This document shows positions 1 to 64,000 of a DNA stretch of 64,000 bases, piece by piece. The translations under genes and the position numbers were made by a program. Positions within the stretch are counted from its first letter, which is position 1. Each line of letters begins with the position of its first letter. This DNA is from Cyanobacteria bacterium P01_F01_bin.150 (lineage in GTDB: Bacteria > Cyanobacteriota > Cyanobacteriia > CAKZMO01). The notes under the pieces were generated by a model, which was not told where the DNA came from, did no database searches, and saw only the letters and a list, made by a program, of their open reading frames with translations. The stretch spans positions 1-64,000 of the forward strand of contig JBCCYL010000029.1 in the NCBI GenBank assembly GCA_039189765.1, written 5' to 3'.

Positions 1-321
1 AATTTTTTTTAATATTCTTCTAAAAAAACAAAATTGCCTCATGTTTCCGGGGGTGTGGGGGGGCGGGCCCCCCCCCACAACACCGTTGAATCCAAGTTAT
101 AAACCATATTTTAAGGTGTGAGACTGGATGGAGCACTCCGTGCCCCAGTTTCTCGTTAAATTCTTTCCGGCTCAAGATTTAAGTCATGATATTTACTTAA
201 ATCTTCTGAATTAATAGTTCTATATATCTCAGTGAAAAACTAAATCAACGCAAATACGCAAATAACTAACTGTAGTAAGTGGGCTTAATAAGGATATTGG
301 CGCTGTTCTTAATAGTCCATT

Positions 322-3300
322 ATGAAAAGATTTAGTGAGTTGATGCTTTGTTCGTCTCTTGGGATAAGCTTTCTTCTAGGCTTGCCCTTAAGCGTGTTTA
401 TAAATATACATTGTGCAAAAGCTCAGATAACTTCTGCGCTAGATGGCACTGCCTCACAAGTTGATATCAGTGGCAATCGAATTGATATTAGTGGGGGACG
501 GCTATCAAGCGATCGCGCTAATCTATTTCATAGCTTTGAGGAGTTTGGGTTAACTTCTGAGCAAATCGCCAATTTTCAAGTGGATGTAGACATTCAAAAT
601 GTTCTAGGGCGAATTGTTGGAGGCAATGCATCGATTATTGATGGTCTGATTCAAGTCACAGGTGGAGATGCAAATCTTTACCTGATGAATCCTGCCGGTA
701 TAGTGTTTGGAGCCAATGCTCAACTAAATGTGTCTGGCGATTTTACGGCAACCACCGCCACCAGTATTGGTATTGATGACCAATGGTTTCATTCTGTGGG
801 TGAAGTTCAATACGATAGCCTTGTAGGTTCTCCTTCCCAATTTGCGTTTACAGATTTTTCCGTAACCACTGATGGTCATGCATTTGGGTCGATTGTGAAT
901 ATGGGTGACCTTGCTTTAGAACCAACGCAGCATTTGATGCTTTTGGGTGGACTCGTCATCAATGCGGGGACGCTTCAAGTACCCGGTGGAACAATTACAG
1001 TGGCTGCTGTTCCCAATGATAATTTGGTGCGAATTAGCCAAGAGAATATGGTTCTGAATCTGGAAATGACCTCTCTAGAACAGGAGGCAGGGGAGTCAGT
1101 AACTCCAATAAACCCAGTGCCTTTTAGTCCATTATCACTCCCTGAACTGCTGACTGCTGGGGGACCAGACGCTGCGGCTGATATTCAAGTTTTAGCAAAC
1201 GGTAATATTCAGCTCACTGGCTCGGAGCTTGAAGTCCCCCTAACAGACGGGACAACGATCGCCTCGCAAACTATTGACACATCTAGTTCTCTTCCCATAA
1301 CTGATTCTTCCACCATTCAAGTTTTGGGGGAAGCGATCGCGGTTATTAATGGGAACATCACGGCATCGGGTCCTGAACAAGGGGGACGTGTTTATATTGG
1401 TGGAAATTTTCAAGGACAAGGACCATTGCCCAATGCAGAACGCCTATTTATCGATAAAGGAAGTCATCTAGAGGCCAGCACTTTTAAGAATGGTGATGGC
1501 GGAACCGTTATTGTCTGGGCGGATCAATCTACCCAGTTTTACGGCACTATTGATGCTCACGGGGGATCTCAAACGGGAAATGGAGGCTTTGTTGAAATCT
1601 CTGGAGAAGACTGGTTAGACTTTCAGGGCACAGTCGATACCACAGCCCTCAATGGGGCCACTGGAACGTTGCTATTGGACCCCCGAAATATTCGTATTGT
1701 TGCTCCCGGTGACGAGACTGTTAACAGCTCAGCAACGTTTGTTGTCTTTAGCGATGAGCCTCCGACAACAACCATTGCTTCAGACACCATTGAATCCGCG
1801 ACAACTGATGTTATTTTGCAAGCCAATAACGATATTGTCGTAGATGATGACATTGACACTACGGCAAATGGAAATACTCCTAGTTTGACTCTGCAAGCAG
1901 GCCGTAGCATTGATATCAATGCTTCTATTCGGCTACAAGATGGAAGCTTTATCGCCACCATTAACGATGAAGACGCTGATCCTGTCCAACGAGAACAAGG
2001 AGTGGCGACGTTTAGTCTGGCACCGGGACAAATCATTGAGACGATCGGTGCTGGCAATGTTTCAATTGAGCACGGAACGTTTGAATCTACCCATCTCAGC
2101 AGTTTTGATAGTGGAGAGATTGTCTTAGAGGGCGACCTGATCACTGACAGCGGCGATATTACTCTCAATGGTACTGGAGGAGTACCTATAAATGGAGAGA
2201 TTGCCAGTCAGGGCATTGGAGTGACCATATTTGACGCCAATATTCAAACGGATACAGGCACCATTACGATAAATGGCGTTGGAGGAGGAACAACGACTGG
2301 TACAGCCCCTCGTGGAACAGGTGTTTGGATTAATAGCAGTTCAACTGTTGAAGCGGTCACATCGGGAGCGCTTAACCTTCAGGGCACAGGAGGAAATGGA
2401 GAGAATGACAATAGCGGTATTCAAGTAGATGGGAGCTTAAGCATTAATAACGGTAGCCTAACGCTAGAAGGTCACGGCGGTGGCTTTGCAGACGGAAACG
2501 CTGTTCCAGGAAGCGGAATTTTACTGAATAGCGGATCACAGATAGAACTAATTAATAGTACTGCGACCTTAACAGGCTTCTCTGGTGCAGGCAACAGCAG
2601 CGTTTCAGTGGCTGGTATTGATGCGAGTGATTTTAATCTGACTTTAGATGACAGCAATGTCACGTTCGACGGCCAATATGATCACTTCTTGAACGGGCAA
2701 CATGCTGGGATTAGTCTTGAACGTGGATTTATTAATGATTTCAATGATTCATCTTTGACCATCAGTGGAGCCGTTAAGCAGGGTGACGGTATCGGTGTTT
2801 ATCTTGCTGATACGACCATCAATGCCTCTGACATTACTATTGATGGTATTGGTGACAGTACTGATTTTGATATGAGTGGGGTCGATATTCAGAATAGTAC
2901 GATCAGTGCCGATAACGATCTGTTGATTACTGGAGATGCGAATGCTGAAGGAATCAATGTTGGGGACAGCAACATTAGTACTGTGATCGGGACGCTCCAG
3001 TTGACAACGAATAACATTCGTTTGGACAATGCGGTGTTAGGTGGCAGTGATGTTTTACATATCCAACCCCTGGATGCCAACCATGACATTAGCTTAGTCG
3101 AGATTGCTGGGACTGGAGCTGGCTTAGAATTAGATAGGACTGAACTGGCAGCCATTGAAGACGGTTTTTCTGAAATTCAGATTGGTCGGGCGGATGGTAC
3201 TGGTGTGATTACGGCTATCGGTGATGTATTTTTCCCTGCGCCAGTATTGTTGCAATCTCCTCAAGATAACGGACGAATTGACACCGCTGCTGCTTCACTC

Positions 3301-6300
3301 AGCAGCCATCATTCTTTGGGCAATGGCTCTATTGAGTTTTTGGCGGACGGAGATATTATTGTGCGTGATCTCTCCACCGGTTTGACCTTGGGTATTGGTG
3401 AAGAGGAGCCTATTGTTGATGGTGATGGGCCAATGTCTACTGGCATAAACTCAGTTATTCTCAATACTCGCCAAGGTATTACAGTGCAAGGAATGATAGA
3501 TGTGAGTAGCACTGATGCGATCGATGGCGGCAGTATTGTCTTAGAGGCTGGGGAAACGATTCAAATTACAGAGGAGGGATTTTTGAATGCTTCTGGCGTG
3601 ACTGATCGGGGGCCTGAACAGGATGGTGGCATAATTCAGCTAACATCTGGATCTGACATTGTTAGTCGTGGATTTCTACAGGCTGCTGCCCTCAATGTTG
3701 ATGGTGATGCTGGCAGTGGGGGTGTGGTGACAATTAGGGCTGATGGCACAATTCAATTGGCTGATATTGACGTCTCTTCCCATGCCACTAATGGTCTTGG
3801 TGGAGAGGGTGGGTTGATTAGTCTCGAAGCAGGACAGGCGATCGCCATCGACGGATTACTAGATACTTCGAGCCAAAGTGATGGCGATGAATCTGGTTCT
3901 GGTGGTGCTATAACGGCAGCGGCAATCGATGATCTGAGCTGGTTTGGTAATTGGGATACAACGTCTGAAGCTAATAATATTGGTGGAGATGTCACCCTCA
4001 CTAGTGAATCTGGACGTCTGCTGCTCTCTCTTTTCACTGCTGACAATGATAGCGATCGCCAGAGTGGTGCCGTTACTCTCACCGCTCAGAATAATCTGTC
4101 ATTAGATATCGAGCACATTGGCGCTGAAAATCCAGTGCTCTCATCAACCGGTAGCCCGATTGCATTGACTAGTAATAATGGAGCGATTCAAATTACTTCA
4201 ACTACTGGCACACCGTTTACCTTAGCAACAGAAGGGGCAAGCCTAAGCATTAGCGGTACAGACTTAAACCTAGCGAATGTTAATTTCAGTACGGCTTCCG
4301 CGATAGAACCTGGAGGCGAGTTAACTCTTCAAGCATCTACCGGGGCGATCGCCACTGGTAATTTAGATAGCTCTGGCACCTCTGGAGGAAATATCAATGT
4401 ATTGGCGACTACTGCTATTACGACAGGTGCTATTGATGCAAGCGGTTCTCAAAGCAATGGAGGAAATGTCCTGCTCGATCCGAGTGGTGATATCCAAGTC
4501 GGATTTATTAATACTGAGGGCGGAGTGAATGGGGTGGGTGGCAAGGTAGATATCACTACCGAAAGCCTCTTCCGTGCCACAGATACATTTATGACCCAAG
4601 ATGGACAAGTCGCTAGTATTTCGAGTAATGGTGGTCAAGGAAGTGGAGATATCATTATTCGCTATGGTAGCGGTATGGATACGCCCTTCATTATTGGTGA
4701 GTCCATGCTGCACGGGACGGCAGGTATCGTAACAACAGGCTCCAATACGTTGGTAGCGGGTGAGTCATTCTTAGGCGCTGTAACTCGTGGAAACATAAAA
4801 CTAGAAACTGTAGGGGACACGTCTGATAATCCAAGCGCACCTAATACTATCGAGCCTCTTGCTACCGCAGATACCTTGTCGTCTACGCCTCAAGTCTCAA
4901 CTGATACTCCGTCCTCAAATCAAAATAATCCATCAAACTCTACTGCTCCTAATTCTCCGTCTAGCCAACGGCCAAATGAGCCAAACCGATCGCAGGATGC
5001 AGCATTCCATAATTTACAAACACCATTGATTGGTCTACTGAGTCAATCTCATCCTTTGGTTCAGACTGAAGGGCAGCACTCAGCGCCCCATGAAGCCGAT
5101 GGAAATTTTTCATCAGGATTTGAGCAACATGTTGCAATGGATAGTTTTGCGATTGAACTAGAATCAATGGGCGATTTGGAGGAAGGTATTGTCGATGATT
5201 TCTCAAACCATTTTGAGTTGCCTGTTGTGGCCCCAATTGTAAGTGTTGGAGATGCCCAGAATACCTTACGCCAAATTCAATCTCACACAGGCGTTAGCCC
5301 TGCCGTGATTTATGCTCAGTTTGTGTCATCTCAGTCCCCATCAGCCCTCACAAATGAAGCTAAGAATAACGACTTATTAATTCATGGTTCGGATCAATTG
5401 GAATTAATGGTGGTCTCTTCTGCTGGTCTGCCAACTCGTATTCGTGTGGATGGGGCGACTCGCAATAAGGTTGAGCGAGTTGTTCGCCAGTTTCAGAACG
5501 ATATTACTAATCCTGCCAGACGGCATAGCGATCGCTATCTTGCCAGTGCCCAAACTCTTCATCAATGGTTGATTGCCCCGATTGAAGCAACGCTAATCGA
5601 TGAGGGCATTGAGAACATAGCGTTTGTTTTAGACAATGGACTGCGCTCTTTACCGATGGCAGCGTTGCATGATGGGGAGCGTTTCTTGATTGAAAAGTAT
5701 AGCGTTGGCATGATGCCAAGTCTGAGTTTGACGGATACTCGGTATGTGGATACCCGTGACTTAGGAATCTTAGCCATGGGAGCTTCTGAGTTTGAACAGC
5801 AGGCTCCTCTTCCTGCTGTGCCTGTGGAGCTTGCCGCGATTACAGAAGATATTTGGCAAAATGGCGAATATTTTCTCAATAAAGACTTTACAATAGAGAA
5901 CCTCAAAGCCCAGCGTCAGGAGCAACCTTATGGCATTGTTCATTTAGCAACTCATGGTGAGTTTAGAGCGGGAACGCCTGAAAATTCTTATCTTCAATTA
6001 GGCGATCGCACCTTACATCTCAACGAACTACGAGAGTTGGGATTAAATGACCCTACCGTTGAATTGTTAGTGCTGAGTGCATGCCGGACTGCATTGGGCG
6101 ATGATTCTGCTGAACTAGGCTTTGCTGGTTTAGCGTTGCAAGCAGGTGTGAAATCTGTGATGGCAAGTTTATGGTATGTCAGTGATGCTGGAGCCTTAGG
6201 CCTTACTACGGAATTTTATCGTCAGCTTCGAGAAACACCGATTAAAGCTGAGGCTCTTCGGCAAGCACAGCTTGCAATGATTCGTGGAGATATTGCCCTT

Positions 6301-6432
6301 GATGGAAATGTGTTGCGCAGCATTCGAGGAGGCAATATTAACTTACCAGAAGCCGTCACCAGTGAAATCTCTATGGATTTATCGCATCCATTTTATTGGT
6401 CTGCTTTTACGATGGTTGGTAGTCCTTGGTAA
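322..6432 (+). CDS. Filamentous haemagglutinin-N (TPS secretion domain) protein with beta-helix repeats and C-terminal CHAT (caspase-like) domain
   Basis: Signal peptide; NLFHSF..F and LMNPAGIVFG TPS motifs; Gly-rich GG.I.L repeats; Ser/Pro linker; CHAT motifs HLATHG, LSACRTA, HPFYWSAF. Confidence 0.9.
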   Translation: MKRFSELMLCSSLGISFLLGLPLSVFINIHCAKAQITSALDGTASQVDISGNRIDISGGRLSSDRANLFHSFEEFGLTSEQIANFQVDVDIQNVLGRIVGGNASIIDGLIQVTGGDANLYLMNPAGIVFGANAQLNVSGDFTATTATSIGIDDQWFHSVGEVQYDSLVGSPSQFAFTDFSVTTDGHAFGSIVNMGDLALEPTQHLMLLGGLVINAGTLQVPGGTITVAAVPNDNLVRISQENMVLNLEMTSLEQEAGESVTPINPVPFSPLSLPELLTAGGPDAAADIQVLANGNIQLTGSELEVPLTDGTTIASQTIDTSSSLPITDSSTIQVLGEAIAVINGNITASGPEQGGRVYIGGNFQGQGPLPNAERLFIDKGSHLEASTFKNGDGGTVIVWADQSTQFYGTIDAHGGSQTGNGGFVEISGEDWLDFQGTVDTTALNGATGTLLLDPRNIRIVAPGDETVNSSATFVVFSDEPPTTTIASDTIESATTDVILQANNDIVVDDDIDTTANGNTPSLTLQAGRSIDINASIRLQDGSFIATINDEDADPVQREQGVATFSLAPGQIIETIGAGNVSIEHGTFESTHLSSFDSGEIVLEGDLITDSGDITLNGTGGVPINGEIASQGIGVTIFDANIQTDTGTITINGVGGGTTTGTAPRGTGVWINSSSTVEAVTSGALNLQGTGGNGENDNSGIQVDGSLSINNGSLTLEGHGGGFADGNAVPGSGILLNSGSQIELINSTATLTGFSGAGNSSVSVAGIDASDFNLTLDDSNVTFDGQYDHFLNGQHAGISLERGFINDFNDSSLTISGAVKQGDGIGVYLADTTINASDITIDGIGDSTDFDMSGVDIQNSTISADNDLLITGDANAEGINVGDSNISTVIGTLQLTTNNIRLDNAVLGGSDVLHIQPLDANHDISLVEIAGTGAGLELDRTELAAIEDGFSEIQIGRADGTGVITAIGDVFFPAPVLLQSPQDNGRIDTAAASLSSHHSLGNGSIEFLADGDIIVRDLSTGLTLGIGEEEPIVDGDGPMSTGINSVILNTRQGITVQGMIDVSSTDAIDGGSIVLEAGETIQITEEGFLNASGVTDRGPEQDGGIIQLTSGSDIVSRGFLQAAALNVDGDAGSGGVVTIRADGTIQLADIDVSSHATNGLGGEGGLISLEAGQAIAIDGLLDTSSQSDGDESGSGGAITAAAIDDLSWFGNWDTTSEANNIGGDVTLTSESGRLLLSLFTADNDSDRQSGAVTLTAQNNLSLDIEHIGAENPVLSSTGSPIALTSNNGAIQITSTTGTPFTLATEGASLSISGTDLNLANVNFSTASAIEPGGELTLQASTGAIATGNLDSSGTSGGNINVLATTAITTGAIDASGSQSNGGNVLLDPSGDIQVGFINTEGGVNGVGGKVDITTESLFRATDTFMTQDGQVASISSNGGQGSGDIIIRYGSGMDTPFIIGESMLHGTAGIVTTGSNTLVAGESFLGAVTRGNIKLETVGDTSDNPSAPNTIEPLATADTLSSTPQVSTDTPSSNQNNPSNSTAPNSPSSQRPNEPNRSQDAAFHNLQTPLIGLLSQSHPLVQTEGQHSAPHEADGNFSSGFEQHVAMDSFAIELESMGDLEEGIVDDFSNHFELPVVAPIVSVGDAQNTLRQIQSHTGVSPAVIYAQFVSSQSPSALTNEAKNNDLLIHGSDQLELMVVSSAGLPTRIRVDGATRNKVERVVRQFQNDITNPARRHSDRYLASAQTLHQWLIAPIEATLIDEGIENIAFVLDNGLRSLPMAALHDGERFLIEKYSVGMMPSLSLTDTRYVDTRDLGILAMGASEFEQQAPLPAVPVELAAITEDIWQNGEYFLNKDFTIENLKAQRQEQPYGIVHLATHGEFRAGTPENSYLQLGDRTLHLNELRELGLNDPTVELLVLSACRTALGDDSAELGFAGLALQAGVKSVMASLWYVSDAGALGLTTEFYRQLRETPIKAEALRQAQLAMIRGDIALDGNVLRSIRGGNINLPEAVTSEISMDLSHPFYWSAFTMVGSPW
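509..516. repeat. HIP1 octamer GCGATCGC (one example; dozens across the window)
   Basis: Recurrent palindrome typical of cyanobacterial genomes. Confidence 0.9.
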
Positions 6433-6681
6433 TGCGACACTAATCAAGAAGAACATCCTAAAATACGCATAATTACGCATGAAAGATATGGGAAGGCTCA
6501 GACTATTATAGATAAAACTGCATCTTTTAATAAGAAGCGAGAAAACTATTTTTCCGATTCTAGATGTAGGTGCTATTTTATATGAATTTTTATTTAAGTA
6601 ATCCTAGTTAAGGAGATGGCCTGCATATCTATTTTTCTTTTATTGCGATAAAAATGGATAGAGCAACCACGCAGAGGTAAG

Positions 6682-8724
6682 GTGGTGGATCAATATAATT
6701 GGGAACAACTCACATCTCAGCAAACTTTAGCAGCTATTGCCCAGGCTGCAATGGAAAAGTCTCCTGCCTCTCGAAAAAAAATTGAAGAAGTCTTGCAGGT
6801 ATTATCAAGTACGTTAGCCAACCTACAGGGCACGACGGATGAGTTGCGTGAACAGCATGACGTGTTGATTGATTCATATCGTAATATTGCTGAATATTCT
6901 CATCATTATCAGCATGTCTTTGCGCAGGCCCCTCAAAGTCTTGTCATTACTGATGAAGAGGGCAAAATTCAAGATTTGAATTTTGCGGCCATTCAATTAT
7001 TGGGCGATCCGTTAGGGAAAAACGGAGAAAATGCAGGAACATCTTGTCATGTTGATCGAACCGCTTTACTTGAACAATCGCTCCAATCGTTTGTTGCGCC
7101 GGAATCAGTTCAGGTATTTGCTCAATATTTAGAGGATGTTCGTCGGCTGTCCCCTATTAAACAGGCATCTTTGCCATCGATTCAAGTTTTAATTGACCCG
7201 ATATTGGGACAACAGCAGTGGGTGCATATCTCGGCTCGATGTATCTCTGCTGTTTTGAATGAAGGTCGGGTGATCAGTTGGGCAATAACTGACATAACGG
7301 ATGTGTCGCAGACGGAGTTTGCTTTAAAGCGACAGATCCAAGAGATTCACCAAAATTATGCGGATATCCAGAGGGCTAATCAAGCTCTAGAGAAGACGGT
7401 TCAGGCTAAAAGCTCGCAGGTTTTGAAGGCCACTGAATTTGAATCCACGCTGAAACGAATTACAGATAAGGTTCGAGACTCCCTAGACGAAAGTAAAATT
7501 CTACAAACAGTGGTAAGAGAGCTGTCTATCGTTTTGCGTTTAGGCGGTTGTAATACTGCTTTATATGATCTAGACAAAGGAATTTCAACCATTTCCTATG
7601 AGTACACCAACTTCATTTCTGCTTATCGTGGGAAAGTTGCTCAGATGGATAAGTTTCCTGAAATCTATAATCAATTAAAGCAGGGAAACTATTTTCAGTT
7701 TTGTTCCCTGATTCCCAATCCAGAACGGGGGCATGTGTCGCTACTAGCCTGTCCGATTTTTGTAGATTCTGAAACAGAAGAAGCCATCGCAGAAGCGCAT
7801 GAATCTGACTCAAAAGAACCGCCCAACAATGGGATGAGTCGGGAAAAAGTGCTGGGTGATCTTTGGCTTATTGATCGTAAAGAGCATGTATTTAATGAAT
7901 TTGAAATTCGTTTGGTGCAGCAGGTCGCTAACCAGTGTGCGATCGCGATTCGACAAGCTCGCCTCTATAAGGCAGCACAAGCACAAGTTCATGAGCTAGA
8001 AAAATTGAACCGTCTTAAAGATGAATTTCTGAGTACCGTTTCTCATGAGTTGCGGACCCCCATCTCAAATGTAAAAATGGCCATTCATATGTTGAAGAAT
8101 GCTCCTACTGAAGAAAAACGGCAGCAGTATCTGAAAATTTTAGAGGCAGAGTCTCAGCGAGAAGCAGATCTAATAGACGATCTGTTAGATCTACAGAAAT
8201 TGGAGGTTTCTACATATTCAATTTCAGCTAGAACTCTTCAAATTGGTCCTTGGTTAGAAAGTATCACTCAACCTTTTAAATCGCGGATGGAGTCTCAGCA
8301 GCAGCATATGAGCATAGGGTATTCAACGCCCAGGCGAACCTTAAGAACCGACTTTGGTGTTTTGGAACGTATCCTGGTTGAACTGTTGAATAATGCCTGT
8401 AAATATACTCCATCCGGTCACAAAATCCAGGTCCAAGTCTATGATGAAGGCGATGAGGAAAAGAACGGCGCTGATTTGAACTTGCTAGTGTCTTCATCTA
8501 CAGTCTTCAAAGTCAGTAATCAAGCAGAAATTACGGAAGATGAACTGCCGCATATTTTCGATAAATTTTATCGTATTCCCCATTCAGACCCTTGGAAGCA
8601 GGGGGGCACAGGGTTAGGGTTGGCTCTGGTTCAAAAGCTGGTGGAACAAATTCAGGGCAAGATAGAGGTTAGTAGCCTGGATGGATGGACTCATTTTACA
8701 GTGAGCATTATCCATCACGATTAG
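6682..8724 (+). CDS. PAS-GAF sensor histidine kinase
   Basis: H-box VSHELRTP, N-box ELLNNACKY, G-boxes GGTGLGL; GAF ending QQVANQCAIAIRQARLY. Confidence 0.9.
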   Translation: MVDQYNWEQLTSQQTLAAIAQAAMEKSPASRKKIEEVLQVLSSTLANLQGTTDELREQHDVLIDSYRNIAEYSHHYQHVFAQAPQSLVITDEEGKIQDLNFAAIQLLGDPLGKNGENAGTSCHVDRTALLEQSLQSFVAPESVQVFAQYLEDVRRLSPIKQASLPSIQVLIDPILGQQQWVHISARCISAVLNEGRVISWAITDITDVSQTEFALKRQIQEIHQNYADIQRANQALEKTVQAKSSQVLKATEFESTLKRITDKVRDSLDESKILQTVVRELSIVLRLGGCNTALYDLDKGISTISYEYTNFISAYRGKVAQMDKFPEIYNQLKQGNYFQFCSLIPNPERGHVSLLACPIFVDSETEEAIAEAHESDSKEPPNNGMSREKVLGDLWLIDRKEHVFNEFEIRLVQQVANQCAIAIRQARLYKAAQAQVHELEKLNRLKDEFLSTVSHELRTPISNVKMAIHMLKNAPTEEKRQQYLKILEAESQREADLIDDLLDLQKLEVSTYSISARTLQIGPWLESITQPFKSRMESQQQHMSIGYSTPRRTLRTDFGVLERILVELLNNACKYTPSGHKIQVQVYDEGDEEKNGADLNLLVSSSTVFKVSNQAEITEDELPHIFDKFYRIPHSDPWKQGGTGLGLALVQKLVEQIQGKIEVSSLDGWTHFTVSIIHHD

Positions 8725-8798
8725 AGAATTGCCAGAGGTGGAGGCGAGAGAATTCCGTTCCCACATTTAGGACTCCAACCGAATCGCCATCATGGTTC

Positions 8799-8878
8799 GG
8801 GTTTCGTTTTAAGGCGAAACAACATCAAAGGTCGTGTGGGCGTGGAGCGGCCACACGATCTGCCTAAAGTTAATACCC
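8799..8878 (-). mobile_element. 80-bp MITE-like element, family A (inverted copy)
   Basis: Reverse complement matches the copies at 40433, 48157 and 50916; imperfect 18-bp terminal inverted repeats and an internal hairpin. Confidence 0.7.
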
Positions 8879-8880
8879 AA

Positions 8881-9813
8881 CTAGTCCAATCCCTCAAATC
8901 TCCAGGGAACGGGATCAACTGCAGTACCATTCACATACAGTCCCCAGTGAAGGTGGGGACCCGTTGAAGCACCAGTGGAACCGATCGCTCCGATTACTTG
9001 ACCTGCTTCGACAAAATCACCATCTTGGACATCAATGCGGCTGAGATGAATCATAATACTGAGTACACCTTGACCGTGATCAATGCCAATAGTGTTGCCA
9101 TGCAGCTCAAATCCTTCGCTAACGGTCCCTACCAGGCGAATATAACCTGAGGCCGGAGCCACCACTGGAGCTCCGGTTCCTGCGGCATAATCGACACCTC
9201 TGTGGTAATAGTTTTGGGCAAATTCTCCGTTGTAATAGCGGCGGTTTCCATATTCAGAGCTGACTCGGCCACCGCTGGGCCGGAGCATGGGGCCATCCCA
9301 AAATTTCTCAGGACTGAGGATTTTCTTAAATTCAGCGACACGAGCAAATTCATGATCCGTGCCTAAGTTTGAATTTCCAGGGGAAAGTCGGATCCATTGG
9401 GTATGGAAGGAGCGATCGCTCAAATTGACTGACCTTGACTCAGACCCTTCATCGCCATCAATTTGAATGGTTTTTTGACCAGGTGTATCCAAAGGACTCG
9501 TTGGCACCATAGCTCGAAATCGGCCATCAGGAAGGGGAAAGCTTTGGTAAGTATTTTCGCCCATCGTAACCAAAGGAGGATTGACTGTGCCTTGGTTGGG
9601 ACTGATAAAGACAGAAATGGTGTCGCCTAAACGGGGATTTCCAGGCAAAATATCCACGCTGTAAGCATATACACCTGACCCTACCGTAAGAACCAACGCC
9701 AATGTACCAGCTAGAATAGCCATCAAACGGCGACTATGGCGTGCCAAGAGTTGCCGAAATTCAGACTCAAAAGACCAATATCTTGTTCTGGCAGTATGCT
9801 TCGTTTGATTCAT
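8881..9813 (-). CDS. M23 family metallopeptidase
   Basis: HRGVD and GASTGPHLH zinc motifs; N-terminal hydrophobic anchor. Confidence 0.9.
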   Translation of the reverse strand: MNQTKHTARTRYWSFESEFRQLLARHSRRLMAILAGTLALVLTVGSGVYAYSVDILPGNPRLGDTISVFISPNQGTVNPPLVTMGENTYQSFPLPDGRFRAMVPTSPLDTPGQKTIQIDGDEGSESRSVNLSDRSFHTQWIRLSPGNSNLGTDHEFARVAEFKKILSPEKFWDGPMLRPSGGRVSSEYGNRRYYNGEFAQNYYHRGVDYAAGTGAPVVAPASGYIRLVGTVSEGFELHGNTIGIDHGQGVLSIMIHLSRIDVQDGDFVEAGQVIGAIGSTGASTGPHLHWGLYVNGTAVDPVPWRFEGLD

Positions 9814-10037
9814 CAGTTTATCCTTGGCTACAACAATGTGCTGGCCTAATGTGGAGGCACAATACGGGCATCTCCTTATGCAGCCAGCGCACCAAATATT
9901 TTACTCATTATGGTCGCGTGGCATCAGGATGAAATAAGGTATTGCTTTAAACTAGCTTAGGGCGCATTCCCCCACCCTAGAGAGGATGGGGGAGGTTTCA
10001 TTTGCTGGTTGAAGGAATCCAAGGGACAAACCATACG

Positions 10038-11201
10038 ATGAGTCAGGTCGTTATTATTGGATGCGGATTAGTGGGGGCAGCGATCGCCTATGAACTAAGC
10101 GCAATCACTAACTTAAAAATTACGGTTCTGGATCGACAACTTCCAGCCCAGGGTTCTACAGGCGCAGCTTTAGGGGTGTTGATGGGGGCGATTAGTCAAA
10201 AGAAAAAAGGGCGGGCTTGGAAACTAAGGGAACATAGTCTTCGTACCTATGAAATGTGGGTACCTGAATTAGAAAAAGTGACTGCTCAGTCTATTCGCTT
10301 TAACCGAGATGGGTTGGTTCGTTTAATCTTTGGTGATGATAATTTAGAGAAATGGGAAGCACTCCGAACGATTCGGCATGACCAGGGCTGGCCGTTGGAA
10401 ATTTGGCCTCGTAGTGAGCTGGATCAGCGATACCCAGGTATTGGTGAATATGTGGGCGATCGTATGATTACTGGGGCGATCTATTCGGGGGGCGATCGCC
10501 AAATTGATCCCAAAGCCTTGACCTACGCTTTGATTGCTGCCTGCAAACAGCGCGGTGTAACCTTTCACTTTGAGACAGAAGTCTGTGGCCTGGATTTGAG
10601 TAGCGACGCTGCTTTCTCAACACATCCCCATCTGATTTTGACCCCATCAACTTCTTTGCAGGCGGATTGGGTGATTATTTCGGCAGGGCTGGAGACGACG
10701 GGACTGACAGAGGGGGTTCAGCATCCTGTGGATATTCGGCCTGTGCTGGGGCAAGCAATGAGAGTGAGGTTACCGTTATCGGTCGTTGCTGAGGCGATGT
10801 CCAGCCAAGTGGCTAATGATATGTCAACGTTTCAACCCGTGCTGACTGGAAACGATGTTCATGTGATTCCGCTGGGCGTAAAGGATGTCCATCAAGAGTA
10901 TTGGGTTGGAGCGACGGTGGAATTTCCAGATGATCACGGTTCTGTGATGGCCGATGAGGCTTTATTCCAGCAGATGTGGGCAGGGGCGATCGCGTTTTAC
11001 CCAGTCCTTGCAAACGCTGATATTTTAGAACGATGGTCTGGTAACCGGCCCCGACCCTTTGGGCGTCCAGCCCCGATAGTGGAACCTTTGGCAGGATCTT
11101 CTCAAGTAATTGTGGCAGCGGGACATTATCGCAATGGTGTTCTTCTTGCTCCTGCAACTGCTCACCTTGTCAAAGAATTCATGGGGTATGGGGATAGCTG
11201 A
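10038..11201 (+). CDS. FAD-dependent oxidoreductase (glycine oxidase/DAO family)
   Basis: IIGCGLVG FAD-binding motif; GHYRNGVLLAP C-terminal motif; ATG at 10038 preferred over TTG at 10002. Confidence 0.85.
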   Translation: MSQVVIIGCGLVGAAIAYELSAITNLKITVLDRQLPAQGSTGAALGVLMGAISQKKKGRAWKLREHSLRTYEMWVPELEKVTAQSIRFNRDGLVRLIFGDDNLEKWEALRTIRHDQGWPLEIWPRSELDQRYPGIGEYVGDRMITGAIYSGGDRQIDPKALTYALIAACKQRGVTFHFETEVCGLDLSSDAAFSTHPHLILTPSTSLQADWVIISAGLETTGLTEGVQHPVDIRPVLGQAMRVRLPLSVVAEAMSSQVANDMSTFQPVLTGNDVHVIPLGVKDVHQEYWVGATVEFPDDHGSVMADEALFQQMWAGAIAFYPVLANADILERWSGNRPRPFGRPAPIVEPLAGSSQVIVAAGHYRNGVLLAPATAHLVKEFMGYGDS

Positions 11202-11337
11202 TGCAATTTTGGATGAGATGCATAGGATTGAGGTATGCGACTCGGCAGGGCGACTACCTCAATGTCTTTTTAAAGAATTGGACACAATGACTTATCGCGA
11301 TTGTTGACTTTATGATTCAGTGAAACGTAAACCTTAC

Positions 11338-11353
11338 TGTAGCCCTGATTACA
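11338..11353. promoter_or_regulatory. Possible NtcA-type box upstream of the NTRC gene
   Basis: TGTA-GCCCTGAT-TACA matches TGTA-N8-TACA, but there is no canonically spaced -10 element. Confidence 0.3.
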
Positions 11354-11521
11354 AAACTTTACGTTAAACTGTTAAGCATAATCGTTATGAGTTTGCCTTG
11401 CTGAACAGGCATGCAGTTTAATCTGTAAATGAAATGCTCGGTCAAGTGTTAAGACTCTGTCGTAAAATTCCTGGCAATATATTATCCCCAAATTACAGAA
11501 CCAATAACGGAGGCAAGACAT

Positions 11522-12898
11522 ATGACACTTACAGATGCCCAAAAGGTAGAAAATTTGGTGGTAATTGGATCTGGACCGGCGGGCTATACAGCGGCCATTT
11601 ACGCTGCACGGGCAAACCTAAAGCCATTTATGTTCGAGGGCTATCAAGTGGGTGGTCTCCCTGGCGGTCAGTTGATGACAACGACGGAAGTGGAGAATTT
11701 TCCTGGGTTTCCCGACGGTATCACGGGACCTGAGCTGATGGATCGAATGAAGGCCCAGGCAAAGCGATGGGGAACGGAAATGGTGACTGAAGATGTTACC
11801 GGGGTGGATTTTAGGCAGCGGCCATTTGTGATTCGGTCTGAAGAACGTGAAGTGTTTGCCCACAGTATTGTCATTGCCACAGGGGCAACGGCTCGTCGTT
11901 TAAATTTGCCGAGTGAAACCGAGTATTGGAGTAAAGGAATTTCTGCCTGTGCGATTTGTGATGGGGCAACACCTATCTTCAGTAATGAGGAGCTGGCGGT
12001 AATTGGTGGTGGTGATTCGGCGGCGGAAGAAGCCGTTTATCTGACTAAATATGGCTCCCACGTCCATCTACTGGTGCGTCGGGATCAAATGAGAGCTAGT
12101 AAGGCTATGCAGGATCGGGTGTTAGCCAATGACAAGATTACGGTGCATTGGAATACGGAAGCTGTGGATGTATTTGGCAATGATGATCGCATGGAAGGGA
12201 TCAAAATTCGCGATCGCACCTCTGGAGTTGAGCGAGATTTAGCCGTTCGGGGCTTATTCTATGCCATTGGCCACACGCCCAACACTAAGCTATTTGATGG
12301 TCAGATTAATTTAGATGCGGCTGGCTATATTGCCACCCGACATCATTCGGTTGAAACCAGTGTGGAAGGCATCTTTGCGGCCGGAGATGTTCAGGATCAT
12401 GAATATCGCCAAGCGATTACGGCAGCCGGTACGGGCTGTATGGCAGCGCTTTTAGCAGAGAGATGGCTGACAGCGAACGATTTGGCTCAAGAATTCCATC
12501 AAACTGAGGCGTCGGAAAAAGCGGAGGAAGAGGGGAAAAAGGCTGAGTATCAGCTAGCGGCAGAGTTTGACCCGGATACGACTCGTCATCAGGGTAGTTA
12601 CGCTCTGCGAAAGCTATACCATGAAAGCGATCGCCTGATCGTCGTCAAGTATGCTGCACCTACCTGTGGACCATGTCATACCCTTAAGCCCATTCTGAGT
12701 AAGGTTGTGGACGAATTTGAGGGCAAAATTCACTACATTGAAATAGACATCACAGAGGATGAAGATATTGCTGAGAACGCTGGCATTACGGGTACACCCA
12801 CAGTGCAATTTTTCAAAGATAAAGCCCTAGTGCATCAGATGATGGGGATGAAGCAAAAAAGCCAATATCGTGAAATGATTCAACAGCATGTAGGCTAG
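11522..12898 (+). CDS. trxB: NADPH-thioredoxin reductase with fused thioredoxin domain (NTRC)
   Basis: GSGPAG, CAIC redox motif, GGGDSA, C-terminal Trx domain with CGPC. Confidence 0.95.
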
Positions 12899-12917
12899 TT
12901 CTCTGTCAGGAAATAAA

Positions 12918-12950
12918 TGAGGGGAAAATCCCGTAGGGATTTTCCCCTCA
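12918..12950. terminator. Perfect 15-bp hairpin between convergent genes
   Basis: TGAGGGGAAAATCCC-GTA-GGGATTTTCCCCTCA. Confidence 0.7.
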
Positions 12951-13001
12951 AAATAAAGCTGACGCGTTACTAGTCCTCTGAACTCAGGCTGCATTAATGT
13001 G

Positions 13002-14009
13002 TCATCGTCGAGTTGTCTGATGTTCGTCACTGCGAGTGTGGGTATTGATAGGGTTCCGGGATCGATAAAAATCAATGTCCGCTCGACGTAAGCGGAGTTG
13101 AATATCTTCCAGCATTTTACGATTTACGGACAGGACATCGGCTACTAACCCCAATACCCATAACTGAACTCCCACTAAGATTAGGATTGCAGCCAAAATC
13201 AAGCTAGGAGCGCGTACCCGTGTGGGATCATCAAACCAGTAGAGCAGGAGCCAGCGTAAGCACAGTGCCATGCCTACTCCAAAGGGTACGCCTCCAAAAA
13301 CAGTAAAAAACCGCATCGGTCTGTACACCATAAAAATGCGGAAAATGGTGAGAATAGACCGTTGAATATAAGTGGGAATACTTTTTACCAAGCGAGACGG
13401 ACGCAAATCCCCATTTGTCCGTATGGGCACTGATGTAATCACCATCCCTTTTTGTCCTGCTTGAATAATCGTCTCCAGTGTGTATGTATATTCATTAAAC
13501 ACATTTAATTGGATCGCTGCGTGACGGCTCATCGCTCGGAATCCACTGGGAGCATCAGGAATATCCGTACTGCTGGCTAGGCGAACAACCCAGCTACCCA
13601 AGCCCTGTAAAAATTTTTTGGTCGGAGAAAAGTGAGGAATGGATTGAATAGGTCGTTCCCCCACCACAATTTCAGCATCTCCCTGAAGAATGGGAGCGAC
13701 TAACTTTGGAATATCTGCTGCACAGTACTGATTATCAGCATCAGTATTGACAATAATGTCTGCTCCAGCTTTCAATGCGGCATCTATTCCAGCCATAAAC
13801 CCGGCTGCTAAACCCTGATTATGTTCAAAGCTCACTATATGGTCGACCCCCCACTCTTGAGCGACTTTAGCCGTGCGATCGCTACTACCATCATCAATAA
13901 CCAGCCACTCTACCGTATCGACTTCTGGTAAGTGGCGAGGTAGCTCAGCCAAAGTAATGCCAAGAGTTGCCTCTTCGTTGTAGCAGGGAATTTGAATAAT
14001 TAACTTCAC
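13002..14009 (-). CDS. Family 2 glycosyltransferase with C-terminal TM helices
   Basis: IPCYNEE, DDGSSD, DAD motifs; two C-terminal hydrophobic segments. Confidence 0.9.
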   Translation of the reverse strand: MKLIIQIPCYNEEATLGITLAELPRHLPEVDTVEWLVIDDGSSDRTAKVAQEWGVDHIVSFEHNQGLAAGFMAGIDAALKAGADIIVNTDADNQYCAADIPKLVAPILQGDAEIVVGERPIQSIPHFSPTKKFLQGLGSWVVRLASSTDIPDAPSGFRAMSRHAAIQLNVFNEYTYTLETIIQAGQKGMVITSVPIRTNGDLRPSRLVKSIPTYIQRSILTIFRIFMVYRPMRFFTVFGGVPFGVGMALCLRWLLLYWFDDPTRVRAPSLILAAILILVGVQLWVLGLVADVLSVNRKMLEDIQLRLRRADIDFYRSRNPINTHTRSDEHQTTRR

Positions 14010-14382
14010 AATATTTCGCAGGTCTACCGTTTATGTTGTCGCATTAAAGCGAAATCTAAGCCCTGGATGACAAGATATAGATGTTAAGACTATCTCCGAT
14101 CAGGGGAGCAAAGACAAGAAATGGAGTCGTTGGTAAAGCTATTGCTGATCCTATCCCTGATAAAAATACTTGGGGATCGCTGAATCCGTATAAGAGTTTC
14201 TTACTTAAACAGAAAAAACGTAATCTTGATTACATCCAAACTCTAATCTTTTTTTTAGAATTTGGCATGATGCATTGGGCAGACATGGGCCATAATGCCT
14301 GTTAAACCAGCTTATACAAAATATGATGGCTCTTTGACTCTACAGCCTGATCAACTTTTAAGATAAGGACAACGCATTTGTA

Positions 14383-14892
14383 ATGGAAAATATTGCTGAT
14401 AGTTTCGCTAACCTATGTGATTCCTACATCACACTGGCAGACCGGTTTAATCAACTTGATGTGGAACACATGACTTTGAAAGAAAAAGTGGTGCCTTTGC
14501 TAAAGACCTTGAAAAGTTATCAGCAGGCAATAGTAACCCTTCAATCTGAAAAGCAGGTTTTACAACAGAAATTGCAAGGAACTCAAGAAGAATGTAAAGT
14601 TTTGGCTGCTAAAAATGATTCTCTTAAAGTATTAGAGCCATTGTTAAAGGATGAAGTCATCACTTTGTTAGCAGATGCCACAGAGCAAGCCGCTTTAGTG
14701 AAGGAAACAATCAGTGAGATGGATAGCAATCATGCTCCTGATCTAAATGAAGATGAAAAAAGCTTGCTTTCTATATTCTATAGCGATCCCGAACGGTTTT
14801 CAGCGATTCACCACCAGCCATCGTCTCCTGGTTCCGATTCAACCTTTGCAAGCAAGTTTGCTGCACCCTCTCCGGACCCGGCACTTGTGTAA
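14383..14892 (+). CDS. Hypothetical coiled-coil protein
   Basis: 169-aa ORF with heptad-rich composition. Confidence 0.65.
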   Translation: MENIADSFANLCDSYITLADRFNQLDVEHMTLKEKVVPLLKTLKSYQQAIVTLQSEKQVLQQKLQGTQEECKVLAAKNDSLKVLEPLLKDEVITLLADATEQAALVKETISEMDSNHAPDLNEDEKSLLSIFYSDPERFSAIHHQPSSPGSDSTFASKFAAPSPDPALV

Positions 14893-15099
14893 GGCTCAGA
14901 AGCGCTCCCCCTCTTTTGTTCTTGAAAAGGTTTTGAAACGTAAGTGGGGGAGTCAAAACGCATAAAATTTTTGCTCCAGCGCCTGAGTTTAATGCTGGTT
15001 TGAACCAACCAAAAATTTTTCTTCTTAGCGTCCCCTGCTTAATGGTTTTAATGTCGTTACAATTTCGGGGCAGGTGAATAAAGCGTAGAAGGGAAATCT

Positions 15100-15669
15100 T
15101 TGGAAATGCAGGTTGAGTTATTACAAGCTACTTTAGTTGAGCTTTTCGGCGACGGTCTGGGGGGAAATGCGGTTGATGGTTGGGTAATTAGTGATAGTGG
15201 TAGCCAATTACTCATTTTATTGTCAGCCGATCAGACTTGGTTACGAGTAATGATTTCAATTGCAACCGAAGATGAAGCGCAGCCTTATCTTCAGCAGCTC
15301 CTGAAAGCTAATTTTGATGATACCCAAGAGGTGCGATACGCTATTTCAAATAAGGTGTTGTGGGGTATTTATCAACATGATTTAGAGGGGTTAGGCGTCG
15401 CGACGCTGAAAGCAGCTATTGCTCGTCTGATTGACCTTAAACAAGATGGTTTGAGTAATTGTTTTCAGCAGGTTGTGGAAGGCCAGATCCGCCAAATAAT
15501 TTGGGTATCAAAGCAACAGGGACAAACGTTGGAAGCAACTATCCAAACGTTAGAACGCTTTTATGCTGAGGGAATGTTGGGTGGACTGGAACAACCCAAA
15601 GAAGATAAAGAATCGTTTCTGAATGCATGGCGTTATCAATTGAATAGACTATGGGATGAGGTTGAGTAG
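15100..15669 (+). CDS. Conserved cyanobacterial hypothetical protein (YbjN/T3SS-chaperone-like N-terminal part)
   Basis: LLKANFDDTQEVRYA...LWG motif; family call from memory only. Confidence 0.6.
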   Translation: MEMQVELLQATLVELFGDGLGGNAVDGWVISDSGSQLLILLSADQTWLRVMISIATEDEAQPYLQQLLKANFDDTQEVRYAISNKVLWGIYQHDLEGLGVATLKAAIARLIDLKQDGLSNCFQQVVEGQIRQIIWVSKQQGQTLEATIQTLERFYAEGMLGGLEQPKEDKESFLNAWRYQLNRLWDEVE

Positions 15670-15825
15670 GGTAGTGTCTCGATTCAGGAGCGTTTTCCTG
15701 TCAAATCTGCTTATTTCTGGTGTGTATGTGAGCTTAGCTTGTTTTCATTTAGCCATTAATACGGGTGAAAGCGTAGCAAGATCCAGTAAAATCGACTAGT
15801 ATGCACTACCTGATTCCTCCTTTAT

Positions 15826-16455
15826 ATGGAATGGCACACCACTGATGCTAAAAGCTTACGCCTGATTGATCAGGAAATTGGTGATCATGCGTTTTCGCCT
15901 GCTGAATACGAAATTGTTCGCAGAGCAATTTACGCTACCGCAGATTTTGAGTACAAAAATCTGATTCGATTTTCGGATCATGCTCTGCAATCCGGGGCAG
16001 CTGCTCTTGCTGCTCGTAGCACTGTTGTGGTTGATGCTCCTATGGTACAGGTGGGTATTTCGGCGGTTATTCAACGCACATTTGCTAATCCGGTTTACTG
16101 TAGTACCGATACTTTGACGCGGCCTCAACGCACTAAAACGCGTTCAGCATGGGGAATCGAAACATTATCTGCTCGATATCCAGAGGCCATTTTTATCGTA
16201 GGGCAGTCTCAAACTGCTCTCCTTTCGCTGATTGAGCTAATCGAAGCAGATAAAATTCGGCCCGCATTAGTGATCGGCTCACCCGCAAATTTTCTGGGAG
16301 TTGATGCCCTTGGGGATCGATTTCGCAGCACCTCCGTGCCACATATTCGTATCAAAGGTCGTAAAGGCAGTGTGGTGGTTGCGGTTGCTTTAATGAATGG
16401 TTTGGTAGATTTAGCTTGGCAGGCCTATGGTCGAGAGACCAATGGCTTAAGTTAA
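15826..16455 (+). CDS. cobH: Precorrin-8X methylmutase family protein
   Basis: SLRLID.EIG, IVRRAIYATADF, GRKGS motifs; some canonical residues diverge. Confidence 0.8.
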   Translation: MEWHTTDAKSLRLIDQEIGDHAFSPAEYEIVRRAIYATADFEYKNLIRFSDHALQSGAAALAARSTVVVDAPMVQVGISAVIQRTFANPVYCSTDTLTRPQRTKTRSAWGIETLSARYPEAIFIVGQSQTALLSLIELIEADKIRPALVIGSPANFLGVDALGDRFRSTSVPHIRIKGRKGSVVVAVALMNGLVDLAWQAYGRETNGLS

Positions 16456-16607
16456 AGATCCTCTATGAGTTTTTTCATCAAAAAGAAACATTGCACAATT
16501 CCGTTGAAGCAATCAGCTTGATTTATGATGAGTGGACGCAACATGTCTTCGAGCTGTGCCCATAAATGTTGCGATGCCCTGATGTTCGCCCCCTGGAGTA
16601 TTCATCT

Positions 16608-17936
16608 ATGGATGATCGAGAGTTCCTACGATTTTTTGATGCCTGTGATCCGAGCCGCACTTTAATTCCCACTGAAGCAGAGGATCAAAAGTATTATGTT
16701 GATTTTGCCTCGGTGCGAGGTGGCCGGATTATTAAGACGTTAGAGCGCACAATTTTAATGCAGGCTCGTCTAAATAAGCCCACCTGTCAACTCTTCACTG
16801 GACATATTGGCTGTGGTAAGTCAACAGAACTGAGGAAACTCCAAGCGGATTTAGAAGAACAAAATTTCCATGTCGTATATTTTGAATCCACTGAAGATTT
16901 GGACATGGCCGATGTGGATGTAACAGACGTTCTGTTAGCGATTACTCGACAAATCAGTGTCAGCTTAGGAGAGATCGGCATTCAATTAAGTCCTGGTTAT
17001 TTTGAAAATCTCTTCGGTGAAATGGTTGATTTCCTGGGTGCCCCCATTGAGTTATCAGCACAGGCTAAGTTCTCGTTGCCGTTGGGGTTAGGTGAGATTT
17101 TAGCCAAAACGCGAGAGAGTCCGACGCTACGGCAGCGCCTACGGCAATATTTAGAACCCCAGACTGAAAAAATTCTGACAACGCTCAATAAGCATGTTTT
17201 AAAGATTGCAAACAAGAAGTTAAGGAACCATAATAAGCGAGGCTTAGTGGTTCTGGTGGATAACTTGGATCGGGTGGATAATCGCAAGTTGGAGGGGGCA
17301 GAGCGATCGCAGCCCGAGTATCTTTTCGTTGACCGGGGTGATCAACTGCGAAAACTAGACTGCCACGTGGTGTACACCATTCCTCTATCGCTGATTTTTT
17401 CCAACGATTACCAAGCGTTACTGAATCGTTTTGGTGGGGGTATTGCGCCCAAAACGTTGCCTATGGTGCCTGTAATTCAGCGTAATGGGAATGACCATAC
17501 GGAAGGGTTGACCTTACTCAAAACAATGGTGATGGCTCGGGCCTTCCCAGGTGTTGATATGGCAATCGTATGTCAGATCAGTTACGTTGAACAAATATTT
17601 GAGTCAGAGGCGACGCTCGATCGACTTTGTACTATGAGCGGCGGTCATGTTCGCACCCTCTTAGGAATGCTTTATCGCTGCTTGCAAGAGGCTGATCCTC
17701 CCATCGATTTGGAGCTACTGAACCGTGTCATCCAAGAATATTCAGATCGGGCCTGTTTGGCGGTGACCCCTGATGAAAAAGAAATGCTAGAAATCGTGCA
17801 TCAAACCAAAAAAGTGACGGGAGAAGAGGGACATGAAACATTATTACGGAGCTTGTTTGTTTTTGAATATCCTGGTGATCAGAATGGAGGTTGGTTTGAC
17901 GTTAACCCACTTCTAATGTCATTGATTAACGTTTAA
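16608..17936 (+). CDS. P-loop AAA-like ATPase (partner of the downstream STAND protein)
   Basis: Walker A GHIGCGKST, Walker B VVLVDNLDR, SGGHVR sensor; ATG 16608 or 16566. Confidence 0.85.
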   Translation: MDDREFLRFFDACDPSRTLIPTEAEDQKYYVDFASVRGGRIIKTLERTILMQARLNKPTCQLFTGHIGCGKSTELRKLQADLEEQNFHVVYFESTEDLDMADVDVTDVLLAITRQISVSLGEIGIQLSPGYFENLFGEMVDFLGAPIELSAQAKFSLPLGLGEILAKTRESPTLRQRLRQYLEPQTEKILTTLNKHVLKIANKKLRNHNKRGLVVLVDNLDRVDNRKLEGAERSQPEYLFVDRGDQLRKLDCHVVYTIPLSLIFSNDYQALLNRFGGGIAPKTLPMVPVIQRNGNDHTEGLTLLKTMVMARAFPGVDMAIVCQISYVEQIFESEATLDRLCTMSGGHVRTLLGMLYRCLQEADPPIDLELLNRVIQEYSDRACLAVTPDEKEMLEIVHQTKKVTGEEGHETLLRSLFVFEYPGDQNGGWFDVNPLLMSLINV

Positions 17937-18060
17937 TGAGTCTCTATTCACACTGCTATAGAGGCTAAGTATCAGTTTTTCTCAATATTGCTTTATTCCT
18001 GATTCTCGTTTGCTATGATTTATTACATTTATTTATGTCGTATTATTTGGACGTTAGATC

Positions 18061-21000
18061 ATGTCCCAAAGTGTAGCCTCCGAAAACGAACGAACTCTGA
18101 AAACACTCTGCCGCACAATTCGTTTAACTAGTCAACGCAGATTTGAACTCATCATTGTACGGTGTAACTATCAAAAACTACAGAAAAGACTGTTATTCCA
18201 GTTGCACAAAAATTGCCCCATTCCTTTTGAGGAATTGGCACTACCAAGAACATCCCAAACCCTATATACGTTAATTGAGACCTCTTATACAGAAAAATGG
18301 CCAGAGGCTCTTTGTGTTTGGGGGTTTGAGGAAGTAGACGATTTAGAGACTCTATTATTAGCGACTAATCAAGTTAGGGAAGAATTTAGAAAAAACTTCA
18401 AATTTCCATTAGTCCTATGGTTAAATGATCAGATTCTAACTGAATTAATTCGGCTTGTTCCTGATTTTTATAGTTGGGCAACGCCGCTATCTTTTAATCT
18501 GTCTAATCAAGAATTAGTGGATTTGATCAAAAGTAGTTCTGATACCTTATTTGAACATGCTTTTAACGCCAGCGATCAGTATCCAGTCAGAAAAACTGTT
18601 TTGGAACTAGCCGTTAATGCCCCTAAGTTGCAAGAGCTTAAAATTGCTAAAAATGAGTTAGAAAATCGAAATTATCCCCTAGAGGCTGAACTACAAGCGA
18701 GTATTAACTTAGCATTAGGGCGTGATTTCTATCGTCGAGATCAATTGGGTAAAGCTGAGGAAAAATACCAACAAAGCCTTGCCTATTGGGCAGATACTCA
18801 ACAAACTCAACGATCGGCTATGGTTTTATTCCACCTCGGTCTTTGTTATTGGCGTAAAGCCTATCTTGAACGATTAGCGCCGGAAATGTGTTGGAAATTA
18901 GCTAAAAAGTGCTTTGCAGATTGCTTAGAGAGTTTAGAGAGTTTAGACGCAGATCAATCGCAACGGCTTGTTGCTAATTTTATTGGCCAACTCGGTGAGG
19001 TATTGCAGCAGCTTGGCGAATGGGATGCACTCCAAACGTTAGCAGAAAATTCTTTAAGGTTACACCAAAAATTTTCCCATCCAGCAAGATTAGCCAGAGA
19101 TTGGGGATTTCTGGCATCGATTGCTCTGCATCACTCTGACTGGGACAAAACGTATCTCAATGCCCAAAAAGCGCTGCAAGCTTTGGAGGACTCAAGAGAA
19201 GGCGATCGTCAACGTAAAGGACTATATTTATGGCTCTTGGCCCAGGCTCAGAAACAGCTTGGGGCAATTGATGGGGCGATCGATAGCTTGGAAGCTGCAA
19301 AGAAAACGGGCCAGTTCCAAAATGATCCGCTCATTTATATTCAAATTTTAAAGGCATTACGTGATCTTTATTTTCAACAAGGTCGCTATATCGAGGCGTT
19401 TGATGTTAAACAAGAACAACAAGCGGTTGAAAGCCAGTATGGGTACCGGGCTTTTATTGGAGCTAGTCGCTTACGGCCATTACGGGACGTTGGATTAGCC
19501 TTACTAGCGAGTGAACCATCGGAGGCGATCGCCCAAGAATTATCGGTTTCAGTCCGCCATCAGGACATCAGCAGTTTGTTGGAACGACTGGCACGCCCTA
19601 ATTATAAATTGACCATTATTCACGGTCAGTCTGGAGTTGGCAAAAGTTCTATGATGAGCGCGGGTTTGGTGCCTACGCTCAAGCACAAAATTATGAATAG
19701 TCGTGACGTTGTCCCCGTTTATTGCCAGTTTTATGGCAATTGGGAAGAGCACCTATGCCAATGTATGAATATAAGCCTAGAACCCTATCCAGATGCACGG
19801 AGAAAAGAATTAAAATCGTCGCTTGATATTCTCCACCAAATCCGTCGTAATGATACTCAAAACCTCTTGACAGTATTAATTTTTGATCAGTTTGAAGAAT
19901 TTTTTATCAACTGCGAGACACCAAATAAGCGTAGACCTTTCTTTGATTTTTTAAACCAGTGCTTTCAACTTCCTTTTATCAAAGTTTTACTAGTCCTTCG
20001 AGAAGACTACTTACACTATCTACTAGAATATGAACGGCTTCCTAGCAATAGCTATATTACTCAAAATATTCTCAAGCAAACAAATCGTTTTGAACTGATC
20101 AATTTTTCTGAAGAAGATACAAAAGAGATTATCACTAGATTAACGGAACGATCAAGTATTACTTGGGAACCTCAACTCGTTGATGCTGTTGTTCATGATT
20201 TAGCTCAAGAGCAAGGAAGTATCCGCCCTATTGAATTACAAATTGTTGGTGCTCAACTTCAAGCTGAAAATATTAATACTCTCTCTGCCTATGAAGACAA
20301 GGGAACAAAAGATAAATTAGTTCAGCGCTATTTAGAAACAGTTGTTGAAGACTGTGGCCCTGAAAACAGGAAAGCGGCTAATTTAATATTATATCTCCTG
20401 TTAGTAGATAAGGATACACGTCCACAACGAACAAAAGAAGAAATTGGAATAGAGCTAAAAAGATTAGCTATTGACTTGATTGAAGAATCAAATCGTCTAG
20501 ATTTAGTGCTCCAAATATTTGTCAAATCAGGTTTAGTTTTCCTTCTTCCAGAGACTCCTTCCAGTAGATATCAACTTGTTCATGATTATCTAGCTACCTT
20601 TATTCGGCGTCAGCAGCAACCTGATATCAATGCACGGATTGCACATTTAGAACGTGAGAAGAAAAATCTTAAACAGGTTATCACTGCATTAGAACAAGAA
20701 CAGGAACAACGTTTTAAGACGGAAGAAGAACTTAATGCAACTGCTAAAGAACTTACTGTAACAGCACAAGAACTGAAGAAAACGGCACATACTAATAAAG
20801 AGACTAAGAAGAGGCTAGCAGTTTGGTCAGGAGTTTTGGGAGTGGCTTTTTTAGTTGTATCAGCTCTAGGATTAACGGCCTACTTTAGGTTGCAACAAAC
20901 ACGTACGGAGTTTGATCTAGAACAAAAAAGTTGGGAAGCTTTACAACAGTTTCACACTCAACCACTACAAGGCTTAATTGCAGCCATGAATGTGGGTATT

Positions 21001-23001
21001 CAATTTCAAGAATTTAAAGACAAAAATAGTGAAACGACCCTTACGACTCCCATCTTTGCGCTACACAAAATGCTGAGCAATATCCGGTTACAGAACACGC
21101 TCGCTGCACATGATGCTGAAATCTATGCAGTAGCTTTCAATGACAGTAGCAATCATTATCTTGTAACAGGTTCACAAGATACAACAGCTCGACTGTGGAA
21201 TTTAAAGACAGGTGATAGTATTCCTTTAGAGGGGCACGAGAAAGCAGTTCTTGATGTGAGCTTTAGCCCTCAGGGTCAGCATATTGCGACGGCATCCGCA
21301 GATGGAACGGTTAAATTTTGGAACTATGATGGCACAATCCATCATGAGTGCTCAATGCAGGATGATGTTTTGAGTATTGATTTCAAAAAAAATGGAGACT
21401 TTATAGCTGCTATTGGAAACGGGAAACTCCAACTTCGAAAACCAGAATGTGAACTAATTTCTGAAGGCATCACAGAGTCAAAAACACCTGTCTTTAGTAT
21501 AGACTTTAGTGATGACGAAAGCATGCTTGTAGCAGGCGATGAAAAAGGCAGTGTTAGTATCTGGCAAGTGAGTCAAAATGCTCTTAGCCAACTCAAAAGT
21601 TTAAACCTCCATAATCAGTCGGTGGAAGATGTAGCATTCAGTCCTGGCGACAGCAGTGTTGTAACAGTTTCCTCTGACGGTACAGGTAATATTTGGCGTC
21701 TTCAAGATGATGACATTTTGAACTTTGAGGCAAAAGGTGCCCCAATAAGAAGTATTACTTCAATATCTTCTCAGCGTAGCCGAGAAGATATTGTAACTTC
21801 TTCAGATGACAACATGGCTAGGCTATGGGATCTTCAAGGACAAGAAAAATTTAGCTTTAAAGGTCATAGGAATGTCGTTAGAGATGTTGCCTTTGATTCA
21901 ACAACACAAACTTTAGCAACAGTTTCTGATGATAGATCGGTTAAACTGTGGAACTTAAATAATAATCTATTTAGACCTAGAAGAATCAACCTTCTTCACG
22001 AGTCCATTGATGCTTCTAATATTAATGTTTCTAGTGTCAGCTATGATAATAATCTGTTGGCAGCATCTTCTGGGCACGGTACTATTTATATTTTAGATTT
22101 CAGAAGCAATACTATTCTAGCTAGTTTTTCACCTTATATAAATCAAAACAGAGATGAAAAACACCACATACTTGACCTTAAGTTTCATCCAAGAAATTAC
22201 ACACTTGTGACTGCTTCAAATTATGGTCAAGTGATTCTATGGTCACAACATGGGGAAAAAATTAAGGAACTCCAAAAATCTTATTACCCTAATTTTCAAG
22301 ATACAAAGTTAGCATTTGATTCTACTGGTACTCAGGTAGCAATTGCAAATTCAGAAGGTACAGTTCGTATTGTAAACCTTGAGGGTGAAAGCCTTGACCA
22401 ACAGAAGCTCCATAATGAGAAAATCACAGATATTAAATTCAACAATGATGGTGGTATTATCGTTACAGCATCCGTAGATCAAACAGCCTGTTTTTGGCAA
22501 CTGGATACATTACCTGTCTGCAGTGAAAAATATGGAAGTCAGCTTGTTAGTGTTGCTATTAATCCAGAAAATACTTTGGTTATTTCTGATTTAGAAGGGA
22601 CAATTAATATTTGGCACCCGACTAAACAGCAGTCATCAAATACCGATGATATTGTGTCCTCCAGCACCCGCTCTATCAACGACATTATTTTCGATAAAAG
22701 CGGTAGATTTGCAACTGCCTCAGCCGATGGTTCCGCAGCTCTATGGTCAGGAGAGGGTAAACCTCTAGCAGAATTTCAAGGACATCGGACACCCGTCCAG
22801 AACATCTTTTTTACTAATGATGCTCAAGAACTATTGACGATTTCTAGTGATGGTCAAATTCGTCAATGGGAAATTCAAAGTCTTGATGATCTTTTAAACG
22901 AAGGATGTGAGTGGCTCTCCAATTACTTAAGATTTAGGAAAAATAGCAAGCCTACAGAGGAGCAAAAAATAGTTAATTTTTGCTCCTCCATCTCAGATTA
23001 A
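18061..23001 (+). CDS. Large STAND (nSTAND1-like) NTPase: N-terminal degenerate NTPase-like region, TPR, NTPase, coiled coil, TM helix, WD40 repeats
   Basis: GQSGVGKSS Walker A, LIFDQFEEFF Walker B, YQLVHDYL; hydrophobic LAVWSGVLGVAFLVVSALGL; many GH...W[DN] repeats. Confidence 0.85.
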   Translation: MSQSVASENERTLKTLCRTIRLTSQRRFELIIVRCNYQKLQKRLLFQLHKNCPIPFEELALPRTSQTLYTLIETSYTEKWPEALCVWGFEEVDDLETLLLATNQVREEFRKNFKFPLVLWLNDQILTELIRLVPDFYSWATPLSFNLSNQELVDLIKSSSDTLFEHAFNASDQYPVRKTVLELAVNAPKLQELKIAKNELENRNYPLEAELQASINLALGRDFYRRDQLGKAEEKYQQSLAYWADTQQTQRSAMVLFHLGLCYWRKAYLERLAPEMCWKLAKKCFADCLESLESLDADQSQRLVANFIGQLGEVLQQLGEWDALQTLAENSLRLHQKFSHPARLARDWGFLASIALHHSDWDKTYLNAQKALQALEDSREGDRQRKGLYLWLLAQAQKQLGAIDGAIDSLEAAKKTGQFQNDPLIYIQILKALRDLYFQQGRYIEAFDVKQEQQAVESQYGYRAFIGASRLRPLRDVGLALLASEPSEAIAQELSVSVRHQDISSLLERLARPNYKLTIIHGQSGVGKSSMMSAGLVPTLKHKIMNSRDVVPVYCQFYGNWEEHLCQCMNISLEPYPDARRKELKSSLDILHQIRRNDTQNLLTVLIFDQFEEFFINCETPNKRRPFFDFLNQCFQLPFIKVLLVLREDYLHYLLEYERLPSNSYITQNILKQTNRFELINFSEEDTKEIITRLTERSSITWEPQLVDAVVHDLAQEQGSIRPIELQIVGAQLQAENINTLSAYEDKGTKDKLVQRYLETVVEDCGPENRKAANLILYLLLVDKDTRPQRTKEEIGIELKRLAIDLIEESNRLDLVLQIFVKSGLVFLLPETPSSRYQLVHDYLATFIRRQQQPDINARIAHLEREKKNLKQVITALEQEQEQRFKTEEELNATAKELTVTAQELKKTAHTNKETKKRLAVWSGVLGVAFLVVSALGLTAYFRLQQTRTEFDLEQKSWEALQQFHTQPLQGLIAAMNVGIQFQEFKDKNSETTLTTPIFALHKMLSNIRLQNTLAAHDAEIYAVAFNDSSNHYLVTGSQDTTARLWNLKTGDSIPLEGHEKAVLDVSFSPQGQHIATASADGTVKFWNYDGTIHHECSMQDDVLSIDFKKNGDFIAAIGNGKLQLRKPECELISEGITESKTPVFSIDFSDDESMLVAGDEKGSVSIWQVSQNALSQLKSLNLHNQSVEDVAFSPGDSSVVTVSSDGTGNIWRLQDDDILNFEAKGAPIRSITSISSQRSREDIVTSSDDNMARLWDLQGQEKFSFKGHRNVVRDVAFDSTTQTLATVSDDRSVKLWNLNNNLFRPRRINLLHESIDASNINVSSVSYDNNLLAASSGHGTIYILDFRSNTILASFSPYINQNRDEKHHILDLKFHPRNYTLVTASNYGQVILWSQHGEKIKELQKSYYPNFQDTKLAFDSTGTQVAIANSEGTVRIVNLEGESLDQQKLHNEKITDIKFNNDGGIIVTASVDQTACFWQLDTLPVCSEKYGSQLVSVAINPENTLVISDLEGTINIWHPTKQQSSNTDDIVSSSTRSINDIIFDKSGRFATASADGSAALWSGEGKPLAEFQGHRTPVQNIFFTNDAQELLTISSDGQIRQWEIQSLDDLLNEGCEWLSNYLRFRKNSKPTEEQKIVNFCSSISD

Positions 23002-23018
23002 ATGTAGCGTTATAATCT

Positions 23019-23288
23019 CTACCAATTAGACCAATTGTTCCAATTAGACCAGTTTCCCCAGTCAAACCTTCGAGATTGAGGTAGCACTTTACCCTTGACA
23101 TAATCTAAATCCCAACCATAGCCTAATGATTGTTTTCTTACAGTCTCGACCCTTTCTCTAACCGAAGTATTTGATTTGACTGTGGCACTTTCTGCCCTAG
23201 AATTGAAGATATTAGTAATAGGGTAAAGTACAATTTGCGAAATTAAAATGGTGCTAAGGAGTCTGTAAATTTTATTGATTCTAATCAT
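23019..23288 (-). CDS. RiPP precursor peptide B (GrrA/OscA-like), core WGNWSNWNNWSNW
   Basis: Hydrophobic N-terminus, leader VRERVETVR, C-terminal tandem WxN; ATG at 23288 preferred (ORF extends to 23312). Confidence 0.8.
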   Translation of the reverse strand: MIRINKIYRLLSTILISQIVLYPITNIFNSRAESATVKSNTSVRERVETVRKQSLGYGWDLDYVKGKVLPQSRRFDWGNWSNWNNWSNW

Positions 23289-23781
23289 GGGGGACAGTTT
23301 GAATAACGACAATATTGATTGCGATACATTTTAATTATCCATATAATACAGTTAGTACAAGACGTGAATGTGACACTAGAGCAAACTGCCTAAATTTTCT
23401 CTAGAGTTAGCCTGAAGGCTATTGATTGAAGGAAAACATTGGCTATCTTACAGTAGTCAAAACTAAAATTGTCACACAAACAGAACATAGAGCTTGTCAA
23501 GTTGAAATTAACCAACAAGGCCATCAAAATGTCATCCTGAATCTAGTATTGGATAATTCTCATATACACATATACGAAAATCTACTAGCCTTACAGGAAA
23601 TTACTCTAACTTTTCATGAACTCCCTCATTCTTTTATTAGTTCGCAAGAACTATTTATGGATTTGGATAGTAGCCCCTAGGAAAAAACTTGTAAAATACT
23701 AAGAATTTTCTACCAATATCAAACACCTTTATCATTACATACTAAATAGCTTTCATCGCTTATTTGCCCCTGAAAAATAGA

Positions 23782-23826
23782 AGAAACGCCAGCCTCTTCA
23801 AAAATGTACTCAAAGCTGACGTTTCT
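23782..23826. terminator. Imperfect hairpin between the two precursor genes
   Basis: AGAAACGCCAGC ... GCTGACGTTTCT. Confidence 0.3.
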
Positions 23827-24049
23827 AATAAATTTGGTAGCTCAGCCTGGAAAAAAGTAATAATACCTTGTCTCAGTCAAGAGCTTTGACAACTTGATGG
23901 ATTGCCTCAAGTGCGATCGCTTTTCACCTAAATTAGTTCGCATAAACAGATTTAGGCACAAACAAAACTAAAACGGTCCACACAATATCAGAGTTCTAGT
24001 GCTAATCTGAGCAATCAATTAATGGTTTATTTGTTCTAGTGAAATAGAA

Positions 24050-24388
24050 TTACCAATTATCCCAGTTGCTCCAGTTAGCCCAGTTAGCCCAGTTGTTCCA
24101 TGCGGCTTTAACTATTCGCTCTGAGTTCAGCGCTAGTGAGTAGTTTTCTGATGCAGGAATATGGTGTCCCTGCGATAAATCGTTGGCCTTATTAAACTGA
24201 GAGCTATCATTATTTTTACGAACTCGGTTAATACGTGATTTCAACTCCTGTTCTTGATGTTCTAGAGAATATTCGCTTCGGCTATAGGCAAGTGTAGCAA
24301 CATTGTCAGTCAGTATCAGAGATACAGCGGCCACGCAAACAGTTAAAAACGGTGCGAAAAGTCCTGTTAGAGAAGCTTTTTGGTTCAT
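24050..24388 (-). CDS. RiPP precursor peptide A (GrrA/OscA-like), core WNNWANWANWSNWDNW
   Basis: Hydrophobic N-terminus, leader LKSRINRVR, five tandem WxN triplets then W and stop; downstream of the rSAM gene on the same strand. Confidence 0.85.
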   Translation of the reverse strand: MNQKASLTGLFAPFLTVCVAAVSLILTDNVATLAYSRSEYSLEHQEQELKSRINRVRKNNDSSQFNKANDLSQGHHIPASENYSLALNSERIVKAAWNNWANWANWSNWDNW

Positions 24389-24440
24389 GAGAAATCAATG
24401 GGGGACGAAATGGTTACTATTGCTCTTTCAACCTTAGGAA

Positions 24441-24470
24441 TTGTGGTAAATCCTCAAGGATTTACCACAA
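24441..24470. promoter_or_regulatory. Perfect 14-bp inverted repeat upstream of precursor A
   Basis: TTGTGGTAAATCCT-CA-AGGATTTACCACAA. Confidence 0.5.
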
Positions 24471-24583
24471 ACTTAAAACTTGAAGGAGCACTACATTAAT
24501 ATTCGCTTATGCAATTATAGTTGCGAACGAAAGTACCGCCCTCAGTGACTTGTCTCACACGTAAGCGGTTCGAGTATTTAAGG

Positions 24584-25480
24584 TTACAGTTTAAAGTGTC
24601 CCCTGATTGTTAGCTGAACATCGGAGTGATTTTGGTCTAAGGTAGACCCCTCGTGAAGAATATTCTCTGTGGGAGCAATGTAGGCTTCTCCGGGAGAAAT
24701 GCGTACTTTTATTACTGGATAGTTTGGGTAACGTTTTGCGAAGGCATTCTTCAACGTCAGCGGAGAGACTTTGCTTAAACTGAGGCGATTTTTATAGAAC
24801 AGATTGCGTCCTTTCCACTGCACTTGTCTCGATATTTTTAAACTATTTTCTGGGAGGAACTCTGGATGACGCAACACTATTAACATGTCTATTAGGGTGA
24901 GGTTGATGAAGAGGAAGTGGCGATCGCTCTCCCCCAAATTAATGCAAATCCGATTGGTTGATTGATGACGATATTGCAGAGGTAACCGATCCCAACTGTC
25001 CAGATGCAGGCCAATGTAGTGGCCTGCTGTCGGATTGATTGTAACAGTTGGTAAATTGGGCCAGCTAATGCCAATACCCGCTAGAGTTGGCTCTCCTTTA
25101 TTGCAGTGGGATTTGAAAAACGTCAAGATCGGTTCAGTTGCTTTCCCATACTCCGGTGTGCTGAGCTGGTGATTATCGTCGGGAGTCAGTTGACTGATAT
25201 TCAATTGACGTAGAGGAGCCAAAATATGGTCTGGAACCGAGAAGATTCCGACAGTCCGACTGTAATCACTGGCTTGACGATGGGTGATTAACGTTTTGGA
25301 TTGTTCTGATGATAATTCTTGCCATGTATCTTGTGGAATATAGGCATCTTTGGAAAAGGCGAGATTAGGGAAGTGGTCGGCAGTAGGTTGTTGGATGCCT
25401 GAATTAATCCATACACGAGATTTAGATACGTCCAACGTGGAATCAAGGTACAGTTGAACGCTATCCAGAAGCTGAGTCAT
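24584..25480 (-). CDS. Putative Fe(II)/2-oxoglutarate-dependent oxygenase-like protein (RiPP tailoring candidate)
   Basis: GLHLDSWD (HxD), ENILHEGS (distal His), QLTIRGHF (Arg); ATG at 25480, 46 nt after the rSAM stop. Confidence 0.6.
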   Translation of the reverse strand: MTQLLDSVQLYLDSTLDVSKSRVWINSGIQQPTADHFPNLAFSKDAYIPQDTWQELSSEQSKTLITHRQASDYSRTVGIFSVPDHILAPLRQLNISQLTPDDNHQLSTPEYGKATEPILTFFKSHCNKGEPTLAGIGISWPNLPTVTINPTAGHYIGLHLDSWDRLPLQYRHQSTNRICINLGESDRHFLFINLTLIDMLIVLRHPEFLPENSLKISRQVQWKGRNLFYKNRLSLSKVSPLTLKNAFAKRYPNYPVIKVRISPGEAYIAPTENILHEGSTLDQNHSDVQLTIRGHFKL

Positions 25481-25526
25481 AATGCAACCATTAACGAAGG
25501 GGACTAGCACTACATTCTTTGCCCCA

Positions 25527-26747
25527 TCAGACTGTTGCTTTACTCTTTTCCATTGATGGGGCTGACGAAGGTACCTGAATTGCAAAGGTTTCTTCTAAAT
25601 CCGCAAGAACAATGTCCGTGAGGATTTTCTTCGTATATTTACAATACATTGTTTCGGAAGAATTAAAGGAGCCGTTTTCAAAATACTTATTGGACGGTGC
25701 GCCTCCGCCACACACGGAGAAGTACTCACATGTTTTTTTACACAACGACACTCCAGCCTGGATATCTCGGTTCATGTGCTTGAATTTTGGAGTTTGACAC
25801 ACCTTATCAAAGGATTGATTTACGATATTTCCTAAAATAAAATCGCCATAGACCTCACTGTCCATAGATAGAAGTTCAGGCGAAAATGTTGAAAAATCAC
25901 CATTATAAGCAATATTAAGCATGGTGAAGGGCGTAAACTGGCCTCGTTGAATATTGGTTTTGCCCAAAATGGATTGTTTGGTTTCCTCTAGTTCTCTAAT
26001 TTGCAGTACGCCAGGGTTTTCTTTGGTGAGGGCCAACATGCGTATCATAAACGCCTTATATTTTTGTGCGCTATCGTCTGACGACAACGAAGATGCTTGG
26101 TGTGTGCCTTCCATTTCATCGATATTGAAGCCCACTTGCTGAATATTTTGATCTACAAAGAACTGAAACAGCTCATCAGGATAATCAAGACCATCACGAG
26201 TTAGGACGGCAATAACGTGGAAAGGGATATTGTGCTGTTGCAGTAAACGAACCCCGCGCATGGTGTACTTATAACTGCCCAATCCTCTGCGGGTTAAGCG
26301 ATAGGCATCATGTAAAAATTCTGGACCATCTAGACTCACACCAATACGGATGCCGTAGGTTTTGATTAAATCACACCATTGATCATTGATGAGTGTTGCA
26401 TTTGTTTGGATCGCGTGGGTAATGAGGCGTAACCCCATTGGAGAGTTCTGATTCAGTTGTTCGATCTTTTCAAACGTTGTTTGGTAGAACTTGACAGGCA
26501 TGGTTAAGGGTTCCCCTGCGTGCCAAACCACTGTAAATTCTGAATCTAAAAACTGACTCTGAAACAGATGGGTAAAGATAGGTTCAAGCAAGTCTAGAGA
26601 AAATTCGTGCTTGAGATGGCGATCGGGTAAATAACAATAACTACAGTTCAGGTTACAAAAGGTGGTGGGTTGAATGATAACCAGTTGGATTGGACCATAG
26701 TTTTTGCGACCATGAAACCATGTGGAGACGGTATCAAGCAAACTCAT
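25527..26747 (-). CDS. grrM: Cyclophane-forming radical SAM/SPASM maturase, GrrM/OscB family
   Basis: LVIIQPTTFCNLNCSYCYLP, WHAGEPL, GVSLDGP.FLHD, FSTFSPELL, CKKTCEYFSVCGGGAPSNKYFENG...TETMYC-like SPASM motif; ATG at 26747. Confidence 0.9.
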   Translation of the reverse strand: MSLLDTVSTWFHGRKNYGPIQLVIIQPTTFCNLNCSYCYLPDRHLKHEFSLDLLEPIFTHLFQSQFLDSEFTVVWHAGEPLTMPVKFYQTTFEKIEQLNQNSPMGLRLITHAIQTNATLINDQWCDLIKTYGIRIGVSLDGPEFLHDAYRLTRRGLGSYKYTMRGVRLLQQHNIPFHVIAVLTRDGLDYPDELFQFFVDQNIQQVGFNIDEMEGTHQASSLSSDDSAQKYKAFMIRMLALTKENPGVLQIRELEETKQSILGKTNIQRGQFTPFTMLNIAYNGDFSTFSPELLSMDSEVYGDFILGNIVNQSFDKVCQTPKFKHMNRDIQAGVSLCKKTCEYFSVCGGGAPSNKYFENGSFNSSETMYCKYTKKILTDIVLADLEETFAIQVPSSAPSMEKSKATV

Positions 26748-26869
26748 AGGATTGGGGCGGTGTAAAGGACAACAAGGTAATATGTTATTCCTCTCTACAG
26801 TGTCATAGTTCTGTCCTCCTGAACACAAAACTATGACAGTTATTATCTTTATAATAGTATGCGAGCTTT

Positions 26870-27379
26870 TTACAGATTAAGACGTTTTGTCATCCAAAGG
26901 GATTGGGGTTTGTAATCGAGCTGATGATACATGCTGAGGGCGATGTAATTATCTGTGAAGACTTGTAGGCTAATTTTGCGATCGCCCCTTTTCATCGCCC
27001 ATTGTTCAGCTTTGTCCATCAACGCAGTGCCGATCCCTTGTCGGCGATACTTAGGATAGACGTATAGCAGAAAAATGTAAGCGTGGCGATCGCCTTCAAT
27101 CTGATCAATCGCATCCCCCAACCACAAACAGCCTACTGCCGTTTGACATGAGGACCGCGCAGATAATGAAAGAGTCGGTATTGGTGAAGGTGACTGGATG
27201 TACACCCACCATAGAGGCGTATCACTAGATAAGTACTGATCGACCGTTTGGACAAGATGAGTGACGGGTTGTTTAGGATGAAGCTCTTGATAGGTCTTCT
27301 GCATGACTTTTACCAGAGACGCCCGATCCAAACTAGAGCCTCTGGTAATCTCATAACCTGGACATAATTCGTTAGCCAT
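26870..27379 (-). CDS. GNAT family N-acetyltransferase
   Basis: YVYPKYRRQGIGTALM acetyl-CoA motif; ATG at 27379. Confidence 0.88.
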   Translation of the reverse strand: MANELCPGYEITRGSSLDRASLVKVMQKTYQELHPKQPVTHLVQTVDQYLSSDTPLWWVYIQSPSPIPTLSLSARSSCQTAVGCLWLGDAIDQIEGDRHAYIFLLYVYPKYRRQGIGTALMDKAEQWAMKRGDRKISLQVFTDNYIALSMYHQLDYKPQSLWMTKRLNL

Positions 27380-27629
27380 TCTGAACTGCGTCTTTGTCCG
27401 ATGCGGGTGGAAAAGAGGAAAACTGAGCAATGGCCGTAGAGAAGGGAATGCTTGCCTGGGTAACACCAGAATTTGAATCACTACCATGCTTCATGGTCGT
27501 TGGTTCTTCTATCGGTGCGGGCGCAGCTAAATCACTGGGTAAAAAGATTCGAGCACTCACTGCAATCATCGCAACCAAGAAAATTAATACAATAAAGAAT
27601 GGCGCGACGTACTGACGAATAAAGGACAT
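27372..27629 (-). CDS. Small single-TM cyanobacterial protein
   Basis: RQYVAPFFIVLIFLVAMIAVSARIFLPSD; overlaps the GNAT start by 8 bp. Confidence 0.7.
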   Translation of the reverse strand: MSFIRQYVAPFFIVLIFLVAMIAVSARIFLPSDLAAPAPIEEPTTMKHGSDSNSGVTQASIPFSTAIAQFSSFPPASDKDAVQNG

Positions 27630-27877
27630 ATCTCTAACCTACTAGTTGAACAACCAAAAAAGTGGGCTATTGCTCGAAGCCTGAATATCAGCGCTGTTGC
27701 TGAATACACCCTGATTATAGTACCAAGAAACTGCCCTATATTTTCTGGTTAGGCTCAAATATACTAGCTGTCTGGAGTTTTGCTGAAAGGTGAGTTGTAA
27801 CTCAATGGTCGTTCAAAATTCAGAGCGCTATAAAATGCTAGAGGGCGATCGCGTTTATATAGCCCTGATACCTGGTT

Positions 27878-29458
27878 ATGGGACAAAGAGAAAAAACATT
27901 GGCGAAGAAGAAAAGGCACAATAAAACGGCTTTAAGCAATATGACTGTTCAGGCCTATTCAACTCCCTCTGCTTCAAAACAGGAAAAATTTAACCGGGGA
28001 CTATGGCGACAGGGTGACATCATTGAAGTAACAGTTGATGCGCTGAGTAACCGTGGTGATGGGGTTGGTCGCTGGATTGACTCAAATGCTCAAGCCAGTG
28101 TTGGGACTGATGCCGATGCTGATGGACAGAAAGGTCATCGAGTCGTCTTTATTCCTGATGCCGTACCGGGCGATCGCCTGCGTGTTCGGCTAGTCCGCGT
28201 TAAGCCATCCTACGCCCACGGCAAATTAGTGAATATTGTCAAACCTTCGTCCGAACGGATTAAGCCGAGCTGTATTGTGGCGGACAAATGTGGTGGATGT
28301 CAGTGGCAGTCCGTGAATTACGAGCGGCAGCTTCTGGCCAAATATCATGAGGTTTGTCAGTGCCTAGAACGGATTGGTGGATTTGATGCATCGTTAGTAG
28401 AACCTGTGGAAGCGTCTACCCATCTTGGCTATCGGAATAAAGTCTCCTATCCGTTAAGGCAAGCGGAGTCCAAGGCCAAGGTCCAGGCCGGATATTATCA
28501 AAAAGGCAGTCATAAACTCGTTAACCTTAACCAGTGCCCTGTCCAAGATCAGCGGTTGAATACATTTCTGACCGATCTAAAAGAAGATATTCACACCCGC
28601 AACTGGTCTATTTACGATGAAAAACGTCATCAATATTCCCTGCGTCACTTGTCTTTAAGGGTCGGGAGACGCACTGGAGAAGTCTTGCTGACCCTCGTTT
28701 CCCGTGATAAATGCCTCAATGGTCTTGAAGAACAGGCTAAGCGGTGGCTGCAAATCTACCCTAACCTGGCAGGTGTCTGTCTGAACATAAATGATCAGCG
28801 TACAAATGCCATCTTTGGTCAGAAGACATCTACGATTGCAGGACGGGGCTATATCGAGGAAATTTTTGCAGATATCTCGTTTCAGATCCATTCCACCACC
28901 TTTTTTCAAGTTAATACGGAGCAAGCGGAGAAACTACTGCGGCTTGTACAAAAAAAACTCGCGCTGACTGGAACCGAAAAAATTGTTGATGCCTACTGCG
29001 GCATTGGGACAATGACGCTTCCTCTAGCTCATCAAACCGGGCGGATGATAGGCATTGAATTTCACCCCGCTTCGATTACTCAAGCCTTAAAAAATGCCGC
29101 ATCTAATAACATTCATAACGTTGGTTTTCATGTGGGGAAAACAGAATTACTGTTGCCTCGGCTCAGGGACTTAGCTCCAGGATTTGGTATTCCCGATGTG
29201 GTGATGCTTGATCCGCCTCGCAAGGGCTGCGATCGCGCTGTGTTAGAGACGTTGCGATCGCTCCGTCCCTCCCGTATTGTTTACATTAGCTGTAATCCAG
29301 CGACCTTGGCCCGCGATCTGAAAATTCTATGTGCTCAGGAATCGATGGGTTCAGAATCTCCGTCCCAAGCTTACTATCAGTTAGAGTCGGTATACCCCTT
29401 TGATTTCTTTCCCCAAACGTCCCACGTTGAATCCGTTGCGTTTCTTGCTTTGGCATAA
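27878..29458 (+). CDS. rlmD: 23S rRNA (uracil-1939-C5)-methyltransferase
   Basis: TRAM domain, CGGCQWQ Fe-S motif, FFQVN, DAYCGIG, LDPPRKG, YISCNPATLARD, FPQTSHVE. Confidence 0.95.
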   Translation: MGQREKTLAKKKRHNKTALSNMTVQAYSTPSASKQEKFNRGLWRQGDIIEVTVDALSNRGDGVGRWIDSNAQASVGTDADADGQKGHRVVFIPDAVPGDRLRVRLVRVKPSYAHGKLVNIVKPSSERIKPSCIVADKCGGCQWQSVNYERQLLAKYHEVCQCLERIGGFDASLVEPVEASTHLGYRNKVSYPLRQAESKAKVQAGYYQKGSHKLVNLNQCPVQDQRLNTFLTDLKEDIHTRNWSIYDEKRHQYSLRHLSLRVGRRTGEVLLTLVSRDKCLNGLEEQAKRWLQIYPNLAGVCLNINDQRTNAIFGQKTSTIAGRGYIEEIFADISFQIHSTTFFQVNTEQAEKLLRLVQKKLALTGTEKIVDAYCGIGTMTLPLAHQTGRMIGIEFHPASITQALKNAASNNIHNVGFHVGKTELLLPRLRDLAPGFGIPDVVMLDPPRKGCDRAVLETLRSLRPSRIVYISCNPATLARDLKILCAQESMGSESPSQAYYQLESVYPFDFFPQTSHVESVAFLALA

Positions 29459-29459
29459 C

Positions 29460-30173
29460 TTAACGCATGCCGAGATAAAGTTCGCCGACTTTTGGATGAT
29501 TTAATAGCTCGGGTCCCGGACCTTCAAAGCGATCGCGTCCCGTATCTAGTACCACTCCCCGATGAGCCATGGCCAGAGCTTTGCGAGCATTTTGCTCCAC
29601 TAGCATAATCGCAGTTCCTGTTTGATTAATGTGTTGGATATGCTCCAATGTTTGGGTGACTAATGTAGGAGAAAGGGCTGCTGAGGGTTCATCCAAAATA
29701 AGCAAATCTGGATCGAGCATCAGCGCTCGGCCCATCGCTAACATTTGTCTTTCGCCCCCGGATAAGGTGCCTGCCTGTTGTCTTCGCCGTTCCAATAGCA
29801 CTGGAAACACATCAAAAATTGTTTGTTTAAGAGAGTTGAGGGGCTGGTTGAGGATAAACGCACCCATTTCCAAATTTTCTTCCACCGATAGGGATGGGAA
29901 AACATTGGAAATTTGAGGAACGTAGCATAGGCCCAGGGGCACGATTTGATTGGGTTTAAGACCTGCGATCGCCCTGCCTTTGAACAAAATATCCCCTGTA
30001 TGTGGTGTTAGCAACCCAAAAATTGTTTTGGCTAAGGTTGACTTCCCTGCTCCGTTGGGACCGATCACTGCGACGAGCTCGCCTGGTCCTATGCAAAAGT
30101 TGATGCCCTGTAAAATATCTAATCCAGGCACATATCCGGCTTGGACATCAACAACTTCTAACAAAGGTTCCAT
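29460..30173 (-). CDS. Branched-chain/neutral amino acid ABC transporter ATP-binding protein (LivF/NatE-like)
   Basis: GPNGAGKST, LSGGERQMLAMGRALM, LDEPS, LVEQN. Confidence 0.9.
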   Translation of the reverse strand: MEPLLEVVDVQAGYVPGLDILQGINFCIGPGELVAVIGPNGAGKSTLAKTIFGLLTPHTGDILFKGRAIAGLKPNQIVPLGLCYVPQISNVFPSLSVEENLEMGAFILNQPLNSLKQTIFDVFPVLLERRRQQAGTLSGGERQMLAMGRALMLDPDLLILDEPSAALSPTLVTQTLEHIQHINQTGTAIMLVEQNARKALAMAHRGVVLDTGRDRFEGPGPELLNHPKVGELYLGMR

Positions 30174-30223
30174 TGTTTTTCTAGGGTACGGATTTTCCTG
30201 AGGCTTGCTAGAGTATGGCTTTT

Positions 30224-31453
30224 TTATGTCACGGCTTCAATTTCGGGAGTGCCATCCGCATCGATCCATGCCAACTGCTTGATTCCGCAGATTTTGGCAT
30301 AGGTATGGGTGTCTACAGAGGATGTATGACCGTCAACCGCCACTTCAACTCGAACCAGGTTGGTGGATTCTCGAATGCGTTGGGCATGGGTAAAAGCAGC
30401 AGCGGCGGCATCGGCTGACTTGGGAATGACTAGCCAATCACTCTTGGGTGTGCTTTGGGGTAGATGGCCTTTAGAGCCTAATAGTTTTTGAATTGGATCC
30501 ATATTAACAACAAAGCCGATGCCTGGAACTCCATCGCCTTGTGGATGATAGGTTGCTAAAAGCTCGTCATAGCGACCTCCTTGACCCAGGAGATCATAGC
30601 CAGTTTCGGTTTGGTTAATCACTTCAAACACAATACCCGTGTAGTAGTTAAACGGTCGGATTAAGCTAAGGTCCAAAATAAAAGACGGCAGTTTGGTGTT
30701 GGGATGCTCGGTGGACTCTAATAAATCCACCAACGTCTTTAGGTTGTTAACAATGGCCTGTTCGTCTGGCGTTAATTGGAGAGTGAACACTCTCTGTAAA
30801 ACATCTTGGGGGGTTCCTCGCAGATCAAAGAGGGTTAAGGCCCGCTGTTTGAGGTCATCCGTCAACGGCATGGTTTCTAGAGCCAAACGATCAAGATTTG
30901 CGATCGCTGTACGAACCTTCTCTTGGTAGGCATCTGGGAAGGGAGATAGGAGCGATCGCGTTAACTTAGCTTCTCCTAGAACAAAGTGCCATTTTTTAAG
31001 TCCAAGGGCATTCAAGCAATCTGCTAACAAAAAGATAATTTCACCATCAGCAATAATCCCTCCTGCCCCCAGCAGTTCCACGCCGGACTGAAATAGCTCC
31101 TGCTGACGGTGATTACTGCCTTGAGTAATGCGACGAAATACATTCGCACTATAGAATAATCGCTGTGGTAGCGAAACTCCTTCCATTCTAGTAATGGCTG
31201 CCCGTGCAATCGACGCGGTCAACTCAGGGCGGAGACCCAGTACTTCATTCTCAGTATCGTGTAGTTGTACCACGGTCGATGGCTCCACTGCGCCACCCGC
31301 CACCAGAGTCTCTAAACGTTCCAAAGTGGGCGTGATGATTTGATGATAGCTCCAGCGTTGAAAAACCTGCTGTAGCCGTTCTTCAATCCATTGCTTTTGA
31401 GCCACATCTAACGGAAATAGATCCCTCGCACCTGTGGGTGGTTGATACACCAT
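30224..31453 (-). CDS. hisZ: ATP phosphoribosyltransferase regulatory subunit
   Basis: HisRS-like: GARDL, LRPELTASIAR, QSGVELLG, YYTGIVF, GGRYD. Confidence 0.9.
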   Translation of the reverse strand: MVYQPPTGARDLFPLDVAQKQWIEERLQQVFQRWSYHQIITPTLERLETLVAGGAVEPSTVVQLHDTENEVLGLRPELTASIARAAITRMEGVSLPQRLFYSANVFRRITQGSNHRQQELFQSGVELLGAGGIIADGEIIFLLADCLNALGLKKWHFVLGEAKLTRSLLSPFPDAYQEKVRTAIANLDRLALETMPLTDDLKQRALTLFDLRGTPQDVLQRVFTLQLTPDEQAIVNNLKTLVDLLESTEHPNTKLPSFILDLSLIRPFNYYTGIVFEVINQTETGYDLLGQGGRYDELLATYHPQGDGVPGIGFVVNMDPIQKLLGSKGHLPQSTPKSDWLVIPKSADAAAAAFTHAQRIRESTNLVRVEVAVDGHTSSVDTHTYAKICGIKQLAWIDADGTPEIEAVT

Positions 31454-31654
31454 ACCTTGACAGCCTATATTTTGAACATCGATAGCTTATATGTTTATAG
31501 CCCCATGGGCTTTAGATTTGACTAATGGTGTCGTCCATCCCATTAGAGGAGACACCTGCCTACCATCCTAAGCTTTGCAAGTAGACATTAAAGAGGGGCG
31601 TTTACCGCCCCGTATTACTCTATTCAGTTTTACGCTAATTGCCAAATGCCTGGG

Positions 31655-32665
31655 CTACTTTTTTTTGCCTCCAAAAAGACCAAACAATCCTCCACCCGAT
31701 TTATCCTTGCCTTTTGCTTTGACTGCTTTTTTCCCAGACGATGCTTTGTCTGAACGTTTAGCAGAACCTTTCTTCCCTTGAGCATTGATGACTGTATTAG
31801 AGCCTAATCGACGTAGCCCTGCTTGGGCAATTTCATCTCGGGGGTTGAGTTTTAGGGCTTGATTAAAATGAACCTTCGCCATTGTAGGTTGCTTATTCCT
31901 AAGATATATCGCTCCTAGACGACTATGGCACTCACTACTCTTAGGCTCAAATTTCAGCGCCTCCCGCATTTCCCGAATGGCTTCTGGAAATTTACCCAGT
32001 GACTCGTGGCTTCTCGCTCTTTCTAAATATCGATCGAGAATTTCTTGACGCGTTGGTTTTCTTCCTGGAGTGCGAATCGGAGGCGTCTTCTTTGCCGTTG
32101 CAGAAGTTGTAGAAGTTGCTGTAGATTCAGGCTCTTCATTGGGTTGAGAAGGCGGAGATGGAGTGGGGCGAGGTGCAGGCCCACCGTCCTGAGCCTGCTT
32201 CATTAGATAAACTAGATTTAATTCACTGATTTCTCCAATAATGTCAATAGTTTCAGCTAGTGAATCGTATTGCTTACCAGAGAGAGTGGTTAGTGATGAA
32301 TTATAAGATGATGCAAAATTATTGGTTCCTGCTAGCTGACGGGCTCCATCAGTGGTTAAAGAAATAGTTTCTTGCTGTTGACATGCCTGCTTTCCTTTTA
32401 ACTTTAGCAGTAACGCATACTCGGCTTGATCTTTCTCTTGCGTCAATTTTTCGTAGGCAGGATTGACGAGTTTAGAGAGCAGTTCGTTTGCTAGTTGGCG
32501 TTCAGCTTCAGTTTTAATAGCGGAACTATCAGGATGGAGTCGTCGGGCAATCTTGAGATATCGCTTACGGATATCTTTGGGCGATGCATCGACTGCCACG
32601 CCCAAAACAGCGTGGTGGTCTGTGAAATCATTACTAAATAATCCGCGTTCAATCTTCAAAGCCAT
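31655..32665 (-). CDS. J-domain protein with C-terminal TPR
   Basis: RRLHPD J motif; TPR-like helices. Confidence 0.85.
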   Translation of the reverse strand: MALKIERGLFSNDFTDHHAVLGVAVDASPKDIRKRYLKIARRLHPDSSAIKTEAERQLANELLSKLVNPAYEKLTQEKDQAEYALLLKLKGKQACQQQETISLTTDGARQLAGTNNFASSYNSSLTTLSGKQYDSLAETIDIIGEISELNLVYLMKQAQDGGPAPRPTPSPPSQPNEEPESTATSTTSATAKKTPPIRTPGRKPTRQEILDRYLERARSHESLGKFPEAIREMREALKFEPKSSECHSRLGAIYLRNKQPTMAKVHFNQALKLNPRDEIAQAGLRRLGSNTVINAQGKKGSAKRSDKASSGKKAVKAKGKDKSGGGLFGLFGGKKK

Positions 32666-32977
32666 GCCAGCGTCCAGGTACTTCTACGCTTGATTGTTTA
32701 ATAGTGTACTGTGTTAAATTACCACCCGTCACCTTGCCTGTGATGAAAGTAGTAGATTTTTCCATTCTTTATAAAATGGCTTTTCTTCCTTTACATTCTT
32801 GGGATGGTGAAGGCCGGACAAAATGACGGATCTATTCTGGAGTCTTATGCTTTTGTCAGATTCTCTTCTCAAGAGTAGATAGTGACTTCGAGGCCCAGCA
32901 TTTTGGTCGATCGGTTAAGGACTTTGGGAACAAGAGCTTTGAATGCGAATGGAATAGGCTCACGTGTCTCCAATCCT

Positions 32978-33811
32978 TTAGGAAAATTCGCTTAATGGTT
33001 GAACTGTACCCAAGATTTCGCTCATTCTATTGTGAATCTGGCCATTAGTTGCCAGAATGCGCCCCGACATAATGTTGAACTCGCTTGAATTATAGGCAGT
33101 GACTTGCCCGCCAGCTTCTTCCACAAGAATAGCTCCGGCCACTAAATCCCAAGGGGAAAGCCCCCTTTCCCAGTATCCATCTAGATAACCTCTGGCTACA
33201 TGAGTTAAATCAATGGCTGCAGACCCGGAACGGCGAACACCTCGGGTGAGATGGGTTAAGTGACAAAATTCTGCGTAGTTATTGTCTTGAGTTTCTCGAC
33301 GGTCATATGCAAATCCAGTAACCAATAGGCTGTCCTTTAGTTGCTGAGTGGTCGATACGCAAATAGGACGACGATTGCAGGTGGCACCTAATCCTTTGGC
33401 TGCTCGAAAAAGCTCATGATGTGATGGATCATAAATAACGCCTAAAGTGGGTTTTCCATTGATCAGCAGACCAATGGAAACTGCAAAGAAGGGATACTGA
33501 TGGGCATAGTTGGTTGTACCGTCTAAGGGATCAATTGCCCACTGATACTTACTATTAGAGTCACCATATAGTCCAGATTCTTCTGCCAAGACAGCGTGGT
33601 CTGGGACATGCCGATTGAGAATTTCTAAGATAGCAGCTTCAGATGTTTTATCTGCAACAGTGACTAAGTCACCCGGACGTCCCTTTTCTTCAATACTGGT
33701 TAATTTACCCCGATAGTCTTGTAATATCGCACCTGCAGCCAGTGCCGCTTCTGAAGCAATGTCAAGCAATATATGAAGTTCTTTAGGCGAAGGCGTTGAC
33801 TGGGTTGACAT
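32978..33811 (-). CDS. suhB: Inositol monophosphatase family protein
   Basis: DLVT.AD, WAIDPLDGTTNY, WDLVAG. Confidence 0.85.
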   Translation of the reverse strand: MSTQSTPSPKELHILLDIASEAALAAGAILQDYRGKLTSIEEKGRPGDLVTVADKTSEAAILEILNRHVPDHAVLAEESGLYGDSNSKYQWAIDPLDGTTNYAHQYPFFAVSIGLLINGKPTLGVIYDPSHHELFRAAKGLGATCNRRPICVSTTQQLKDSLLVTGFAYDRRETQDNNYAEFCHLTHLTRGVRRSGSAAIDLTHVARGYLDGYWERGLSPWDLVAGAILVEEAGGQVTAYNSSEFNIMSGRILATNGQIHNRMSEILGTVQPLSEFS

Positions 33812-33897
33812 GAAGCATTAATGGATAGGGTTGAAAATTTAACGCAAATAAAATGTGAGCGACAAGTGAGCATGATGCTAGCGAAGACCCTGAAATC

Positions 33898-34521
33898 TTA
33901 CTTTTTCTGTTGCCAAAACTCATAGGGAGTTTGGCGTAGAGGCTGGTTTGGATTCCAAATGCCAAGGCCAAGAACACGGGCGCGGTGTTGGGCGTGGGCA
34001 AATTGCTGAGCGTAATCGATGTAAGGCGATTGCCCATCCTCCAAGACCACACCCTCTGCAATTAAAGTGAGATTGACTAACTGCCCATCTAACCATACGT
34101 AAGCCCATTGACGTTCGTATGGGTCTGAGGAATCTACCTCTTTGCCATTATTTCTATGGCCTCGATCACTAAAACTAAGCTGTATCGTTTGACCTAGCAA
34201 TAGATCTTCCAAATAATTCTGTGCGTCAGCGCCCCAAGGTTCTTGCCCATAGGCAGGAGATTGAACGCCGATTAGTCGAATGGTCTGGTTGAGGGTTTGA
34301 TTGCTCCCATGCAATTGAACCTCAATGCTTTGCCCACTGACCACACGGGTAACGCGGGCACTAACAATGGCCTCCCGATCGTTTTTGACATTAGAAACAC
34401 GGGGGGTCCCATCGATAGCTCTGACAGGATGGATTGCTTGACAACTGGACGTGATCAATCCGAGCAGCATAAGCAAGGCCGCGGATTTAGCTTTTATCTT
34501 ACGGTCTTGCCCATGCCTCAT
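33898..34521 (-). CDS. Thermonuclease (SNase) family lipoprotein, divergent
   Basis: Lipobox-like TSSC; IRLIGV.SP, DPYERQWAYVW, GLGIW; the usual DGDT motif reads SGQS. Confidence 0.8.
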   Translation of the reverse strand: MRHGQDRKIKAKSAALLMLLGLITSSCQAIHPVRAIDGTPRVSNVKNDREAIVSARVTRVVSGQSIEVQLHGSNQTLNQTIRLIGVQSPAYGQEPWGADAQNYLEDLLLGQTIQLSFSDRGHRNNGKEVDSSDPYERQWAYVWLDGQLVNLTLIAEGVVLEDGQSPYIDYAQQFAHAQHRARVLGLGIWNPNQPLRQTPYEFWQQKK

Positions 34522-34571
34522 TTTCTGGCGCCTACCAGGTGATTATAGAACTAATGGCCTAATCTCTCAGC

Positions 34572-34937
34572 TTACTCTTCGTCTAGAGGTAATCCTCGAG
34601 TTACCTTCCCTTTCCCAAAGTAGCGCCCAAATTGTAGCTCATAGACTTCATCTTCGTCTTGGGTCTCTACCTGGAGATCAGAACGCGCATAGCTGACACA
34701 CAATAATGCATACCCTTGCGCTTGTAGTTCCTGTGAGAGCCCCATTGCTTCTGGCTGGACTAAATCACCAGACTTTACTCGTACTGCACAAGTGGTACAA
34801 GCACCGTTGCGACAGGAAAAGGGTAAGTCAACCCCTTCATGCTCAACGCTATGAAGAACATAGTTGTCGTCCGGAACATTTATGGAGTATTCAGTTTGTT
34901 TTTGGCGGTTGAGAATCTTAATTTTGTGGGATTTCAT
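34572..34937 (-). CDS. 2Fe-2S ferredoxin with C-terminal extension (Fed2/FdC2-like)
   Basis: CRNGACTTC...LLC; EDEVYELQFG tail. Confidence 0.9.
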   Translation of the reverse strand: MKSHKIKILNRQKQTEYSINVPDDNYVLHSVEHEGVDLPFSCRNGACTTCAVRVKSGDLVQPEAMGLSQELQAQGYALLCVSYARSDLQVETQDEDEVYELQFGRYFGKGKVTRGLPLDEE

Positions 34938-35322
34938 AGTGCTTTTAGTAGTGACAGACAGTCCACATTTCGTCTGCTGTTTTACCCTGAAACAGGATGG
35001 AACAGTGAAGTGATAAATCTTAGTCTAAGGGGTTTCTAGCTTCAGAGATCCCTTAGTTAAGAATGACTACCAATTAGCATCATCCTTTACTAAGAAACAT
35101 TTCGGTTTTAAGAATGATCTGTATTTCTAAATGTAGCTATAAGTCTTTTCCCTTAAGGCTTTAAGGCTGCTTAGCTAATTCCTAATGATATTTATTACAG
35201 TGTGTTGCAAATTTTAGTAAAATTCGAATTATGATTTTTTCGAAATGTGTGTCTATCGTTCCCATAACCTGCTAATATACATAGGCGCTGAGAAGGCCAT
35301 AATCAGTTGTCAAACATATATT

Positions 35323-35410
35323 GGAGAAGTGGCCGAGTGGTTGAAGGCGCAGCATTGGAAATGCTGTTTACTCTAACCGGGTAACGAGGGTTCGAATCCC
35401 TCCTTCTCCG
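35323..35410 (+). tRNA. tRNA-Ser (GGA)
   Basis: GGAGAAG/CTTCTCC acceptor stem, CAGCA-TTGGAAA-TGCTG anticodon arm, long variable arm, GGTTCGAATCC. Confidence 0.95.
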
Positions 35411-35503
35411 TTGTCAAGATTAGTTAATCGATTTTTGGGGAACACTTTAGCACCCCAGAAATCGGACACGCTGCACTGGTTTGACTGGCAGCATCAGTGC
35501 TGC

Positions 35504-37285
35504 TTATCCATCCGATGCTGTATTTGGCTGCTGGATAAACAGTCGTTCTAGGCTCAGAGATGCGACACAAACAGTGACTAAGATGATTCCCATCCATTGA
35601 ATTGGCTCCAAATGAAAACGAGGTGTATTGGGCATCATGATCCAGCCTAAAAAAGCAGTGAGAGCTGGACCACTAGATGCAATGATCGATGCGCGTGCAG
35701 CTCCCATGTAGCGAATCCCAAAATTGTTGAAAAGGTAGCCCAGTAAGGTTAGTGCGCCCAGAATTAATGCACCCAGAAATAGTCCTCCTGTACTTGAAAT
35801 CATTGTTTTTTCAGGCGCTGCAGGGCGAAGAATGAGGCTGAAACTGGTGAGTACGAAAATGGTAAAGAATTGAATAACGCTTACCGGAACTGGATGTAGC
35901 TTTTGAAAGCTAAGCTGCATAGAAATGAGATAGAAAGCGAAAAATAGGCCAGAGAGTAAAGCAATTCCAATCCCCAGTAAACTGGCGCTGCCTTGGGTTT
36001 GGAAATTAGATAAGTCTAGATCGGCCGCCAGCACAATTCCGAAAAACACCCCAGTCAAGACAAACCAGCGCAGAGGAGTAGGCTGATCGTTAAAAAAGAA
36101 CCAGGCCAAAGGAACCGTGACAATCGGATACATAAAAAGAAGTGTCACTGCGACGCCTGGACCCACATTGCCAATGGCAATGTAGATTAAAATTTGCGAT
36201 AGGAAAAGAAATCCTCCGCTACCAATGACTGTTCCTAACATCTTTGGGTCCCAGTTATGAAAGAACGATTTAATCTTGCTCCATGCTGGTGGATACAAGA
36301 ACCCTGCGATACCTGCCATTAGAGGGACAACGATTAGCATTCGTAACCATAGGAGGATGAGGGAACTGTCTAATGACATCAAGTTAATAACGCCACCAAC
36401 TTCAGGCAACACACCAAACAATCGACTTTTTGCGCCAATAACGCCAACGGCAACATTGTGAAGTGAAAGCGCAAAGGTGGAAAACAGCACTAACACTAGA
36501 CCTAGCTGGAAATGAGAAAGATTTAGCTGCTCTGCTAAGCGCTGTACAAACGGAGTGGGCGGTTTACGTGGGGGAGTAGAGGGAGAGAGAGGAGGATTCT
36601 CTGTCAACGATGTAAACTCGCTTGCTGGGCTTGATTCTTGAGGTGGGTGTTCACCTGAATCGGGAAACTGAGTTCTTAGACGCGTCACTAGTTGGCCTAG
36701 AAGAACTTCCCCTTGAGATTCTGCACTTTTGGCTTGGCTGATTTGATAAATCAGAGGATTATTAGTTTGGCCTAAATCCTGTTGTAAAGAGCCTAAAGCT
36801 GTGTTGAGTTTGTTGTTGAGTACAGCTAACGCCGTTTGAGTAGCAGGATCAGAGTGGGAATATAAGGCATTTGGAACTGGGGATGTTTTGCCTACGCCGA
36901 AATATGATGGGTTTGTTGGTAGGGGAACCCCATAAATGCTATTGCTCTGAACACTATTTTGATCAATTTTTTGGGCTAGTAGGACATAGAGGCGAGTGGC
37001 GAGTGCTTCGGCTAGCTGTTTGGCCCAAATTTTTTGTTGGGCTATTTGCTGCTGCGATAGTTCTAGCTGTTGCTGAGTTTGTAATGACTGCTGTTCGCGT
37101 TTGAGTTCGTTGATTGCGGTCAGTAGCTCTACTTTTTCAGCTTGAAGCCTCCCTACATCAGCGGTTAATTGACCTACCAAATCTTTCTGAAAGGTTTGAA
37201 GATTCTGTTTAATTTCTGCGAGTAGTTGGTCCGAAACCGTTTGATTGGATGTCGGAGGGTTAGGTAGATCATTTGATAACCCCAT
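35504..37285 (-). CDS. sepJ: SepJ-like septal protein: coiled coil, Pro/Ser linker, EamA/DMT permease
   Basis: Gln-rich N-terminal coiled coil (QKIWAKQLAEALA), linker, about 10 TM helices of DMT type. Confidence 0.7.
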   Translation of the reverse strand: MGLSNDLPNPPTSNQTVSDQLLAEIKQNLQTFQKDLVGQLTADVGRLQAEKVELLTAINELKREQQSLQTQQQLELSQQQIAQQKIWAKQLAEALATRLYVLLAQKIDQNSVQSNSIYGVPLPTNPSYFGVGKTSPVPNALYSHSDPATQTALAVLNNKLNTALGSLQQDLGQTNNPLIYQISQAKSAESQGEVLLGQLVTRLRTQFPDSGEHPPQESSPASEFTSLTENPPLSPSTPPRKPPTPFVQRLAEQLNLSHFQLGLVLVLFSTFALSLHNVAVGVIGAKSRLFGVLPEVGGVINLMSLDSSLILLWLRMLIVVPLMAGIAGFLYPPAWSKIKSFFHNWDPKMLGTVIGSGGFLFLSQILIYIAIGNVGPGVAVTLLFMYPIVTVPLAWFFFNDQPTPLRWFVLTGVFFGIVLAADLDLSNFQTQGSASLLGIGIALLSGLFFAFYLISMQLSFQKLHPVPVSVIQFFTIFVLTSFSLILRPAAPEKTMISSTGGLFLGALILGALTLLGYLFNNFGIRYMGAARASIIASSGPALTAFLGWIMMPNTPRFHLEPIQWMGIILVTVCVASLSLERLFIQQPNTASDG

Positions 37286-37648
37286 GCTGCTGGCTCCTCA
37301 ATCGTGTCAATAGTTATCACAGGTCCCAAAACCATTTTCTCTTCCCTGCATCAGAGAGAAAGGCAGAAAATTAGAGCACATTTATGTATTCGTCTCTGAA
37401 TTATTGCTCGGTTTTACTTTCCTCTGAAAGAGGTTTTAAGGAATAAGGTCGTGGGAGACATTTATTTTAGCGATCGCTACCCGTCAATTAACCTTAGACT
37501 GGGCTTCAACACGACTAAATGTAATGAATCTATAGAGTAGGACTCCACAGACTGCGATCGCCACTGCCCAGAGTCTACCCACATACAAGTCTCAACCACC
37601 ATCACCATAGAGAGTGGAGACCCTACATACAGGTTACTCAATGCAACG

Positions 37649-37741
37649 TATACGTTGCACGGCTAGGTGCTGGACTTTTTATGAGATGTGTCCTCCGCGC
37701 AGAGGGGGACACACCTCTAAATCTCAGCCGTTGGCAGTATA
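37649..37741 (+). mobile_element. ~90-bp MITE-like element, family B, copy 1
   Basis: TATA...GCACGGCTAGGTGCTGGA...AAATCTCAGCCGTTGGCAGTATA, shared with 38524 and 45844. Confidence 0.75.
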
Positions 37742-37937
37742 TGCTATGGGGCAAAATGAAGGTAAAACCGAAGATTCATCAGAATGCAAGACATGCGGAT
37801 GTAATCCTCTTACTGCCTGTTGTGCTTGATCGCTGTCGGGAAAAAGATCAGGCTATGATGAAAATCTATAGGTCCCTGATAACATTGTCCCCGTCAGTGT
37901 TTATTCCGTTCTACTTTGCTGTAGAACTTATGGTTGA

Positions 37938-38519
37938 TTGAATAATGGTTGGACAGTCATGGGTCATCAGATTGAATCAAGCACTAATACGAGGATTCAT
38001 GTTGATGTCGATTTTTTGTATCGCCAAGGCGAAAGCTTGGCAAATTTAGGGCGTCACGCAGATGCTTTAGCTGCTTTTGATCAGGCGATTGCAGTTTATC
38101 CAAAGATGACTCAGTCTGCTAATCCTCATAAACTAGCTGGCCTCTGGGTGTTTCGGGCTGTGGTCTTGCTTCATCTCCAATCCTATGATGATGCTTTAAT
38201 CTCATGCGATCGCGCTCTGGATTTAGAACCTAGAAATATAGAAGCCTTAGTCTTTCGAGGCGTTGCTCTTAATTATTTGGGGCGTTACCAGGATAGTTAT
38301 GCCAGTTATGCCAACGCAATGGGCTTAGCAAATCCGCAGAAAACCTATGACGAATATTCGTTGCTTAGTGTTTTATCTGGCACAAAAATTAAGGCACAGA
38401 TAGGAGCATTATCAAGAGCTGCTCTGCCCTTCTTTCAACGATTCCTGTTGCAGAATCAATTTAGATTTAGACTGCGTAGATTTTGGTGCCGCCTTAAACA
38501 ATTAAAGTTTCGTCATTAA
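37938..38519 (+). CDS. TPR repeat protein
   Basis: LANLGRHADALAAFDQAI, SYDDALISCDRALDL, LNYLGRYQDS TPR motifs. Confidence 0.8.
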   Translation: MNNGWTVMGHQIESSTNTRIHVDVDFLYRQGESLANLGRHADALAAFDQAIAVYPKMTQSANPHKLAGLWVFRAVVLLHLQSYDDALISCDRALDLEPRNIEALVFRGVALNYLGRYQDSYASYANAMGLANPQKTYDEYSLLSVLSGTKIKAQIGALSRAALPFFQRFLLQNQFRFRLRRFWCRLKQLKFRH

Positions 38520-38523
38520 CGCT

Positions 38524-38615
38524 TATATTCTGCACGGCTAGGTGCTGGATTTTTATGAGGTATGTCCCCCGCGCAGAGGGGGACATACCTCCAAATCTCA
38601 GCCGTTGGCAGTATA
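38524..38615 (+). mobile_element. ~90-bp MITE-like element, family B, copy 2 (overlaps the panC-cmk 3' end)
   Basis: Same element; 14-bp stem GAGGTATGTCCCCC/GGGGGACATACCTC. Confidence 0.75.
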
Positions 38616-40322
38616 AGTCTCTTCTTGTAAGCATTGACGGTAAAGCTCGGCGATCCGATGAGTCACGTCTTCAATTGTCATCTCATCGGTCTGAATTTCG
38701 ATTGCATCTATCGCTCTTCTCAGTGGAGCGATAGCCCTTGTACTATCTTGATAATCCCGCTGGCGAATGGCTTGTTCCAGCTCTTGCAAGTTAATGTCAG
38801 TGTAGCCTTGATGTTCTAAATCTCGTTGACGACGACGTGCTCGCTCTGTTGGTGTTGCCGTTAGGAAGACTTTTAATTCGGCGTCTGGGAACACATGGGT
38901 ACCGATATCACGGCCATCTAAAATAATGCCCCCTCTTCGTCCTTGGGCCTGTTGCTGCTTGACTAATGCTTGGCGCACAGCGCCCTGAGCGGCCACGGCA
39001 GATACGTTTGCCGTTACTTCTGGAGTTCGAATTGCCTGAGTAACGTCTTGATTATTGACCCAAACCTGACATGGAATCGCTTGAGTCGGATCGGCTGGTT
39101 GCTGCTGGTCAGCCAGCAACTTAATTCGACACTGGCTGGTTAATTCAGCAATGGCTGGCTGATCCTGTAGATCGACCTTTGATTGCAGTACCAGCCAGGT
39201 TACCGCCCGATACATTGCGCCAGTGTCTAGATATAGAAGGTCGAGCATTCGAGACACTTGGCGAGCCACAGTGGATTTTCCTGCCCCGGCGGGTCCATCT
39301 AAAGCAATAATCGGACGGCGACTCTGAAGCAAACAATTGTCGATTAAGCGAGTGTCGCCTATGCGAGCAGCGATCGCCAATAGTCCACTGGTATCAATGC
39401 TCTCTAACGGCTTGAGAGTATGTGGATGGACCAGTTCCACATATTCTAATTCCACTTCTGGTATGGTGGCGACAACTGTTGTCACTGTGTTAATTAAGGC
39501 ATAACCATTATGTTCCCCTTGCAGAAAGAGCGATTCCGCTTGTTTTAAGCTGCGGTGAAGAATAGTGGCCTTTTCTTTTTGGTCGGCAGAAAGGTATTGA
39601 TTTCGAGAACTCAGAGCTAAACCATTCTCTGCTCTCACAATTGGACACCCGATTACTTCTACGGGTAACTTTAAGTCTTGAACCAGCCGTTTAAGAATGG
39701 CGATCTGCTGAGCATCTTTATTGCCGAAATAAGCTCGATTAGGCTGGACTAAATTCAGTAAACGGGTAACAACAGTGGCCACACCTTCAAAATGGCCCGG
39801 TCGAGTACGACCACACATGACTGCCATCATTGCTGTGGGCGGCAATACTTGCGTTACATCATTCGCATCCGGTAAAACGCCCGATGTATGATACAGCTCC
39901 CGAATTGAAGGCGCAAAGATTGCATCTACCCCCGCTGCTTGGCACAGGTCGCGATCGCGTTCCAGGGTGCGAGGATATTCATGCAGGTCTTCATTGGGAC
40001 CAAATTGCAAGGGATTGACAAAAATACTAACAACCACCAGCTCATTTTCTTGCCGTGCGCGCTGAATTAAGCTCAGATGTCCGTCATGCAGCGCACCCAT
40101 TGTGGGTACTAGGCCAATGGTAAATCTTGCATGCTCCGAGCGATCGCCTGATGAATCGTCAGATGATTGCCTATCTTCTATCCGGTCTTGACTCGCAATG
40201 TCTTCATCTGATTCTTGCGGTGATTGAGTCTGCGGTAATGGCAAATGAAAGGGCTGCTTTTGGGTTCGACTGAGGGAGAGATACTGATGAAGCCCTGCGA
40301 CTGTGGTGAACAAATAAACCAA
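38598..40322 (-). CDS. panC: Bifunctional pantoate-beta-alanine ligase / cytidylate kinase
   Basis: PTMGALHDGH, RPGHF.GV, LSSRN, RLIDN; then DGPAGAGKST, DTGAMYR, DGRDIGT. Confidence 0.95.
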   Translation of the reverse strand: MVYLFTTVAGLHQYLSLSRTQKQPFHLPLPQTQSPQESDEDIASQDRIEDRQSSDDSSGDRSEHARFTIGLVPTMGALHDGHLSLIQRARQENELVVVSIFVNPLQFGPNEDLHEYPRTLERDRDLCQAAGVDAIFAPSIRELYHTSGVLPDANDVTQVLPPTAMMAVMCGRTRPGHFEGVATVVTRLLNLVQPNRAYFGNKDAQQIAILKRLVQDLKLPVEVIGCPIVRAENGLALSSRNQYLSADQKEKATILHRSLKQAESLFLQGEHNGYALINTVTTVVATIPEVELEYVELVHPHTLKPLESIDTSGLLAIAARIGDTRLIDNCLLQSRRPIIALDGPAGAGKSTVARQVSRMLDLLYLDTGAMYRAVTWLVLQSKVDLQDQPAIAELTSQCRIKLLADQQQPADPTQAIPCQVWVNNQDVTQAIRTPEVTANVSAVAAQGAVRQALVKQQQAQGRRGGIILDGRDIGTHVFPDAELKVFLTATPTERARRRQRDLEHQGYTDINLQELEQAIRQRDYQDSTRAIAPLRRAIDAIEIQTDEMTIEDVTHRIAELYRQCLQEETYTANG

Positions 40323-40432
40323 ATTTGTGCTGCTCCCTTACTGTACTCTTCATTTACTTGAGTTTGGCTGAATCACGCAATCTCGCCATTAATCAAAGCT
40401 TAGTTTACAAAATTCTGACCAGCCTTGTGTAT

Positions 40433-40512
40433 GGGTATCAACTTGAGGCGGGTAGTGTGGGCGTGGAGCGCCCACACTACCGTTGATTTGGTTTCGCCTT
40501 AACACGAAACCC
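40433..40512 (+). mobile_element. 80-bp MITE-like element, family A, with 8-bp target site duplication
   Basis: TTGTGTAT at 40425-40432 and 40513-40520; ends GGGTATCAACTTGAGGCG / CGCCTTAACACGAAACCC. Confidence 0.8.
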
Positions 40513-40739
40513 TTGTGTATTAACTTAGTCCTACGAAGGTCCTACTATCTGTGGTCATATTGGCTTACAAAATGCTGTCAGGAAAATGGTACGAAGAAAA
40601 GTATGACTCATCCGGAAGTGGTCCTTCGTCGATTGAAAAAAGTGTGGAGTTCTAGATTCATTATTCAGACTCCTCCAGAAACTCAGTCGTTAATCAGGGA
40701 ACTACCAGCCCAAACTTATATGGACAGGTATTAATACTG

Positions 40740-43112
40740 ATGGTCATGGAAACTACCTTCCGCGCAAAAAAGATTGATAAAGATGCACTCCAGACCCTTG
40801 GAACCCAGATTTATACGTTACTTGGCGAAACATCTTTTGGTATAAAATGCACTCTTAAAAATAATCGGCTTGTGGTTTTAGGAGAACATCCCGCTGATGC
40901 TTCTCCCCTAGATGCCAGCATGGTTTTAGATCGTTTAGAGAGCACTATTCAAGCATTACAGCTCCAATTTACTCAACAGGTCCGTTTATATCTGAGACAT
41001 TTGGGCCAGCAAAAACCCTATGCATATCGTCAATTTGTGTTGCTCCCTCCTCCCCCCTCTTTACTGAGCGTGATGCCTGCTGAGCAATCCTCCTCTTCAA
41101 CTGATGAAAAACCATGGATTGTTGGTGATGCAGAGCTAGATGCTTTAGTAAATCAACTAACAGCATTAGACCCATTAGATAATTGGGATATTGTCCCCCA
41201 AGAAGAACTAGAGCAAGAGGCATCCCTAGATGAGGATACGTCTGAGCACTTTCGTTCTGAACAACAGATTAACGACAGGGCAGACTCGGAGCAAATCTCC
41301 TATGGTCCTCAAGCGGATTCTTCTGCCAATGAAGTCCAATCCGCGATCGCCTCACCAATGGTCGCGAAGGACAATCGTTCAAACAATATGTTGGCTTCTG
41401 AACATCATGATCTTCTGGAAGATGGTCTGATTCCTGATGCTGAAGAGCTAAAGGGTATCAAAGAATCCTCAGAGCGATCGCCAGAACAGGGAGCACCTGC
41501 TGTTCATGACCGGTCTGATTCTACTCTACAGTTGTTAGAACTAGACACACAAAATATCCCGACCCCCCAATCTGAAAAAGACGCTGCTTGTAACCAAGCT
41601 ATTCTCTCTAGCACTGATTCAGACCTCTCTAAATCCTTTCTTAAACAATCTCAATCAGCTATTATCGTCTCAGATGTGGCCTCAAAGGAAAAATCCCTTT
41701 TAAACCCTAGGTTCTCCTCATTTACCTATGAGACATCCCAGCGGTTAAAGGAATTATCTCAATCTCTGCTGCATTCCAAGACTAAAGAGAGTATTGAAAA
41801 ACTAAACCCTCAACAGTCTGACGCCACAGCCCATCTGGAAAAACCAGGATATCGTAGGGTAGCGATCGCTACAATGGGGATAGCTTCTTTGGGGCTGGCA
41901 ACGGGTCTTTACGGGGTTACAAGGCCTTGTGTCATTGGTAGTTGTAGCGCGTTGCTTGAAGCGGATCGTCTGGGGCAAAAATCTCAGCGAGTGATGCAGC
42001 AAGCTCAAAATTGGGTTGATATTGAAGCCGCTATTCCTCCTTTAAATCAAGCCCTGGAAATTTTGGAGCCTATTCCTGTTTGGTCGTCTCATATCTCCTC
42101 GGCCAAAACGCAGAGGGAACACTATACTCTTCATCTCAGCCAAATTAATCAGTTGCTTGAAGTCGAACAAGCTGCTAAACATGCGAATCAATTGTCTAGT
42201 CAAACGGTCTACTCTTTTGAGGACTTACAAACAGTGCGATCGCTATGGAAATCAGCGATTGATGATTTGGAACTGTTGCCCATTGATAGCCCCCTGCATG
42301 AGTTTGCCCAGACTTATTTAGCTGATTATCAGCCCCAATTAGTGACGGCAGAGCAACAGCTCCAGAAAGAGCAAACGGCCATAAACGCTCTAGAAACGGC
42401 CCAAGAAGCCGCTCAATTAGCACAGGTGAGACAAGGTGTGGCCCAAAGTTTAGAAAATTGGCAATTTGCCCGTGTGACTTGGTTAGTGGCTTTGAATCGC
42501 CTCAAGCAAGTGACAACAGATACGTTAGCTGGAGAAGAGGCTCAACGGCTGATGGCTTTTTATCAAACCTCTTTAGATGAGGTAAATGCTCAAGTGAGCA
42601 GTGAAAAAGTGGCTTCAACGTCTCTGGTGAAAGCAAAGCAGCATGCTCAAATTGCTGCTGCTGCTGAGCAACGTCATGATTGGCAACGGGCAATTGCTGA
42701 TTGGAATAGTGCGATTCAGTCCGCTCAAGAAATTGACAACGGCAGCACATACTATCTAAAAGCAGAAAAACTGTTGACTCAATATCAAGATTCTGTGGCC
42801 CGTGTGCAAGATCAACTTAAGGCTAAAACGTTAATTGAAGGCGAACTAAAGCAGTCTTGTGTGGGAGAGCTGCGGCTTTGTCATATCGTGTCTATTGACC
42901 AAAGTATCAAGATAGAGCTTGATGAATCTTACATGGATGCCATTAGTACGGCACGGGGAAATGGAAATTACAATTTGCAAGCGGTAGTAACTGACCATCA
43001 GTTAATGGTGCGTCAAAGTCTAGATCGGATTGCTAATAACTTTGATCTACCTATTGAAGTCTATAACCCTGAGGGAGGTTTGCTTGAGCGCCATCTTCCT
43101 AAGCCTCACTGA
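40740..43112 (+). CDS. Hypothetical membrane-anchored protein with helical repeats
   Basis: Acidic disordered region, one TM followed by RPCVIGSC, Ala/Gln-rich helical repeats. Confidence 0.75.
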   Translation: MVMETTFRAKKIDKDALQTLGTQIYTLLGETSFGIKCTLKNNRLVVLGEHPADASPLDASMVLDRLESTIQALQLQFTQQVRLYLRHLGQQKPYAYRQFVLLPPPPSLLSVMPAEQSSSSTDEKPWIVGDAELDALVNQLTALDPLDNWDIVPQEELEQEASLDEDTSEHFRSEQQINDRADSEQISYGPQADSSANEVQSAIASPMVAKDNRSNNMLASEHHDLLEDGLIPDAEELKGIKESSERSPEQGAPAVHDRSDSTLQLLELDTQNIPTPQSEKDAACNQAILSSTDSDLSKSFLKQSQSAIIVSDVASKEKSLLNPRFSSFTYETSQRLKELSQSLLHSKTKESIEKLNPQQSDATAHLEKPGYRRVAIATMGIASLGLATGLYGVTRPCVIGSCSALLEADRLGQKSQRVMQQAQNWVDIEAAIPPLNQALEILEPIPVWSSHISSAKTQREHYTLHLSQINQLLEVEQAAKHANQLSSQTVYSFEDLQTVRSLWKSAIDDLELLPIDSPLHEFAQTYLADYQPQLVTAEQQLQKEQTAINALETAQEAAQLAQVRQGVAQSLENWQFARVTWLVALNRLKQVTTDTLAGEEAQRLMAFYQTSLDEVNAQVSSEKVASTSLVKAKQHAQIAAAAEQRHDWQRAIADWNSAIQSAQEIDNGSTYYLKAEKLLTQYQDSVARVQDQLKAKTLIEGELKQSCVGELRLCHIVSIDQSIKIELDESYMDAISTARGNGNYNLQAVVTDHQLMVRQSLDRIANNFDLPIEVYNPEGGLLERHLPKPH

Positions 43113-43133
43113 TCAAGAGTGGGATAATCAAGG

Positions 43134-43173
43134 GTGGGACATTGAGGAGTGACGGATTCCAACAATGTCCCAC
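43134..43173. terminator. Hairpin downstream of the 40740 gene
   Basis: GTGGGACATTG ... CAATGTCCCAC. Confidence 0.5.
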
Positions 43174-43367
43174 AAGATTGTTTTGCCTTATGGTGGAGCT
43201 GTTTATTCAAGGAATAAAAAATATATCCGTATAAAACCAATATTTTTTACTGAGCCTTTAGGTTTAACGGGTAATTAATAAGCCCCTCTAAAGAGCGCTT
43301 ATGCTGTCGAGACCCAAGAGTAGTTATGGGGAACGCTGACTACTGAAGTGTTTGGTCAAAATTACTC

Positions 43368-43529
43368 ATGAATAAAATCAAAGTATCAATATTTACCACT
43401 CGAATGTTCATCGCCATAATGTTGATAGGGTTTGTTTCGGGCATTGTTTCAATTTCCCTCAACCATTCCCGTTTGTACGCAAAAAATGAGTGTCATGACA
43501 CTAGGACTGAATGCCAACTAGCAAACTAG
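43368..43529 (+). CDS. Possible 53-aa small membrane/secreted protein (not in the ORF track)
   Basis: MNKIKVSIFTTRMFIAIMLIGFVSGIVSISLNHSRLYAKNECHDTRTECQLAN. Confidence 0.35.
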   Translation: MNKIKVSIFTTRMFIAIMLIGFVSGIVSISLNHSRLYAKNECHDTRTECQLAN

Positions 43530-43783
43530 TACAGACAATCGATTTTACATACCGTTGTTCCCTACAATTTTTGCTTTGCTAGAATAAAAAAGGCCATATG
43601 TAAATGGCTGATACAATGGCCAATCCTAAGGGAGTCAAGCTGAGCAACACCAATGGAATCCACTTTTGGTTGGTCATTCGCTTGGTAGTCATTCGCTTGT
43701 GACTTATTAACCTATGGCTGATTAGATTATGTGGCATTACCAATGACTTGTATGTGATGACGCTGAAACGTTATCACATGTTC

Positions 43784-44674
43784 CTAAGTTGAAGAATGGC
43801 ATAAAAACTTTATCAACTCTCGATTGACAGTTTGGGGAACTTCCTGTTGAATCCAGTGACCGCATTGGGGTATGCGTTTGAGACGAAAGGGCGCAGCAAT
43901 AATTTTCTCTAAGCCTTCCGTAAATCGATGACTCAAGAGTTTATCGTCATCTCCCCATAACACCAAGGTAGGAGCGGTAACGGGTAGATTTTGGGTCAGG
44001 TGTCGTCCCCAATTTTGGGGTAATAGAAGATGACGATAATGGGCAATTGCTGATGACAAGGCTCCTGGTTTAGCCAGAGCTGCTTGGTAAATGGCGGTGT
44101 CTTCGCGGGTAAACGCTCCTTTGCGGATGGCCTGATCCTGCAACATATTTTTAAGAAAATTTTGTAAGTTAGAGCGCAGTAACCACTCTGGTAGTGTCGG
44201 CACTTGAAAGGCTAAAACGTACCAGCTGCGCCTTAGTTGATCCAGGTTGCCGAGGATTTCTTGCATAAACCGTTGGGGATGGGGCGCATTGAGAATGGCC
44301 AGCCGTTGGACCGATTGAGGAAACGTTTGAGCCAGGTGCCATGCGATCGCGCCTCCCCAATCATGACCCACCACATGGGCCTTGGCGTATCCTAAACTTT
44401 TCATCAGTCCCTTAATGTCATGGCTCAAAGTGTCCAGGTCATACCCACTTAATGGCTTGTCTGAATCGTTGTATCCTCTTAAATCTGGCACAACAACTTT
44501 GAAATGTCGGGCTAAAACAGGTATTTGATGTCGCCAGGAATACCAAAATTCTGGAAATCCGTGTAGAAGAATAACGAGTTCTCCTTCTCCTTGGGTTACA
44601 CAATGGAGTCGAATACGATTCGTCTCAACAAAAAGATGCTGCCAACCGGCACAAAATGCAGTCATATACCTCAA
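43784..44674 (-). CDS. Alpha/beta hydrolase (epoxide hydrolase-like)
   Basis: HGFPEFWYSWR, GHDWGG, GHWIQQE. Confidence 0.9.
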   Translation of the reverse strand: MRYMTAFCAGWQHLFVETNRIRLHCVTQGEGELVILLHGFPEFWYSWRHQIPVLARHFKVVVPDLRGYNDSDKPLSGYDLDTLSHDIKGLMKSLGYAKAHVVGHDWGGAIAWHLAQTFPQSVQRLAILNAPHPQRFMQEILGNLDQLRRSWYVLAFQVPTLPEWLLRSNLQNFLKNMLQDQAIRKGAFTREDTAIYQAALAKPGALSSAIAHYRHLLLPQNWGRHLTQNLPVTAPTLVLWGDDDKLLSHRFTEGLEKIIAAPFRLKRIPQCGHWIQQEVPQTVNRELIKFLCHSST

Positions 44675-45207
44675 GTTTTCCGCTGAACAATGCTGATTAA
44701 AACAGCCGAAAGAACTCAGTCAAGGAAGCGATGAATCACAGTTTTTGGCAGCTAGACATTTGGGGTCAGAGCTGTAGCCTGGCGATCGCTCTAGCTTGTC
44801 CTGTTTAGAGAGTTCTGAAGCTAGTTTCAATCCTTATTTTTTCGAGAGTGTCTAATAGTAAGAAATAGGAGTATAAAAAAGATGGTTAAATGAGTGAATT
44901 TAATGATTTGAACGGCTTCAATAAACGATTGATAAAGTTCTTAGATGTCTTTCAGTATAAGAATAATCGGATTTGTATAAGAACAAATAAAAACAGGTTC
45001 CCGTTCTAAATTTTACATTGATTTGGAGGGCTTACACTGAGACTTTTGTAGCTTTACCGCTTTAGGGATTGGAACCGTGGATTTTCGGTTTCTCAACGTT
45101 TACGTATTAATTCCCCAAAACAAAGCTACCCGATGTGGCCACTCTCGTATTTTAACGGATGACGGGCGTGGTTGAGGGCAAGGCGAAGGCTCATGGCTCC
45201 TTCGCGT

Positions 45208-45792
45208 CTATTGCTCTGATAGCTGAAAATCTCTTTGGCTATACCATTGGTATCCATCATAAATCAGCAGAGTAAAGTAATCATTTACATAATTCAACTC
45301 AACGGAATGCTGCTTTAAATCCTGCCAAGCATGGTCAAACGTTTGAGGTTTTAATTTTCGTGATGCGACTGTTATGTGTGGTGAAAACGATCTCTGTTGT
45401 GTTTTTGGATCAACAATGAGAAAGGTTTGAGCCAAATAATCAGCTAATGATGCTTGGAATGCCATTAATTCCTGCGAGCGTTGGACCTGAATATATAAGA
45501 CCTTTTTGCCAAATGCTCCAAAGCCTGACAAATGAATGGGAATAGGCGCATGATGTTGCTTAAATTGGGTTAATGCTTTTTCTAACGCTGAAATTTCACC
45601 CTTAGGCCAATGGAATGGTGCCTGTAGGGTAATGTGAGGGGCTACTCTAGCGGTCCGGGTGCGATAGCGATCGCTCAAGTCTTGAATAATTTGGTAGGCA
45701 AAACGGCTGACACTGGGTGGAGTCATTAATGCGATTAACAGCCGAGGTCTATCCACAATAGGAATTTTGCGTTGAGATATATATGGCACCAT
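45208..45792 (-). CDS. 2'-5' RNA ligase / 2H phosphoesterase family protein
   Basis: Two HxT motifs, PHITL and PHITV; the ORF-track start at 45855 lies inside a repeat element. Confidence 0.85.
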   Translation of the reverse strand: MVPYISQRKIPIVDRPRLLIALMTPPSVSRFAYQIIQDLSDRYRTRTARVAPHITLQAPFHWPKGEISALEKALTQFKQHHAPIPIHLSGFGAFGKKVLYIQVQRSQELMAFQASLADYLAQTFLIVDPKTQQRSFSPHITVASRKLKPQTFDHAWQDLKQHSVELNYVNDYFTLLIYDGYQWYSQRDFQLSEQ

Positions 45793-45843
45793 TAGAATGC
45801 TTCCTTGTTTTAGTCTGTGGCGTATAGTAGTAATACTGTCGTC

Positions 45844-45931
45844 TATACTCTGCACGGCTAAGTGCTGGACTTTTTATGAGATTGTGTTCCCCTGGAGGAC
45901 ACACCTCCAAATCTCAGCCGTTGGCAGTATA
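45844..45931 (+). mobile_element. ~90-bp MITE-like element, family B, copy 3
   Basis: Same termini and body as copies 1 and 2, with a shortened loop. Confidence 0.75.
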
Positions 45932-46001
45932 CCTACCGAGTATCTATTGGCTGGCCAATGGATGTATGGCATGTAGAAAGCCTAATTAGAGGGATAAGTG
46001 T

Positions 46002-46652
46002 ATGGTTTCGATTGCGGTAATTGATTATGACATGGGTAACTTGCACTCTGTGTGTAAAGGGCTGGAATATGCAGGTGCGGTTCCAACAATTGTCGATACG
46101 TTTGCAGAAATGAATGCAGCAGATGCGGTCATCCTGCCTGGCGTAGGTTCTTTTGACCCAGCGATGCGGCATTTGCGCTCCCGTGATCTAATCCATCCGA
46201 TTCAAGATATCGTAGCTAATGACAAACCGTTTCTGGGTATCTGTTTAGGCTTGCAGATTCTACTAGAAGGTAGTGAAGAAGGCGAAGAGCCTGGCTTAGG
46301 AATTGTGCCAGGGCGTGTTCGTCGCTTTCAACCGGAGTCTGGAATCACCATTCCACAGATGGGTTGGAATCAACTGCAATTTGCACAAACAGAACTGGCA
46401 ATCTGGGCAGATTTACCCCTGAACCCCTGGCTGTATTTTGTTCATTCTTTTTATGCAGATCCCGCTAACGCATCTGATATTGCGGCAACTGTCAGCCACG
46501 GTAGTCAGACCGTGACAGCGGCGATTGCCCGTAATAACCTAGTAGCTGCTCAGTTCCACCCTGAAAAGTCATCTGCAACGGGGCTAAAGATTTTGTCTAA
46601 TTTTGTCCGATCTGTAGAGCAATCCCAATGCATTCCTGAATTAGTTGCTTAA
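46002..46652 (+). CDS. hisH: Imidazole glycerol phosphate synthase glutamine amidotransferase subunit
   Basis: DYDMGNLHSV, LPGVG, GICLGLQ, QFHPEKS. Confidence 0.95.
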   Translation: MVSIAVIDYDMGNLHSVCKGLEYAGAVPTIVDTFAEMNAADAVILPGVGSFDPAMRHLRSRDLIHPIQDIVANDKPFLGICLGLQILLEGSEEGEEPGLGIVPGRVRRFQPESGITIPQMGWNQLQFAQTELAIWADLPLNPWLYFVHSFYADPANASDIAATVSHGSQTVTAAIARNNLVAAQFHPEKSSATGLKILSNFVRSVEQSQCIPELVA

Positions 46653-46654
46653 AC

Positions 46655-47233
46655 ATGGCGCTGCGAATTTATGGGAATCGCTCCCTTAAAACGTTGCCGG
46701 GTAAAAATACACGGCCTACTCCTGCCAGAGTGCGGGAGGCTCTTTTTAATATCTGGCAGGGCAACATTGTTGACTGCCGCTGGCTTGACTTATGTGCGGG
46801 CAGTGGTGCGATGGGGGCGGAGGCTCTTTGTCGTGGAGCGCAGTCGGTAACAGGGATTGAACAAGCCAGCCGAGCTTGTGGAGTGATTCAACAGAATTGG
46901 CAGCAGGTAAGGCGTCCAGACCAGCAGATTAGGGTTGTTAAAGGCCATATTCTGCGGCAATTACCGCAGCTCAAAGGTGAACAGTTTGACCGAATTTATT
47001 TCGATCCCCCTTACGACAGTGATCTGTATGAGCCTGTGTTGGATGCGATCGCGTCCCTACAGCTTCTAGTAAACGGTGGTGAAGTGGCAGTAGAGCATAA
47101 CACCAATCGGTCTCTGCCGGAGAGGATAGAGGCTAAAGGTGCGAATGCTGTGCTGGGACATTCGTTAATTGCGTATCGCTGCAAGTCTTATGGGTTGACT
47201 TCGGTAACGTTTTATTCGGGTGAAGAACGTTAG
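46655..47233 (+). CDS. rsmD: 16S rRNA (guanine-966-N2)-methyltransferase
   Basis: TRPT..RVREALFN, LDLCAGSG, DPPY. Confidence 0.92.
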   Translation: MALRIYGNRSLKTLPGKNTRPTPARVREALFNIWQGNIVDCRWLDLCAGSGAMGAEALCRGAQSVTGIEQASRACGVIQQNWQQVRRPDQQIRVVKGHILRQLPQLKGEQFDRIYFDPPYDSDLYEPVLDAIASLQLLVNGGEVAVEHNTNRSLPERIEAKGANAVLGHSLIAYRCKSYGLTSVTFYSGEER

Positions 47234-47253
47234 GAATATTTCAACAAGGTGTA

Positions 47254-47293
47254 GAGTTTGGGGGTTTGGGAGTTTGGGGGTTTGGGGGTTTGA
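47254..47293. repeat. 8-bp tandem repeat (G[A/G]GTTTGG)x5
   Basis: GAGTTTGG GGGTTTGG GAGTTTGG GGGTTTGG GGGTTTGA between convergent genes. Confidence 0.8.
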
Positions 47294-47298
47294 GAATT

Positions 47299-48114
47299 TT
47301 AAGGACGGAGAATGTCTATGACTTCAGAGTGGAGGGGATCACCACAGGAGGTAATCAGGCTTCCGCCAAATACAATATTATTGCGTTCGCCAGCTAGATT
47401 TGTGACAGTCCCTCCTGCTTCTTCTACACAAGGGACAAGGGCTGCGATATCCCAAGGATTCATCGCTGTATCAATGGCCACATGAAGTTTGCCTCGGGCC
47501 ACGAGGGCATGTTGATTACAGTCAGAACAAAAGCGAAATTTCTGGACTCGCTGCATTAATGCCGTCATCTTGTAGTGGGTTTCGTTGGGATTGTGAGTCA
47601 CATCAGTGCAGTGAAGGCCGGTCGTGGATGCGATCGCTTTTTCAACGGTAACGGGCGATCGCACGTCTACCTTGATCGGTGACTGATGACGGTTTTGGAA
47701 CCAACATCCCATTCCCTTGGCTGCGTAGACGGTTTCTCCAAGGCCGGGTAAATGAATGACGCCCACAATGGGTTCATTGTTGTCCAACAGCGCAACCAAA
47801 GTGCCAAATAAGGGTACTCCCAATGTAAACCAAGCGGTGCCGTCAATTGGATCAAGCACCCATCGATAGCGACTAGACGATTCACTGTTGTGATGATTAG
47901 TTTCTCCAAACTCTTCGCCCAAAATGTCATGGTCAGGAAACATCTCGGTAATCAGATCACGCATTGCTGACTCCCCTTGCTTGTCAGCAATGGTGACTTC
48001 CGTTCCATCTGATTTGAAGTTCACCGTATGATTTTGAAAGTGGGGTAAAATCCGGGCTTCTGCGGTTGCCGCTAATCGTCGGGCAAAGTTGAGAAATTGT
48101 TGGGTGGTTGTCAT
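47299..48114 (-). CDS. Inositol monophosphatase family protein, possibly histidinol-phosphatase (HisN-like)
   Basis: VT.AD, GEEFG, WVLDPIDGT, WDIAALVP.VEEAGG; ATG at 48114. Confidence 0.8.
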   Translation of the reverse strand: MTTTQQFLNFARRLAATAEARILPHFQNHTVNFKSDGTEVTIADKQGESAMRDLITEMFPDHDILGEEFGETNHHNSESSSRYRWVLDPIDGTAWFTLGVPLFGTLVALLDNNEPIVGVIHLPGLGETVYAAKGMGCWFQNRHQSPIKVDVRSPVTVEKAIASTTGLHCTDVTHNPNETHYKMTALMQRVQKFRFCSDCNQHALVARGKLHVAIDTAMNPWDIAALVPCVEEAGGTVTNLAGERNNIVFGGSLITSCGDPLHSEVIDILRP

Positions 48115-48156
48115 GGATTTTGCCCCCACTAATGATCTAGTTTCTGTACAAAAAAA

Positions 48157-48235
48157 GGGTATCAACTTTAGCGGGTAGTGGGGGCGCGACGTGCCCCCAC
48201 TACCGTTCATTTTGTTCCGCTTTGCGTTGGAACCC
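48157..48235 (+). mobile_element. 79-bp MITE-like element, family A
   Basis: GGGTATCAACTTTAGCGGGTAGTGGGGGCG...CCCCCACTACCG...GGAACCC; flanks CAAAAAAA/TAAAAAAA. Confidence 0.7.
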
Positions 48236-48240
48236 TAAAA

Positions 48241-48277
48241 AAAGAAGGAGACACAGGCTAAACCATGTCTCCTCTTT
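48241..48277 (-). terminator. Terminator hairpin after tRNA-Arg
   Basis: AGGAGACA...TGTCTCCT stem with an adjacent A-run (U-tract on the minus strand). Confidence 0.55.
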
Positions 48278-48288
48278 CAAATTTGCAA

Positions 48289-48362
48289 CGGGCCAGAAGG
48301 GATTCGAACCCCTGACACCCTGGTCCGTAGCCAGGTGCTCTAGTCCACTGAGCTACAGGCCC
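48289..48362 (-). tRNA. tRNA-Arg (ACG)
   Basis: Reverse complement GGGCCTGTAGCTCAGTGGACTAGAGCACCTGGCTACGGACCAGG...GGTTCGAATCCCTTCTGGCCCG. Confidence 0.95.
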
Positions 48363-48453
48363 GCGCCTCGTTTAAAGATAATAACATGATTAATGCATAA
48401 TACAACGGTCGATTAAATTCGTTGAGTACAATTCACCAGGAAAAAGTCCGACC

Positions 48454-48996
48454 ATGCCAAATGAACTGAATCCATCCACCATGCCAGATACTGCCCAAGT
48501 GATTGAACCGCATGATTCTCAAGCTACGTTGACCCATCTTGATCGCAGCGGAGAAGCACAAATGGTGGATGTATCTCAAAAACCTGTGACTGCTCGAACC
48601 GCGATCGCCCTTGGCCATATCCGCATGTTGCCAGAAACCCTGGCAAAGATTGAGACCGGAAACGCACCTAAAGGAGATGTCTTAGGAACGGCAAGGCTAG
48701 CGGGGATAATGGCTGCCAAGCAGACGGCCAACTTAATTCCATTGTGTCATCCGCTACCTATCAAAAAAGTCAATATCCAGATTACAGCGGATGACTCGTT
48801 GCCCGGCTATAAAATTCAAGCTGAGGTTAAAACCAGCTCTGAAACGGGGGTGGAAATGGAAGCATTAACCGCTGTATCAGTTGCTGCATTAACACTCTAC
48901 GATATGGCTAAAGCCTTAGAAAAATCGATGGAGATAGGCGGCATTTGCCTAATGAGTAAAACAGGCGGCAAATCTGGGCCTTACTCCCGTGTCTGA
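48454..48996 (+). CDS. moaC: Cyclic pyranopterin monophosphate synthase
   Basis: LTH...[33 protein letters not shown]. Confidence 0.95.
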
Positions 48997-49061
48997 GTGC
49001 AGCGGAACTCAGACCAAAAGAGCTGGGGCAACTATTTCGATGCTAATGGGGGAACTCTGAA

Positions 49062-49856
49062 TTAGAGCTGCATCAATTGGCGACGGCGTAAGCGGACTCG
49101 GTCGGGAGCCATGGTGACCATTAGTTCGCCAAGGGGGAGCGATCGCACTTCGTGGCTAAAGACGTTTACTTGGTAAACAGTTTGCTTGGCCAACAGGGAA
49201 TCCGTTAGCGTTTCTTTTGTATCTATGCTAAGGGCAGTGAGCCATCCACTTTTAGGGTGGTATGCGCCTGTATCTAAATCGAGCCAACCATTGCCTTTTA
49301 CCAGCTCTCCTGCAGCCACTCCTGGAAAAGTAAAGGTAATCGTATGGCCAATCAGGATGAGCTTATCGGGAAAGTAAGGTTGAATGCTGCTGTGGAATTT
49401 ATCGCGAATCCAACAAAATTCTTGATTCGTTTGCTCCTCTAACTCTATGTCTGGATTAACTCCTGCATGGACGAGCCAAATATTACCGAGATCAAGGTAG
49501 GTGGGCAGTGCACCGATCCAATCTAACTGGTCCAAAAGTGCACTGGGATTTTCGAAACTTGTCAGTGTTGATTGACCACCACTGTATAGCCAGGCTTGCA
49601 GTTCTGGCGCAGAGGCTTGACCATTGGGAAAAGCTTCTAAAAGCAATTGCTCATGGTTTCCCAGTAAGCTTGTATAGCCACTTTGTTGGACAAATTGGAG
49701 AACTTGGGCACTGTTAGGACCTCTGTCAATTAAGTCACCTAGAAAATAAACTTGATCGGTTTCTTCGGGAGAGACAGCATCCAATAGCTCCATTAGACCA
49801 TCGTAATGACCATGAATGTCCCCAATAATAATTCGACGCTCAGTCACCTTAAACAA
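49062..49856 (-). CDS. Ser/Thr protein phosphatase-like metallophosphoesterase
   Basis: GDIHG, GDLIDRG, GNHE, VHAG, GHT, DTGA. Confidence 0.9.
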   Translation of the reverse strand: MFKVTERRIIIGDIHGHYDGLMELLDAVSPEETDQVYFLGDLIDRGPNSAQVLQFVQQSGYTSLLGNHEQLLLEAFPNGQASAPELQAWLYSGGQSTLTSFENPSALLDQLDWIGALPTYLDLGNIWLVHAGVNPDIELEEQTNQEFCWIRDKFHSSIQPYFPDKLILIGHTITFTFPGVAAGELVKGNGWLDLDTGAYHPKSGWLTALSIDTKETLTDSLLAKQTVYQVNVFSHEVRSLPLGELMVTMAPDRVRLRRRQLMQL

Positions 49857-50049
49857 CCCTTCTACTAATGGGCTTATTCTTTATTATGCCCATGGGCCGG
49901 GACCGAACGATGAATTTTTTGAGAATCCTTGCGAAACTTTCATCAAATTAGTCGATATTCCCGGAATTTGGTATCAGCGTTGAGCTAATCTCATGAGCAT
50001 GAGGGCCTTATCCTAATTTTGCTTGGCCTTAAAAAGAACTCCCAAAGGT

Positions 50050-50781
50050 TCACTGGCTCAATGCTTTTAAGAAGCTTTGGAGCTGCCCTATGATCCCTTT
50101 TTTTCGAGACGTATCTGATGGTTTGTTTGCATCCTGGGCTGCATTTGGATCCGGTTCTGGCATAAAGAGTTCTTCTAGCTCTTCTCCAACGGGACGGTGG
50201 TCCAGTTCTGCTAGCAGCTCATAATCATCCTCTGTTTCACGCCAGACCTGCCAGGGATATGGATAGCAGCGAAAAATCAATGCTCCTTCCAACGGACAAA
50301 TGTAGTAGCAAGAATCAAATAATCCTAAAAATCGTTCCCGCAATTGTCTGGCGGCATAGCCAATGCCAATTGTGGCAATGTCTTCCAAACGAGGATTAAG
50401 AAATACAACGGGGCGATCGCCCGCTTCGGTGCATAACTTTTCCACATCTTGCACTTCGATGGAAGATGGCTCTACGAATAGAAAAAGTTCTTCCTCTGCC
50501 TGCATTTCTGCTTTTAAATCATTAATGCCTCGAATTGGATAGGGTTTGTCTCCCCAGTCTCGTCGGGCCAGAGCGGCTGCACCTGGGTCGGGAAAAAACA
50601 CTCGCAGTTTCTCTCCCCGCTCCTCCAGGGCTGGTAGAAATTGTTCTGCCACAGGCATAATTTTCAACTCTGGAATCACCAACTCGACTTGGATACGGGT
50701 GAAGCCATCATTTAGAGCTGCGTTCGTGGCTACTTTTGCTTGGGCGATCGCATCATCAAGCCCATCAGGCAGTTTAATCAT
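50050..50781 (-). CDS. DUF1995 family protein
   Basis: FPDPGAAALARRDW, NPRLED, R.YP.PWQV motifs; ATG at 50781. Confidence 0.8.
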   Translation of the reverse strand: MIKLPDGLDDAIAQAKVATNAALNDGFTRIQVELVIPELKIMPVAEQFLPALEERGEKLRVFFPDPGAAALARRDWGDKPYPIRGINDLKAEMQAEEELFLFVEPSSIEVQDVEKLCTEAGDRPVVFLNPRLEDIATIGIGYAARQLRERFLGLFDSCYYICPLEGALIFRCYPYPWQVWRETEDDYELLAELDHRPVGEELEELFMPEPDPNAAQDANKPSDTSRKKGIIGQLQSFLKALSQ

Positions 50782-50915
50782 TGGGAAAAGAATTACTTTA
50801 ACAAGGGTAAGAATCCGACACAACGGCATACGTCTGTCAGTAATGCTCTATGGTAAATAAGTATATTAGCTTAAGGGCATCTCTCCCAAATTCATCTTTA
50901 ATGGTTGTCTGGGCT

Positions 50916-50994
50916 GGGGATCAATTTTAGGTGGGCGGTGTGGGCGTGTCGCGCCCACACCACCGTTATCCTGTTTCGCCTTAAACCGAAACCC
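50916..50994 (+). mobile_element. MITE-like element, family A
   Basis: GGGGATCAATTTTAGGTGGGCGGTGTGGGCG...CGCCCACACCACCG...GTTTCGCCTTAAACCGAAACCC. Confidence 0.7.
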
Positions 50995-51619
50995 CGCAAA
51001 AGGCAAATGAGAGTCAATTGTAAATTCACCCAGGCTTTATCAAACCTTTACCAGAGTATCTATGGCAAATGCTAACCTGAGAATAGCAACTGCTAAGTAG
51101 TATTAACTAGAAACTGATGAATATCTAGGCTACTCTCGGCAGAAATCGGGTTGTCATCACCACCATCTACCAGGTTGGCATCGATTTTTTCAATCTATTT
51201 AAATAGTACTTTTGAAGGCTACTGTTTGTCGTAATGCGGTAGCCAAGAATATTAGAGCACTCCTTTCAATGTTCGGCAGTGTTTATGGGGTATTACGCGG
51301 TTGACATTTATCTGTCTGGCAGCAGATCAACTATGATTTGTCGCAAGTGGCACCCATATGTTTAATTCTATCGACGGTATTGATTATGCCAGAAGCATGA
51401 TCGACGTTACGGCTTTTTCACACGCAAAATAGTTTGGATATTGCTCTTCTCATAGCGATTAGGGCGCTTAGGAATAAGCAAGCTATTTAGACAGGGTTTG
51501 CGGAAGATCTACCAAATATATTTATTACCTCATTAGTGCATTGCAAAGTGTAGGGCTGATTAGCTCTGGTGTATCATCGCCAGGGCTAACTCTCACTTTT
51601 AACGTGTGGCTAATTTGGC

Positions 51620-54600
51620 ATGTCTATCTTCATGGCGACTTCTGCCCACTTTCGGAGCATTTTCATGTTTAAGCATCCATTCGTCAACGGAATAAAGGGG
51701 ATACTACAGGCTCTTACAAAGCCAATCCAACGTTTTGCCAATCAACTAGTCGCGGCGTTGTTAAGGCTGCTATTCTCTCTTAGCCAACACAGCTATCGGC
51801 CCCAAGGCGGTTTTATTTTACCCACTACCGTTTTACTGGTCCTTGTTGTTTCCTTAGCCGTAGGCACCATCAGCTTGCGCACTTATCAACGAACTCAGCA
51901 GGTGATTGGGGATCGAGAACAACGGGTTATTTACAATATCGCAACTCCAGCCCTAGATCGGGCTCGGGCTAAGTTTGAATACCTCTTTCAAGGTGATCCC
52001 CGCTTTCCCTCTGGCGTGCCCTCCGAAGGGGTGATGAATAGTCTGCTGCTGGACGGTAGTAATCTACTGCCAGGAGTCGCCGATGCTTACGTGCTCAGTG
52101 ACGAAACTAAGCTAGACATTAATGAAGATGGCACCACCGATGCCGCCTGGAGCTATCGTACCGATACTGACGAGGATGGCGTAGACGACGCAACCGTTGC
52201 CTACGCAATTATTTTGCAGACGCCTCGCCCTGGGGACCCTTATCAAATGTCTGACTCCAGTGATGCTGCCCTAGTTGGACGAGCCGATGAGCTCCAGGTG
52301 CGTAATGCACCCCTGAGTGGTTCGCGCCAGTTGGTCGATGCCTGCCAGTTAAATGATATTGAGGTGCCGTTGGAGCAGGGATGGTTTAGGGATGAGGCCA
52401 GCAGTGCAGTACTGCGAAAAAATTTACAGGTTGATGTTTATGTCCAGCCGGACGACCCCGCCCAAACCTTAGCTACCTTGGAATTCCAGCAGGACCGACA
52501 GCTAGACCAGGGAAATAAATGGGGGGCATGGTTTCGAGGCGATATTGATATTAGCCCAGGCCCTGAATTTAACTGGAATGGGGCGATGCATACCGAAGGC
52601 AGTCTGATGGTGGCGCGGACCGGGTCTTCTTCGGAAAATCGTAAGTTTACCGGCTATTTGGTCAGTGCACCCAACTCCTGTATTTACACCGCTGATGCCT
52701 CTGAAATCACTGTGGCGGATACCGATGCTGACCCCGGCAACGGCATTCCTGAGTTTCGGGGCCAGGTGATTGGTGCAAAGGCCTACGATACCAACTTTGA
52801 TGATGATGACGAGTCTATTTTTCACCTGTTTGATACACCTGCGGTCACCACAGGCGATGACAAGGTGCTGCTAGATAAAAGTGGGGACTCGGTCAAAAAC
52901 AATCAGGGCTATGGCCCTGCAGACTTTAGTTTGGACCCACTATTGCTAGCCACCCAGGGGATTTCCCAAGCCCGAGACGCAGCGATTGACTTCAACACTG
53001 TGTATGACCAGACGACCTGGGAAAGCAACCCGATTAATCAGCAACATCGGATTTACTCGCAGTCGGAAGACCCGCCCTACCTGGATGATTTCTTTCGCGC
53101 GGACGACCGTTTTGGCCCCAATCCTCGCTATGGTGATGTCGCCATTCCTGCTAGTCGGACTATTGGTGATGAGATTACGGGGAATTTGCTCAGCTCCGAG
53201 GGCCTTTCAGATCAGGTTTTAACCCGAGAAGATGCAAGCTCGGATGATGCGGACAGTGTTGGCTTAGATGGCTATTGGGAGCGTCGTGCTCGGCAGAATG
53301 GCCTACGGTTAATTACTGGCCAGCGGCTGGAGCTGGGCGATGCATTTGGTTGGGGTGGTTTGGATCAAGCGGGGCAGCGTCGCAGTGGGGATGAAGAGCC
53401 ATTAAAACCCTGGGATGGCTGTGTGGGCAGCAACAATACCGGGCGCTGCAACGAGGCTCGCCATCGGCTGACCCTGCGGGATAATTTAGCCGCAGTGCAG
53501 GCTACAGCAGTTTATCACTCCAGCTCAGGCACGCCGGATGACGATACGCCAGCGGCATGTTGGTCCAGCACCGTTCATCCAGGAACACCATCAACGTTGC
53601 GAGACAGCTCTACTTTTCGAGATTTATCCGCTGGATTAGGTAGTTTTTGGCCCGCAGGAAACTGGTTTGCAGGTAAACCGCTGATTAGTAATTTCTTCCT
53701 CGGGGAAGGCACTAATGGTTGGGAGTATGGTGTGCATCCCAATGCGGCGATTGACGGCAACTCCGATGCAACGGTTCAGGCATTACAAAATCTGGCCTAC
53801 TATGCTGGAGATCCCAACGGTGGAGCACCATCATTTCCCCCTGTACAGGACAACGTAGTTCATCCCTATCCCGATATGGCGATGTGGGGAGATTTCTCTG
53901 TGCTACGTCGAATTTTTGATGAGTTATGGTCTGGTGGTTATGTGTCTTTGAGTATTGCCGATAAGGCTACCCTGCGTTCAGCAGCCTGTACGGTGGGTAT
54001 GTTGGCCTACAACGTTGGGTATTTAGAGAATTTGGATGATGATCCAGCAAATGATCCAACTGGATTGATTCCAGATCTGGACGATCGACTGGGTCTGTTA
54101 TCTCAAGCATCAGGTACGACAACGGATGGGCAAGCCCGACCAAATACAACTGCTTTGCCGCAACTTAGTTCTCTAGATCCGCCAGAAGCTTATATTGAGG
54201 GCTTGGAGGAATGGAACATCTTGGATAGTGCAGCAGTTTCCAGCCCAATGGTGAACTTAGCAAAGCTACTTATGTTTAGGGAGCAGTTGGAGCGCGATCG
54301 CCTCTTTGGCTTCCAAGACGGTCTCCAAGGTGCCGAAGATGATTTTAGCGGTGGATTTAGTGGTGGTACGAATTGGACCAATAATTGGACAATCACACCC
54401 ACCAATAATGGAGATACATCAGATGTAACGACTCCCGGTGGTGCATTACAAATTCGGGACGATGGCCTACAGGTTAGTCGAACTGTTGATCTATCAGGGA
54501 TAGCGGATCCAGTGCTGAGTTTTGATTACCGTCGAGATTCACTGGACAGTACTTCTGAAACGGTCACCCTAGAAATATCAACCGATGGCATTAACTTTTC

Positions 54601-56635
54601 ACAACTAGATGTATTTAGAGGTTCTGCAACAGATGCCACATATCAATCTTTTTCCATTGATATTTCAACCTATATCTCTCCCACAACCACTATTCGTTTT
54701 GTATCATCCAATAACTTAAGTGATGGAGACCGATTTTGGGTGGATAATGTGAATGTCGGTAGACCTTATGCTTCTAGTGCTTGCTTTGGCTGGTCTACTG
54801 ACCTCACGATTCAAGGCTTAGAGCAGTTATGTACGGATTATCCAAAGTATCCAATTCTCAATGCTCTATTTCCCTTCTCTGACCATGATGAAGTGGCAAA
54901 ACAGGCCACAAGTGCAATGGCTACTCGAGATGGGGCAATTCCTGCTTATATTCAAACGGAAAATGCCAATACAGCTATCCAGTATCGCTCTATTGACCTA
55001 ACGAGCGATACGATTCTCAATGCGATCGCCCTTGAACCAACTGACTTTGATCAGTGGGTCTTGCCCCACGGTTCCCTAAATAACGGCAGTAACCCCAATT
55101 CCAATCAGGAACAAACCGTTGTTTGCGTTGATGCGGTTTGTGGTTCAGGAACGGGCAATAGAGAATTCGTGGTGCCATTTAAAGACACCGCGTTGATGAA
55201 TGGACGAGAACGCATGGCTGTGAGGGTGCTTAATATGGATGTAGATCTACTTCGCAGTAGCGGTAGCAATCTCTCTAATGATTTCTGGCTTCCCAATAGC
55301 GGATTAATGTACGCGTTCCGAGAAGATGCCGTGCGGGAGGATGAAATTGTTCGACCCAGAAGTGATACTTGGGCAAACTGTAATGTCAATGGTAAGTATG
55401 AAACTGACTCTACTTGCCGGATGGCGATTGATGCTAATGCCTACGACAGTACCGATCCACCATTAAATCCAGATAATCTGATTAGTCCTAAGGTCGTGGA
55501 TTACTATGCCGACCCCGATCGACGGCCCTACGGTTTCCGGTTGGTTAACGGGCAAAAAATTAATCGGGGGAATAATCCTCGCGGTATGTCGCTGATATCT
55601 GATAGCCCTGTCTATATTCAAGGCGATTTTAATCTGCATCAAACAACCAGTTGCAATGGCACCGATAATTGTCGGGTAGAAGAATTTACTGACAAGCTAA
55701 ATGCCTCAGACTTTAGTAATTTCTATACTCGAAGCACGCTAGATACCGACTTCGCACGGTCGAATACGGATCTGTGGCGACCTGCTGAAATTCTCACCGA
55801 TGCGGTGACGATTCTATCTGACAACTTCTGTGATGGCAGCTATATCGATGGTTGGTTGACTGCGGGAGAAGGCGTTGGTCTGACCCTGACCAGCGGCGAT
55901 GAGGGAGTTGGTTCTAGTGACTATGGTTGTGCGGGCAATGGCGATCGCACTTCTTTCCTCAACTTTATGCGGCCAGAGGCCTCCATTGCCACAACTGCCT
56001 GGCATCATGAAGATCCCTTTGACAATAGCTCGCCTGTTGCCATAACTCGCCATGGCGATCCTTTATTCATAAGCAGTGGCACGCTTACCGAATATGGCAA
56101 TGGCACCAACGATTACTTCGAAGCGGCGTCTGACTTTACGGCTGCCTCTAATAATAATCTTGCGGCTGGTATTAGAGAGAAGGACACCCGAGTTAATGCC
56201 GTAATGATCAGTGGAGTCGTGCCCATGCGGTACAACCAAAGCTACGGTGGTCTCCATAATTTCCCTCGATTTATTTCGGAATGGGTTTCGTCTAGCGGGA
56301 CCCAACAAGCCCTAAATATTGCCGGAGCCTTCTTCCAGCTTAACTACAGCAACTACGCTACTGGCCCCTTTGACCAGGACGCCTTTGAAACGAATCAAGA
56401 TCCCAGCGTCAATCTTAGTATTCCTTACTACGTTCCTCCAAAACGGCTTTGGGGTTACGATGTAGGGCTGCAATACGCTAAAGCGGGGCCAATTTCCCAG
56501 CGTTTTGTGTCAGCGTCTGCGCTTCGTAGCGAGTTCTACAGTGAACCCGCAGCTAGCGATCCCTATATGGTGAATCTCTGTCGGGCCATGATTAAGGCCG
56601 ATTCAGGGGACCCGGATGTGAGCTGTGCTTCGTAG
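51620..56635 (+). CDS. hpsA: HpsA-like large pilin-leader (PilX-like) protein
   Basis: GFILPTTVLLVLVV prepilin-like segment, A.PALDRARAK, GLDGYWERRAR..GLR, RDNLAAVQ, YAFREDAVRED, DP.RRPYGFRL.NG, YGGLHNFPRF, PP.RLWGYDVGL. Confidence 0.8.
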   Translation: MSIFMATSAHFRSIFMFKHPFVNGIKGILQALTKPIQRFANQLVAALLRLLFSLSQHSYRPQGGFILPTTVLLVLVVSLAVGTISLRTYQRTQQVIGDREQRVIYNIATPALDRARAKFEYLFQGDPRFPSGVPSEGVMNSLLLDGSNLLPGVADAYVLSDETKLDINEDGTTDAAWSYRTDTDEDGVDDATVAYAIILQTPRPGDPYQMSDSSDAALVGRADELQVRNAPLSGSRQLVDACQLNDIEVPLEQGWFRDEASSAVLRKNLQVDVYVQPDDPAQTLATLEFQQDRQLDQGNKWGAWFRGDIDISPGPEFNWNGAMHTEGSLMVARTGSSSENRKFTGYLVSAPNSCIYTADASEITVADTDADPGNGIPEFRGQVIGAKAYDTNFDDDDESIFHLFDTPAVTTGDDKVLLDKSGDSVKNNQGYGPADFSLDPLLLATQGISQARDAAIDFNTVYDQTTWESNPINQQHRIYSQSEDPPYLDDFFRADDRFGPNPRYGDVAIPASRTIGDEITGNLLSSEGLSDQVLTREDASSDDADSVGLDGYWERRARQNGLRLITGQRLELGDAFGWGGLDQAGQRRSGDEEPLKPWDGCVGSNNTGRCNEARHRLTLRDNLAAVQATAVYHSSSGTPDDDTPAACWSSTVHPGTPSTLRDSSTFRDLSAGLGSFWPAGNWFAGKPLISNFFLGEGTNGWEYGVHPNAAIDGNSDATVQALQNLAYYAGDPNGGAPSFPPVQDNVVHPYPDMAMWGDFSVLRRIFDELWSGGYVSLSIADKATLRSAACTVGMLAYNVGYLENLDDDPANDPTGLIPDLDDRLGLLSQASGTTTDGQARPNTTALPQLSSLDPPEAYIEGLEEWNILDSAAVSSPMVNLAKLLMFREQLERDRLFGFQDGLQGAEDDFSGGFSGGTNWTNNWTITPTNNGDTSDVTTPGGALQIRDDGLQVSRTVDLSGIADPVLSFDYRRDSLDSTSETVTLEISTDGINFSQLDVFRGSATDATYQSFSIDISTYISPTTTIRFVSSNNLSDGDRFWVDNVNVGRPYASSACFGWSTDLTIQGLEQLCTDYPKYPILNALFPFSDHDEVAKQATSAMATRDGAIPAYIQTENANTAIQYRSIDLTSDTILNAIALEPTDFDQWVLPHGSLNNGSNPNSNQEQTVVCVDAVCGSGTGNREFVVPFKDTALMNGRERMAVRVLNMDVDLLRSSGSNLSNDFWLPNSGLMYAFREDAVREDEIVRPRSDTWANCNVNGKYETDSTCRMAIDANAYDSTDPPLNPDNLISPKVVDYYADPDRRPYGFRLVNGQKINRGNNPRGMSLISDSPVYIQGDFNLHQTTSCNGTDNCRVEEFTDKLNASDFSNFYTRSTLDTDFARSNTDLWRPAEILTDAVTILSDNFCDGSYIDGWLTAGEGVGLTLTSGDEGVGSSDYGCAGNGDRTSFLNFMRPEASIATTAWHHEDPFDNSSPVAITRHGDPLFISSGTLTEYGNGTNDYFEAASDFTAASNNNLAAGIREKDTRVNAVMISGVVPMRYNQSYGGLHNFPRFISEWVSSSGTQQALNIAGAFFQLNYSNYATGPFDQDAFETNQDPSVNLSIPYYVPPKRLWGYDVGLQYAKAGPISQRFVSASALRSEFYSEPAASDPYMVNLCRAMIKADSGDPDVSCAS

Positions 56636-56646
56636 GATAGCGACTC

Positions 56647-56681
56647 TAGATCCCAGGGGTCTAAAAGAACCCTGGGATCTA
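56647..56681. terminator. Hairpin terminator after hpsA
   Basis: TAGATCCCAGGG...CCCTGGGATCTA. Confidence 0.65.
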
Positions 56682-56747
56682 AACCTTTGCAAGCGATTGT
56701 GAATGCACCATTTTAGAGTTGTCGTGCTACTACGCCTTATGTTCCGG

Positions 56748-57053
56748 TCACGATTCTGGTTCTGCCCAGGTGGCCACGGGTTTAAGAATCGGCGGAATCA
56801 AGTCATCCGGATGAAATTCGATTATTGTCTCACTCAATCCCAGATATCCCGATTCCGTAAATGACAACAACATACGCTGAAGTGCTAGCCAAACCTCTTC
56901 TTCATATTCCCAATCGGTTCCAAAGCGCGATCGCCCTGCGATTGATTTCAGGGCCCAAAAGTAAGAATTTCGAACCACAGAGCCTTTTTTCTTATATTGA
57001 GGCACATCATCTTGATGTAAGAACAATACTTGATCTTCAACTCGCCCACGCAT
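56748..57053 (-). CDS. Conserved cyanobacterial hypothetical protein
   Basis: VRNSYFWALKSI...W.AL.RML.SF..SGYLG. Confidence 0.7.
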   Translation of the reverse strand: MRGRVEDQVLFLHQDDVPQYKKKGSVVRNSYFWALKSIAGRSRFGTDWEYEEEVWLALQRMLLSFTESGYLGLSETIIEFHPDDLIPPILKPVATWAEPES

Positions 57054-57276
57054 ACCGTAACCCCATGCAATTCATGTTCTCAAACATTAATTTAATTTGA
57101 CCAATGCCCGTGTGATTGGTCACAATTCTAGTGGAAGTCAAAGAAAGATATCCTTGCGCTGGATATGTTTGCTCAAACATCCGATCGCACAATTCCGTCA
57201 ACGAGCCTGAGGGGCAAAGAATTAATATAGCTCTTTGTCCCTCTTCTCTTATGTGTGATTTCTTTAAGCTTCTACA

Positions 57277-58854
57277 GTGGCGACCCGAAAGGGAATTAGA
57301 TATTACAAGGAGGCGAAGGCGAGCGCCATGCGTGAGATGATTTCAAGTGATATTAACAATATGGTGAAGTTTGCCGAGCAGCTCATTTTTGATCAAACTA
57401 AAATTTATTGCAGCGAACTACAGCAAAATCTTCTGGTTTCAGTGCTCCAGGGAGAACGCAAGAATTATGATCAGATTGCTGAAGAATGTGGTTATTCTGT
57501 CACCTATATTCGTCAAGACATTGCTCCTAAGCTTTGGCAAACCTTTTCTCAAGCCTTGGATCAACGGGTCACTAAAGCAAATGTCAAAATCATTCTTGAA
57601 AAAGAACTCCGGCGTCAGCAATTAACCATACCCGTCTCAAAATCTCCTCCTCAATCGATCCCAGATCTTTCTATTCGTCAAACAGAGCCAGATTCTACTG
57701 CAAACGAATTTCAGTTTACGACGCCTACCATGCCTGAGGCTGTAGTTAAATCGTTGAAGTTGACGGATATGTCTACGTTGGGACTGGCAACTGCTGGAGA
57801 AGATTCCTCAATATTACAAAAGTCTTCGCCTGCTAACATTCTCTTAGTTGATGATCAGCCCCAAAATTTGAGGCTTTTAGCGGATTTACTGGAAGAGCAG
57901 GGGTACGAAGTGCAGGAAGCCATCAATGGGCCAATTGCCCTTCAAGCCGTTTCTGTTGAATTACCAGACTTGATTCTGCTGGATATTCATATGCCTGAAA
58001 TGGATGGCTATACAGTGTGTCAAAGCTTAAAGGCCAACCCTAAAACGAAAGATATTCCCGTCATTTTTGTCAGTGCAGTTGATGAAGTTTGGGATAAAGT
58101 GAAAGCCTTTTCTGTCGGAGGGGTGGACTACATTACCAAGCCTTTTAAGGTGGTGGAAGTGTTGGCTCGGGTTAAAAATCAGCTCATGGTACAGCAGCTT
58201 CAAAAGTCCCTGATGATTCAAAATGCGCAGTTAATGGCTCTCCAAGCAGAATTAAAGGCTCAAAATGCGCAGCTACAGCAGGCGGGGCAAGAGTTACAGC
58301 GCCTGGCGGTTATTGACCATATTACCCGAGTGGCTAGTCGATACCGATTTGACCAATATTTGCAATCAGCATGGCAAAAGGCCATGCAGTCTGATAGCGC
58401 TCTATCTCTGATGCTGTGTCATTTGGATGATTTTGAGACCTATAATCAGCGCTATGGCTATCAGGCAGGGGACCATTGTTTACAACAAGTCGCTCAGACG
58501 ATTAAGCGTGTGGCTCAACGTCCTGAAGATCTGGTGTGTCGCTATGGTGGGGAAATTTTCGCCATTATTTTACCTAATCTGGAAGAATCTGCTTGTGAAA
58601 CAGTGGCCCGCACAATTTTGGCGAATATTTCTTCCCTACGGATCTATCAGTCCGACTCTGCGACCGATAAATCTACAGAATCGTCTGTTAGTTCTCTGAA
58701 ATATTCGTCCTTAACCACAAGCATTGGTTTAGCTAGCGTATCTCCTACGCCGGGTATGGGATTAGAGGGGCTGGTGGAAAAATGCGATCGCGCTCTTCAA
58801 AAGGCAAAAATTCAAGGTGGAAATACGCTTGTTCGAGCTAGCACACTATCGTGA
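57277..58854 (+). CDS. HTH-REC-GGDEF protein (degenerate GGEIF)
   Basis: N-terminal Y..IAEECGYS..YI..D....LW HTH; REC LLVDD, LLDIHMP, KPF; RPED I-site and GGEIF; true start may be ATG 57328-57361. Confidence 0.85.
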   Translation: MATRKGIRYYKEAKASAMREMISSDINNMVKFAEQLIFDQTKIYCSELQQNLLVSVLQGERKNYDQIAEECGYSVTYIRQDIAPKLWQTFSQALDQRVTKANVKIILEKELRRQQLTIPVSKSPPQSIPDLSIRQTEPDSTANEFQFTTPTMPEAVVKSLKLTDMSTLGLATAGEDSSILQKSSPANILLVDDQPQNLRLLADLLEEQGYEVQEAINGPIALQAVSVELPDLILLDIHMPEMDGYTVCQSLKANPKTKDIPVIFVSAVDEVWDKVKAFSVGGVDYITKPFKVVEVLARVKNQLMVQQLQKSLMIQNAQLMALQAELKAQNAQLQQAGQELQRLAVIDHITRVASRYRFDQYLQSAWQKAMQSDSALSLMLCHLDDFETYNQRYGYQAGDHCLQQVAQTIKRVAQRPEDLVCRYGGEIFAIILPNLEESACETVARTILANISSLRIYQSDSATDKSTESSVSSLKYSSLTTSIGLASVSPTPGMGLEGLVEKCDRALQKAKIQGGNTLVRASTLS

Positions 58855-60059
58855 ATCTCATAAAATCGCTCCAAACAGCGGACAAAGATTTCTACGCCCG
58901 TACTGAGGACCGTTTCATCAAAATCAAAGCGAGGATGGTGATGGGGATAATCTAATCCTTTTTCCGCATTGGCAGAACCAAGGAAAAAATAGCATCCTGG
59001 AACGCGCTGTAGAAAAAACGACATATCTTCAGCCCCCATTGTTTGGCAATCATGGACTACATTGTCAGGGGTTTCCACGACGGTTTCTACGACAGACCGA
59101 ACAAGCTCTGCCATGCCATCGTGATTAATCGTCGGTGGGTAAAGCTTCTTGTAGTCCAGTTCATAGGTTGCGCCATAGCTTTGACAAATGCCTGCAATAT
59201 GTTGTTCAATACGCTCCGAGAAAAAGTCACGTAGACTCGGTTCAAAATATCGTACAGTGCCAGCAAAGGATGCTGAGTCAGGGATAACGTTGTAAGCGTG
59301 TCCAGCATGGAATTGCCCAATCGTCACTACTCCCGGTTCTAGGGGGTTGAGCTGGCGAGCGACAACCGACTGCAGAGATGAAATGATATGAGCTCCTACA
59401 ACGATTGGATCAACCGCTTGTTGGGGAATCGCACCATGGCCGCCTTTGCCATAAATCGTACAGTCAAATATTTCAACTGCTGCCATTAGGGGACCACTAC
59501 GAACTCCAATGGTGCCAATGGGTAAGTTGTTCCAGATGTGCAGTCCAACAATAGCATCCACATCTGGGTTGGCTAACGCTCCTTCTGCAATCATGGGTGC
59601 GGCTCCACCTGGAAATTCTTCGGCGGGTTGGAAGATAATCTTGACGGTCCCTTGAATTAAGTGGCGATTTTGGGATAAATAATAGGCCGTACCGAGGGCG
59701 ATCGCTGTATGACCATCGTGACCACAAGCATGCATTAGCCCGTCTTTTTGAGAACGATAAGAGACTTGATTTTCTTCTTGAACCGGCAGTGCATCAATAT
59801 CTGCACGAATTGCAAACACTGGTCCTGGTTGCGTACCTTGAATGAGCGCAACCACTCCGGTGTGGGCAATGCCAGTCTTGTGTTCAATCTGCCAATCGGT
59901 TAATTTGTCGGCAATAAAAGCTGCCGTAACCTGTTCTTGAAACCCTAACTCAGGGTGTTGATGCAATTGCCGTCGCCACTGCACAAGGTTTGGCTGAAGA
60001 TCCGCAATTCTGGGTCGAATGGTCGCAGGATGAATATCCTCGGTAATGAGCGTTTGCAT
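58812..60059 (-). CDS. M20 family amidohydrolase
   Basis: RRQLHQHPELGFQE, RADIDALP, MHACGHDGH, QPAEE, AEDMS, HHPRFD. Confidence 0.92.
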   Translation of the reverse strand: MQTLITEDIHPATIRPRIADLQPNLVQWRRQLHQHPELGFQEQVTAAFIADKLTDWQIEHKTGIAHTGVVALIQGTQPGPVFAIRADIDALPVQEENQVSYRSQKDGLMHACGHDGHTAIALGTAYYLSQNRHLIQGTVKIIFQPAEEFPGGAAPMIAEGALANPDVDAIVGLHIWNNLPIGTIGVRSGPLMAAVEIFDCTIYGKGGHGAIPQQAVDPIVVGAHIISSLQSVVARQLNPLEPGVVTIGQFHAGHAYNVIPDSASFAGTVRYFEPSLRDFFSERIEQHIAGICQSYGATYELDYKKLYPPTINHDGMAELVRSVVETVVETPDNVVHDCQTMGAEDMSFFLQRVPGCYFFLGSANAEKGLDYPHHHPRFDFDETVLSTGVEIFVRCLERFYEIHDSVLARTSVFPP

Positions 60060-60114
60060 ATTTATAGAGGCAGGCGTTAGTTATAGCAAATATCCTAACG
60101 TGTTAAGAGCCAGG

Positions 60115-62337
60115 CTACTGTTCAGAGGCCAAGGCTGGATGAGGAAGACTATTGGGTAATCTGTCGTCCGCAGGCTCATCTGATAACTCTTCTTCAGCTC
60201 TGTCTGTAGGCTTTGGTACAGTCTCTACAGACTCCTGTAGCGGTTGGTTTGCCGCGGATGGTTCAGCTATTTCATTCAACGCCTGGATCGTTTCTCCAGA
60301 GGTTGAGGGCATAAGACTCTGATCTTGAACGGTGTCTGTAAGAGCTAGTGTCTCTTCTTCTGGTTTGGCTGCTAGTTCGACCTTGGTGGGTTCGAGCTCT
60401 AGAATCTGAATAACAGGTAAGGCGACTTTGACCGTTGTTCCTTTTTCTAAACCTTCGCTGTAAAGAGTAATCCATCCATCCATTAATTCAATCAGATTTC
60501 TCGAAATTGCCAGCCCCAGCCCCGTGCCGCCGTATTTACGAGTTTTACTCCCGTCTGCCATGGCAAACGGTTTGAATAATTTATGCTGCTGGTTTGGGTC
60601 AATGCCTATTCCTGTATCTGAGATGGAGATAACGGCCCATTGCTGCCCTTCATCTTCATCTTGATCAGAAAGGAGACTGTCGCTGAAGTCTTCCAGACTA
60701 TCTTTAATTTCGGTCTTAATCGTAATTCCGCCTTGCTCAGTAAACTTAATTGCGTTGTAGACTAAATTCAAAAATATCTGCTTAAGCTTTGCTGGATCTG
60801 CATAAACAGTGACACTAGGACCCGGCGTAGACGCTAATGATAATCCCTTTTGATGGGCTTCTACTGCCTGTAACGCAATGACTTCACGAATCGTTTGGGC
60901 TAAATTGACATCCTCACGGGAGATTGTAGAGGTTCCTGACTCAATTTTGGCAATATCCAAAATGTCATTAATGATCTTCAGCAAATGAATCGCAGCTTCA
61001 TCCGCTTTTTCTAACAAATCAATTTCTTCTTCTGGGCTATCACATAAATCATCTTTGACCAGGCGAACGCATCCAATAATAGCGTTCAAAGGCGTTCGCA
61101 ATTCATGGGAGGTATTCGCTAGAAATTCATTTTTTAACTGATTAGCTGCCTGTGCCTCTTGCCAGGCTGTTTCCAGTTCTTTGGCCCGATCTTCCAGTCG
61201 TTTGACCATATTATCTAGAACCCGAGAGAGCTGGTTGAGTTCTCGAATCTGAAAATTCTTGGGCACTGCATGATTTGGGCGACGATCGTGAATACGACGG
61301 GCATACTCTTCCAATTGTTCAATGGGACGGGCTAAATCGCGTGCCATGTAGAGCATTGCCAACAAGTGGGCAAGGGTCAATCCGCCGGTCAAGATTAGCA
61401 AAATTCGCTTAATGTTATTGAGGCCATACAAAGCCGTATTTAATTTGGCTACGGCCAGAACCACCCAGGTCTCATCTTCAGTTGGACTGATCGCCACTTG
61501 CGCAGAGCTGTATCCTGCCAGCCACTTAACATTGTTCCCAGAAAAATTGCGTAATGGAAACGCATCTTGATCGCCCTGTAATGCTTTACGAAGAATGATA
61601 TTGAAGCGACTAGAATCTAAGCTATCGGAAATGTTTTGGCCTACCTCATTGGGCAATGGATGGGCCAAAATTGTACCTGTTTCCTCGATGACTACAGTGT
61701 AACCCAGTAAAGAGCCAGGTGCCCCGCTTTCGGTCTGGGTGAGGTTCCCTTGGGCTAATAAAACATAACGTAGCTGTTCGTCGGTATCGTAGACCGGTGT
61801 ACTCACCACTAAATTTAGCTGAGGACGTTTTCGCTCCTGAATATTCGCAGCATCATCGGTTTTTACATCCAAGGAATGGATATAGAATCGGTCGGACGTA
61901 AGAGAACGACGGGTTTGGGGCCATGGCCGATTAATTTCACCTAAATCGGAAGTGGCTTGAGCGTTTTGTCCAAATAGTGGGATGTTACACGTCCCCGCCA
62001 ACGGTTGACCTGTTGGCTCAGCTAACTGTAAACAACTGACTTCCAACGGTAGTTGGGTGGTGAGGTTCGCCAAGAACACCTCTGCTTCATCCAGGGTGCC
62101 ACTACGGAGTGTCAATGTCTCGCTGGCTGTTACCAGATTAGTTTGTAAAGCCTGAATGGTATTCTCAATCGTCTTAGCTTTACGGCTGGCGCTTTCCGTT
62201 AGGTTTTGACGAGCCGTATCCAATAACGTATCCCTCGCCCGGCGAAATGCAAAGGCAACGCCAATCATTAATACGGGAATACTGACTACGATAATCCGCA
62301 GTATGAGTATACGGCGGAATGATGGTTGTCTTGTCAT
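60115..62337 (-). CDS. Membrane sensor histidine kinase (Cache-like, HAMP, HisKA, HATPase)
   Basis: Two TM helices, HAMP, SHELRTPLN, NAIKFT, DTGIGI, GGTGLGL; ATG at 62337. Confidence 0.9.
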   Translation of the reverse strand: MTRQPSFRRILILRIIVVSIPVLMIGVAFAFRRARDTLLDTARQNLTESASRKAKTIENTIQALQTNLVTASETLTLRSGTLDEAEVFLANLTTQLPLEVSCLQLAEPTGQPLAGTCNIPLFGQNAQATSDLGEINRPWPQTRRSLTSDRFYIHSLDVKTDDAANIQERKRPQLNLVVSTPVYDTDEQLRYVLLAQGNLTQTESGAPGSLLGYTVVIEETGTILAHPLPNEVGQNISDSLDSSRFNIILRKALQGDQDAFPLRNFSGNNVKWLAGYSSAQVAISPTEDETWVVLAVAKLNTALYGLNNIKRILLILTGGLTLAHLLAMLYMARDLARPIEQLEEYARRIHDRRPNHAVPKNFQIRELNQLSRVLDNMVKRLEDRAKELETAWQEAQAANQLKNEFLANTSHELRTPLNAIIGCVRLVKDDLCDSPEEEIDLLEKADEAAIHLLKIINDILDIAKIESGTSTISREDVNLAQTIREVIALQAVEAHQKGLSLASTPGPSVTVYADPAKLKQIFLNLVYNAIKFTEQGGITIKTEIKDSLEDFSDSLLSDQDEDEGQQWAVISISDTGIGIDPNQQHKLFKPFAMADGSKTRKYGGTGLGLAISRNLIELMDGWITLYSEGLEKGTTVKVALPVIQILELEPTKVELAAKPEEETLALTDTVQDQSLMPSTSGETIQALNEIAEPSAANQPLQESVETVPKPTDRAEEELSDEPADDRLPNSLPHPALASEQ

Positions 62338-62673
62338 ATGTACAACTTTGAGCGAGGGAGCAACCGTCGGCCCTACGTTCACCCTCTAGACTAGTCTTTT
62401 ACTGTCAGAATCAATCAGGGCACCCTTAGCAAAACCAACTTAATTTAGAATCTCTTCATGTATCCACTATGGCAGATAAAGATGAATAATACTTTCCCCT
62501 CAAGGTAGCATGCACTCGACGCTTATGTGGAATTTGGCTGTCTTTTCAAGAAGGTGGCTTAACTTGAAAAATACTTGCACAATGTATGATAACAAACGCC
62601 AAGAGAATCCTATCCCAGTTCTCCAGCGCCGAACTAAAATCGACCAGTGTTAACTTAGCTTCGTTTACATTTT

Positions 62674-63867
62674 ATGGAAACTCCAACCAAGCCTCAGTAT
62701 CGTTTGGAATGGACCAGTACTATTGCTGATATTCCCCAACAACAGTGGAATGCTTTGGCAGCCCCACTCAAAACGCCTTTTTTTGAGTGGGAATGGTTAC
62801 ATGCTATGGAGTTATCCGGTAGCGTGAAGGCCGAAACCGGTTGGCAACCGAATCATCTTGTGATTTGGTCAGAGAATGAGTTGGTTGCTGCTGCTCCACT
62901 ATATCTGAAGGGGCACAGCTATGGTGAATTTGTCTTTGATCAGCAATGGGCTGACTTAGCCTATCGTTTAGGTATCGAGTATTATCCCAAGCTTTTGGGT
63001 ATGTCACCGTTTACTCCTGTCGAGGGCTATCGGTTTTTAATCGTTCCAGGCCATGATGAAGATGCCCTGACCCGTGCGATGGTAGCAGCTATTGATCGCT
63101 TTTGTGTTCGTAATCAAATTGTGAGCTGTAATTTTCTTTATGCTGATCCTGAATGGCGATCGCGTATGGAAAACTTAGGCTTCTCTAGCTGGCTGCACCA
63201 CAGTTATATTTGGAACAATCAAAACTACGATAATTTTGATCACTATCTAGGACAGTTCAATGCCAATCAACGGCGAAATATAAAAAGAGAACGAAAGGCG
63301 ATGGCTAAGGCAGGGCTAACCTTGAAAATGTGGGCTGGCGATCAGATTCCCAGCCCTCTTTATTCTCAGATGTACACTTATTACAGCGATACCTGCGATA
63401 AGTTTGGCTGGTGGGGGAGTAAGTACCTGACCCGTGACTTTTTTGAGCATCTGGAAGATTGTTACCGACATCGAGTTTTGTTTGTCGCAGCCTATGAGCA
63501 TGAAAGCTCCTATTCTAAGCCTCAGTCACCTTTAGGCATGTCTTTTTGCTTGTATAAAGATAATCAGATGTATGGTCGATATTGGGGCTCGGCAAAAGAG
63601 ATTAACTGTTTGCATTTTAATGCCTGCTACTACACTCCCATTGAGTGGGCGATCGCCAACGGCATCCAGACCTTCGATCCTGGTGCGGGAGGACGTCATA
63701 AAAAGAGACGCGGCTTTCCTGCTACGCCTAACCACAGCTTGCACCGATTTTATGACGATCGACTTGGGACTGTCCTAGGCCGATATCTGAAAGAGGTGAA
63801 TCGTTTAGAGGCTGAAGAAATAGAGGCAATTAATAGTGATTTACCCATGAAAAAAGCTGAGAGTTAG
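62674..63867 (+). CDS. FemAB-like GNAT family protein (DUF482)
   Basis: HSYGEFVFD..WA, YYPKL...PFTP, YGRYWG, LHF.ACYY, F.PGAGG.HK..RGF. Confidence 0.88.
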   Translation: METPTKPQYRLEWTSTIADIPQQQWNALAAPLKTPFFEWEWLHAMELSGSVKAETGWQPNHLVIWSENELVAAAPLYLKGHSYGEFVFDQQWADLAYRLGIEYYPKLLGMSPFTPVEGYRFLIVPGHDEDALTRAMVAAIDRFCVRNQIVSCNFLYADPEWRSRMENLGFSSWLHHSYIWNNQNYDNFDHYLGQFNANQRRNIKRERKAMAKAGLTLKMWAGDQIPSPLYSQMYTYYSDTCDKFGWWGSKYLTRDFFEHLEDCYRHRVLFVAAYEHESSYSKPQSPLGMSFCLYKDNQMYGRYWGSAKEINCLHFNACYYTPIEWAIANGIQTFDPGAGGRHKKRRGFPATPNHSLHRFYDDRLGTVLGRYLKEVNRLEAEEIEAINSDLPMKKAES

Positions 63868-64000
63868 AGCACAGATGGTTTGTTTTGGGTAGAAGGTTCA
63901 GAGGGAGAATCGTTCAAATATCGTTTGACAATATGTAGACAGTTGCGATGATCGGCTTCAGGCACGTATTCAATAACATCAGCGATCTGTTTAATCAGGC
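63864..64000 (-). CDS. 3' end of a probable anti-sigma regulatory factor (RsbW/HATPase-like), truncated by the window edge
   Basis: Reads LIKQIADVIEYVPEADHRNCLHIVKRYL...stop at 63864; resembles the RsbW-type C-terminus. Confidence 0.5.
   Translation of the reverse strand, partial: LIKQIADVIEYVPEADHRNCLHIVKRYLNDSPSEPSTQNKPSVL

Follow-up and report, generated by a model that had tools for sequence, protein, structure and literature searches.

The four genes at positions 23,019 to 26,747 of the window (here the whole 64,000-nucleotide stretch of DNA that was analysed) probably form a triceptide-type RiPP cluster of the GrrM/OscB branch that works by the pathway proposed below, and, judged from its sequence, the cluster most likely makes two exported peptides with four or five contiguous Trp-Asn rings. 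It couples a radical SAM (rSAM) enzyme with a putative Fe/2OG oxygenase related to MicC, and these two enzymes are linked by conserved adjacency and gene fusion. The preliminary description had listed four co-oriented genes on the minus strand, and the open reading frame (ORF) listing agrees with it, coordinates included. The rSAM gene occupies 25527-26747 (ATG start, 406 aa), and starting at an in-frame TTG further upstream, at 26828, would extend the protein to 433 aa (25527-26828). The oxygenase gene follows at 24584-25480 (ATG at 25480, 298 aa, within an enclosing ORF of 333 aa at 24584-25585), and its product is identical to the gene product P0001 of the protein collection. Precursor A is encoded at 24050-24388 (112 aa, core at 24053-24100), and precursor B at 23019-23288 (ATG start, 89 aa, core at 23022-23060), with a possible longer form of 97 aa from a TTG at 23312 (23019-23312). 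Inside the cluster there was no further ORF of at least 120 aa.

The oxygenase gene and precursor A are separated by 195 nt (24389-24583) with a predicted folding energy of -56 kcal/mol and a z-score of -4.88 against 200 shuffles. This spacer contains a minus-strand hairpin at 24442-24469, with 13 pairs in the predicted fold, for which no Rfam match was found. Another hairpin on this strand, at 23780-23799, about 250 nt downstream of precursor A, is terminator-like according to a consensus scan only, and the 5 sites found by that scan are not above the shuffled expectation of 3.6.

The radical SAM enzyme and the two precursors

By its sequence, the rSAM enzyme is a clear member of the GrrM/OscB family, as had been supposed at the outset. 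It scored 529.2 bits against TIGR04261 (cut-off 310) over model positions 1-363 of 363, while the AmcB and sulfatase maturase models remained below their cut-offs. In a profile search of the whole genome (529.6 bits), it was the sole TIGR04261 copy above the cut-off. The protein also matches Pfam Radical_SAM and SPASM, and contains the CX3CX2C motif (C31/C35/C38) together with all further family cysteines (C125, C336, C340, C346, and C369), each of the eight being conserved in 98-100% of 51 aligned family members. As an anaerobic sulfatase maturase (TIGR03942) it reached 179.3 bits against a cut-off of 349.45, and as an AmcB cyclophane-forming rSAM (NF041718) 318.3 bits against 425; both assignments were rejected. 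The enzyme shares 41-52% identity with the classical GrrM/OscB rSAMs, and a tree of 55 rSAMs from a quick search placed it in a sub-branch sister to the classical ones with moderate support (SH-aLRT 92). Close homologues (about 60% identity) are named GrrM/OscB by the NCBI pipeline; with its rSAM type already named in this way, the locus is not a new kind of system.

The tryptophan motifs of the precursors had been quoted correctly in the preliminary description. Precursor A ends in ...AAWNNWANWANWSNWDNW, with the core WNN-WAN-WAN-WSN-WDN-W, and precursor B in ...FDWGNWSNWNNWSNW, with the core WGN-WSN-WNN-WSN-W; thus 5 and 4 contiguous units, respectively, are each followed by one W. Precursor A has a signal-peptide-like N-terminus and the leader motif KSRINRVRK, and precursor B a hydrophobic N-terminus and the leader motif RERVETVRK. 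An ExR[LIV]xx[LIV]R-type leader motif is common to A, B, and classical GrrA/OscA1 in an alignment of 20 precursors, 4 of them classical. The layout of hydrophobic N-terminus, leader motif of ExR[LI]xR[LI] type, and aromatic-x-Asn units, which was read from the loci and has no published definition, is present in both A and B. At about 20 residues in A, the N-terminal hydrophobic stretches are on the long side for Sec signals and could serve as membrane anchors.

When all six frames of the 10.64-Mb genome were scanned for (W-x-[NDST])>=3, there were 11 matches, among which precursors A and B were the only genuine-looking ORFs, having a start codon, a leader, and a stop right after the repeat. 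The other nine (on contigs C5, C6, C78, C205, and C245) lack the leader-plus-core layout; the matches on C5 and C6 belong to long repeat frames rich in W. Both precursor ORFs share the strand of the genome's only TIGR04261 rSAM gene, which they follow at a distance of 0.2-2.5 kb downstream, and both are within 2.5 kb of the only genomic copy of the 298-aa oxygenase gene. The WxN pattern at this locus is not due to chance.

A word-based search gave no homologue of precursor A, and precursor B had no NCBIfam match. Neither matched TIGR04260 (cut-off 31 bits), even at E-values up to 10, and the precursor of the closest relative (L001) scored 20.5 bits against this model. The C-terminal halves contain 1 (A) and 4 (B) Gly residues, compared with 13-35 in 15 of 16 spaced, Gly-rich precursors and 9 in the remaining one (L118:6990-7343). 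The units of both cores stand back to back, in keeping with the earlier statement that Gly spacers are absent. In precursor A there is no Gly within or after the core, the last one being 17 residues before the first core Trp, and the single core Gly of precursor B is in the middle of its first WGN unit.

OscA/OscB, also called GrrA/GrrM or the GRRM system, is a cyanobacterial triceptide pathway reportedly described by Nguyen and colleagues in Nat Chem in 2020. The present locus shares with it the rSAM family, well above the TIGR04261 cut-off, the cyanobacterial origin, and precursors in which a hydrophobic N-terminus and a leader motif precede C-terminal aromatic-x-Asn units, frequently with a closing aromatic residue. 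However, A and B fall below TIGR04260, their units are contiguous with almost no Gly, all aromatic positions are Trp, and the middle residues are mostly polar. The rSAM belongs to the sister sub-branch, and a MicC-like oxygenase gene is present. The view that the locus differs from the usual Gly-rich GRRM locus is borne out by its spacer-less precursors and by the oxygenase gene, which was absent from the flanks examined in classical loci.

The MicC-like oxygenase and the recurrence of the cluster

The 298-aa protein matched no Pfam or NCBIfam family, and its proposed nature as an Fe/2OG oxygenase gains support from the dioxygenase fold of its model and from sequence homology to MicC, an alpha-ketoglutarate oxygenase of solved structure. 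The AlphaFold2 model (pLDDT 91.3) is a double-stranded beta-helix that matched KdoO at a Foldseek E-value of 1e-5, and the 50 matches listed by a structure aligner were all Fe/2OG-type dioxygenases, with the best Z of 10.7 for KdoO. In phmmer, residues 4-296 aligned with chain residues 22-293 of MicC (PDB 9VKM; E 3.3e-29, 105 bits), and a family profile matched the same chain at E 2.9e-59. By its sequence, the protein is a MicC homologue, in a family of 1575 clusters at 50% identity. The HxD...H motif noticed at first is real: H159, D161, and H276 are invariant in the family and, like R177 and R187, were kept in 85 of the 85 copies checked. H159, D161, H276, and R187 align with MicC H160, D162, H253, and R188, the metal triad and the Arg for the C5-carboxylate of alpha-ketoglutarate.

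MicC is the alpha-ketoglutarate/Fe oxygenase of the minviopeptin (mic) triceptide cluster (Guo et al., PNAS 2026; PMC12912966), and is described there as cutting the N-Calpha bond of Gly in a cyclophane-bearing triceptide precursor. Section 7 of that report presents the enzyme as strictly Gly-specific and dependent on prior ADP-ribosylation by MicD. The report also names Lys266 as a second alpha-ketoglutarate anchor, whose K266A variant was inactive, and mentions that MicC homologues often occur with rSAMs in Actinomycetota and Bacteroidota (PMC12912966). Likenesses to MicC are the full-length homology, the KdoO-like double-stranded beta-helix, the same 2-His-1-Asp triad and alpha-ketoglutarate Arg, and the position of the gene beside that of a cyclophane-forming rSAM. 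However, the partner rSAM is GrrM/OscB-type here and PasB/daropeptide-like for MicC, precursor A has no Gly-led follower peptide, and the position of Lys266 is taken by Gln289. Of the 23 copies that were classed as lacking an rSAM in the flank, the window's own among them, 20 have the equivalent Lys, and no other copy has it. R293, four residues past Gln289, may substitute for the Lys266 anchor. The window oxygenase also has extra residues within 203-240 that have no counterpart in the MicC alignment, and the model is less confident in this region (block means 56-73).

For 56 of 78 loci, from several phyla, the fetched flank of the MicC-like gene contained an rSAM/SPASM gene. The neighbouring rSAM was GrrM/OscB-like in 31 loci, 20 of which also had an ORF containing three or more W-x-[NDST] units in a row, and natural fusions of a GrrM/OscB-type rSAM with a MicC-like domain occur in P0343 (TIGR04261, 390 bits) and P0242 (370 bits). 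The architecture of the cluster is not unique, as its three parts are found together again in cyanobacteria, Acidobacteriota, Bacteroidota, and Ignavibacteriota. Many precursors of relatives outside cyanobacteria end in ...W-G-N-Y or ...W-G-N-F. In the sub-branch of the window rSAM, a MicC-like gene was missing within 8 kb for 4 of 10 tree rows, suggesting that the oxygenase step is accessory. For the classical rSAMs, there was none within 1.5 kb in 21 of 21 tree rows, and none in the 6 classical loci refetched with 8-kb flanks.

Proposed pathway and alternative explanations

In the proposed pathway, the two precursors would be translated with a Sec-signal-like N-terminus, a leader motif, and a C-terminal Trp-x-Asn core. 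In the cytoplasm, the third residue of a unit would lose a beta-hydrogen to the rSAM enzyme and its beta-carbon would become bonded to the indole, giving one three-residue cyclophane per WxN unit with a change of -2 Da each. OscB has been reported to join Trp-C7 to Cbeta of Asn or Asp (review PMC11002830), and by analogy a bond from Trp-C7 to Asn-Cbeta is rather likely here. Whether every WxN unit would be cyclised is, in our estimate, an even call. The MicC-like Fe(II)/alpha-ketoglutarate oxygenase would then carry out a second, O2-dependent oxidation of the ring-bearing peptide, and the product would exit via the general Sec route.

Export of this kind, which we somewhat favour, would account for the missing transporter, protease, and GrrP. 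The absence of these partners had been pointed out before and holds on the larger scale: the model of GrrP (TIGR04262), a periplasmic-binding-like orphan protein, gave at best 65.7 bits in the whole genome (cut-off 190), for a match on another contig, and within about 12 kb on either side of the cluster there was no gene for a dedicated transporter or protease. Most precursors of relatives have textbook n-h-c regions with small residues at -3/-1 (e.g., ...EAFA/GSS, ...PVQA/ATPP). The N-terminus might instead be an uncleaved anchor, with the Trp-rich ringed tail exposed at the outer surface of the cytoplasmic or thylakoid membrane. In precursor A, the hydrophobic stretch has the length of a transmembrane helix; the part that follows the signal is long, at about 50-75 residues, and there is no gene for a leader protease; but the textbook signals of most relatives speak against such an anchor, which we regard as unlikely.

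Since Precursor A lacks Gly both within its core and behind it, the reaction of MicC is not simply transferable. The characterised MicC cleaves the backbone and adds no +16 Da, so the products described earlier as possibly further oxidised may not be simply hydroxylated. Hydroxylation of a side chain or Calpha that is kept as +16 Da, for example on the polar middle residues, is a tentative possibility. The YhhB/YhhC triceptide pathway, with an rSAM and an Asp beta-hydroxylase (cited in PMC12186529), offers a precedent, since there a cyclophane rSAM works together with an Fe/2OG hydroxylase by which a core residue is hydroxylated; however, the window rSAM scored only 157 bits on the YhhB model (cut-off 445). 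Calpha hydroxylation that breaks the backbone at a residue other than Gly, for instance by cutting off the last Trp so that an Asn amide is left, seems rather unlikely, and some other reaction is given the same low weight. A reaction identical to that of MicC, in which Gly Calpha would be hydroxylated and the N-Calpha bond broken to give a C-terminal amide and a released follower peptide, is less likely still. The full-length homology and the identical triad and Arg agree with it, and scission at the Gly of the relatives' W-G-N-Y/F would leave ...N-W-NH2, close to the ...N-W end encoded in the window. However, precursor A offers no suitable Gly, that of B is inside the first WGN, the Lys266 equivalent is Gln, and MicC is reported to need ADP-ribosylation by MicD (PMC12912966), while the locus has no other enzyme gene. 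Among neighbours within about 12 kb there was no ART domain, and the locus differs from the mic cluster in having neither an ADP-ribosyltransferase nor an ABC transporter.

Membership of the cluster is doubtful for the GNAT acetyltransferase encoded directly upstream on the minus strand (26870-27487; Pfam Acetyltransf_1, E 1.2e-17). HaaN carries out N-acetylation in a His-Ala-Ala triceptide pathway, and the GNAT protein might N-acetylate the peptide in the same way. Its gene is co-oriented, with a gap of 41-122 bp to the rSAM gene depending on the start chosen, and the HaaN model was its sole RiPP-related match; but the score of 18.9 bits against a cut-off of 250 is ordinary GNAT similarity, and a scan of 40 neighbouring ORFs from 8 related loci revealed no GNAT. 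Its participation is therefore improbable. The sequence of the closest relative's locus, L001, ends at the point at which the gene would stand. Even less credence is due to the idea that the WxN ORFs encode ordinary secreted proteins with repeats, or are repeats that do not code for protein, and that the rSAM substrate lies elsewhere. Both cores are 9-bp tandem repeats at the DNA level, which favours such an origin, but the ORF type and leader motif are kept beside the rSAM in the four phyla named above while the DNA varies, and just two genuine-looking ORFs occur in 10.6 Mb; this reading is very improbable.

Implications for triceptide biosynthesis

A broader possibility, which we put forward tentatively, is that in the spacer-less WxN branch the oxygenase has changed its reaction and the product is a Sec-exported, rod-like "tryptophan ladder" of 4 to more than 10 contiguous cyclophanes, found from cyanobacteria to Acidobacteriota and Bacteroidota. 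To make such a ladder, the oxygenase might hydroxylate the polar middle residue of each ring, or it might remove the closing aromatic residue by oxidation.

Among ribosomal peptides, triceptides form a young class marked by strained rings, and few tailoring enzymes are known for them. The locus couples the best-known cyanobacterial type of cyclophane synthase with a member of the MicC family, which was characterised only in 2026 and for one reaction. Because one of its two substrates is unable to undergo the MicC reaction, the locus would be a compact four-gene test case for the other chemistry of this oxygenase family. It also bears on two questions: whether contiguous Trp-Asn rings can be put in place when spacers are lacking, and whether the Sec route, instead of a dedicated exporter, takes such peptides out of the cell.

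Gene layout and the radical SAM enzyme

The open reading frame calls confirmed the preliminary description of four co-oriented minus-strand genes, including two WxN precursors. The radical SAM gene spans 25527-26828 when read from the first TTG, and an ATG at 26747 gives a protein of 406 aa. It is followed by a 333-aa ORF (24584-25585), in which the ATG at 25480 yields the 298-aa putative oxygenase. Precursor A (24050-24388, 112 aa) ends in AAWNNWANWANWSNWDNW, and precursor B (23019-23312 from a TTG, or from an ATG at 23288) ends in FDWGNWSNWNNWSNW. The genome was scanned in six frames (10.64 Mb, 350 contigs) for runs of three or more W-x-[NDST] units. Of the 11 matches, only precursors A and B look genuine, in that each has a start codon, carries a leader and terminates directly after the repeat, indicating that the arrangement is not due to chance. 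No leader-plus-core layout is seen in the remaining nine matches (contigs C5, C6, C78, C205 and C245). Long W-rich repeat frames (WVNWIDWID..., WWSWWS...) without precursor layout were seen on C5 (~72800-73580) and C6 (~690-1420). The genome contains a single copy of the 298-aa protein, at this locus, and a single gene over the cut-off of the GrrM/OscB model TIGR04261, which is the radical SAM gene of the window.

This enzyme scored 529.2 bits on TIGR04261 against a cut-off of 310, with the whole model covered, in agreement with its earlier designation as GrrM/OscB-like. A grouping with the anaerobic sulfatase maturases was ruled out by a score of 179 bits (cut-off 349), AmcB was rejected at 318 bits (cut-off 425), and the DynA, YhhB, FxsB and XyeB models each scored under their cut-offs. 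Pfam recognized Radical_SAM and SPASM domains. The protein has a CX3CX2C motif (C31, C35, C38) together with C125, C336, C340, C346 and C369, and these eight cysteines are conserved in 98-100% of the sequences in a 51-member family alignment. More than 4264 relatives were found at E ≤1e-80, the nearest being 60-65% identical, and several of the nearest are already named GrrM/OscB by NCBI. According to the available text of a review, OscB joins Trp-C7 to the Cβ of Asn or Asp, and Phe-C4 to Asn-Cβ (PMC11002830).

The neighbours within ~12 kb on either side code for a thioredoxin-reductase fusion, a GT2 glycosyltransferase, CbiC, a P-loop NTPase, an nSTAND1/WD40 protein, an rRNA/tRNA uracil methyltransferase, a lone ABC ATPase, HisS-like and DnaJ/TPR proteins, an inositol monophosphatase and a nuclease. 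The ABC ATPase (29460-30173) was rejected as a cluster member, with nothing tying it to the cluster. The very large nSTAND1 NTPase/WD40-repeat protein (18061-23001, plus strand) is convergent and lies directly after the last precursor gene, and the same placement occurs at an Elainellaceae locus (L002:6902-11461, minus strand). This one shared neighbour is its sole link to the cluster, to which it was not assigned; the adjacency may reflect common ancestry of the neighbourhood or coincidence. A GNAT acetyltransferase (26870-27487, minus strand) lies directly upstream of the radical SAM gene on the same strand, and no such gene turned up among the 40 flanking ORFs scanned at 8 related loci.

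The 195-nt spacer between the oxygenase and precursor A (24389-24583, minus strand) folds at -56 kcal/mol (z -4.88), and none of 200 shuffled sequences folded as well. The predicted fold contains a hairpin of 13 pairs at ~24442-24469 (minus strand) with no U-tract after it, which might act as a processing or stabilizing element setting the ratio of precursor to enzyme transcripts. No Rfam match was found in 22500-28000 at E ≤0.1, and neither the promoter scan (17 sites against 11.4 expected from shuffling) nor the terminator scan (5 against 3.6) exceeded expectation.

Contiguous precursors and the route of export

When the precursors were checked against TIGR04260, the GrrA/OscA1 model, neither A nor B matched even at E ≤10, and precursor A retrieved nothing but itself in a word-based search. 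The lone TIGR04260 match in the genome, on contig C172, was set aside because it contains two stop codons. The precursors compared across loci have a common layout: a basic and then hydrophobic N-terminus, a motif, a variable linker and aromatic-x-Asn units that in many cases finish with an aromatic residue. The hydrophobic N-termini often end in a small-x-small site, such as EAFA/GSS in L006 and PVQA/ATPP in L004, two of the comparison loci. The motif is of the type ExR[LIV]xx[LIV]R and reads KSRINRVRK in A and RERVETVRK in B, similar to ESRLSRLST and ENRISRIAE in the classical GRRM precursors. However, the units of the classical cyanobacterial precursors are parted by Gly runs, whereas those of the window are contiguous. 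The C-terminal half contains 13-35 Gly in 15 of 16 spaced Gly-rich precursors and 9 in the other (L118:6990-7343), compared with 1 in precursor A and 4 in precursor B. The contiguous units, the few Gly and the failure to reach TIGR04260 bear out the view that this architecture is unlike that of the usual Gly-rich GRRM locus. Since A and B share the common layout while missing the model, they are, as judged from their sequences, divergent relatives of GrrA/OscA1 outside the curated family.

The GRRM-system binding-like protein GrrP was not found over cut-off in the whole genome, and no peptidase-containing exporter or protease was annotated among the neighbours within ~12 kb on either side, so that the reported absence of a GrrP-like protein, a transporter and a protease holds over these ranges. 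In addition, the 40 neighbours scanned at 8 related loci include no recurring transporter. Given these absences and the signal-like N-termini of the precursors, the general Sec route would be the simplest path for export of the product, although the hydrophobic N-terminus may instead be a membrane anchor. Anaerobic sulfatase maturases, which are related to this radical SAM enzyme, also modify Sec substrates before export.

Identity and distribution of the MicC-like oxygenase

No Pfam or NCBIfam model matched the 298-aa protein, and a word-based search found 178 relatives, whose source names among the matches listed were all 'hypothetical' or 'uncharacterized'. In an alignment of 30 sequences, G157, H159, D161, W163, N176, R177, N181, R187, E265-A266-Y267, A269-P270-T271 and H276 were invariant. 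The AlphaFold2 model (pLDDT 91.3) was closest to the Fe/α-KG dioxygenase KdoO among the best five Foldseek matches (E 1e-5, TM 0.34-0.37), followed by FIH, OrfP and JMJD5. A second structure aligner also matched KdoO (Z 10.7, rmsd 5.2 Å over 199 residues), and all 50 entries that it listed were Fe/2OG dioxygenases. The deciding evidence for the identity of the putative oxygenase is sequence homology to MicC, the α-KG/Fe oxygenase of the minviopeptin triceptide pathway: the family profile matched one solved chain, 9VKM (MicC), with E 2.9e-59 over residues 22-293 of 295, and the window protein alone matched it with E 3.3e-29. This homology and the KdoO-like fold substantiate the initial assignment as a putative Fe/2OG oxygenase.

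As described in the accessible part of the report on MicC, this formerly hypothetical protein of a triceptide cluster has a KdoO-like fold, a catalytic triad of H160, D162 and H253, and α-KG bound by R188 and K266 (Guo et al., PNAS 2026; PMC12912966). The triad and Arg align with H159, D161, H276 and R187 of the window protein, whereas K266 is replaced by Q289. The H-D-H triad, R177 and R187 are kept in 85 of 85 MicC-like copies, 84 of them from 78 loci and one from the window.

These 78 loci were collected by a pattern search with one genome per species, and 56 have a radical SAM gene within the examined flank (tblastn E ≤1e-5). The enzymes of 28 score at least 230 bits to that of the window and those of 25 are weaker (60-120 bits); the other three (L001, L034, L042) are truncated and 44-82% identical to it. 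No radical SAM gene was found in the flanks examined, at most 6 kb on each side, of the remaining 22 loci, mostly from Microcoleus and other Oscillatoriales (among them L010, L013, L015, L017, L019, L021-L023, L026-L030, L032, L033, L038, L039 and L065). Twenty of these 22 belong to Microcoleus, Oscillatoriales or Kamptonema, and only these 20 have Lys at the position of MicC Lys266. An NCBIfam scan of 16 partner radical SAM enzymes placed seven over the GrrM/OscB cut-off (L003, L006, L020, L054, L055, L075, L078) and one over that of AmcB (L035), with five DynA/darobactin-like and three YhhB/FxsB-like below threshold. Three or more W-x-[NDST] units follow one another in an ORF at 20 of 31 loci with a GrrM/OscB-like enzyme beside the MicC-like gene, and the trio of radical SAM enzyme, MicC-like gene and poly-WxN precursor also occurs outside cyanobacteria, in Acidobacteriaceae, Saprospiraceae, Chitinophagaceae and one Ignavibacteriota genome. 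MicC homologues have been described, in the available text, as often accompanying radical SAM enzymes in the Actinomycetota and the Bacteroidota, and as possibly having diversified (PMC12912966).

Against 1.84 billion representative sequences, the MicC-like profile matched 1575 proteins at E ≤1e-3 and 936 at E ≤1e-30. The 150 matches listed include long proteins with a C-terminal MicC-like domain, and five of eight that were scanned have an N-terminal radical SAM domain; the other three had no NCBIfam match. The fusions P0343 (390 bits) and P0242 (370 bits) exceed the TIGR04261 cut-off, P0281 falls just under it (308 bits), and the radical SAM parts of P0254 and P0278 are DynA- or sulfatase-maturase-like. 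Such fusions are strong evidence that the radical SAM enzyme and the MicC-like oxygenase would act on the same peptide. They combine an oxygen-sensitive and an oxygen-dependent enzyme in one polypeptide. P0242 has two matched MicC-like stretches and the other fusions one domain; fusions were also seen among the long ORFs of L031, L049 and L076. Six loci (L005, L031, L049, L060, L068, L076) have two MicC-like genes beside daropeptide-like or YhhB-like enzymes. A second small 2OG-Fe(II) oxygenase (PF13640, prolyl-hydroxylase-like), of which the window has none, adjoins the radical SAM or MicC-like gene in clusters of a cyanobacterium, Chitinophagaceae and Variovorax (L006:6879-7460, L055:8376-8933, L078:7334-8101).

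Family position and possible role of the oxygenase

GrrM/OscB exceeded its cut-off in 28 of 301 sampled cyanobacterial genomes, with the window enzyme scoring lowest. With 1.5-kb flanks, a MicC-like gene was found in only 2 of 29 GrrM/OscB loci (L110, the same locus as L003, and L112), and ten loci re-examined with 8-kb flanks had none by tblastn or family HMM. In a quick maximum-likelihood tree of 55 radical SAM enzymes, from which L002, L009, L045, L051, L064, L088 and L106 were left out for stops or length, all 31 of these cyanobacterial rows grouped together (SH-aLRT 99) and split in two, with L040 from Caldora falling outside. The 10-row group of the window (moderate support, 92) contains six MicC-linked rows, counting the duplicate L003/L110, and four unlinked ones, and the rows of the classical 21-row group (support 89) all lack a MicC-like gene within 1.5 kb. 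Since the four unlinked rows that group with the window still have spacer-less cores, the oxygenase is an accessory of this branch and dispensable for it. At L115:9488-9811 (minus strand), eleven contiguous WEN units are followed by WDNYC beside a radical SAM enzyme 57% identical to that of the window, and no MicC-like gene was found within 8 kb.

The reaction of the oxygenase might be sought in that of MicC, which, in the part of the study available, hydroxylates the Cα of one Gly so that the N-Cα bond breaks, releasing a seven-residue follower and leaving an amide-ended product; MicC is strictly Gly-specific and requires prior ADP-ribosylation by MicD (PMC12912966). In precursor A, Gly is absent from the core and from whatever follows it, the last one lying 17 residues ahead of the first core Trp, and the one core Gly of precursor B is inside the first WGN unit. 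No MicD-like gene was found at the locus or among the neighbours within ~12 kb. Without a suitable Gly in A, scission of the MicC kind cannot simply be carried over to the window enzyme. Cleavage of the leader is another conceivable role. Because it lacks a signal peptide and occurs in some relatives as a fusion with the radical SAM enzyme, the oxygenase would have to act in the cytoplasm, where removal of the leader would remove the export signal too; a leader-cleaving role is unlikely. A different hint comes from the cores: of the 190 aromatic-x-[ND] units in 23 MicC-linked precursors, 115 (61%) carry D, N, S, T or E in the middle, against 21 of 156 (13%) in 18 unlinked ones, 12 of these 21 being from L115 alone. 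As few lineages are represented, the apparent excess of polar middle residues with the oxygenase gives a lead but falls short of a test. The predicted complex of the oxygenase with precursor A residues 37-112 scored 0.00 against a mark of 0.32, a result that carries no weight in either direction.

The literature searched, whose reach ended short of most subscription papers, the founding triceptide papers and the homologous-cluster figures S52/S53 of PMC12912966, yielded no account of a GrrM/OscB cluster that has either a MicC-type oxygenase or contiguous WxN cores. Many precursors of the non-cyanobacterial relatives end in W-G-N-Y or W-G-N-F. A MicC-like cut at the Gly of this terminal WGN[YF] would yield an ...N-W amide, and the window precursors encode ...N-W directly.

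What the first reader, a model, noticed from the sequence alone, without database searches (positions are those of the whole stretch)
24584..25480. Unannotated HxD...H...R protein inside the RiPP operon: candidate new tailoring oxygenase
Seen: GLHLDSWD, then beta-strand-like RICINL..RHFLF, PGEAYIAPTENILHEG, and a C-terminal QLTIRGHF. Known: HxD...H plus a distal Arg is the facial triad and 2OG-binding pattern of DSBH Fe/2OG dioxygenases; halogenases replace the Asp with Ala/Gly, so hydroxylation is more likely. Inference: sitting between the maturase and the precursors, it may modify Asn, Asp or Trp of the cyclophane peptide, and it is not an HExxH-type enzyme.
Basis: partly seen in the sequence, partly recalled or inferred. 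Interest (0 to 1): 0.75.

Follow-up and report, generated by a model that had tools for sequence, protein, structure and literature searches.

The report
MicC-type iron oxygenase in cyclophane-peptide operon
The gene encodes an iron- and 2-oxoglutarate-dependent oxygenase that sits between a ring-forming enzyme and its two tryptophan-rich peptide substrates; its family was first described in 2026, but what this branch does to the peptide is still unknown.

Summary
It lies between a GrrM/OscB radical-SAM cyclophane synthase and two W-x-N-repeat precursor genes.

The Fe(II)/2OG oxygenase reading is right:
- The AF2 model (pLDDT 92) matches only DSBH Fe/2OG enzymes.
- H159, D161 and H276 are invariant or nearly so in 219 homologues.

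It is not a new family. It is a full-length homologue of MicC (PDB 9VKM; E 3e-29, family profile 3.6e-66). MicC is the triceptide-tailoring oxygenase published in PNAS in February 2026; it cuts its peptide at a Gly and leaves a C-terminal amide.

The invariant 2OG-binding Arg is R187, equivalent to MicC R188.

This branch differs from MicC in several ways:
- The partner rSAM is of another type.
- The precursors have no follower peptide and no shared Gly site.
- No ADP-ribosyltransferase lies among the adjoining genes.
- Essential MicC K266 is Gln here.

Among GrrM loci the oxygenase is optional, and it goes with acidic W-D-N cores (15 of 20 against 1 of 20).

Best guess for the reaction: hydroxylation of the ring Asp/Asn, about 0.4. 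Backbone cleavage as in MicC is the main rival, about 0.3.

It is a new member of a known kind, and its chemistry is open.

The parts
24584..25480 (-). MicC-family Fe(II)/2-oxoglutarate oxygenase, 298 aa (P0001)
   Evidence: Open frame. PDB 9vkm_A matches at E 3.3e-29 over residues 4-296; the family profile matches it at 3.6e-66. AF2 model pLDDT 92.2. DSBH Fe/2OG fold matches.
24998..25006 (-). Codons for H159-L160-D161, the HxD part of the iron-binding facial triad
   Evidence: Aligns with MicC H160/D162. H is kept in 219 of 219 homologues, D in 218 of 219.
24920..24922 (-). Codon for R187, the predicted 2OG C5-carboxylate-binding Arg
   Evidence: Aligns with MicC R188, which is essential there. 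Kept in 219 of 219 homologues.
24653..24655 (-). Codon for H276, the distal His of the facial triad
   Evidence: Aligns with MicC H253. Kept in 217 of 219 homologues; the other two are gaps.
25527..26828 (-). GrrM/OscB-type radical SAM/SPASM three-residue cyclophane synthase. The likely start is the Met near 26750.
   Evidence: TIGR04261 at 4.9e-159, 529 bits against a cut-off of 310. PF04055 and PF13186 also hit.
24050..24388 (-). Precursor peptide 1, 112 aa. It has a hydrophobic N-terminus and the core WNNWANWANWSNWDNW at the C-terminus.
   Evidence: ORF and translation. Similar W-x-N repeat precursors lie next to GrrM genes in related loci.
23019..23312 (-). Precursor peptide 2, 97 aa from the TTG start, with the core WGNWSNWNNWSNW at the C-terminus
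   Evidence: ORF and translation. tblastn matches to precursors in L003, L005, L043 and L081.

Best explanation
The ORF encodes a cytoplasmic Fe(II)/2-oxoglutarate oxygenase of the MicC family. I put this assignment at about 0.9. In the proposed mechanism, H159, D161 and H276 hold the iron and R187 anchors the C5 carboxylate of 2OG. Oxidative decarboxylation of 2OG then gives an Fe(IV)=O that abstracts a hydrogen from the peptide and returns OH.

Its substrate is most likely one or both of the W-x-N-repeat precursors encoded just downstream, after the GrrM/OscB rSAM has cross-linked each Trp to the Asn two residues on. This order is inferred from MicC, which accepts only the fully pre-modified peptide.

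The reaction I commit to is side-chain (beta) hydroxylation of the middle Asp/Asn of W-D-N and W-N-N rings. That would give beta-hydroxy-Asp/Asn inside the cyclophanes. The confidence given here, 0.4, is for this specific outcome.

Shown: fold, catalytic residues, family, gene context, and the link with acidic cores. Inferred: activity, order of steps, site and outcome.
For: Family and fold:
- 9vkm_A (MicC) matches at E 3.3e-29 over residues 4-296. The profile of 45 homologues matches it at 3.6e-66.
- The AF2 model has pLDDT 92.2 and pTM 0.91.
- Foldseek gives 14 PDB hits at E <= 1e-3, led by KdoO, then JMJD5, WelO5 and OrfP.
- Catalytic residues are conserved in 219 homologues.

Link to rSAM peptides:
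- 59 of 80 homologue loci hold an rSAM/SPASM gene.
- 7 of the 8 family representatives of 600 aa or more carry an N-terminal Radical_SAM domain.
- The partner rSAM type tracks the oxygenase tree: 8 label changes against 41 in shuffles.

Site:
- In GrrM loci the oxygenase is optional. It lies within 6 kb in 4 of 80 loci, and in a fifth across a contig break.
- It goes with acidic cores. Asp/Glu is at the middle position in 15 of 20 distinct cores from genomes that hold the oxygenase, against 1 of 20 from loci without it.
- 16 of the 17 cores from loci that hold the oxygenase have Asp or Asn at the middle position.
- MicC is strictly Gly-specific (G8A is not cleaved; PMC12912966 section 7), yet core 1 here has no Gly.
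- A clade in the same major group of the tree has the oxygenase gene abutting a sulfotransferase gene (its end, 6852, is the next gene's start), which would fit an OH product.
Against: - No activity, product mass or expression data exist for this gene or any GrrM-linked homologue.
- The only characterised member, MicC, hydroxylates a backbone C-alpha and not a side chain.
- The acidic-core association is not corrected for shared ancestry. About five lineages carry it. The acidobacterial clade (L018 and relatives) has the oxygenase but no Asp in its cores. Precursor 2 of this window has no Asp inside a W-x-N unit.
- Only 10 of the 76 'without' genomes were checked genome-wide, and several are incomplete MAGs.
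- MicC K266, essential there, is Gln289 here. 2OG binding may therefore differ, and I could not inspect model coordinates.
- Asn at the middle position is as common in cores without the oxygenase (23% of motifs).
Confidence: 0.4

Rival explanations
1. The chemistry is the same as MicC's. The enzyme hydroxylates a backbone C-alpha of the cyclised precursor. The resulting hemiaminal collapses and breaks the N-C-alpha bond, leaving an upstream fragment with a C-terminal amide. Possible sites are the unpaired C-terminal Trp/Tyr (which would give an Asn-amide end), a Gly inside W-G-N units, or the leader-core junction.
For: - MicC, the only characterised family member, does exactly this at Gly8, and the activity depends on 2OG and Fe (PMC12912966 sections 7 and 9).
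- The triad, R187, F189 and Y267 all match the MicC residues H160, D162, H253, R188, F190 and Y244.
- No protease gene lies in the compact operon.
- Nearly all GrrM-type cores end in one unpaired aromatic residue.
- Gly is the second most common middle residue in cores that come with the oxygenase, at 22%.
Against: - MicC needs Gly (G8A is inactive), and core 1 here has no Gly.
- There is no follower peptide to remove.
- The terminal aromatic residue and W-G-N units are as common in GrrM cores without the oxygenase (15% Gly), so neither feature explains why the gene is present.
- MicC's essential K266 is not conserved: it is K/R in only 7 of 219 homologues.
- MicC needs prior ADP-ribosylation, and none of the five adjoining genes is an ADP-ribosyltransferase.
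Confidence: 0.3
2. It acts on the cyclophane peptide with some other oxidative outcome. Candidates are hydroxylation of Trp (indole or beta carbon) or of the cross-linked Asn, desaturation, or epimerisation.
For: - Fe/2OG enzymes with this fold catalyse many outcomes. The nearest folds include hydroxylases, a halogenase, a desaturase/epoxidase and carbocyclases.
- Trp and Asn are the only residues common to every core that comes with the oxygenase.
- The MicC paper itself expects functional diversification among homologues (Discussion).
Against: - Trp and Asn are equally universal in cores without the oxygenase, so they do not explain its patchy presence.
- There is no direct evidence for any of these outcomes.
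- Halogenation is unlikely because Asp161 is kept in 218 of 219 homologues.
Confidence: 0.2
3. It is not part of the peptide pathway. It would be a neighbouring oxygenase acting on a small molecule or another protein, or an inactive relic.
For: - In 21 of 80 homologue loci no rSAM gene was found within 6 kb; 18 of these are one Microcoleus/Kamptonema clade.
- The gene's activity and expression are untested, and no RNA run was listed.
Against: - The gene sits 46 nt after the rSAM stop and before the precursors, on the same strand.
- The same trio recurs in cyanobacteria, Bacteroidota, Acidobacteriota and others.
- Fusions with rSAM domains exist.
- All catalytic residues are intact.
- MicC acts on its cluster's peptide.
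Confidence: 0.07

Closest known systems
MicC, the alpha-KG-dependent non-haem iron oxygenase of the minviopeptin (mic) triceptide cluster of Mucilaginibacter inviolabilis. PDB 9VKM; Guo et al., PNAS 2026, PMC12912966 (outline, MicC passages, section 9 and SI text search read).
   Same: - Full-length sequence homology: E 3.3e-29, and 3.6e-66 with the family profile.
- DSBH fold.
- Triad H159/D161/H276 matches H160/D162/H253; R187 matches R188, F189 matches F190 and Y267 matches Y244.
- No Pfam or NCBIfam model covers it.
- It is encoded next to a three-residue-cyclophane rSAM and a small precursor gene.
   Different: - The partner rSAM is GrrM/OscB type (TIGR04261), where the mic cluster has a PasB-like enzyme.
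- The precursors are long W-x-N repeat peptides that end at the core. They have no follower peptide, and core 1 has no Gly.
- No ADP-ribosyltransferase lies among the adjoining genes.
- MicC's essential K266 is Gln289 here. An Arg (R293) sits four residues later, where MicC has Glu.
- A stretch of about 30 residues of low model confidence (about 205-235) is largely absent from MicC in the alignment.
- The host is a cyanobacterium. The paper's text names Actinomycetota and Bacteroidota only.
KdoO (Kdo 3-hydroxylase; PDB 5YKA, 6A2E, 5Y9I) and KanJ (7CL2), the nearest solved folds other than MicC
   Same: - The MicC paper names the same two as MicC's structural neighbours.
   Different: - Sequence identity is 12-15%.
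- They act on sugars and aminoglycosides, not peptides.
- The sequence searches give no sign of common ancestry closer than the superfamily.
alpha-KG-HExxH hydroxylases of triceptide and related RiPP clusters. These are cited in PMC12912966 as auxiliary enzymes; PflC/PosC are in PMC12636437, of which only the abstract in the search listing was seen.
   Same: They are 2OG-dependent oxygenases that tailor rSAM-made peptides, by beta-hydroxylation or oxidative backbone cleavage.
   Different: They have a different fold and metal site. This protein has no HExxH motif and a DSBH model.
Peptidyl Asp/Asn beta-hydroxylases of the DSBH superfamily: FIH, AspH, and CinX of cinnamycin. Their roles are recalled from memory. 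FIH structures appear in the fold lists.
   Same: They share the superfamily fold and an HxD...H triad, and they act on Asp/Asn in folded peptides. This is the chemistry proposed here.
GrrM/OscB triceptide systems. OscB links Trp C7 to the C-beta of Asn or Asp (one passage of the review PMC11002830 read).
   Same: The rSAM here scores 529 bits on TIGR04261. The precursors carry W-x-N units that fit the reported OscB cross-link.
   Different: Within 6 kb, 76 of the 80 GrrM loci sampled have no MicC-like gene; one of these, L088, proved to have it across a contig break. The oxygenase is an optional addition, found with acidic cores.

Membership tests
MicC family of alpha-KG/Fe(II) oxygenases (PDB 9VKM) | Full-length sequence homology to MicC | tested here: met
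   phmmer gives E 3.3e-29 over query 4-296 and chain 22-293. The profile of 45 homologues gives E 3.6e-66, 226.6 bits.
MicC family of alpha-KG/Fe(II) oxygenases (PDB 9VKM) | [quoted passage not shown] | tested here: met
   H159, D161 and H276 align with them. They are kept in 219, 218 and 217 of 219 homologues.
MicC family of alpha-KG/Fe(II) oxygenases (PDB 9VKM) | Arg188, which binds the 2OG C5 carboxylate (essential in MicC) | tested here: met
   R187 aligns with R188 and is kept in 219 of 219 homologues.
MicC family of alpha-KG/Fe(II) oxygenases (PDB 9VKM) | Lys266, the second basic 2OG contact (essential in MicC) | tested here: not met
   The aligned residue is Gln289. This column is K/R in only 7 of 219 homologues, and R293 four residues later is kept in 159 of 219. 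Lys266 looks like a feature of MicC's own branch and not of the whole family.
MicC family of alpha-KG/Fe(II) oxygenases (PDB 9VKM) | Double-stranded beta-helix fold | tested here: met
   AF2 model with pLDDT 92.2. Foldseek and VIA-align give Fe/2OG DSBH enzymes almost exclusively. 9VKM itself was not in the Foldseek list.
MicC family of alpha-KG/Fe(II) oxygenases (PDB 9VKM) | Encoded beside a cyclophane-forming rSAM and a small precursor ORF | tested here: met
   The rSAM gene ends 46 nt upstream, and two precursor genes lie downstream on the same strand.
MicC family of alpha-KG/Fe(II) oxygenases (PDB 9VKM) | MicC's reaction: N-C-alpha cleavage at a Gly before a follower peptide, after ADP-ribosylation | tested here: not met
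   On sequence grounds only. Core 1 has no Gly and neither precursor has a follower. None of the five adjoining genes is an ADP-ribosyltransferase; the rest of the window was not scanned for one. The reaction itself cannot be tested here.
MicC family of alpha-KG/Fe(II) oxygenases (PDB 9VKM) | Fe(II)- and 2OG-dependent activity | not testable with these tools
   This needs an enzyme assay.
alpha-KG-HExxH RiPP hydroxylases | HExxH metal-binding motif | tested here: not met
   A regular-expression search of P0001 finds no HExxH.
Fe/2OG halogenases | Ala or Gly in place of the carboxylate of the triad (HxA/G) | tested here: not met
   Asp161 is present, and it is Asp in 218 and Glu in 1 of 219 homologues.
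GrrM/OscB triceptide gene cluster (the context) | rSAM/SPASM above the TIGR04261 cut-off, plus precursors with aromatic-X-X units | tested here: met
   TIGR04261 scores 529.2 bits against a cut-off of 310. The cores are WNNWANWANWSNWDNW and WGNWSNWNNWSNW. The precursors do not match any NCBIfam precursor model at E <= 1.

The most novel reading that the evidence does not exclude
The oxygenase works iteratively on the tandem array. One possibility is that it places a beta-hydroxyl on every ring Asp/Asn, turning the repeat peptide into a poly(beta-hydroxy-Asp) metal-binding cyclophane chain. The bolder possibility is that it cuts the backbone between successive W-x-N rings. One precursor would then release 4 to 13 copies of a three-residue cyclophane amide: multi-copy small-molecule production by oxidative rather than proteolytic excision. 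Either way, this branch of the MicC family would have a reaction and a substrate logic not yet described.
Probability: 0.12. Interest if true: 0.8.

Novelty: new member of a known kind. Interest (0 to 1): 0.45.

Why it matters
The MicC family has one characterised member, and no Pfam-A or NCBIfam model in the copies searched matches this protein. This gene shows the family also serves the widespread GrrM/OscB W-x-N triceptides, in cyanobacteria, Bacteroidota and Acidobacteriota, where MicC's own substrate features are missing. The family must therefore hold at least one more substrate specificity, and possibly another reaction.

The link between the oxygenase and acidic W-D-N cores gives a concrete hypothesis that a three-plasmid co-expression experiment can test. 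The result would tell genome miners how to predict the final structures of a large class of cyclophane peptides. It would also add either a peptide hydroxylase or a second oxidative 'protease' to the peptide-engineering toolbox.

Tried and rejected
- **Family libraries.** Pfam-A and NCBIfam scans of the ORF gave nothing at E <= 1.
- **9VKM by fold.** It did not appear in the Foldseek PDB list, so the link to MicC rests on sequence.
- **Expression.** One DNA run holds the stretch, possibly the source sample, and no RNA holder was listed. No reads were laid.
- **Promoters and terminators.** The scan of 22800-27700 found counts near the shuffle means (17 against 11.4; 5 against 3.6) and was not used.
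- **GNAT gene 26870-27487.** I considered it as a cluster member. It weakly resembles the cyclophane-RiPP acetyltransferase HaaN (E 1.1e-3, 18.9 bits against a cut-off of 250). tblastn found no copy in any of the 163 related loci searched, so I rejected it.
- **Precursor features that might mark the oxygenase's site.** The terminal unpaired aromatic residue, Gly at the middle position and Asn at the middle position are all as common without the oxygenase.
- **Oxygenase pI against core charge.** Values run from 5.8 to 9.1 with no pattern.
- **Earlier notes of this scan near the locus.** None were found.
- **Complex prediction.** I did not run one for oxygenase with precursor, because MicC recognises only the pre-modified peptide, which cannot be modelled here.
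- **Tree.** The careful search did not finish in 300 s, so the quick IQ-TREE result is what I cite. Rows L064 (583 aa) and L101 (97 aa) were dropped.
- **Literature.** Searches for a characterised GrrM/OscB-linked oxygenase found only the MicC paper. Its main text and SI text contain no 'cyanobact', 'Nostoc', 'OscB' or 'GrrM'. Its figures S52 and S53 are images I could not read, and they may show such clusters.

Full report
**1. What is there**

Window 24584-25480, read on the minus strand, is one open frame of 298 codons plus a stop.
- GLHLDSWD at residues 157-164
- RICINL..RHFLF at 177-191
- PGEAYIAPTENILHEG at 263-278
- QLTIRGHF at 289-296

The ATG at 25480 matches the N-termini of homologues. 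The frame could extend to a TTG at 25585, but that would overlap the upstream gene.

The upstream gene on the same strand, 25527-26828, is a radical SAM/SPASM enzyme. It scores 529 bits on TIGR04261, 'cyclophane-forming radical SAM/SPASM peptide maturase GrrM/OscB', against a cut-off of 310.

Downstream on the same strand lie two small genes:
- 24050-24388 ends in WNNWANWANWSNWDNW.
- 23019-23312 ends in WGNWSNWNNWSNW.

According to a review passage, OscB links Trp C7 to the beta carbon of Asn or Asp two residues on (PMC11002830, one passage read). These peptides are therefore arrays of W-x-N ring units.

A GNAT gene at 26870-27487 is adjacent, but tblastn found it in none of the 163 related loci searched, so I do not count it as part of the cluster.

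**2. It is an Fe(II)/2OG oxygenase**

Pfam-A and NCBIfam give no hit. A sequence search of the PDB finds one strong match, 9vkm_A, 'alpha-ketoglutarate-dependent non-heme iron oxygenase MicC'. The E-value is 3.3e-29 and the match covers residues 4-296. A profile of 45 homologues matches it at 3.6e-66.

An AlphaFold2 model built on that alignment has mean pLDDT 92.2 and pTM 0.91. Only residues around 205-235 have low confidence.

- Foldseek against the PDB returns KdoO first (E 2.2e-5), then JMJD5, WelO5, OrfP and FIH.

KdoO and KanJ are the same neighbours that the MicC authors report for MicC.

**3. Catalytic residues**

The MicC paper (PMC12912966; I read the outline, the MicC passages, section 9 in full and a text search of the SI) shows several things. 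H160, D162 and H253 form the facial triad and each is essential. R188 makes a bidentate contact with the 2OG C5 carboxylate. R188A and K266A are inactive. The deposited chain is numbered 20 higher than the paper.

In the HMMER alignment the pairs are:

| This protein | MicC |
|---|---|
| H159 | H160 |
| D161 | D162 |
| H276 | H253 |
| R187 | R188 |
| F189 | F190 |
| Y267 | Y244 |
| Gln289 | K266 |

In 219 near-full-length homologues collected and aligned:
- H159 is kept in 219.
- D161 in 218 (one Glu).
- H276 in 217 (two gaps).
- R187 in 219.
- The K266 column is K or R in only 7.

R293 sits on the last strand, where canonical enzymes often place their Arg. It may help in this branch, but I could not inspect coordinates.

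There is no HExxH motif. The conserved Asp argues against a halogenase.

**4. The family and its company**

The exhaustive search finds 1278 cluster representatives at E <= 1e-3, and 141 at E <= 1e-30. Every named homologue among the 120 listed is 'hypothetical protein'.

I fetched 80 loci from species-representative genomes and typed the nearest rSAM by tblastn with three reference enzymes:

| Partner rSAM | Loci |
|---|---|
| GrrM-like | 30 |
| DynA-like | 22 |
| YhhB/FxsB-like | 7 |
| None within 6 kb | 21 |

Of the 21 without an rSAM, 18 form one Microcoleus/Kamptonema clade. There the oxygenase gene abuts a TPR-sulfotransferase gene, with its end at 6852 being the next gene's start.

Seven of the 8 representatives of 600 aa or more carry an N-terminal Radical_SAM domain, and L040:4741-6897 is such a fusion.

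On a quick maximum-likelihood tree of 82 rows, the partner type needs 8 label changes against a shuffled mean of 41. The window's protein groups with the cyanobacterial GrrM-linked proteins L001, L002, L003 and L005 (SH-aLRT 91). Two rows were dropped for length.

In a sample of 401 genomes of the window's phylum, 12 have a match, in 7 of 156 genera. The window's own genome has a single copy.

**5. Which feature of the peptide goes with the enzyme**

Starting from GrrM instead (546 relatives, best 80 kept), only 4 of the 80 loci have a MicC-like gene within 6 kb. The oxygenase is therefore an optional extra.

I compared the W-x-N cores:

| | With the oxygenase | Without |
|---|---|---|
| Distinct cores | 17 | 23 |
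| Asp at the middle position (share of units) | 34% | 4% |
| Cores with an acidic middle residue | 13 | 3 |
| Cores with a basic middle residue | 2 | 18 |

I then searched ten of the 'without' genomes in full. Two hold the oxygenase elsewhere, and these are two of the three that had acidic cores:
- Leptolyngbya sp. PCC 7375 has it at its second GrrM locus.
- A Chryseobacterium MAG has an assembly break inside the repeat precursor. Contig L163 carries the oxygenase and the 5' half of the precursor; contig L088 carries the 3' half and GrrM.

After this correction, acidic middle residues occur in 15 of 20 cores with the oxygenase against 1 of 20 without. Fisher's exact test gives p about 1e-5, but this is not corrected for shared ancestry, and only about five lineages carry the signal.

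There are exceptions. The acidobacterial clade has the oxygenase but no Asp, and precursor 2 here has no Asp inside a unit. The terminal unpaired aromatic residue, Gly and Asn at the middle position are as common without the enzyme.

**6. How it most likely works**

*Shown:* fold, metal and 2OG ligands, family membership, operon position, and the association with rSAM maturases and with acidic cores.

*Inferred:* the enzyme takes the GrrM-cyclised precursor (MicC takes only the fully pre-modified peptide), makes Fe(IV)=O from O2 and 2OG, and hydroxylates a peptide C-H.

For the site I favour the middle Asp/Asn of the rings, by beta-hydroxylation, at about 0.4. The reasons are the core association, MicC's strict need for Gly, which core 1 lacks, and the sulfotransferase-coupled clade in the same major group of the tree.

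The main rival, at about 0.3, is MicC-type C-alpha hydroxylation followed by N-C-alpha scission and amidation. Another oxidative outcome on the peptide gets about 0.2. No role in the pathway gets under 0.1.

**7. Comparison and novelty**

This is a member of the MicC family. It passes every family test except the MicC-branch residue K266. It lacks the substrate features of MicC's own reaction: a Gly site, a follower peptide, and an ADP-ribosyltransferase among the adjoining genes.

The paper's text reports MicC homologues next to rSAM genes in Actinomycetota and Bacteroidota and expects functional diversification. Neither its text nor its SI text mentions cyanobacteria, OscB or GrrM. Figures S52 and S53 are images I could not read.

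My literature searches found no characterised GrrM-linked oxygenase. I therefore rate it a new member of a known kind with open chemistry.

Noticed in passing
L004:5168-8045 (also L006, L016 and 15 more Microcoleus/Kamptonema loci): In one clade of oxygenase homologues no rSAM gene was found within 6 kb. The oxygenase gene (L004:6001-6852) abuts a TPR plus sulfotransferase gene (6852-8045; PF00685 at 1.5e-18). It is preceded by a 190-220 aa protein of no known family that ends in CSHCSHCTHCTH. This may be a hydroxylate-then-sulfate pathway on an unknown substrate.
   Followed up: partly
L011:4237-10118 (Nostoc sp.): A Nif11-leader precursor is followed by a DynA-like rSAM/SPASM, two tandem MicC-like genes (5980-6873 and 6926-7915) and two JmjC-domain genes (PF08007). 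That makes four predicted oxygenases in one RiPP cluster.
   Followed up: partly
L040:4741-9110; proteins P0123, P0149, P0176, P0192, P0200, P0203, P0236: Natural fusions exist with an N-terminal rSAM/SPASM maturase and a C-terminal MicC-like oxygenase. L040 has two large rSAM genes in tandem (719 and 738 aa). The first holds the oxygenase match; the C-terminal half of the second was not examined.
   Followed up: partly
L088:1-194 and L163:2-268: A Chryseobacterium MAG assembly breaks inside the W-D-T/W-N-T repeat precursor gene, splitting an oxygenase-precursor-GrrM locus over two short contigs. Counts of gene co-occurrence taken from MAGs will miss such loci.
   Followed up: yes
window 24284-24388 (precursor 1 N-terminus); L001:4116-4210: The W-x-N precursors start with a hydrophobic segment that looks like a signal peptide; L001 reads ...GGFVSGVAKA/DTS. 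This suggests export after cytoplasmic modification. No signal-peptide predictor was run.
   Followed up: no
window 26870-27487 (-): A GNAT acetyltransferase gene sits directly upstream of the rSAM gene. It resembles the cyclophane-RiPP acetyltransferase HaaN only weakly (18.9 bits against a cut-off of 250), and tblastn found it in none of the 163 related loci searched. It is probably an unrelated neighbour.
   Followed up: yes
window 18061-23001 (+): A 1646-aa ORF converges on the precursor genes. By eye it has an N-terminal TPR-like region, a P-loop (GQSGVGKS) and many C-terminal WD40-like repeats, like a NACHT/STAND-type protein. No search was run on it.
   Followed up: no
L018:6880-9095 (Acidobacteriaceae) and L044:5947-10910 (Mucilaginibacter): Other MicC-like clusters carry further tailoring genes. 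L018 has a tetrapyrrole-methylase-like methyltransferase and a di-haem peroxidase (PF06537). L044 has two MicC-like genes, a phosphoesterase (PF04185) and a lantibiotic dehydratase (PF04738).
   Followed up: no
P0001 residues 205-235 (window about 24776-24868): The only low-confidence part of the model (pLDDT 55-76) is a stretch that is long in the window's closest relatives and short or absent in MicC and most other clades. It may be a substrate-binding lid specific to this branch.
   Followed up: no
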